Positions 1-64,000 of a stretch of DNA of 64,000 nucleotides are shown in pieces; position 1 is the stretch's first letter, and each line of letters begins with the position of its first letter. Source of the stretch: a virus; the IMG/VR virus record IMGVR_UViG_3300045988_117464, positions 62,738 to 126,737 of that record, one strand, 5' to 3'. The notes under the pieces are model-generated. The model saw only the letters and a list, made by a program, of their open reading frames with translations, was not told the origin of the DNA and did no database searches. A program made the position numbers and the translations under genes.

Positions 1-11865: not shown

Positions 11866-12152
11866 AAACCACTCTCTCCCATCTTATGTCCTAATGGACA
11901 AATATGAAAAAGAACAGGAATTTCCATTTCCGTATATCCTTTTTCTAAATCTCCATTATACCTAATTACTTTTCGAGTTTCAATTCCACTTGAGATACAA
12001 TTACTGGTTTTATCATAATATTTATTACATTTATCACAATAAATACAATTTCGGAGCAAACTATCTCTTTGTTTTTTTAATCCTTCAATTTGCGCACTCA
12101 ATGAAATAATTGTATCATTTATAGAAATAGGAATATCATAATCATCATTCAT
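11862..12152 (-). CDS. Hypothetical zinc-ribbon protein
   Basis: CIYCDKCNKYYD...HICPLGH. Confidence 0.3.
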   Translation of the reverse strand: MNDDYDIPISINDTIISLSAQIEGLKKQRDSLLRNCIYCDKCNKYYDKTSNCISSGIETRKVIRYNGDLEKGYTEMEIPVLFHICPLGHKMGESGL

Positions 12153-13252
12153 ATAAATATCCTTTCCTTATATAATTGTAAAAATTTTTCTTTACCATCA
12201 TCAATTGGTGAATCTTTGTATTTTGTAATCATATTTTTATCAAAAATAAAAGATATAAGCACATCATTTTTAAATTTAGTTCTAATCTTTAAAAGATTTA
12301 ATTTTAAGTGTTGAAATTCTGCGTCTCCAATTTCTTGGAATTGCCTATCAAAAGCAATTATAATTTCTTGCGCACCACTATCTAATAATAATTGAATTTG
12401 ATGCGAAGAAACATTACTTCCGCAACAAGCTACTGATATATTGTTATTCCAACCGAAATCAGTAGCATATTTCAATACTGATTTTTCACTTTCAAAAATT
12501 ATTGCTTTTTTCATTATGCCAATGGCATTTTTAGACCAATTTAATCCATATAAGTTCATTCCAAGAGGATGATTATATAATTGATTATTTATTTTCATTG
12601 GTCTATATTTCCCATATAGCTCCGCCTCGTCTTTGCACATAGTGCGTCCGCGCAACCCTACAAATCTTCCACTAATATCATAATGCGGAATTGTAATTTG
12701 ATCGGCTCCTGGATAAAAACCAATACGCGCTTTATTAATTACTTCTTGAGAAATCCCCTCATCAAGCCAAGGAATTATTTTAATATTATAATTTAATCTA
12801 TTCAAAATAGAATCATCATAATCTTTTAAAATAATTTTATTATTTTTTAATTCAATCTCTTGAATACGAGAATAATTTGATAAAATTTTCCAATCATCTA
12901 AAGTTTTACCCATGTCGTCATCTTTTATCATACCTGATAAACCAAAGCGACGAGCGACCCATAAAACTGAATCATTTAAATCAAATTCTTCATCATATTG
13001 AATTTTCATTACTTTAGAACATAATTCAAAAATATCAAAAGTTGAATCACATCCTGTATAGCATTTAAATAATCCTGTATTTTCATAAAAATAAAGTTTT
13101 CTGCTACCTTCTCCAGGAGGATTATGACAAATGGTGGAAGAGAGAATCCCGAATTCTGTATATTCAGGATCTCCGCCCCATTCAATTAATAAATCATAAA
13201 TATTTTCAAGCCCAAGAGCTTGACGAATTTCTGATTTATCAAATACTATCAT
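12149..13252 (-). CDS. dnaG: DnaG-like DNA primase (CHC2 zinc finger plus TOPRIM)
   Basis: CHNPPGEGSRKLYFYENTGLFKCYTGC (CHC2 zinc finger); TOPRIM-like AIIFESEKSVL ... IIIAFDRQ. Confidence 0.7.
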   Translation of the reverse strand: MIVFDKSEIRQALGLENIYDLLIEWGGDPEYTEFGILSSTICHNPPGEGSRKLYFYENTGLFKCYTGCDSTFDIFELCSKVMKIQYDEEFDLNDSVLWVARRFGLSGMIKDDDMGKTLDDWKILSNYSRIQEIELKNNKIILKDYDDSILNRLNYNIKIIPWLDEGISQEVINKARIGFYPGADQITIPHYDISGRFVGLRGRTMCKDEAELYGKYRPMKINNQLYNHPLGMNLYGLNWSKNAIGIMKKAIIFESEKSVLKYATDFGWNNNISVACCGSNVSSHQIQLLLDSGAQEIIIAFDRQFQEIGDAEFQHLKLNLLKIRTKFKNDVLISFIFDKNMITKYKDSPIDDGKEKFLQLYKERIFI

Positions 13253-13429
13253 AAGTAATTACTTTAGAACAATTTCTCATAAGCCCACACTGTTCATTAA
13301 CATAATGGACAAGCATTTCTTGCGGACGAAGCTTAGCAAGACTGGGAACAGCTTTATAAGAACGAATAATCTCCTTAGCCATTCTATTGCTCATCTTGTA
13401 TTCAACATTACCACTCTTCATAATTTTTC

Positions 13430-14143
13430 TCCTTAATTTTAAATTAAATCATTTAATGAAATATTATCTTTATTTAAATATGAAATTCTAATTAAAGGAA
13501 TTCCATGTTCTTTACAATAATTATTTTTTAATTCATCACATTTTTGCTAATACATAATTTTTTCTTTAGTATTCCATCCTCCAATATAGTTTGTTGAATG
13601 TGTTTCTCCATCATATTCGATTAATTTTTTTACCATATTATCATCATCTAATATAGCAAAATCAAATCTTAAATAACCATTTTTAGGAGATAATAAATCA
13701 GAAAAAACGTATTCTTTTTTATAACTAATATTATTTTTCTTAAGGATATTTTCTATAATATATTCCCCTTGTGATTGTTTCAGGCAACCACAAGATATAG
13801 TAGTTTTTTGTTTTAAACTATTTGAAGATACTTCTGTAATTTTTCCACATTCACATTGGCATTCCCAAATAATGCCTCTTTCTTTAGTCCTTTTTCCGCT
13901 ATCTTTTAAAACTGTTAATTTACCAAATTTCTAGCCCACTAAATTATTTGAAATTTTTTCTTTGCGTAAACACCCACAAGATTGAGTTAAACCAGAGACT
14001 AAGTTTGCTCTTTGTATACTTTTTATTGTACCACAAGAACATTGACAAATCCAATATTGTTGTTTGGATTTTCTTTCTGTATCTAATTTCAATACCGTTA
14101 ATCTATTAAAAATTTGTCCTGTTAAATCTTTCATTAAATTCAT
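13430..14143 (-). CDS. Putative free-standing homing endonuclease (zinc-finger N-domain plus Vsr/DUF559-like RFDFAI...IEYDGETH); in-frame TAGs
   Basis: GQIFNRLTVLKLD...YWICQCSCGTIKSIQRANLVSGLTQSCGC is typical of the N-domains of phage HNH-family endonucleases. C-terminal GYLRFDFAILDDD...IEYDGETH. Confidence 0.45.
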
Positions 14144-14197
14144 CTCCTCTATTATTTTTAAATGAATAGGAGAGCATTTTAAGAAAAATTGTCCTTG

Positions 14198-14674
14198 TCA
14201 AAAAGCACTTTCTTCTTCAAGAGTAATTTTTATATCATCAATAGGAACAAGTTCATAAGCATATGTAGTACAAAACATAGGAATAATTCTACAAGTTCCT
14301 AAATCTGCTTTACACCATAAAATAACTCCTTTATACCTACCACGTCTATTTTTATAAACAGACATTTTAATAGTTGGAGTATCAAATAATTTTGTGTTTA
14401 GTATTTTTTCCAATGAAATTAAATCATCATCTTGGACATTTAAAAGAATTGATCCATAATCTACTTTATCGGCAATAGATTTTGCTCCACGCAAAAGATT
14501 CTGGTCAGGGGTTTTAGAATCAACATAATCACCGTTTAACTGTGTTGCTGACATAATAAAAACGCCATACTGATTACAGATATCTTTTAATTTGTTAGAT
14601 AGCATAAAAAGTATATTATCTTCACGAAGTTTTACTCCGCCACTACGACGAGTAATTTCTTCAAGAATTTTCAT
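14198..14674 (-). CDS. dnaB: DnaB-like replicative helicase, C-terminal part (downstream of the intron/HEG insertion)
   Basis: RRSGGVKLREDNILFMLSNKLKDICNQYGVFIMSATQLNGD...KTPDQNLLRGAKSIADKVDYGSILL matches DnaB [39 protein letters not shown]...SDLRESGSIEQDAD. Confidence 0.7.
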   Translation of the reverse strand: MKILEEITRRSGGVKLREDNILFMLSNKLKDICNQYGVFIMSATQLNGDYVDSKTPDQNLLRGAKSIADKVDYGSILLNVQDDDLISLEKILNTKLFDTPTIKMSVYKNRRGRYKGVILWCKADLGTCRIIPMFCTTYAYELVPIDDIKITLEEESAF

Positions 14675-15706
14675 GCTTGTATGAATATAGTCATGGCACG
14701 TTATTCTTATATTTCTATAAGCGCTGACTATCTCTTACCCTCTAAGTAAATAGAGAGGAAACCATTTCGGCATTTAACTCACTTCGTTTCCTAAAATGAG
14801 ACTACGTATCAATAGTAGCCCTACTTCCCCGCCCGGAAGGCCTGGGGAATAGTCGATACAGGTTATTTAGACGTTTTTCCAAGTTCTTTTATTAATTATA
14901 TCAGCAATTGTACCTTTAGATACACCATATTTTTCTGCTAATTTGTCATAAGATAAATTTGTTTTTTCTCTATCTTCTCTAATTTGTTTAACTATATTAG
15001 CAGTTAACTTAGTATGGCGCCCTTTTTGAAATACTTCTGGCATAATTAATCCATATCTTTTTCCAGTCCAAATATTTAAAAATGAATTATAATGTAATCT
15101 ATTTACATATTTCTTTTTATATATTTCAGTAGGACTTTCTTTATTTAGATATGCTTTTCTTAATTCAATAACTTCTTCCTCTGTTAATTTAGCCTAACCC
15201 CAAATTTCTTTTTTTCTATATTCTAATGTTTTTGGCTTTTTACAATTCTTTCCGCCATCTTCAACATTATATCCATTGGGGACTTTTGAATTAAATTTAT
15301 TTATATAATATATTTCAAGATTATTTAAAATCTCTACATCATCAATATCCTAAACTAAGATTTCATAAGAGAAATTTTCATAACCATATTTTCTAAAAGC
15401 CTAATGTAACAATGAATTATACTCAATACTTTTAGGATTTTTATAATTACTTTTATGACATCTAAATCTCTATTCAGGATTTATTGTTTGACCTATATAT
15501 TTTTTATTATTTATTTTATTAGTATAACAATAAATAATACCCATTTAATCACTTCCTTCATTTTTATATGAAAGAAGTCAGAAGTTATTTGACTATAATC
15601 GTCCAAATTTTCCCACGGGATTCCCATGCGTTTTCCGTTTAGGGTTCCCCGTTAGCCTATTCATTTAAATAGACCCCTAGCGATAACTAGGAAAAGTTTT
15701 TCATTA
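14675..15706 (-). mobile_element. Group I intron-like element in dnaB carrying a GIY-YIG homing endonuclease gene (boundaries approximate)
   Basis: 5' end aaaaacttttcc...ggctaacgggga...aatcccgtggga. 3' end gagactacgtatcaatagtagccctacttcc...ggggaatagtcgatacagg...cgaaatggtttcc...agatagtc, the same family as the dnaE intron 2. The upstream exon ends ...agggt, like dnaE-I2 and gyrB. Confidence 0.55.
14878..15543 (-). CDS. GIY-YIG homing endonuclease (intron-encoded), about 4 in-frame TAGs
   Basis: MGIIYCYTNKINNKKYIGQTINPE-(TAG)-RFRCHKSNY...ENFSYEILV; C-terminal HTH (KLAEKYGVSKGTIADI). Confidence 0.7.
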
Positions 15707-16771
15707 TCCCGGCACCCTTTTATTAGGGTCGAATATATATTTTACATCGTGATCTCGGATGCCTTTTTTGATTTCATTCTCGACATCCTGCAATGAAAAA
15801 TCAGGTAATTCACGGATATACAATGGACTATCTTTAAGAATTTTCGCGGCTTCTATTACTCGTTCTTTTTCATTTCCTTGATATTCATTATAAATAATAT
15901 GTTCTTCATTTACGTTAGAAAGAAAAGCAAGCATCATTGTTTGAATTTCATTTTTATCTTGCTCTGTAGTTATATATAATACTGGTTCTTGGATTCCGTT
16001 TTTAATCCAACTTCCAAAAGTATCATCATATATTTTATTACAAGCAATATAACACGAATCCGCAATCATAGAACGAGTTTTACCTACACCGGTGGCCGCG
16101 GAGCGCAAATAAAACTTTTTAAGTCTCGCACCACGAGTAACTGTATTAATTAATGGCCCATATAGAGGACTTCCTGCTATTGGATGTTGCTCTAAATCAT
16201 CAAGCAATTCAAAAATTCCATCACCTGCTTGAACCGCAACTCCCTCAACATCATTTACATATTCATATTTAATTTGTTCTATGCGGTCATCAATTAATTG
16301 TGCGATATGCTCTAATGAAGAATTATCAAGATTATCTTCTTGTAATTGTTTTTTTTCAGTATCTAAAATATTATCAGGATCATAAATAAAAGAAACATCA
16401 ATGCCATATCTGTCATAAGCACGAAGTAGAGACATTTTTTTTAAACGACCATAATAATAATCAAATGACAAAGGTTTCGCATTTTCAGAAACTTTTAATA
16501 ACCATTCTTCACCTTTATTAACTTTAAATGTGGCTTCATATTTAGGTCGAGAAGAAAGAAAATCACTAATATTTTCTAAAGTAATTTTCTAAGCTCCTAA
16601 TTCATGAATTTTATATATTGCTCCAAAAACAATTCTATGAAATTCATCAGCAAAATCTTCATCAGTTATTGTATATCTATCAGTAAAATCCAAAAGCTAA
16701 GGAGTATTATATACACACCCTATAATTTGTGTAATCGCTGTTGGGTCTACATATTTACTCGGCATTTAAGT
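15707..16771 (-). CDS. dnaB: DnaB-like replicative helicase, N-terminal part with Walker A; in-frame TAGs near 16600 and 16700
   Basis: N-domain then RSAATGVGKTRSMIA (Walker A) ... ends DVKYIFDPNKRVPG (compare DnaB IMIDYLQLMRVP). Confidence 0.65.
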
Positions 16772-16775
16772 CCTC

Positions 16776-17330
16776 CTATTCATCTAAAAATGTAAAAACT
16801 GATCTTTTTCGAGGTTCTTTTTTAGGAATAGGAATTTTTATTTCCTTTAATTTAGGAACGTAATCAATAACATTTTTATCTTTATTGGATTGTTGAATCA
16901 TCCAAAGATTATAATAATAATTGTAAGCGTCTTTATAAATAAAAGGTATAATACCAATTCCACCATTAGCTTTATTTTTATTATTTCCTTTAACCTCATA
17001 AAAATAAACTAAGGCTTTTAACATTCCAGAATATGTATATTGATATTCTCTGATATAATCATTCATTTGCTTGCGGACGCGAGCATTAATATATGATTCT
17101 CCCAATAAATTTTTTACATATTCTTCAAATTTTTCTTTATCTAAATCTTCTTTTGTTTTTACTTTTTCGGGCGGATTATGAACTTGTAAAGGAGTGTCTT
17201 CATTTTCAGCCTATTTAGCACATTCAGGGTGCGCATATCTTCGAGATTTTATTTGAACATAAGGAAACTTATCTCTATCAAAAGTCTGCTGACAATAAAT
17301 ACATTTAACTTTATGTATATAAATTACTCC
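16776..17330 (-). CDS. Hypothetical protein (N-terminal Cys pairs)
   Basis: ORF 16776..17105 extends upstream across a TAG to an ATG near 17330. Confidence 0.35.
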
Positions 17331-17423
17331 TTTCCATTACTTTATATAAATATTATACAATATTTTTAAATAAAAGTCAAACCGGAGCGACTTTTATCAC
17401 TCCGGTTATAAATTATATTTTAT

Positions 17424-18419
17424 TTACTTATTTTCCATTTGAGGAAGAAGATCATCTTTAATTTCACCAACAATTAAAGATACAAATTCTGCCTGTTCGG
17501 GAGTGGCGTCAGAAATTTTCTTACCTTTGCCCAAATATTTATCAATAATTTGAGTGATACGAGGACCAAAGAATCCAGGATTCTTATTCATCATATCTCC
17601 AGCAAGATTTTGGAATTCAGCCATAAGTGCTTCATAATCATAACTAGGAGCTTCAGGAGCAACGACCATCTTTTCATCAGTGACAAATTTACCACCATTG
17701 TCAGCCGCTTCCTTATCAATAGCCTCATGAATGGCGTTAATAAGACTATCATAGTTCATAGGAATTTCGCTCTCAATATACTTAAAACGACCGCCACAGT
17801 CGATAAGGTCATTACCAGAACGAAGAGTTAGGACAGACATTTGGCCTGCTGCTTTTTGATGAGCATACCCGTAAACATCAGCCATACCGGTGATAATAGT
17901 GCGAGTGGATTGAGAAAGATTTGGTCTTACTGCCACAACCTCAGTGCCATCAGGACGAGTTACAGTTTGTTCTTTTTCATGTCCGATAAAGAAAACAGCA
18001 TATCCAAGACGAGTTAAACCTCTAAAGACTTCATTAAATTCATCTTTAAACTTAGACCAGCCCTTACCATAACCAAGATCTCCAAGAGATTCAATTTGAT
18101 TTTGATTACAAATATATTTCTCACAATACTTAGCAGCTTCGTCAATAGTATCTACAATAATAGCATTATACATTGCCTTTACTTCTGGACGCTTCAAATC
18201 ACGATAGACTTGCTTCATTTCTGCCCAAGAAGTAATGTCCGCGGCCATAACACCGGGAAGGCAGTTATAACCTTGCTCAAAAGCTAAAAGCAAAGAATTC
18301 GGCATTTGAGTCGCCAAAGTAGTCTTACCTGTCTTGGGCTTGCCATAAATAAAAGTAATATAACCAGAAAGATCTTTACTTACCTTATGAGGTTGAATTT
18401 TAGTTAAATCAATAGCCAT
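17424..18419 (-). CDS. AAA_24-family ATPase (Sak4-like recombination/replication protein)
   Basis: YGKPKTGKTTLA Walker A ... IVDTIDE; typical phage AAA_24 architecture. Higher-GC codon usage. Confidence 0.6.
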   Translation of the reverse strand: MAIDLTKIQPHKVSKDLSGYITFIYGKPKTGKTTLATQMPNSLLLAFEQGYNCLPGVMAADITSWAEMKQVYRDLKRPEVKAMYNAIIVDTIDEAAKYCEKYICNQNQIESLGDLGYGKGWSKFKDEFNEVFRGLTRLGYAVFFIGHEKEQTVTRPDGTEVVAVRPNLSQSTRTIITGMADVYGYAHQKAAGQMSVLTLRSGNDLIDCGGRFKYIESEIPMNYDSLINAIHEAIDKEAADNGGKFVTDEKMVVAPEAPSYDYEALMAEFQNLAGDMMNKNPGFFGPRITQIIDKYLGKGKKISDATPEQAEFVSLIVGEIKDDLLPQMENK

Positions 18420-18566
18420 TATGTTATTTCTCCTTATTTGTTTTAATTATTATCTCTTTAAGTATTTCTTCTAAATTCAGTATATTACAAAAATCATCAT
18501 ATAAATTAACTTTAGCGCGATGACCTCTTATTGTGAGGTCATCGCTATTTAATGGCTAATTCATGA

Positions 18567-19514
18567 TTAGAATTTAAAGCCTTCCGTAGCAGTTGATGCA
18601 ACAGTAGTAGCAGTAGTGGCATTCTGCTTAGAAGCTTTATATTCATCTTGACGCTGCTTCAAAGTAGCAAGATAAGTCTCACGTGCGGCCATAGCTTCAG
18701 TAAGCTCTTTTGCAGTGATAGAACTTTCATCATCCCAAACATAAGGCTCCTTTGCGCCACCGGTAATGACAAAATCCTTACGAGTGCTCTGAACTTCACG
18801 AACATTATCGTCACCGAACGCAGACTCTTCACGAATCTCGCGCTTAATTACTTCAGATACCTGACGACCCCAAAGCTTTGTGAATACAGGCTCAGAAGGA
18901 GAAGCTCCAAGACCCTCATAATAAGCCATAGCTCCAGGATTAGTGGCTGTAAACTCAACAGGAAGTAAAGACTTGCGGAAATCAAAAATTGCTCCCTTAA
19001 CAATTACCTTTTCAGGGATATTATGCTCTTCATCAGCATCAACATGAGTCACATTGGTGATAATCATATCACACTTAAAAGTATTGCGCTGCTTTTCATC
19101 ATCAATAAGAGTGGTAGTAGTATGAACAAATCCGCCCTCATTGCGCTTAGTGCTTACAAGCTCTTCCTTGCCGTTACGATCAGAATAAAATTCATTAAGA
19201 CCAATTGCGGAATCTACACGAAGCTTAGCAGCTTTATCTTCTCCATCAGCCATATAATTACCGATTGTACCATCAATAATATTCTGAAGAATACTATATG
19301 TAGCATTAGGAGTGCCCTTAGTAGTAGTTTGAGTTACATAAGTAAAATGAACCTGGACGATATTAGTAAGAGCATTATCAGTAGCAATACTAATAGTACC
19401 AGAAATAAAAGGAGTGCCGGGGTTCTTAGAATTTGGTCCGGTTACCTTATTTTCCAAAGCATGTTCGTACAAGATACCTTCAATATGAGTAGTATTTTCC
19501 ATTACTTTCTTCAT
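18567..19514 (-). CDS. Putative ssDNA-binding protein (DUF2815-like), adjacent to the AAA_24 ATPase
   Basis: The call rests on the conserved neighbourhood (AAA_24 plus DUF2815 in phage replication modules) and size; no diagnostic motif seen. Confidence 0.3.
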   Translation of the reverse strand: MKKVMENTTHIEGILYEHALENKVTGPNSKNPGTPFISGTISIATDNALTNIVQVHFTYVTQTTTKGTPNATYSILQNIIDGTIGNYMADGEDKAAKLRVDSAIGLNEFYSDRNGKEELVSTKRNEGGFVHTTTTLIDDEKQRNTFKCDMIITNVTHVDADEEHNIPEKVIVKGAIFDFRKSLLPVEFTATNPGAMAYYEGLGASPSEPVFTKLWGRQVSEVIKREIREESAFGDDNVREVQSTRKDFVITGGAKEPYVWDDESSITAKELTEAMAARETYLATLKQRQDEYKASKQNATTATTVASTATEGFKF

Positions 19515-19528
19515 AAATAAATTTCTCC

Positions 19529-19906
19529 TTAATTAAATAAATTCAATAAATTAATATTTTTTCCTTTTTCTGTTAAAGTATAAATAATTGGATCTTGACT
19601 AACTTTTTCTACGAAACCATCAGATACTAATTTGCGCATGGAACCCGCAACTCCACGGCTAGACACACCGAGATATTCGGCAATTTCTCTTGATTTAACA
19701 AGAGGAATATCTTTATTATTATCTTGCATCCATTTAATAATGGCTTTTCCGCCCTCAGTAAATAGAGGCTTTTCAGTTTCTTCTTTAGCTTTTAACGCTT
19801 CCCAATAGATACTAGCATCTTCACTCATTACTACTGGATAGCGGTTTTCATTAGTGGCAACAATTAATTCTTCAACATAATCAATAAATGCTTGTTTCTT
19901 ACTCAT
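19529..19906 (-). CDS. Winged-helix transcriptional regulator
   Basis: SREIAEYLGVSSRGVAGSMRKLVSDGFVEK HTH. Confidence 0.5.
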   Translation of the reverse strand: MSKKQAFIDYVEELIVATNENRYPVVMSEDASIYWEALKAKEETEKPLFTEGGKAIIKWMQDNNKDIPLVKSREIAEYLGVSSRGVAGSMRKLVSDGFVEKVSQDPIIYTLTEKGKNINLLNLFN

Positions 19907-20067
19907 TTTAAAAAGTTTATAACCTTTCTTTATCTTATATAAATATTATATAATATTTATTTAGAAAAATCAAGTTATGATTAATTTACCAATAGTTCTT
20001 CCGCATAAGGAAGAGTTTCAATCCATTTACAGAACTCTCTCCATTCGGGAAGACGATGGTTTTTTCT

Positions 20068-20643
20068 CTAAATATATATGTTTCTTAAACATCTATAATT
20101 AGTAGTTAATCTTGCGGTAAGCAAAAATCCAGCAGGATTAGAGTATAGAATTTCAAGATATTTTTCTTTTCTAATCTCTTCTAACTGCTCAAGCATTTTA
20201 ATTTTCTCATTTTTATTTTCAGTTTCACAATGCTTAATTCTATCAATAATACTTAAAAGTTCATTATAAATATCAACTTTCTCACGCATTATCTCAATGA
20301 TTCTTGGATCAACATATTCATTATATTGTTCATTTAAATCAAATTTAGTAATGCAATGCATTGTGGATTGTGAAGATACAAATTCAAGGAATCTATATCT
20401 TTCTGCTTCGACCCAAGCCTTATTGGAAAAAGTTAAATCAAAATTAACTCTAATACCAGTTAAAAATTGTGCATGAGCCATATTACCACTTTTTGTGGCA
20501 GATACAAGATTCTAACATCTTGTCATATCTTTATCATTAATTGGGTGTTGCTCGGTATCCGTTCTCATTGGATATCCAGAAGCAACCATACTTTCTGGTA
20601 AGTCATAGACTCTTACATTACTGACGATTTTATTATTTTTCAT
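20068..20643 (-). CDS. Hypothetical protein (in-frame TAG near 20515)
   Basis: ORF 20068..20481 extends upstream across a TAG to an ATG near 20643. Confidence 0.35.
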
Positions 20644-20645
20644 AA

Positions 20646-20921
20646 TCAATCCTCATTACTTAAAGTATATCCGCTTAGATTATGCCCAAGAGAACGAACA
20701 AAACAATCAAGTTCATCAATGAATACCATACTGCCTTTTGGATAATTCCCATTTATATAATCATAATATGAAATAAAATTAATTCCAATAATTCCATATC
20801 CTTCTGACTTAATTCTCATAGCATCAGGATTAGAACAAGCAATAATAGCATTTTTCTCTTTGGCTAACAGTATTAATCTACTCGTTTTTCCTGTTCCACG
20901 TTTATCAATTATTCTATACAT
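20646..20921 (-). CDS. Small P-loop protein
   Basis: DKRGTGKTSRL Walker A-like. Confidence 0.35.
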   Translation of the reverse strand: MYRIIDKRGTGKTSRLILLAKEKNAIIACSNPDAMRIKSEGYGIIGINFISYYDYINGNYPKGSMVFIDELDCFVRSLGHNLSGYTLSNED

Positions 20922-21199
20922 TATTTTATACTATACCCAAATTCCTTAGCTTTAAAATAGTCTTGCCAATAATCTTCTCGCATGTCTAACTCTTCACGAG
21001 AACATTCTTCTATTACTTCAAAACTAAAATTTTCTACTCCAATAGCTAACATAGCAGGATAAAGTTTATTGCGCGTGGCAGGTTCTGCACCAATTCCGCG
21101 TTTAATATGTTGTTTCCAACGGTCAGCAATATTGCAAATTATTTTATAATTTTGACTATCTTTTACTGTTAAAATTTTAACAGGAAACCATTTCGGCAT
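20921..21199 (-). CDS. GIY-YIG domain protein, 3' exon region (DRWKQH...NFSFEVIEE); the first codons are probably intronic
   Basis: ADRWKQHIKRGIG...KLYPAMLAIGVENFSFEVIEECSREELDMREDYW is the C-terminal half of a GIY-YIG catalytic domain. The N-terminal half lies at 22350..22577. Confidence 0.55.
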   Translation of the reverse strand: MPKWFPVKILTVKDSQNYKIICNIADRWKQHIKRGIGAEPATRNKLYPAMLAIGVENFSFEVIEECSREELDMREDYWQDYFKAKEFGYSIK

Positions 21200-22351
21200 T
21201 TAAAGGACTTCATCTCTTAAAATCCTACTACGTATCAATAGTAGCCCTACTCCCCTGTCCAGAAGACCGAGGGGATAGTCGATACAGGTTCTTTGATTAA
21301 CGTGCTGGATAATCATAATTTTTTATAAGATATGACTCTCCTTTATTAATTTTACTAACTGTATCACGATGTATATTATATTTAATACCAATATCAGACA
21401 TTGATTTAGAACTATTTCTTAAATCTGATAAAATATTTTTTACTTCTTCAATAGTAAAATTCTGATTATTCCTAACATTTTTATTTCTAATAGGATAAAT
21501 ATAATTACCATTTTCTTTAAATAAAGTTCCTTGATTAATTGCTCTAATTACCTTTAAAGGGACTTTATACTTTTGAACTAAATCTGTTTCAATCTATAAA
21601 TCCCAACGATACAATAAATCTTCCTTTAAATTTAATAATTCCTATTCATTAAGAAAATAATCTAAAATATTATCTTTTTTCGCAAAATCATGATTATTTT
21701 GTCTTAATGGATATGAAAGATTTGGATTAAAATATGTATTTCCTTGAGATATATTCAAAATAGTATTTTGACTAACTTGATATAAATTAGCAATATCTTT
21801 ATAAGATAATTTAGTATTATTTATTAACAAATTTATAATTTCATTTAGTTGCTATTCATTGAATTTAGAATTACAATTTTCTATTCCTCGTTTGCCAGAA
21901 ACATTTCCATTTTTTAATATATTATATCCTATTGTTTTATCTGTAGCATTATAAAAATTAATCCATTTATCTTCTATCTCATCAAGCTATAAAATATCAG
22001 AGACCTATTCTAATATTTCAATTGTAGCTTGGTGTTTTTTTAAAGCCTAATCACAAATTTGAATATTTTTATGATTATGTTCATTGGCTCTAGACTAAAT
22101 ATTTAAAGCCTAACCAATATAAATTTTACCATTATCATAATTAATTTTATAAATACCACAAATTTTTAAATTGTCATTAATGTTAGTAATCATTGTTGCT
22201 TCCACCGTCCTTCTATATATTTTTAATTTTTATGGAGGATGGATTAATCAAAGTTTCCCACGGGATTGATTAAAGTTAATTTTCCCCGTTAGCCGGCCAT
22301 TTCCAAATTTTGGTAATTGACAGACCCCACTGATTAGTGGAAAAGTTTTTC
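21136..22351 (-). mobile_element. Group I intron-like element splitting a GIY-YIG-domain gene and itself carrying a GIY-YIG homing endonuclease (boundaries approximate)
   Basis: 5' end tgaaaaacttttccactaatcagtggggtctg...ggctaacgggga...aatcccgtggga is near-identical to the dnaB element. 3' end actacgtatcaatagtagccctactcccctgtccagaagaccgaggggatagtcgatacagg...cgaaatggtttcc...agtaaaagatagtc. Confidence 0.55.
21300..22197 (-). CDS. GIY-YIG homing endonuclease with C-terminal HTH modules; at least 6 in-frame TAGs
   Basis: MITNINDNLKICGIYKIINYDNGKIYIG-(TAG)-ALNI-(TAG)-SRANEHNH...; HTH LSYKDIANLYQVSQNTILNI and SMSDIGIKYNIHRDTVSKI. Confidence 0.7.
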
Positions 22352-22577
22352 ACCGGCCAGTATTGACCGCTTGACCCACATAACACATTTGATTTTCTAA
22401 ATTAGTAATTTTATAAATTCCTGTATGGATTCCTGAGCCAATTACTCGACCAATCAAATCTGTAGTTGGTTTTTCATAATAGCTTTTCCAAATTACTTTA
22501 TTTAAAATATCTTTATCACGAAGTCTTGGTTCAATAGAACGAAGAAGACTAATTTCATCAATATCTATTTGAGGCAA
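22350..22577 (-). CDS. GIY-YIG domain protein, 5' exon (…TGIYKITNLENQMCYVGQAVNTGR, TGA stop at the intron border)
   Basis: GIYKITNLENQMCYVGQA is the GIY-YIG N-terminal motif. Confidence 0.55.
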   Translation of the reverse strand: MPQIDIDEISLLRSIEPRLRDKDILNKVIWKSYYEKPTTDLIGRVIGSGIHTGIYKITNLENQMCYVGQAVNTGR

Positions 22578-23168
22578 CTATAATTTATAGAAATCAGCTT
22601 GGTTTTTAATTTCTTCGGCACGCTTTGCAGCATCAACTGCGGCCGCGACTTCTCTACTATGTAATTGAATTTCTTCATCTAATTTATTTAATTCTTCTTT
22701 TTTAGAATCAATTAAATTAGATAATTCTAAAGAACAATCAACAAGAGTTGATTGATATTCATTTTCATATTCTTCTTTAGCTTTTGTATATTTAAATTCT
22801 TGTTTATTTAAATCATATTCAAGACGAACGCGAGCATTTTCCATTGATTGTTGATAAAAAATGTCCGCTGATTGTTTTGCTTGATTCTATAAAGAATTTA
22901 AGCTATTTTCAACTTCGTCTCTCTTGGACTAAAGAATATTTAGATTATTTTCTACTTCTTCTTTTCTAGAAGTAATACTTTTTACTGCCGTTGATAATAT
23001 TGTATACTAATCATCTAAATCTGAATTTTTAGATTCAAGCTCTTTATTTTGTTTTACTATTTCTTCATTGAGCTTTTGGATGTTATTTAGTCGTGGACGT
23101 AAAATAAAATATATTAAAAATCCACCAACAATAAACGCCAGTATAGCAATTATTAAAGTAAGCATAAA
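22578..23168 (-). CDS. Membrane-anchored coiled-coil protein (N-terminal TM; about 3 in-frame TAGs)
   Basis: MLTLIIAILAFIVGGFLIYFIL then heptad-rich sequence; the C-terminal ORF 22578..22844 is joined upstream across TAG codons. Confidence 0.45.
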
Positions 23169-23224
23169 TACTTAAAAAAGAAGGGGCAGATATTAAATAT
23201 CTACCCCTTAATAATCTATATTAA

Positions 23225-23494
23225 TTACTCCGCGTCAGGAGCGTCGGGATCAAAGCTCATGCCAGCGGGAGTGAGAGAGAGGAACTTGACCTGCTTATGA
23301 GTGCCATCCTCAAGCTCAACCTCAGCGGGAGTGCGAAGACCGAGACCCTTGCGCTGAATAGCACTGGTAAAGATACCATCAACAGAACGCTTCTCGAGAC
23401 CGAGAGCCTCAGCAACATCAGCAGCGGTAACTTCCTGACCGTTAACTTCCTTCAAATAATTAAGAACCTTCTTAGAATTTTCCTTCATAGCCAT
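23225..23494 (-). CDS. Small protein with atypically GC-rich codon usage (possible abundant DNA-binding protein)
   Basis: Local GC is far above the window average (ctc/gcg/acc codons). AADVAEALGLEKRSVDGIFTSAIQRKGLG is HTH-like. Confidence 0.45.
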   Translation of the reverse strand: MAMKENSKKVLNYLKEVNGQEVTAADVAEALGLEKRSVDGIFTSAIQRKGLGLRTPAEVELEDGTHKQVKFLSLTPAGMSFDPDAPDAE

Positions 23495-23585
23495 AATAAT
23501 AATAATCTCCTTTAAATAATTAAATATTTTTTTTATTTTTTTCTTTTAACCTTTAGGTTATGTAAATATTATAGTAAAAAATTTT

Positions 23586-23786
23586 TTATTTGTCAAGAAT
23601 TTTTCCAAGAATTTCTTGAACCATTTCATCAATGGTTGTAATATCATCAAGACTGTGAACGTGGCTCGAAAGTTCCATAATTTGATTCTGGGCTTTACGA
23701 ACAGCTTGCGGGTCTTCACTTGTCTGAACGACTAATTCTGCATTAGCAATTTTTTTTGCGAGATTCTTGAGTTCTTTTGTTTTCAT
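23586..23786 (-). CDS. Hypothetical small protein
   Basis: ORF with promoter motifs upstream. Confidence 0.4.
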   Translation of the reverse strand: MKTKELKNLAKKIANAELVVQTSEDPQAVRKAQNQIMELSSHVHSLDDITTIDEMVQEILGKILDK

Positions 23787-23837
23787 TTAAAAATTTTCTT
23801 CCTTAATTTTTACAAGTTTATTTTACAAAAAATTTTT

Positions 23838-25049
23838 TTATTTGTCAAAACATTCCGCCAAAGTGCAGTCGGTAATGTTCTTATCATCGCGGAATCCTTT
23901 AAAAAACCCATGTCTTAAAGTATGGTCTTTGCTATTAATCTCCATACATTGTATAGAAACTACTCGGTTAAGGTATTTTTTAGGTTCTTTAGCAAAAGCT
24001 TCTTTAAGTTCATCGGTTAATCCAGAGGATACCGTTCCAATTTCAATAAGATTTCCTTTATCATCATAGGCGCCTAACTTCATAGATGTCTTCCATCCAT
24101 AATAATAGCCTTTGGTAATTGGTTGATAATATTTTTCATTATCTTCTAACAAATTACTTCCATTAGCAGGAGGATTCTTTAAATAATTTTTATAAAAATT
24201 CCCTTTTACTAATTGGGGTTTCGACCACCCTGCGAAACAATGATCTTCTTCAAAACAATTATAAAACATTGGTGTTTTTACTTCCCAATAAGGCCAAGTT
24301 GTAATTTCTTTACCATCATAATATTTAGTTGCTCCTTCAAATCCAATACAAATACAATCAACATAATCCATCTTTTTAATTTTAATAGAAGACCATGCTG
24401 GTCGTTTGTCCGGAACATATGGAGCATCTTTTTTCTTTAAAACCGCACCTTCTTCACCCGCGGCAAGGGCGGCCGCAGTAAACTCTTGAATATTATCAAG
24501 AACTGCACCTGCAAGTTCCATATAAGAATATTGACTTAAATTAAATTTATCCCAAATGGCTTTTAATACCTGATAACGTGTCCAAGCACCCTCATTTTGA
24601 ATATTAATTCCATTATATTTAATAACATCATGTAAATAATAATGGATTAATCCACTGGACTGCTGACGTTTAATCGCTTCAGGTGCTAAACATCCCATAA
24701 TTTTAGTCACATCTTTAGAAGTTTTACCTGGATAATAAATTTCACCTATTAAAATAGTGCCGGAAGGTAAATCTTTGAGTGCTTCATGAATATGAGGGAC
24801 ATTTGCTAACTTTTCAGTTAAAATACCAGTATTTGCACTTACATTACGACTAAATAAATAATCATAATGTTCTGTCTTTTCATACTGATACCAATATCCA
24901 TCTTTTTTCAATTCAGCAAAATATTCACCGCCATTACAAACAACGGGGAAAAGACTCTCTTTACCATCGGGCAATTTCCAAATTTTCATCGCTTGGATAC
25001 AATCTGCTTCTGGAGCATACTTATCAAGCAATTCTTTAGAGAAACTCAT
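23838..25049 (-). CDS. ATP-dependent polynucleotide ligase (KxDG nucleotidyltransferase; probably DNA ligase)
   Basis: AELKKDGYW (motif I KxDG); size and architecture like T7-type ligases. Confidence 0.55.
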   Translation of the reverse strand: MSFSKELLDKYAPEADCIQAMKIWKLPDGKESLFPVVCNGGEYFAELKKDGYWYQYEKTEHYDYLFSRNVSANTGILTEKLANVPHIHEALKDLPSGTILIGEIYYPGKTSKDVTKIMGCLAPEAIKRQQSSGLIHYYLHDVIKYNGINIQNEGAWTRYQVLKAIWDKFNLSQYSYMELAGAVLDNIQEFTAAALAAGEEGAVLKKKDAPYVPDKRPAWSSIKIKKMDYVDCICIGFEGATKYYDGKEITTWPYWEVKTPMFYNCFEEDHCFAGWSKPQLVKGNFYKNYLKNPPANGSNLLEDNEKYYQPITKGYYYGWKTSMKLGAYDDKGNLIEIGTVSSGLTDELKEAFAKEPKKYLNRVVSIQCMEINSKDHTLRHGFFKGFRDDKNITDCTLAECFDK

Positions 25050-25140
25050 TGATTTATTTCCGTCCTATCTTTAAATATATTATAGAAAAATTTTTTAAAA
25101 AAATCAAGTAAAGGAGGATATAATCCTCCTTTATAAGATT

Positions 25141-27516
25141 TTATACCTTAGTTGCTGACTTAATCTTGCTAGACTTAATAATCTGATTACCAACAGAAAT
25201 ACGCCCAAGAGCAGGAATGTCTTTTGCGGAAACGCAAATAGATGCTTTATCCCCTGTAATAAGTAGATTATCTTCATCAGCAATTAACGCAGTTGCGGTC
25301 AATGGACCGGTAGACCCACTCGTTTTATATATATTAAGTCCTTTACCACCACGTTTTTGCAAAGTCAATTCATTTAAAGATAATTTCTTTCCTAAGCCAT
25401 TTTCGCTAAATACTGCTATAGAATCAGTATCATGTCGAATTGGCATAGTAGAAATTACTTCATCACCTTCGTTAAGATTAATACCTTTAACTCCAGCGGT
25501 AGCGCGAGAGGTCGCGGTAATGTCTGTAGAATTAAATTTAATTCCCATGCCATTTTTAGTTGTTAATATAATAGGCTCATCTTTAATTAAACATACAGAT
25601 GCTAAACTATCGCCTTCGCGCAAACTAATTGCGACAATACCAGTCTTTTTCTTCGTATTAATATACTCTTCCAAAGCAGTCTTCTTTACAAGTCCATTCT
25701 TAGTAGTAAACAATACATATTTGGCATCAGTATCTCTATAAATTGAATACATTGTCTCAGGATTTTCATCAGGAGCCATATTTACAAGACTCTTAATAGA
25801 TTGGCCTTGTGAGCTATTCGTTCCTACTGGAATATTGTCAACTAAAAGTCGATACATTACACCTTTATTTGAGAAAATCATTAGAGAATCAATGGTATTA
25901 GTTCTTAAAACACAAGAGGTAATATCTTCTTGAGATTTAATACCTTTACCATTTTTCTTTTGCGTGCGATAAGAAGCAGTCGGGATACGCTTAATTGTTC
26001 CACCCTCAGTCATTACAACAACACACTTTTCAGGTTCAACATACTCAATTTCTTTATCTTCTTTTTCTACTGGAGCTTGAATGATTTTAGTAATACGCGC
26101 ATCACCATAAGTATTTTTAATAGTAATGAAAATCTTTTCAAGTTCATCAGTGGGGTCTTTAAGAATTAAAGCTAAACGCTCACTCTCTTTAATTAAATTA
26201 TCTCTTTCCTCTTGGATTTCAACTTTTTCTAAACGAGCTAATCTACTTAATTTAATATCAAGAATTGCTTTAGCTTGATCTTCATCTAATTTATATTGAG
26301 TCATTAAAGCTTGACGAGCAACAACCGCGCTCTCGCTCTTTTTAATAAGAGCAATTATATTATCAATATCTTCAAGTGCTTTAAGGATACCATTTAAAAT
26401 ATGAATACGAGCTTGTGCTTTATCATATTCATATTTTGTTTTTCTCAATATTACATCTTTTTGATGACTAATATAAATTTCAATAAGTTGTTTAAGATTT
26501 AAAAGTTTTGGTTTCTTATTAACAAGAGCAACCTGATTAAAACTATATGTTTCTTCAAGACGAGATAACTTATAAAGTTTAGAAATAATAGGCTGAGCAC
26601 TAACACCCTTATCAAGTTCAATTACAAAACGCACTCCATCTTTAGTGCTTTCATCTCTAATAGCAACAATGCCATTTAATTTGCCCTCTTCACAAAGTTT
26701 ATCAATATCTTCACAAAGAGTATCTTTTGAAACTTTATAAGGAATTGTAGTAAATACAATTAAATCATGTGTTTTTTCATGCTCAATTACATAATCAGCC
26801 CTCATACGAGCTCGACCTTTACCAGTTAAATAAGCAGTTTTTAATTCATCTTTATTGATAACAGTTCCACCAGTAGGAAAATCAGGGCCTTGGACAAATT
26901 GAAGCAAATCTTCAACTTTACACTCGCTATTACGCAAAGTGTAAATAATTGCATCCATAATTTCAATTAAATTATGTGGAGCAAAAGAACAAGCCATGGC
27001 AACTGCAATACCAGTAGTGCCATTTACAAGAAGGTGCGGAATTCGGCCCGGCAAATACACTGGTTCATTTTCAACATCAGTATAAGCTAATTGCCAATCG
27101 CAAGTATTCTTTTTAATGTCAGCAAGCATTTCTTCGCCAATTTTAGATAATTTACATTCAGTATAACGATAAGCTGCTGGTTCTCCACCATCACGACTAC
27201 CATTATTGCCATGGAATGAAATTAACGGATAACGCATCGTCCAAGGTTGGCTTAAAAGACATAAAGCTCCATAGATAGAGCTATCACCATGAGGATGAAA
27301 ACGACCCATTGCATCACCGACAGGCTGAGCGCACTTAACAAACTTTTTATTATTAAGATATCCTTTATCAAACATATCATAAAGAATACGTCTTGCAACT
27401 GGTTTTAATCCATCTTCCGCAGATGGAATTGCTCTATCAGTTATTACACTTAAAGAGTAATCCAGGAAGGATTGCTCCACTTCATTAACTATTGGAGTTT
27501 TTAGAATCTCTCCCAT
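25141..27516 (-). CDS. gyrA: Type II topoisomerase subunit A (GyrA / T4 gp52-like)
   Basis: GRFHPHGDSSIYGAL (GyrA YHPHGD motif), active-site Tyr region, and a long C-terminal beta-pinwheel-like repeat region. Confidence 0.8.
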   Translation of the reverse strand: MGEILKTPIVNEVEQSFLDYSLSVITDRAIPSAEDGLKPVARRILYDMFDKGYLNNKKFVKCAQPVGDAMGRFHPHGDSSIYGALCLLSQPWTMRYPLISFHGNNGSRDGGEPAAYRYTECKLSKIGEEMLADIKKNTCDWQLAYTDVENEPVYLPGRIPHLLVNGTTGIAVAMACSFAPHNLIEIMDAIIYTLRNSECKVEDLLQFVQGPDFPTGGTVINKDELKTAYLTGKGRARMRADYVIEHEKTHDLIVFTTIPYKVSKDTLCEDIDKLCEEGKLNGIVAIRDESTKDGVRFVIELDKGVSAQPIISKLYKLSRLEETYSFNQVALVNKKPKLLNLKQLIEIYISHQKDVILRKTKYEYDKAQARIHILNGILKALEDIDNIIALIKKSESAVVARQALMTQYKLDEDQAKAILDIKLSRLARLEKVEIQEERDNLIKESERLALILKDPTDELEKIFITIKNTYGDARITKIIQAPVEKEDKEIEYVEPEKCVVVMTEGGTIKRIPTASYRTQKKNGKGIKSQEDITSCVLRTNTIDSLMIFSNKGVMYRLLVDNIPVGTNSSQGQSIKSLVNMAPDENPETMYSIYRDTDAKYVLFTTKNGLVKKTALEEYINTKKKTGIVAISLREGDSLASVCLIKDEPIILTTKNGMGIKFNSTDITATSRATAGVKGINLNEGDEVISTMPIRHDTDSIAVFSENGLGKKLSLNELTLQKRGGKGLNIYKTSGSTGPLTATALIADEDNLLITGDKASICVSAKDIPALGRISVGNQIIKSSKIKSATKV

Positions 27517-28009
27517 ATTTTTTAAGGACCTCCTCAGCTGTAATTTTTCCAGTAGCGAGACCGTCTGCTAACTCATTCCACAAATGGCCATCATGCCCGG
27601 AAATTTTTCTCAAATCAATTTTGACTTCTTTCTCTGTTTCATAATAATCTTTAATTAAATCAAGATTTTCTGGAACTTTTTTATTGGATTTAATCCAATT
27701 ATTACGCTCCCATCCATACATCCAATTGGTAAAAGTATTTACACAATAGGCTGAATCACTATATACAGTAGGGATATCATTAGTCCATTCTCCATTATCA
27801 TGTTTACCATATTTTTTCAACACATGAAGAATAGCTTTAATTTCTTCTCTGTTATTTGTAGTATCTTCAAAAGCGTTTATTTGACAAGCATCAATTACAA
27901 CACCATTCTCAGGATTGCTATCATATTCAACAACAACAAACCCATAACCACCGCTATTATTTTTTTGTCCGTTTTTGCGACATGAACCGTCAGTATAAAT
28001 CGCAATCAT
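27485..28009 (-). CDS. rnhA: Ribonuclease H
   Basis: IYTDGSC...GYGFVV...EEIKAIL...YSDSAYCVNTFTNW...ISGHDGHLWNELADGLA. Confidence 0.75.
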   Translation of the reverse strand: MIAIYTDGSCRKNGQKNNSGGYGFVVVEYDSNPENGVVIDACQINAFEDTTNNREEIKAILHVLKKYGKHDNGEWTNDIPTVYSDSAYCVNTFTNWMYGWERNNWIKSNKKVPENLDLIKDYYETEKEVKIDLRKISGHDGHLWNELADGLATGKITAEEVLKKYGRDSKNSNS

Positions 28010-28283
28010 ATGATGGCCTCCCTAAAAATTCATTTTCTCCACAATCAATATGAAAAGAAGTATTAGTAAAAATAGTAATTTTATCAATAAAATAATCGTT
28101 AATAATATTTACTTTATTGTCTGGAAATAACTTTTGTAATTGCTCGTGGAGGTCTCTACAAGTAATTATATCAATATCTTTATTAACATGAGCTAAAATA
28201 ACGTCATCTTTACGAATAGGAATTATTTCAATAGGCGTTCCTTTATAATTACTTACATATCCCTTATCAGTTTTATACATCAA
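27990..28283 (-). CDS. Hypothetical protein
   Basis: ORF only. Confidence 0.3.
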   Translation of the reverse strand: MMYKTDKGYVSNYKGTPIEIIPIRKDDVILAHVNKDIDIITCRDLHEQLQKLFPDNKVNIINDYFIDKITIFTNTSFHIDCGENEFLGRPSYDCDLY

Positions 28284-28457
28284 TATTGGCCCTTTCTGCG
28301 TTTAACTCAATGAAAGATTTACGAGGGCCGACTGATTCCCCCATCAAATCCATAAATGTTTTATTTACAAGATTCATATCATCCATTGTAATTTGTTTTA
28401 AGGTGCGAGTTTCTGGATTCATAACCAATTCCATCTCATGGGTGTCCATTTCGCCTA
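28284..28457 (-). CDS. gyrB: Type II topoisomerase subunit B (GyrB-like), exon 2 (C-terminus)
   Basis: |LGEMDTHEMELVMNPETRTLKQITMDDMNLVNKTFMDLMGESVGPRKSFIELNAERANIDV matches GyrB GLGEMNPEQLWETTMDPE...LMGDxVEPRRxFIEENA..ANIDI. Confidence 0.75.
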
Positions 28458-29500
28458 CATGTTTCTCCAATATTACTATTGGCACTGACTAGTTCTTCGC
28501 TCCGGCTAACGTATTAACTGCCATCATCACGCCTACCTTTTTGAAAGTATGTATCAATAATACTTCCTACTCCCCGACAAAGGGGATAGTCGATACAGGA
28601 TTAAACTACGATATTTTTCCAATTCTAATAACTCCATATATTTGTAAAAGAACCATATGTAAGTTTATTAGAATAATCTTTATAAACTTCTCTTATATTT
28701 TCTCCATTTTTACGACGCAATCTTATTTGATAAACATCTTGTTCGGTCATTTTAGAGCGTCCATTTTTACTTCCCTAATTAGAAGTATTATGTTTATGAA
28801 AATTTTTATTTTCAATTGTATATACTTCTGGCATAATATTTTTCCAAGTATCACCATTCCAAATTTTATGGAAGCCAGATTCACCAATTAAATTTTTATA
28901 ATCTTCATAAACTTCATTTTTTCTTTCTTGATTATTATAACGAGTTCTAATATTAATAACATCTTGTTTAGTTAATTTATGACTCGGATGACTTTCTTCA
29001 GTATTAAATTGCCCTCCAGGAGTCATATTATACTAATCAGGATAAGTATTATAATATTTTATATAATACTATTCTCTATCATTAAGTTCTTCGATAGAAC
29101 ATTCTTCTAATATCTCAAAAGAAAAATTATTTATTCCATATTCTAATATATCTTTATATAACTTTTTATTTTTTTCTCTATACCAGTTATATGATTTTTT
29201 ATGTTCTCTAAAACGCTATTCTATTTGTGTGCTTTGTCCTATATAAGATAAGTTATTTATTTTATTGGTTATTTTATAAATACCAATCATTTTAATTACC
29301 TCACTAATTATAAGTAAGATAATATCGTAGTTCTTCCCACGAGATTATCTCCACTAATATTTAACGCTCATTCATTTCAATTTTTCCTGAAATGTCCTAA
29401 ATATTAGCAAGACTGCCTCGTTAGCCGCCAACTGGAAAATTTTACCAATTCGCGACCCCGCCGATCAGCGGAAAAGTAGGTAAGGGCCAGACTTCCTCGT
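28458..29500 (-). mobile_element. Group I intron in gyrB, carrying a GIY-YIG homing endonuclease gene
   Basis: 5' exon ends ...atg aaa ggg t (U); intron terminal G at 28458; 3' exon starts ta ggc gaa atg. Joining gives R-M-K-G-L-G-E-M, which is exactly the GyrB consensus RYKGLGEM. Intron motifs ggcggctaacgagg / aatctcgtggga (5') and tacttcctactccccgacaaaggggatagtcgatacagg (3'). Confidence 0.7.
28607..29289 (-). CDS. GIY-YIG homing endonuclease (intron-encoded), in-frame TAGs
   Basis: MIGIYKITNKINNLSYIGQSTQIE-(TAG)-RFREHKKSY...NNFSFEILEECS; repeated KLTKQDVINIRTRY / KMTEQDVYQIRLRR linker motifs. Confidence 0.7.
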
Positions 29501-31253
29501 ACCCTTTCATACGTCCTAACTCAAAAGATCGGTTCATAGTTTTTCTGAATGTTTCAAGAGCAACGTCATCTTTAAGATATTTAATATTCGTGCCCCAAGT
29601 CGCTTTATAAAGAGGTGGAACCGCCGCGTAAATATAACCTTTTTTAATTAATTCAGGCGCAAACTTCCAAATAAATGTAAGAAACAAAATACGAATATGA
29701 CTACCATCAACATCGGCATCCGCTGTAATAATAATCTTACCATAACGTAATTTGGATTCATCTACAATTACTTTACCATCTTTAACTTCAAGGCCAAAAG
29801 CATCAATCATCGCACTAATTTCTTTATTTCCTAACGCTTTGTGCAAATCTGTCTTTAAAGTATTAAGAATTTTACCTCTTACGGGTAAAACTGCTTGTGT
29901 ATTGCGGTTGCGAGCTTCCTTAGTGGGGCCTTCTGCGGAACGACCTTCAACAATAAAAATTTCACATTCGCTCCTATTTTTACTATTGGCATCACTTAAT
30001 GTGCCGGGTAAAATAGTTCTTTTCTTCGTATCAACTTTACGAACGGTTTCTTTAGCCTTTTTCGCTTTTTCACGGGCCGCACGCGCCAACATTGCCTTAT
30101 CTACAATAGCTTTAGCATCTTTTGGATTATTGTCAAGCCAAACTTTTAAATCTTTTGATACAAGGCGTTGAACAATAGTTCTTGCTTCACTACTGGATAG
30201 AACATCTTTAGTTTGACCAGAGAAAACCGGGTCAGGCATAATAAATGAAAGAACAAGACTTAATCCTTCTTTGAGTTCTTCACCAGTGATATTAGCATCT
30301 TTCTCTTTTAAAAGACCTTTATCACGAGCGTATTCATTAATAGAAGTAGTAAGTGCTGTTCTAAAACCGGTTAGATGTGTTCCACCACTATTAGGAATTG
30401 AATTAGTATAAAGTTTATAAGTATCGCTATAGGTATCATTATACTCCATAGCAATTTTTACACCAATTCTATCTTCAATATTTTCAGTATAAAAAATTGA
30501 AGTAAGAGAAGTTTTATTGCTATTTAAATCTTTAATATAATCAAGAATACCATTTTTTGAAGTAATTTCTTCTTCTGGCTTATCAAGATAAGTAAAATGA
30601 AATACCATACCAGGAGAAAGATAAGCTAATTCTTGAATTTGTTTTCTTAAAGCATCATAATCAAGAAGAATACCTTCTTTAAAAATGCTTTCATCTGGTA
30701 AAAATTTAACCCAAGTTCCAGTCTCTTTACCGGCCCATTTTTCTTCTTGATAATCTTTTAATTTTCCTTTTTCAAAAGACGCAACAGCATGTTTACCATC
30801 GCGGAAAGATGCAACTTGAAAATAACGAGAAAGAGCGTTAGTGGCTTTAGCGCCAACGCCGTTCATACCGCCAGATGTATTATATCCAGTTTTTCCATTA
30901 CTGTCAAATTTTGCACCGGTATGAAGTTTAGTATAAATATTTACCAATGTTTCACTACCGTCTTTAGCTTTTCCAAAAGGAACACCACGTCCATTGTCGC
31001 GGATTTCAACATAACCATCTTTAGATACTGAAATATCGCAACGAGTACAATGACCATTTAAATATTCATCAACTGCGTTTGAAATAATTTCAAGAGTAAT
31101 ATGTTTAACTCCATCAGGCCCAGTAGAACCGATGAACATACCAGGTCTAAGACGAATTGCTTCCATCCCTTCTAAAGTTTTTATATCTTTAATACCATAA
31201 TCATCTTTTCCTCTTTTGAGGATAATTTCTTGACTCAATCTAAATACCTCCAA
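29501..31253 (-). CDS. gyrB: Type II topoisomerase subunit B (GyrB-like), exon 1 (ATPase plus TOPRIM)
   Basis: GHKE ATPase region (IISNAVDE...GRGVP), TOPRIM (ECEIFIVEGRSAEG, IIITADADVDGSHIR), ...YAAVPPLYK. Confidence 0.8.
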
Positions 31254-31259
31254 ATATAA

Positions 31260-31984
31260 TTTTTATGGGTATTTCTTTTACCTCTACAAACAGCGGATAT
31301 AGTAGAAGAATTTCCTCCACAAAATTGTGCTGCTAATTGTAAACTATCGAATTCTTTTATAAGATTATTATTTTTATCAAATGCTCCTACTTTACGGCTT
31401 GTTTTTATTATTCTATTAGACTAAATTTGATTAGTCTTTTTTTCAGGTTCAATAATTTGATTTTCTTCATCTAAAAATCTAAATATTCTATTTCCTGTAG
31501 TTAGTCTAATCCCATTACATACATTACTAATTTTAAATCTATCTAAATTAGTCTATTCTCCCGCTTCAGCCAATGAATTCCAAATATTTAAAATATTTTT
31601 ATCTTTATCAATTTCACAAACTTTTTTTCCATATTTTTTTCTTTTTGTATTACTCATTTTTGAAGCAATTTTAGGATCAAACATAGGACTTTCTGTATTA
31701 TCAGTCTAATTATATCCTTTTGGAAAAATACAGTCTTCTTTAATAATATAATCATGCTCTATTTTAATCATATCTTCCCAATTTTTAGCATTACTAATAA
31801 TTTCAAATGTAAAATTATCTATCCCGTATTCACGGAAATCTTGCATCAGTGGATAATTATAATGATGATCTTTCGGATTTTTAGAAGCTCCAATATGATG
31901 TCTCCAACGTCTATGCACATCAATCGAAGAACCAATATATATTTTATTATTTATTTTATTAGTAATTTTATAAATTTGATACAT
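31260..31984 (-). CDS. Free-standing GIY-YIG homing endonuclease (3 in-frame TAGs)
   Basis: MYQIYKITNKINNKIYIGSSIDVHRRWRHH...NFTFEIISNA; sits between a gene and gyrB with no intron motifs nearby. Confidence 0.65.
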
Positions 31985-32058
31985 AGAAATTCACAACCTT
32001 TCTATTATATCTTAAAATTTATTTAGATATATTTTTTACATTCCTGCCCCATTCCTGG

Positions 32059-32283
32059 TCAACCGCACTCATATTCGTTATAAACAATTTTTTCAAAATC
32101 TTCTTTAGAGATTTCGGGCAAAGTATATAAATAACCATTAGCTTTATCATTATAATAAAATAAAAAACTATTATAATCATGATTTTCTAATGCTTTTTCG
32201 ATACTATTAATTACTGTTGGAATATAATCTCTAGAAAGATGATCATACCAATAATAAACGATACCTTCAGTTGTCGTTGCCAT
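32059..32283 (-). CDS. Hypothetical protein
   Basis: ORF only. Confidence 0.3.
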   Translation of the reverse strand: MATTTEGIVYYWYDHLSRDYIPTVINSIEKALENHDYNSFLFYYNDKANGYLYTLPEISKEDFEKIVYNEYECG

Positions 32284-32878
32284 TAGATTCCTCCTTAACT
32301 TTAGGAATAATTTGATTTAATTTATAATCATAAGCTAAATCATTATATAACTTTTTTAAATATTTCTTATTAAGTAATTCTTCAATAGGAGTTCCATTTT
32401 TCCACCTAAGAAAAATTACATTAACAAAAGATTTAACAACTGGGTGCATCAAAACTTCTTCGCGCTTTTTGAGCCACCAGTTTAATTCACTTTCTGCATT
32501 AAATTTATCTTTCATATATGCGGCTCCCGCACCCAAATAATCACAAAGAAGTTCAACGGTATCTTCATAGGGCATTAATAGTGCTTTTGGATGGCCTACT
32601 CCGCCATCTTTAATATCGTCAATCCAATACTCCCAATGATGAGTATTGTGGCCTTTATGATGTTGCCATGCTTTACTAAATCCATTAACATCTTTACAAT
32701 TATCAATTGGAGAACGATTACCGGTCCAATAGTGAGCGGATTCAATGAATTCAATAGGAGTAAACTTGGATAAATCATGCTTAATACCGCGCCAAGGGAT
32801 ACCAGCCATTTTACAATATTTAAATACATACTTTTTATGTGTTAAAACAGTATTTAAATGATTAATATAATTACTCAT
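32267..32878 (-). CDS. Hypothetical His-rich protein (HHKGHNTHHWEYW)
   Basis: ORF with a canonical promoter at 32905-32945. Confidence 0.4.
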   Translation of the reverse strand: MSNYINHLNTVLTHKKYVFKYCKMAGIPWRGIKHDLSKFTPIEFIESAHYWTGNRSPIDNCKDVNGFSKAWQHHKGHNTHHWEYWIDDIKDGGVGHPKALLMPYEDTVELLCDYLGAGAAYMKDKFNAESELNWWLKKREEVLMHPVVKSFVNVIFLRWKNGTPIEELLNKKYLKKLYNDLAYDYKLNQIIPKVKEESNGNDN

Positions 32879-32904
32879 ATTTTTTTCTCCAATAACATAT
32901 TTCT

Positions 32905-32945
32905 TTATTTTATAAATATATTATAACAAAAATATTTTGGAAAGT
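32905..32945 (-). promoter_or_regulatory. Sigma70-like promoter (minus strand TTGACT-17-TATAAT) for gene 32267..32878
   Basis: Reverse complement of tataaatatattataacaaaaatattttggaaagtcaa. Confidence 0.5.
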
Positions 32946-32983
32946 CAAAAAATCGTGGCTTAAAATGCCGATTTAAATAAAAC

Positions 32984-33016
32984 TTGACAGAGATAAAAAA
33001 TTTTTTGTATAATATA
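32984..33016 (+). promoter_or_regulatory. Plus-strand sigma70-like promoter (TTGACA-18-TATAAT) pointing into the minus-strand lysis cassette
   Basis: aaaacTTGACAgagataaaaaattttttgTATAATatatttaag. No credible plus-strand ORF follows. Confidence 0.4.
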
Positions 33017-33087
33017 TTTAAGAGAAGCGCCCAGAGATATAAATAAAAAAATTGGATAGTATATTTTATATACTATCCAATTTTATA

Positions 33088-33483
33088 TTAAATACCATAA
33101 TCAGTATTTATAGGATCACTATTATCGCTATAATCGTCTTCGGTATAATAACTCATAGAAGTAGTTTCAGTATTATCTACTGTTGGTGTATTATTTAATT
33201 CTTCTTTATAATTATTATAAGCTTCATCAAGCTCTTTCATAACTGACGCATATTTAACGCCATCTTTGGTATTTTCAGCCATTGATTTTTTATAATAGTA
33301 TACTTGGCTCACGCCATATGCCGCCCAAGGAAGACTTGCGCTTGCGGTAAGCCAAGGTAAAGAACCCATATATCCATTATAAATACAATAAAATGCTAAA
33401 ACAATATATGCTAATGTTGAAATCCAAATTAAGGCAGACTCTTGAATTAACAGAGTTTTAGAAAATTCTCTTTTTTGTTTCAT
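33088..33483 (-). CDS. Holin-like membrane protein
   Basis: Two predicted TM helices, a charged/acidic C-terminal tail, and a position immediately downstream of the endolysin. Confidence 0.45.
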   Translation of the reverse strand: MKQKREFSKTLLIQESALIWISTLAYIVLAFYCIYNGYMGSLPWLTASASLPWAAYGVSQVYYYKKSMAENTKDGVKYASVMKELDEAYNNYKEELNNTPTVDNTETTSMSYYTEDDYSDNSDPINTDYGI

Positions 33484-33484
33484 A

Positions 33485-34273
33485 TTACACCAACCCTTTA
33501 TCTTTCATAATTCTATAAAGAACTACAATCATTTCTTCACGAGTCATAAATTTTTTATACATTTTACGATTTAAATTATCGCCTTTAATATATCCTTTAC
33601 TTTCAGCCCAAGTTCTTTCCGTATCAGACCAAGAACTTGCATTTTTTTCGGCTTGTTGATTTAAATAAACTTCCATCATCTCATTAAATTTATCCTAAGT
33701 CATATCTTCATCCTCCTCATTAATATTTATATTATCACCAATTTTTTGTTTAAATAACTACCATTGGTAATCGCCACTTGTTCTATAATAGCTATTCATG
33801 TCAGTTCCGCATAATGGACGAGGGCATAATTTACCAGTCACATCATAGTGGCGAATAACGCGGTTCGCTGGTATATTGTATTTCTACATTAATTGCTTTA
33901 CTAATTGTACCGTATTTTCTAATGCTCTTGGATCAAAATACCAATCAGTATCACTGGCTACAATATTAGATTTATTTATTTTACAGGGTCTTACTTCAAT
34001 TCCAATAGAATTGGCATTTCTACATTCAGGATGCTTATATCCTTTTCTTGTGCCACAGTGCCAAGCAATATCTTCATCTTTAACGCTACGATAAATAATA
34101 TCTTTTTCATCAACACAATAATGAGCTGATGATTTAGCGACAGGATTTTTAAAATAATTACTAATATTTTTTGCAGTCCCTAAAGAACCAAAATAATGTA
34201 TTACAATATATTTTATTTTTCTATTATTACCTTTTTGATAATTAGATGTTGTTAAATTATCTACAATTTTCAT
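33485..34273 (-). CDS. Endolysin: N-acetylmuramoyl-L-alanine amidase (Amidase_2/PGRP) plus C-terminal SLH-like wall-binding domain; in-frame TAG at 33884
   Basis: IVIHYFGS...AHYCVDEKDII...WHCG...ANSIGIEV (amidase_2); C-terminal SWSDTERTWAESKGYIKGDN...TREEMIVVLYR (SLH-like). ORFs 33884..34273 and 33485..33679 are co-frame. Confidence 0.65.
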
Positions 34274-34299
34274 ATCTTCACCTTTTCCTATAAATTGAT

Positions 34300-34787
34300 C
34301 ATATATTTCAACTCCATAATATAATCTCTACTATTGGATTTTTAAACTCTAATCTTTTGGTCGTTCAAACTATGTTAAAACTATATTTGAAGCAGTCTAT
34401 ATATCTTTACAATTTATTAAAGTATTCCAAACGGTAGGATAATATGTAGAAAGTTGATAAATTAAAAATTCAAGTTGTGTATTTAAGTTTCCTATTGAAG
34501 TATTTTTCTTTTTTGTAAAATCATATAATTGTTTTTTAAGACTCCAATAGGTCCATTGAGCTAAACCATATCCAGCTTTATCATAAATGAAATTAGTATA
34601 TTTACCATTATCTACTTGTTTTGTATACTATTCATCATTTAATCCAAGTGTCTTTTCAAAACTATTTTGAAGATTTTTTGGATTAAAATTTGATTCAGCT
34701 TTTAAGTTTCCCATTAGCCCGGCTGTTCCATAAGGATTTTTTATTTGTTTATATAAATAATTCCAAGCTATTTCAATATTAGTCATA
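34300..34787 (-). CDS. Phage lysozyme-like protein (AGLMGNLKAESNFNP family), several in-frame TAGs
   Basis: MTNIEIAWNYLYKQIKNPYGTAGLMGNLKAESNFNPKNLQNSFEK...; no ORF in the track because of TAG codons. Confidence 0.4.
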
Positions 34788-34848
34788 TTATCCTCCTTTC
34801 TATAAAATAAAAAAGAAAGAGAAGAAGTAAATCTTCTCTTTCTTATAA

Positions 34849-36111
34849 TTACATATGTTCAGCTAATGCCGCAATTTTAGAACGATGAATTTGTTTTAAT
34901 TCAATTTCGCCATATACATCTGATCCTCTAAATACTTTAGAAGCACGACGCATACCATTATTGGCTCCGGCAAAAGCGATATCATCAACTTGAGTTTTAT
35001 CATCGCCATCAATGATACAAATACCATCTTCACCGATACGTTGTAAAGTCAATTTCATAAGCGAAATATCCATATTTTGTGCTTCAGAAATATAAATACC
35101 CGCTTTCATTCCAGTAGTATCATAACCGCGGATATCACTTAATGGTAAAAGAACTAATTGTTCATTTTCAATCATGCGCTCAACGGCTAAGCGACCACCA
35201 AATTTACTAATTAAAAGATTGCCGATTTGACTATCAAGTAATTTTTCATCTCTAGTGCCAGGATAAAAACCTAATTTTGCGGAATTTTTAGTGGCAATTG
35301 TATTACAAAATACAATGATTTTATCAATACGTCCACGTTCAAATTGATTCATCAAAAAGGCTAAACTTAAATAAGTTTTACCTGAACCCGCGGGGCCACG
35401 AACCATAGTAATAGTATTATTAATAAGACTATCTGCGAATAAAGTTTGATAAGGGTCATCTTTCATAGGTTTTACTTTTCCAAATTGAGTAGAATCAAAA
35501 TTACCAAATGAAATAGGACGATAACCATCACCAGTATAACATACTTTATCAACGATATTATTATCTTTATCTTTTATAATTAAATATTCATTAATATGTA
35601 AATTATAAACATTTTCATATTGGTTAGAATAGAAATCAGCCATTTCCGCGTTTGACATTGTAATTTCTACATATCCCTTATATTCATCAATTAATTCTTC
35701 ATCTATGCTTTGGATATGATCTTTGTCAAAGAAAAGATTTGCCATCGCTTTTAATGATAAATCATTAGTGATAAATATAGTATTTGGATGAGCTAATTTA
35801 AATTCAATTGCGGTAGATAAAATTTTACTATCATCAGTAATTGGAAGGTTAGAATCTTCAATTATTTTTAATCCGTCTAATTTAAATAGTTGGATAATAT
35901 AATTATCAGGGTTTTTATTCAATTTATGTAATACTTTACGAGCTGAATATTTAACATCAGCATCTTTATTTGATGATGTTTTTATATTTTCTAATTCTTT
36001 TAAAGTAATAGAAGATATAACAGGTGTATATTCTTCCTCTTGGAGGAATGTATCAACCGCCATCAACAAACTACAAGTATCATAAAATTTATACATCTTC
36101 GTACTCATCAT
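34849..36111 (-). CDS. phoH: PhoH2-like ATPase (N-terminal PIN domain plus PhoH)
   Basis: PIN-like N-terminus, then VRGPAGSGKTYLSLA (Walker A) and the PhoH C-terminal region. Confidence 0.7.
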   Translation of the reverse strand: MMSTKMYKFYDTCSLLMAVDTFLQEEEYTPVISSITLKELENIKTSSNKDADVKYSARKVLHKLNKNPDNYIIQLFKLDGLKIIEDSNLPITDDSKILSTAIEFKLAHPNTIFITNDLSLKAMANLFFDKDHIQSIDEELIDEYKGYVEITMSNAEMADFYSNQYENVYNLHINEYLIIKDKDNNIVDKVCYTGDGYRPISFGNFDSTQFGKVKPMKDDPYQTLFADSLINNTITMVRGPAGSGKTYLSLAFLMNQFERGRIDKIIVFCNTIATKNSAKLGFYPGTRDEKLLDSQIGNLLISKFGGRLAVERMIENEQLVLLPLSDIRGYDTTGMKAGIYISEAQNMDISLMKLTLQRIGEDGICIIDGDDKTQVDDIAFAGANNGMRRASKVFRGSDVYGEIELKQIHRSKIAALAEHM

Positions 36112-36402
36112 CTTCTTCCTCTTCTATGTTTGGTATAGCAAATCCGACTGCGTGAACTGAAGTTTTTGTATCGGTTGCTAATTTTTCGATTTGGGAATTA
36201 TACTCTGCTATTTTTAGAGTTAATTTTCCCTTTACCAATTCGAGAAAAGTTGTCAATAAACTAACTAAACTATCTCCTATTGGGTATAAAAATGCGATAA
36301 ATATTATTCCGAATATAAATGTTAAAATAAATATTCACCCTTTCATTAGGGATTTGAAGATTTTACCTCTTAACATTTATAAAAATTTATATGCTTTTAT
36401 TT

Positions 36403-36840
36403 TTAATTCTTGGCCTCATTACGATGTTTACGAATACTCTGGTAAAATTTATCTTTTTCTTTTATGATATAATTTAATTCTTCTTTAGCATTTTTAATAG
36501 AATCATTTACATAACTAATATCTTCTTGTCTTTGGCGGATTTGTCGTTGAAGCATTTTATTTTCATAAGATTTAGGATTAAAATATTTGCTTCTATTCAT
36601 TGAATAATATAATTGATTTAAAGCTCCAAGTTGAATTTTTAATTCTTTTTTATAGGCTTGTAAAACTTTAATATAAGCTCGTTTATAAGCAAAATTACAT
36701 CCAGTTTTTTCATTTGCCATATCCATATCGTCAGGGTGGCATTTAGCAATACCATAAATAATATTACCATCTTTATCTTCAATTAAACAAGAAGCTTCGC
36801 CTGATTCAGGGTTATAACTAAATAAAGGTTCTTTTTTCAA
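36403..36840 (-). CDS. Hypothetical coiled-coil protein
   Basis: ORF only. Confidence 0.3.
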   Translation of the reverse strand: MKKEPLFSYNPESGEASCLIEDKDGNIIYGIAKCHPDDMDMANEKTGCNFAYKRAYIKVLQAYKKELKIQLGALNQLYYSMNRSKYFNPKSYENKMLQRQIRQRQEDISYVNDSIKNAKEELNYIIKEKDKFYQSIRKHRNEAKN

Positions 36841-36942
36841 AGTAGTAGAACTCCTTTCTATCTATTTCTATAAATATATTAACATAAAAATTATTAAAAA
36901 GCAAAAAAATAAAGGCGAAAGCATTATACTTTCGCCTTTATT

Positions 36943-38236
36943 TTAATTTAATAATTCATCTATCCATTCTTGCTTCATATTATTTGGAAATTCTTCGTCT
37001 ATATTATGTTTTTTATAATATTTATTCCAAAATTCAATATTGGCAAGAGCGCGAGCTTTATGCATAGGACAAATATAAGTAACTCTTTTATTAAGAATTC
37101 CAGTATCTTGATAATTATATGCTTGACACCAAGCACAACCATTAGCAATAGGACATTCACGACATTCGTCAGAAGATTGAGTATAAGAATTAATTGCTTT
37201 TAATTCTTTTGTTAATTGTTTTTGTTTTTCTGTTGTTGCTATTTCATTTTTATTTACATTTCCTATAATAAGAGGTGGGACGGAATCGCCCAGAGCATCT
37301 TCCATATATCGTAAGCAGGGGTATAAATTACCAGTATAATTCATAGCAATCATACTTCCATTTCCGCCGCACCAATTCTATAGATCATCTTTATTAGTCC
37401 AATCTTTTGGTCTAAATAATTTCAAATCTGGATATTCAAAAAATGAAATATATACATCTTCTTCTAAATTATTATCAAGGAGATATTGTCCTAATTCTTG
37501 TAATTGTTTATAGTAAATTTTGGCGTGTTCTAAAGTCCAACCTTTTTCAAAAATTACATTCCCTAATATAGAAGTAAATCCTATGTCTAAAAGAGCTTTT
37601 ACGGCATCATTTAAATACATAACATTATCAGGAGATAAAGTAATTTTTGAACAAGGATATTCTCCGGTTTTTTTACGCCAATCTTTTATTGCTTTTACAA
37701 CAATATCATAACTACCTGACCCATCAGGGAATTTTCTACAAGCATCATGCAATTCTTTATTACCATCAATACTAATAGAAACAGATAGCCATTGCTTATA
37801 TTTATCTAAAAATTTTTGTACTTTTGGATCAAAATATAATGTTCCATTAGTACAAATTAAAAATCTTGTAAAATAAATTAATGGACTGTTCATTTCAATT
37901 AATTTAGAAATTGTATAATCCATTACTTTATCTATTAAATCTAAATTTAAAAAAGGTTCTCCACCAATAAAATCAAAGACTAAACCTATAATATTATCTG
38001 GGTCAAAGTAATCATTTTTCTAAGGATTTACTATTAACATATCAATATATTTTTTAGCTGTTTCAAAATCCATTAAATGATTTTTTTTACAAGTTTGATA
38101 ACAATAACTACATCTTAAATTACAAGCGTCAGTGACCTGTAAAGTTATATCAAAAACTTTATCGCTTTCATTTTTCCATAGTTCTGGATATAATCTTTGA
38201 ATTGTATCACTATACTATTCGAATTTACGTCTCATT
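36943..38236 (-). CDS. Radical SAM enzyme with C-terminal SPASM domain (peptide/protein-modifying maturase-like); in-frame TAGs at 37378 and about 38215
   Basis: CNLRCSYCY (CxxxCxxC) near the N-terminus; SPASM-like CRECPIANGCAWCQA in the C-terminal ORF 36943..37353, which is co-frame with 37378..37923 across a TAG. Confidence 0.6.
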
Positions 38237-38540
38237 CAGCATTATCATTAATTGTTATTGTAATAATTTTTGCTTGGAAGTCAATACTCCAATAGGCATT
38301 ATTACCATATTTTTCTAAATCATAATATTTTCCAACTTTATTTCTAATTTTATCATATTCAATAAATTTTTCAACGTATTCTTGATGATATCTTTTATAA
38401 TTATCAGTATCCATATTATTAAATGAAGTGCTATTCATCATATAAGTAATAATACTTTGACGAGCAAGAAGATCTTGATAAGCTCGTTCTAATTTATCAT
38501 TTAATTCTACATTATTAGCATTTACTGTAATTGTTTTCAT
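38232..38540 (-). CDS. Hypothetical protein between the Cys-rich gene and the radical SAM gene
   Basis: ORF only. Confidence 0.3.
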   Translation of the reverse strand: MKTITVNANNVELNDKLERAYQDLLARQSIITYMMNSTSFNNMDTDNYKRYHQEYVEKFIEYDKIRNKVGKYYDLEKYGNNAYWSIDFQAKIITITINDNAE

Positions 38541-38662
38541 TATTTTTCTCCTTTTTATCTTATAAATTAACTTTTTAAAATTTTAGAATATAAAGACTTT
38601 AAAGCAGTAATTGCTTTCTGCATTTCAGATTTAGTACAGACATTTCCATTATAAGAAGTGTT

Positions 38663-39272
38663 CTACATTTTAGAAATATTTGTGAATATTTCATTTTTTA
38701 AGTTTGTATTAACTTTACTGTTAGAAGAAACTTTTGTAGGTAAAGTACTATATCCACGCCTAGATAATTCTTTATTTAACATAGTATAAATATTTGCAAT
38801 ATCAGCAGCATATAAAACGATTCTTAAATTAATAGAATTATAAAGATTTACATTAGCTGAAGTGGTACATCCATTATCGCAGCCTCCCGTACAATTGCCA
38901 GTACAAGCAGAACAGTCATGCCTACAACTAGCACTACATCCAACACATCCGCCAGAACAGCTTCCACTACAATCGGTGCGACAACTAGCACTACATCCAA
39001 CACATCCGCCAGAACAGCTTCCACTACAATCGATACTGCAAGAACCGCCACATCCAGAGCAACCTACATCACATCCGCCTGAACAACTATTACTACAAAC
39101 TCCTCCGCATCCAGAGCAATTTCCATCACAGTCTCCTCTACAACTTCCTTGGCATTGGCTAGTGCCGCAAGTTTCACACATAGAACAATTACCGCCACAA
39201 CCATGGTCACATCCATTACTACAGCTTATAAAGCAAGTTCCGACACAACCCTATGTAGTACAATTAGCCATA
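38663..39272 (-). CDS. Cysteine-rich tandem-repeat protein (CSGSCSGGCVGCSASC repeats), upstream of the radical SAM/SPASM enzyme
   Basis: About 130 aa of CxxC/CxxxC repeats with a 57-nt DNA period (38870-39070), then a Cys-free C-terminal tail; the N-terminus extends across a TAG to an ATG at about 39272. Confidence 0.5.
38870..39070 (-). repeat. Tandem repeats of about 57 nt encoding the Cys-rich repeat units
   Basis: Near-identical blocks tgtagtgctagttgtcg[c/g]ac[c/a]gattgtagtggaagctgttctggcggatgtgttggatg repeated; this also creates spurious overlapping ORFs on both strands. Confidence 0.7.
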
Positions 39273-39299
39273 TGTTATGTCCTCCTTACATTAAATTTT

Positions 39300-39737
39300 T
39301 TACAATATTTTCTAATTCATCTAATTTGTTAAATAATTGATATTTAATAAATATGCTACTTAATAAAGAATAATATCTTAAAGAATTATTTTCTTTTATT
39401 TTATAATTCTTAAAGAATTCTATATTATTTTCTTTTGTGTCTGAATCTAACTTTACTTCTAAAAATAGATAATCAATAGCAGTTAAAACTTGAGTATTAT
39501 TTTTTAGATAACTAATTTTATTAATGAAATCTTGTAATTTGTCAATCTATTCTAAATTTCTAAGATTTTCAAAATTTTGAATATTATAAAAAATTATTGC
39601 AATAGTTTCTTGATATTCGATATCAGAAATTTCATTTAACTATAAAATCAATTCATTGTCATCAAATAAAATACCATTTTCTAACTCTTTAGAAACTTTA
39701 ATTTTTAAAAGTAAAACATCTTTTTCGGATAGAGACA
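39300..39737 (-). CDS. Hypothetical protein (2 in-frame TAGs)
   Basis: MNKMSLSEKDVLLLKIKVSKELENGILFDD...; absent from the ORF track because of TAG codons. Confidence 0.3.
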
Positions 39738-39922
39738 TTTTATTCATCCTTTCTTTAATATAAATTATAGCAAAATTTTTTTGATTTTGCAAATTTTATT
39801 TACCTAATTTATTTATAAATACTGGGTTTATTTTTAATGAAAAATGACCATTTAACATTTTATTAAAAAAATTTCTATGGGCGTGAGTGATTGGAACTAC
39901 GGCCGATCGCGTTGATCAGGGA

Positions 39923-39963
39923 TAAAAAAATAGACACTATGAAATAAATCATAGTGTCTATTT
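39923..39963 (-). terminator. Rho-independent terminator after the flotillin-like gene
   Basis: Inverted repeat atagacactatg/catagtgtctat followed by a T-run on the minus strand. Confidence 0.6.
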
Positions 39964-39966
39964 AAA

Positions 39967-41352
39967 TTACTTATTCAATGCTTTTGTAAGCATCTCTTTA
40001 ATGTCGATGCCATTTTCAGACATTGCTTCGATGACCTGGTTTGCGGAACCCATAACATCCTTTACAAGACGAGCAGAGTTTCCATCACCATACTGGACGA
40101 TCTTATCCACATTGGTAAGAGGGGCGGCCGCGTTTGCCACGATTTGAGGCATTGCATTAAAATACATTTCAATGATAGAGGCTTCACCCATCTTCTTCTG
40201 TGCTTCTGCTTTCTTGTCGATTGCTGTAGCTTCAGCTTCACCAACGGCCGCAATACCAGCAGCTTTCTGCTCGGCTGCGAACTTTTCCGCTTCAGCGCGA
40301 GCACGCATAGCTTTTGCTTCCTGCTCGATCTCATAAGCCTTAGCTTCAGCATCCTTCTGACGACGAATCAGGTCTGCTTCAGCAGCTTTTTCCGCAGCAT
40401 ACTTATCAGCATCAGCCTGCTTACGAACCAATGCAGTCAGTTCGTATTCCTTAAGCTCGATTTCCTTCTGCTTCAATTCAGCTTCACGCTCAGCCTTTGC
40501 GATATTCGCATTAGTTGCGGCAACATCCTTGAGCTTACGCTGATTTTCAGACTCAATGCCGGCGGCTGCCTCTGCCTGAGCTTTCTTAGTATCAGCTTCC
40601 TGCTTCAACTGAGCCTGCTTGATAGCAAGATCGTTATTGCGGATTGCGATTTCCTCAGCGGCCTTAACCTTAGCGTCATTAGACTGCTTAGCATTTTCCG
40701 CACGAGCGACCTCAATCTCACGTTCCGCATTGGACTTAGCGATCGCCGCGTTCTTGCTAATCTGAGCAACATTATCAATACCGAGGTTAGTGATAACATC
40801 ATTATCATCAGAGAAGTTCTGAACGTTAAAGGTAATCAACTCAAGACCATAACGTGCCAGATCAGGAACTGCGTTCTCCTGAACTTTCTCGCTAAACAGC
40901 TTACGATCGCTAACCATATCAGTCAACTTCATCTGACCGACGATCTCACGAATATTGCCCTCAAGAAGGTCGTTAATTTTACGAGAAATTTCATCACAAC
41001 CTACATTAAGGAAGTTCTGAGCGGCGAGCGCAATCATTTCAGGATCTCTACCTACACGAACGGAAACGGTAGAATCAACACGAACGTTAATGTATTCGGC
41101 AGTAGGAACCGCAGATCCAGTCTTTACATCAATTTGAATAGCTCCGAGAGCAAGCTTATCCAAACGTTCGAAGAAAGGAATCTTCAAGCCAGCTTTACCA
41201 ACAAGAATTCGAGGTTTCTTATGGACACCACTGATGATATAAGCCATATCAGGCGGAGCTTTTACATAACCATTGAGGAAAATGAAAACTACCAGTAGCG
41301 CAATAAGAACTACAGGAATTGCCGGAAGGATAAATGAAATAATAGCGGGCAT
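39967..41352 (-). CDS. Flotillin / SPFH (band-7) domain protein
   Basis: N-terminal TM, SPFH domain (VKTGSAVPTAEYINVRVDSTVSVRV...) and a long A/E/K-rich coiled-coil (flotillin/YqiK-like). Higher-GC codon usage. Confidence 0.7.
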   Translation of the reverse strand: MPAIISFILPAIPVVLIALLVVFIFLNGYVKAPPDMAYIISGVHKKPRILVGKAGLKIPFFERLDKLALGAIQIDVKTGSAVPTAEYINVRVDSTVSVRVGRDPEMIALAAQNFLNVGCDEISRKINDLLEGNIREIVGQMKLTDMVSDRKLFSEKVQENAVPDLARYGLELITFNVQNFSDDNDVITNLGIDNVAQISKNAAIAKSNAEREIEVARAENAKQSNDAKVKAAEEIAIRNNDLAIKQAQLKQEADTKKAQAEAAAGIESENQRKLKDVAATNANIAKAEREAELKQKEIELKEYELTALVRKQADADKYAAEKAAEADLIRRQKDAEAKAYEIEQEAKAMRARAEAEKFAAEQKAAGIAAVGEAEATAIDKKAEAQKKMGEASIIEMYFNAMPQIVANAAAPLTNVDKIVQYGDGNSARLVKDVMGSANQVIEAMSENGIDIKEMLTKALNK

Positions 41353-41378
41353 AAATAATTCTCCTTATTTATTTAATT

Positions 41379-41642
41379 TTAAATTTTATACTTATATTTG
41401 AATAATGCTTCAATAGCATCATCAATCGAATTATAGTATCCATTATGTTCAAATTCTCCATCTTCATCCCATAAGAAAGAGATTTCTACACCTAATGGAC
41501 CTTGTTCCAATTTTTCTTTTACTTCTTTGTAAATTGCTTCTTCCATTTGTCTTGTTATTAATTTTTCCCAATCTTCATAGGACATTTTTCCAGTAATGAG
41601 TTTTTTTGTTAAATCATTACCTTTATAATCATAAAGTGCCAT
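41379..41642 (-). CDS. Hypothetical protein
   Basis: ORF only. Confidence 0.3.
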   Translation of the reverse strand: MALYDYKGNDLTKKLITGKMSYEDWEKLITRQMEEAIYKEVKEKLEQGPLGVEISFLWDEDGEFEHNGYYNSIDDAIEALFKYKYKI

Positions 41643-41652
41643 TTAGTTTTCC

Positions 41653-42198
41653 TTATTCATCAAGAAATGCTTTACATTCCTCAACTTTGGCTTTCATAGC
41701 ATCAATGATTACATCAAGATTAATGGGGTAGCCATGGTGAGAATCAACACCTACATGATACATATAAGGTCGATCTTCAAAGAAATTAGTGGTTTGATGA
41801 GTATGACCGTAAAGATTCAAAGTCATTTGATGAAGATTTTCTCTTTCAAGATTACCAGTCATACAAGGGAAATGGGTCATAAAGAAATGGTATTTACGAT
41901 AATTTAGCATAATCGCCCAATCCATTTCAACAACATTAGGCAAATCCGCATAAAGCTTCTGCCGAGTTGCTGTATCATGGTTGCCAAATACAATATGAAA
42001 TTTGCCCTTAAGACGTTTAACATATTCAATATTAGAAGGCTCTCCAAGCATTAGATCACCAAGAATATAAACGTCATCTTCATCAGAAATGATGCTATTC
42101 CATTTCTCGACGTAATCTTCATTCATTTCTTTAATTGAAGAATAACCACGAGCTTTCCAAATAAATTCACGGTCATGGCTAACCAAAGTGCATATCAC
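41653..42198 (-). CDS. Calcineurin-like metallophosphoesterase
   Basis: GDLMLGE...GNHD...HTHQ motifs. Confidence 0.55.
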   Translation of the reverse strand: MICTLVSHDREFIWKARGYSSIKEMNEDYVEKWNSIISDEDDVYILGDLMLGEPSNIEYVKRLKGKFHIVFGNHDTATRQKLYADLPNVVEMDWAIMLNYRKYHFFMTHFPCMTGNLERENLHQMTLNLYGHTHQTTNFFEDRPYMYHVGVDSHHGYPINLDVIIDAMKAKVEECKAFLDE

Positions 42199-42223
42199 TT
42201 GTTAAAAAGATAGCACCCATATT

Positions 42224-42960
42224 TTAATCACCTATCCTTTCCCATTTTCGTCCACCAACTTTGCTATATCTACTTGATCCAGCGAGACATTTACTTAAAC
42301 TACTTCGATCTACTTTTTCTTTTCGAGCAGCTTCGCTAATACTATCATAGTAAACAATATCATTTGGGTTATTTATATTAATTCCTTTTATTTTGGTACG
42401 TCTTTTTCGAGTTTTTGCTTTTGGAATTATAACATTATTATTTTCATCCAATGATCGAAAAATTAAATTATTACAACTATGAGCTTCTCCATCACATATT
42501 TTTTTTATTGTCGTAGCTCTTTTATCGCCATCCCACCCTTGAGCTCTTGCAGCTTCATGATAAGAACTATAAATAGAAATAATTTCATTCTATTCATTTA
42601 CTAAAGCACATTTTTTACTAATTTTTTTTATATGCTTTTGAGTATTCTCAAGAGTGATAATATTAGATTTAGTATTTTCAGTCTAATTATATCCATTAGG
42701 ACATAAAGAATTATATTTTAAAATCATTTGATGCTCATAAGTTTCCATCGAATTAACATCATTAAAATCATTTCTTAAAATTTCAAAAGTAAAATTTTCT
42801 ACTCCATATTTTCTAATAGCACACTATAAAGGATAAAAATAATTTGAATTATTTAGATTAAAAGCATTATTAATGTGCTATTTCCATCTAGTTTCAACAC
42901 GAGTACTTGAGCCTATATAAGATTTTTTATTAATCTAATTAGTAATTTTATATACAACAT
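42224..42960 (-). CDS. Free-standing GIY-YIG homing endonuclease (5 in-frame TAGs)
   Basis: MNVVYKITN-(TAG)-INKKSYIGSSTRVETRWK-(TAG)-HINNAF...ENFTFEILRN; C-terminal HTH-like region. Confidence 0.65.
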
Positions 42961-43032
42961 TCATTTATTAATCACTCCTTCATATATTAATGAGAAAATA
43001 ATTAATAAAATTAACACTTCTTGACCCACAAT

Positions 43033-43566
43033 TTAGACATGAGATTGCCATGTATGAATCACTTCTCCTTTTTCGTTAACCTCTTGAATAAGGTTATATT
43101 TAATATATTCTTTAAAAGTGGGAGGAGTAAAAGAATTTGCCATACTCCGAATTACTTCTTCTGGAACTTGCGCTCGACCATCACGCTGTTTATTGCGCTC
43201 AATGCAAACTTCAACAGGAACATTAAAATAAATAACATTCACATTAAGATTTGCATATCCTTTTGCGTTAATTGCTTTAAGAAGTTTCTTGCGGGAGCCG
43301 GGTCCAAGATGCGTGGCATCCGCATACACATCATCATAGTCTCTTAAAGAAAGGGTGATTGCTTCAACAAAAGCATGCCATACACTTTCTTCTTTGGCGA
43401 AATAGCTTTCATCATCATTTAACATTTGAAAACGAAGAGCATCACGAGAAACAACACAACCACATTGAGGCCAACGATTTTTAAGGAACGTGCTTTTGCC
43501 CGATGCTGGCACTCCGGACATAATCCAAAGATTCTTTTGCTTCATCTTTATACACTCCATTCTCAA
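43033..43566 (-). CDS. pnk: Polynucleotide 5'-kinase (T4 Pnk kinase-domain-like P-loop kinase)
   Basis: LWIMSGVPASGKSTFLKNR...SRD...VPEEVIRSM parallels the T4 Pnk kinase domain (GCPGSGKST...NRDD...VPIDVLRSM). Confidence 0.55.
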   Translation of the reverse strand: MRMECIKMKQKNLWIMSGVPASGKSTFLKNRWPQCGCVVSRDALRFQMLNDDESYFAKEESVWHAFVEAITLSLRDYDDVYADATHLGPGSRKKLLKAINAKGYANLNVNVIYFNVPVEVCIERNKQRDGRAQVPEEVIRSMANSFTPPTFKEYIKYNLIQEVNEKGEVIHTWQSHV

Positions 43567-43756
43567 AATTTTCTTTAAATTCTTCTACTTCTTCTGGAGT
43601 TCTACACTCAATATGATTTACTTCTTCTTTACAGTAAATACAATATAACTTTTTACGATGAAATTTACCATGTTGAAAACTTACTCGACGAGATAAAGGA
43701 ATTCCTTTTCGTCCACAATTCATACAATAAAAATCATGGTTTTCATAAGATGCCAT
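43481..43756 (-). CDS. Zinc-ribbon protein
   Basis: CMNCGRKG...CIYCKEEV. Confidence 0.3.
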   Translation of the reverse strand: MASYENHDFYCMNCGRKGIPLSRRVSFQHGKFHRKKLYCIYCKEEVNHIECRTPEEVEEFKENFENGVYKDEAKESLDYVRSASIGQKHVP

Positions 43757-44023
43757 TTGAATTACTCCTTTGAGCGAGAAGGAACCGCGATATTAATAAA
43801 AATCTTAATGACAAACATTTGCCAATAAGTAATGCTTGGAAAGCAAAACCAAGGAATAAGAGCGGTATTCCAAATAAATAACATAATAGCTACTTCAATA
43901 AACATAAGAGCTACACCCGCGATTGCCATAGAAATATCATCATAATCGTCCATTTTTTATCAATTCCTTTCTTAACTTTCTATAAATATTATAACTTATT
44001 TTTTATAAAAATCAATAAAGAAT

Positions 44024-44302
44024 TTATACTTCCTTTAAACGATTTTCACATTCCTCAGCATCATACTCAATAGTTAAATTTGTAGCATCAAGATAGCCAC
44101 TATCATAATAAAGTATATCATGTTTAACAGTAGCATTTTCATAAATTTCTGCTTCACCAGTATCTTTTACAATTTCAAAAAGATCGCATAAAAATCTACA
44201 AGCAGATTCAATAGTGTCAAATTCAAGAGCTTTATCATCCCAACAGAGTGGATTAACACCCTCTTTTGTTTCATAAATATGATATTTCATACCTCTAACC
44301 AT
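44024..44302 (-). CDS. Hypothetical protein
   Basis: ORF with an upstream promoter motif. Confidence 0.3.
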   Translation of the reverse strand: MVRGMKYHIYETKEGVNPLCWDDKALEFDTIESACRFLCDLFEIVKDTGEAEIYENATVKHDILYYDSGYLDATNLTIEYDAEECENRLKEV

Positions 44303-44313
44303 TATTTTTCTCC

Positions 44314-64000: not shown

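Follow-up and report, generated by a model that had tools for sequence, protein, structure and literature searches.

A predicted CXXX-repeat radical SAM maturation cassette with a permuted target protein in a TAG-recoded gut phage

Introduction

The described system closest to the locus presented here is the CXXX-repeat radical SAM system, which has been defined by comparative genomics only, and whose models were reportedly introduced by Haft and Basu in 2011. The family is large and database-defined. In the SCIFF peptides, the targets of the thioether synthase CteB, the core contains consecutive CX3 units rich in Ser and Thr. QhpD, in turn, belongs to the SPASM enzymes and introduces several thioethers between Cys and Asp/Glu into a protein subunit that is not cleaved. 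As for PapB, published accounts describe thioethers between Cys sulfur and side-chain carbons, formed on a substrate with repeated C-X3 units, as well as tolerance of substrate variation and a weak dependence on the leader (PMC10739248, PMC9413430, PMC12715619). Our search of the literature on the CXXX-repeat family, TIGR04115, phage-encoded SPASM RiPPs, and ranthipeptides together with phage found nothing relevant.

Genetic Code and Organization of the Locus

The window analysed is the whole stretch of 64,000 nucleotides at positions 62,738 to 126,737 of IMG/VR virus record IMGVR_UViG_3300045988_117464, and its relevant features are collected in Table 1. The source is a lytic-type phage of ~195 kb, common in the human gut, in which TAG is translated as glutamine. 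With TAG counted as sense, ORF coverage goes up from 73% to 87%. More than 40 ORFs in the interval from 1 to 43.6 kb of the window contain in-frame TAG, and its read-through restores coding density. In the cassette genes the in-frame stops are TAG exclusively. All three in the enzyme gene correspond to Gln in a 90%-identical relative, Gln is the majority family residue at two of these three positions, and the second TAG of the target gene (codon 203) is a CAA or CAG Gln codon in relatives. Taken together, these alignments point to a phage in which TAG has been recoded to Gln, i.e., genetic code 15. No suppressor tRNA was found within the 64-kb window. In-frame TAG was also considered as a marker of late expression, an idea that was dropped because replication genes such as RecJ carry TAG too.

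Under the standard code, the enzyme ORF is split into three at TAG codons 38217..38215, 38022..38020 and 37380..37378. A previous sequence-only reading of this DNA had placed a Cys-rich protein of roughly 200 aa at 38663..39272; such a protein is indeed present, with its true limits at 39271..38567 (234 aa), the 38663 end being a TAG that is read through. The same reading missed the recoding that shifts both gene boundaries, the small ORF as a conserved component, and the fact that the family was already defined.

All cassette genes lie on the minus strand, and target, small protein and maturase are encoded consecutively. The small ORF noticed earlier between the Cys-rich and radical SAM genes is confirmed at 38540..38232; its TGA overlaps the ATG of the maturase (ATGA), and through this stop/start overlap the two genes are translationally coupled. 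With the 150-aa gene that precedes them, the cassette genes constitute one unit of four genes, framed by a promoter-like site and two terminators. The promoter-like site is a consensus match only, and such sites in the region do not exceed the number found in shuffled sequence. The 150-aa product has no match in Pfam, NCBIfam or PHROG, and a jackhmmer search found it restricted to the clade of the source phage; being confined to this clade, the gene was rejected as a fourth component of the cassette.

Public records of the same phage contain the 234-, 102- and 430-aa genes as independent calls, and the same genes are kept in many contigs of 160-197 kb. The exact 102-aa protein of the source phage is indexed in 546 blocks of a public metagenome collection; the three locations displayed are ENA metagenome assemblies, one of them labelled human gut. 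In the source phage the cassette does not sit in a tail module but is surrounded by genes for an endolysin, PIN-PhoH, the SPFH protein, topoisomerases and a ligase, along with other replication genes.

Table 1. Features of the four-gene unit and its surroundings (window coordinates)
Feature	Coordinates	Strand	Details
Intrinsic-terminator-like hairpin with T-run	39928..39963	-	15-pair stem; closes the upstream SPFH/flotillin-like gene, isolating the unit
Promoter-like site	39764..39793	-	TTGCAA, 17 nt, TATAAT with upstream TG; 10/12 consensus matches; precedes the four-gene unit
First gene of the unit	39286..39738	-	150 aa; 2 in-frame TAG; also called in public records
CXXX-repeat target protein (predicted)	38567..39271	-	234 aa; TAG (Gln) codons 7 and 203; ORF with TAG as sense
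Cys-repeat region	38867..39262	-	Residues 4-135, 35 Cys; closes with conserved junction motif CSACTGNCTGGCDNGC
57-nt tandem DNA repeat in the Cys region	38924..39056	-	Tandem Repeats Finder: 2.3 copies, 88%
Conserved non-Cys domain, ~100 aa	38570..38866	-	'Leader-like', helical, here C-terminal; profile-profile comparison
CXXX-repeat system associated protein (predicted)	38232..38540	-	102 aa; no TAG; HMM from 39 other loci
Radical SAM/SPASM peptide maturase (predicted)	36943..38235	-	430 aa; TAG (Gln) codons 7, 72, 286; TIGR04115
CxxxCxxC cluster motif	38101..38124	-	C38/C42/C45 in DACNLRCSYCY; read from sequence
SPASM-type auxiliary-cluster Cys motif	37069..37371	-	Read from sequence
Intrinsic-terminator-like hairpin with T-run	36906..36944	-	18 pairs; directly past the radical SAM stop codon

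The Maturase and Its Small Partner

The cluster CNLRCSYCY and a C-terminal SPASM-type set of Cys, both reported by the sequence-only reading, are borne out. The enzyme matches the Pfam Radical_SAM model (E 1.4e-10), and its C-terminal pattern, C289-x12-G-x4-C307 ... C358-x2-C361-x5-C367-x2-C370 ... C389, supplies seven SPASM Cys which, like the radical SAM Cys, are invariant in a family alignment of 20 sequences. Against the Pfam SPASM model it scores 20.8 bits, slightly under the gathering score of 21.5. The assignment proposed earlier as a check, by HMM, is clear: the enzyme reaches 405.8 bits (E 2e-121, profile positions 4-359 of 359) against NCBIfam TIGR04115, an equivalog-level model named 'radical SAM peptide maturase, CXXX-repeat target family' with a curated cutoff of 350 bits. 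The next matches are also peptide maturases, each under its own cutoff: PapB (194.3 bits; NF047865, 340), SCIFF (133.8; TIGR03974, 425), QhpD (106; 453) and anSME (77.9; TIGR03942, 349). NrdG and QueE, the nucleotide and cofactor enzymes that had been named as competing identities, are not among its HMM matches. By its sequence, then, the enzyme is a TIGR04115 member, for which catalysis on the Cys-repeat target is predicted.

The closest solved structure is that of CteB (5wgg, E 9e-22). The alignment begins at CteB residue 97, and the enzyme of the source phage is without the fused N-terminal recognition domain of CteB, the RRE (RiPP recognition element).

The small ORF is recognised by an HMM built from 39 other loci (E 1.5e-16, 55 bits), as the sole match among the 423 ORFs of the window. 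Against NCBIfam TIGR04116 it scores 13 bits (E 0.084; cutoff 50), being colinear over profile positions 10-89 of 90, and this model failed for, or missed, other clear family members too. The small-protein family is present at 157 of 169 related loci; 60 homologues at E up to 0.001, mostly stand-alone and of ~90-120 aa, occur in a representative library. AlphaFold2 models the protein with a pLDDT of 91.8 as a strand, two long helices and a beta-hairpin. Altogether, these matches identify the small ORF as the conserved third component of the CXXX-repeat family.

The Cys-Repeat Target and Its Permuted Domain

The target begins with an ATG at 39271, has an AAGGAGG ribosome-binding site 9 nt upstream, and ends at a TAA at 38567. 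The ~130 aa of Cys repeats with a 57-nt DNA period that had been noticed before are found again as 35 Cys in residues 4-135, spaced as 25 CX3C, 7 CX2C and 2 CX4C, and Tandem Repeats Finder recovers the period, including a perfect stretch of 1.9 copies (38924..39032, 100% identical). The motif C[ST]ACTG[NT]C..CDN.C is present in six of the seven proteins compared in which the non-Cys domain is C-terminal (type B), the target of the source phage being one of the seven. Repeat number differs among the relatives of the target, whose lengths are 234-253 aa.

Compared with three relatives of equal length, the target gene shows 117-120 nucleotide differences, 71-75 of them at third codon positions; the changed codons are synonymous in 56-59 cases and non-synonymous in 34-36, and all 36 Cys codons of the target are kept. 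This pattern shows purifying selection across the whole 234 codons, and not chance low complexity. A plus-strand ORF of 156 aa (38862..39332) and other ORFs in alternative frames over the repeat were set aside as by-products of the repeat.

The sequence-only reading had described an atypical orientation, with the Cys-rich part N-terminal and no obvious leader. The orientation stands, and the Cys-free tail is the family's conserved helical domain, permuted from its usual N-terminal position to the C-terminus. Indeed, when the C-terminal domain of type-B proteins is aligned by hhalign to the N-terminal domain of type-A proteins, the probability is 97% (E 1e-10, 83 columns), and an HMM of the type-A domain matches type-B relatives at E 1e-13 to 1e-10. 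Since the C-terminal domain of the source phage scores weakly on its own against this HMM (7.4 bits), the homology rests on the profile-profile comparison by way of type-B relatives. The domain signature of the family, L-K-x-x-[VI]-x-x-E-x-x-R-R, has a C-terminal counterpart in the source phage (..LNKELSRRGY..). Public records list PF27846 for type-A proteins and none for the 234-aa protein of the source phage. In an AlphaFold2 model of a type-A member the domain is helical, with a pLDDT of about 80-90, and the Cys repeat is without defined fold. Comparison of the domain with known tail proteins and RiPP leaders gave no specific match, and when just the C-terminal domain was used in a word-indexed search, three fragments only, from close relatives, were retrieved.

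Distribution in Phages and Prophages

More than 7,000 homologues of the enzyme were found, and the cassette is present in more than 547 viral contigs, plus prophages of anaerobes; the main carriers of the CXXX-repeat family are phages and prophages of strict anaerobes. Cultured carriers include the Caproicibacterium strain of record CP135996, which has two cassettes, as well as Neglectibacter timonensis SN17, Desnuesiella massiliensis mt10, Anaerobacterium chartisolvens DSM 27016 and Eubacterium pyruvativorans i6. A CXXX-repeat ORF adjoins the enzyme at nearly all of the 169 related loci. Across the family the Cys spacing is 71% CX3C and 27% CX2C, Asp accounts for 3-4% of the X positions, and the targets contain 11-104 Cys per protein and reach 549 aa, with one fusion of 917 aa.

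The cassette usually lies between baseplate/tail-fibre genes and lysis genes, and in our survey it is mostly within tail-gene modules. In Caproicibacterium prophages it is placed between Baseplate_J/tail-fibre genes and a GH25 lysin, and in a P2-like module the order is Baseplate_J, Tail_P2_I, a 349-aa gene, a small ORF, the radical SAM gene and the target, followed by more fibre-like genes, the reverse transcriptase of a diversity-generating retroelement (DGR) and a holin. In a census that left out the clade of the source phage, a Baseplate_J homologue occurs within 10 kb at 25 of 45 non-redundant loci. In a listing of neighbour families over 42 non-redundant loci, those that recur belong to baseplates and tail fibres on the upstream side and to lysins and holins on the downstream side, and the listing includes neither a C39 protease nor an ABC exporter. 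The four-gene unit of the source phage is likewise devoid of a C39 protease, an ABC exporter and any other gene for processing.

In a phage collection, a DNA-level search with the whole locus gave no match, and a protein search retrieved only two unannotated gut-phage contigs (36-40% identity) and distant radical SAM genes of SPN3US-like and Erwinia jumbo phages (about 26%). The latter were not counted as members of the same family.

Proposed Mechanism, Role and Alternative Explanations

We consider it probable that the locus is a complete and intact three-component CXXX-repeat maturation cassette, with iterative thioether cross-linking of an uncleaved protein as the most likely outcome. Docking of the target on the maturase would fall to the helical domain, either alone or together with the small protein, and the maturase could then start at the conserved ACTG[N/L]C junction motif and proceed outward. 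Every step would employ SAM-derived 5'-deoxyadenosyl radicals and the two auxiliary clusters to link the sulfur of a Cys to a carbon of a residue next to it, giving a thioether as PapB, CteB and QhpD do, and the product would be a compact, protease-resistant, cross-linked rod. The thioether chemistry is proposed by analogy with these enzymes, although Asp, the acceptor of PapB, is rare among the X positions. The product would probably be a modified protein that is not cleaved, as opposed to a released peptide, because no protease or exporter lies alongside and targets reach at least 500 aa.

Should the non-Cys domain nevertheless be removed by cleavage, as a leader or follower, the outcome would be a classical RiPP, that is, a small cross-linked peptide acting as a bacteriocin, a signal or an anti-host factor. 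The closest enzyme families are all RiPP maturases, other RiPP classes (NHLP, Nif11) are well known to have large, folded leaders, and the cassette would be released with the lysate anyway. We nonetheless hold this to be unlikely: beyond the lack of a processing gene in the unit and among the families listed at the 42 non-redundant loci, the cores, at 60-400 residues and as many as 104 Cys, far exceed known RiPP cores, the domain/repeat junction has no double-glycine site, and further domains are fused to some family members. It appears quite unlikely, too, that the CX2C/CX3C ladder is a site for Zn, Fe or Fe-S clusters that is not covalently cross-linked, comparable to a metallothionein or a cluster scaffold, and that the enzyme acts on it in some other way or on a different substrate. 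Dense Cys with small residues between them do recall metal-binding proteins, the repeat is modelled by AlphaFold2 without a defined fold, and one relative bears a twin-arginine (Tat) signal while TatC genes adjoin two loci, Tat being typical for cofactor-loaded or pre-folded exported proteins. Yet enzyme, small protein and Cys-repeat ORF are found together, almost without exception, in lineages that have diverged widely, which points to an enzyme-substrate relationship, and the enzyme belongs at equivalog level to a family of peptide maturases.

A non-cross-linking modification along the repeat, such as the anSME-like conversion of Cys or Ser into formylglycine, can be given very little weight. 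The repeats are rich in both residues and anSME, itself a SPASM enzyme, is among the matches of the maturase, but its score lies far under the anSME cutoff and also under those for five thioether or cross-link maturase families, and the repeat is without a sulfatase-type CxPxR/SxPxR motif. Finally, the in-frame stops could mark decayed genes in a phage of standard code, under which the enzyme is split and the target truncated at both ends, and the window did not yield a suppressor tRNA. That the genes are pseudogenes would be extremely improbable, given that the stops are all TAG and that more than 40 ORFs of the window carry them, that they align with Gln in relatives, that the target shows purifying selection over its whole length, and that the same genes are conserved in many contigs of 160-197 kb.

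Returning to the cross-linked, uncleaved protein, its role is proposed more tentatively, at somewhat less than even confidence: it could be a component of, or accessory to, the tail or host-contact apparatus of the particle, or otherwise a factor that takes effect once lysis releases it. A bolder version, possible but rather doubtful, is that the CXXX-repeat proteins are themselves parts of the particle at tail fibres or baseplate, their Cys ladder being stapled with thioethers by a phage-encoded radical SAM enzyme into a protease-proof rod before assembly. With the same reserve, the source phage would then represent an inverted domain order and a cassette moved out of the tail module. If the proteins were indeed particle parts, they would offer the first case of a virion protein that owes its maturation to radical SAM chemistry, and a 'RiPP' family would be re-assigned to phage structural biology. 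More generally, an uncleaved protein with tens of radical-SAM cross-links would extend RiPP-type chemistry to whole proteins, and phages of anaerobes would gain a previously unrecognised means of hardening an extracellular component.

Comparison With Known Systems

The CXXX-repeat system (TIGR04115, TIGR04116 and PF27846, 'tSAM_targ_Cxxx_rpt') has the same composition of three genes, and the enzyme of the source phage is above its curated cutoff. In both, the target carries Cys at every third or fourth residue with S, T or G between them, and the small partner lies directly upstream of the enzyme. The differences concern the target domain, which is N-terminal in the described system and C-terminal in the source phage, where a PF27846 match is not recorded; the associated protein, which falls under the TIGR04116 cutoff; and the setting, a TAG-recoded lytic-type phage of ~195 kb in which the cassette is away from tail genes.

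PapB, which acts on PapA in the making of the ranthipeptide freyrasin in Paenibacillus polymyxa, represents the nearest characterised enzyme family, at 194 bits and under the cutoff of 340. PapA is a short peptide with six CX3D motifs, whereas the target described here has 234 aa, 35 Cys in its repeat and rare Asp. With Asp at only 3-4% of the X positions, the repeats do not display the CX3D/E acceptor pattern of the PapB family (NF047865).

CteB, which matures the SCIFF peptide CteA (PDB 5wgg), has the radical SAM plus SPASM architecture in common with the enzyme of the source phage, and differs by ~96 extra N-terminal residues (an RRE-type domain) that the latter does not have. SCIFF peptides contain six Cys in about 45 aa, and the SCIFF score of the enzyme is 134 against a cutoff of 425. 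The maturation of the gamma-subunit of quinohemoprotein amine dehydrogenase by QhpD, on QhpC, provides the precedent for a product that is not cleaved, at 106 bits against a cutoff of 453. QhpC is, however, a short subunit with three cross-links and part of an enzyme, whereas the target of the source phage is a repeat protein.

A four-gene unit in a TAG-recoded phage

The window has a G+C content of 32% and carries nearly all its genes on the minus strand. With the standard code, the radical SAM enzyme is broken up into three ORFs and the Cys-rich protein loses both its ends, the interrupting stop being TAG in every case. In-frame TAG occurs in more than 40 minus-strand ORFs of positions 1..43600 (nine in the endolysin gene, eight in the ORF at 21297..22205 and six in RecJ, for example) and is absent from the ORFs of 44000..60400; once it is read as sense, long-ORF coverage of the window rises from 73% to 87%. 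Alignments indicate that TAG stands for glutamine: a 90%-identical relative has Gln at each of the enzyme's three TAG positions, most family sequences have Gln at two of them (15/20 and 12/20), and where the Cys-rich gene has its second TAG, sister phages have a CAA/CAG Gln codon. In public records of the same phage, the genes of the unit discussed here are called at exactly 150, 234, 102 and 430 aa.

No suppressor tRNA was found within the window, nor any Rfam family beyond three tRNAs. These may serve the Cys-rich gene, since it holds 36 of the approximately 327 Cys codons counted in long minus-strand ORFs of the window and uses GGA for 20 of its 33 Gly codons (window mean 36%).

A promoter-like site and two terminator-like hairpins frame four minus-strand genes. 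For the first, recognizable relatives were not found outside this phage clade; the other three (Cys-rich target, small ORF and radical SAM enzyme) form the cassette proper, the enzyme's ATG overlapping the TGA of the small ORF. Cassette neighbors in the window comprise an endolysin, a PIN-PhoH fusion, an SPFH protein, topoisomerase subunits, a ligase and replication genes.

Features of the window discussed in the text
Feature	Position	Strand
Promoter-like site, upstream end of unit	39793..39764	minus
Terminator-like hairpin ending SPFH gene, before unit	39963..39928	minus
Terminator-like hairpin closing unit	36944..36906	minus
First gene, 150 aa, clade-specific	39738..39286	minus
Cys-rich protein (target)	39271..38567	minus
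Small ORF	38540..38232	minus
Radical SAM enzyme	38235..36943	minus
SPFH/Band-7 flotillin-like protein, 461 aa	39967..41352	minus
Endolysin	33485..34786	minus
PIN-PhoH fusion	34849..36111	minus
GyrB-like, main part	29442..31253	minus
GIY-YIG endonuclease gene	28601..29290	minus
Short DNA_gyraseB_C piece	28273..28527	minus
Further GIY-YIG gene	42224..42964	–
Further GIY-YIG gene	31235..31984	–
RNA ligase	47618..48997	minus
832-aa protein	53696..56194	minus
PHROG 850 match	56311..57876	minus
tRNA-Cys(GCA)	60370..60446	minus
tRNA-Lys(UUU)	60890..60964	minus
tRNA-Gly(UCC)	62012..62087	minus

The SPFH/Band-7 protein adjoins the cassette upstream, with its own terminator, and consists of an N-terminal membrane segment and a long Ala/Lys/Glu-rich coiled coil. 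The two-domain endolysin (Phage_lysozyme2 and Amidase_2) and the PIN-PhoH fusion lie shortly downstream. Elsewhere, the GyrB-like topoisomerase gene is apparently split (28273..31253), the ORF at 21297..22205 resembles the GIY-YIG genes, and the insert at 31235..31984 is missing from one sister contig (L174). The 832-aa protein, whose C-terminal third is coiled-coil, has no PHROG match; the gene adjoining it matches PHROG 850 (‘RNA-binding protein’, E 3e-134).

The radical SAM enzyme

The sequence-only reading had recognized a radical SAM/SPASM enzyme in a RiPP-like cluster, and its overall interpretation is supported by HMM assignment. The enzyme scores 405.8 bits (cutoff 350) to NCBIfam TIGR04115, “radical SAM peptide maturase, CXXX-repeat target family”; the runners-up PapB (194), SCIFF (134), CcpM (129), QhpD (106) and anSME (78 bits) each stay under their own cutoffs, and NrdG and QueE are absent from its NCBIfam matches. 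The radical SAM motif C38-x3-C42-x2-C45 and the full seven-Cys SPASM pattern are invariant across 20 homologues. A large protein collection holds more than 7,000 homologues, some of which, in Anaerosporobacter and Caproicibacterium, are given the same family name by their sources. The cassette belongs to a family already in curated databases, and its composition, integrity and family membership are established; an experimental description of the CXXX-repeat family was not found in the literature.

The Cys-repeat target and its conserved domain

Residues 4-135 of the target contain 35 Cys, spaced as 25 CX3C and 7 CX2C and separated chiefly by G, S, T, D and N. The Cys region includes a perfect 57-nt duplication, and copy number varies among sister phages (target 234-253 aa). 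Against three relatives, the gene shows third-position bias and 56-59 synonymous vs 34-36 non-synonymous codon changes, with Cys conserved at 36/36 positions. A 156-aa Pro/Gln/Leu-rich ORF antisense to the repeats (38862..39332, plus) was taken as a by-product of repeat composition, not a gene.

A Cys-repeat ORF adjoins nearly every enzyme gene in 169 related loci. Among the 79 such ORFs of 72 non-redundant enzyme lineages (85% identity), 54 begin with a non-Cys region of 80 aa or more that precedes the repeats (type A), and eight have such a region C-terminal to the repeats; in six of these eight, as in the window's own protein, this is the conserved domain (type B). Judged from profiles, the type-A and type-B domains are homologous: the type-A HMM matches type-B relatives over about 100 residues (E 1e-13 to 1e-10), and profile-profile comparison including the window protein gives a probability of 97% (E 1e-10). 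A conserved Cys motif borders the domain in both layouts, directly after it in type A (..SSSCRGACTGLC..) and directly before it in type B (..CSACTGNCTGxCDNGC..).

Several relatives are elaborated. In a 917-aa member (L089:12002-14755), the ladder spans 350 aa and about 560 more residues, hydrophobic in their C-terminal part, come after it; another (L002:2222-2746) carries a twin-arginine signal peptide. In an abundant ~60-kb phage group, an extra C-terminal domain of ~190 aa has no Pfam match (L134:7984-9633), and in some sister contigs the ORF stops before it. On a second TAG-recoded contig, of about 196 kb, the small associated gene is doubled in tandem ahead of the enzyme (L013:9410-9997), with a 346-aa target downstream on the opposite strand (L013:11948-12988).

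Distribution and gene neighborhood

Scanning viral contigs gave more than 547 loci, and one genome per species gave 75. The carriers placed to genus or family among the latter belong to strictly anaerobic groups, namely Clostridia and further Bacillota, Eggerthellaceae, a Treponemataceae and a Methanobrevibacter bin. No close homologue was found in cultured or annotated phages of a GenBank-derived collection.

The association of the whole family with tail modules is the most interesting lead of this analysis. In two Caproicibacterium prophages, the cassette immediately follows Baseplate_J/tail-fibre genes and precedes a GH25 lysin. In a P2-like module the order is Baseplate_J, Tail_P2_I, a 349-aa gene, small ORF, enzyme and target, then three further fibre-like genes, a DGR reverse transcriptase and a holin; one gut-phage contig has tail-fibre-like genes on either side of the cassette. 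In a census of the three nearest genes per side at 42 non-redundant loci, Baseplate_J (9), Mu Gp48 (8), Phage_tail_fib (7), Tail_P2_I (3) and collagen (3) occur upstream, and amidases, holins and GH25 (4 each) downstream; the neighbor families listed include no C39 protease/ABC exporter. When only baseplate seeds are used, a Baseplate_J homologue lies within 10 kb in 25 of the 45 lineages that do not belong to this phage clade, four type-B loci among them. The DGR-type reverse transcriptase of the P2-like module (L170:14616-15713) lies less than 5 kb from the cassette, and RVT_1 recurs near other cassette loci.

Proposed mechanism and comparison with known systems

The enzyme would put Cys-S-to-carbon thioethers, one after another, along the Cys ladder. 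The modified product would remain a protein, because the cassette is without protease or exporter and targets reach hundreds of residues. Family-wide gene order points to a role in the tail/host-contact apparatus, the weakest step of this explanation; the window phage's own gene order does not.

The nearest solved structure is that of CteB, the SCIFF thioether synthase. CteB has an N-terminal recognition domain, whereas the window enzyme is without one, since the alignment begins only at CteB residue 97; the helical domain of the target, probably with the small protein, may replace it. In PapB the acceptor is Asp, which is rare at the X positions of the CXXX repeats, Ser/Thr occupying about half of the first ones. 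Compared with the family model, the window phage differs in that its target is permuted, neither accessory protein has a recorded curated-model hit above cutoff, and the carrier is a large TAG-recoded phage.
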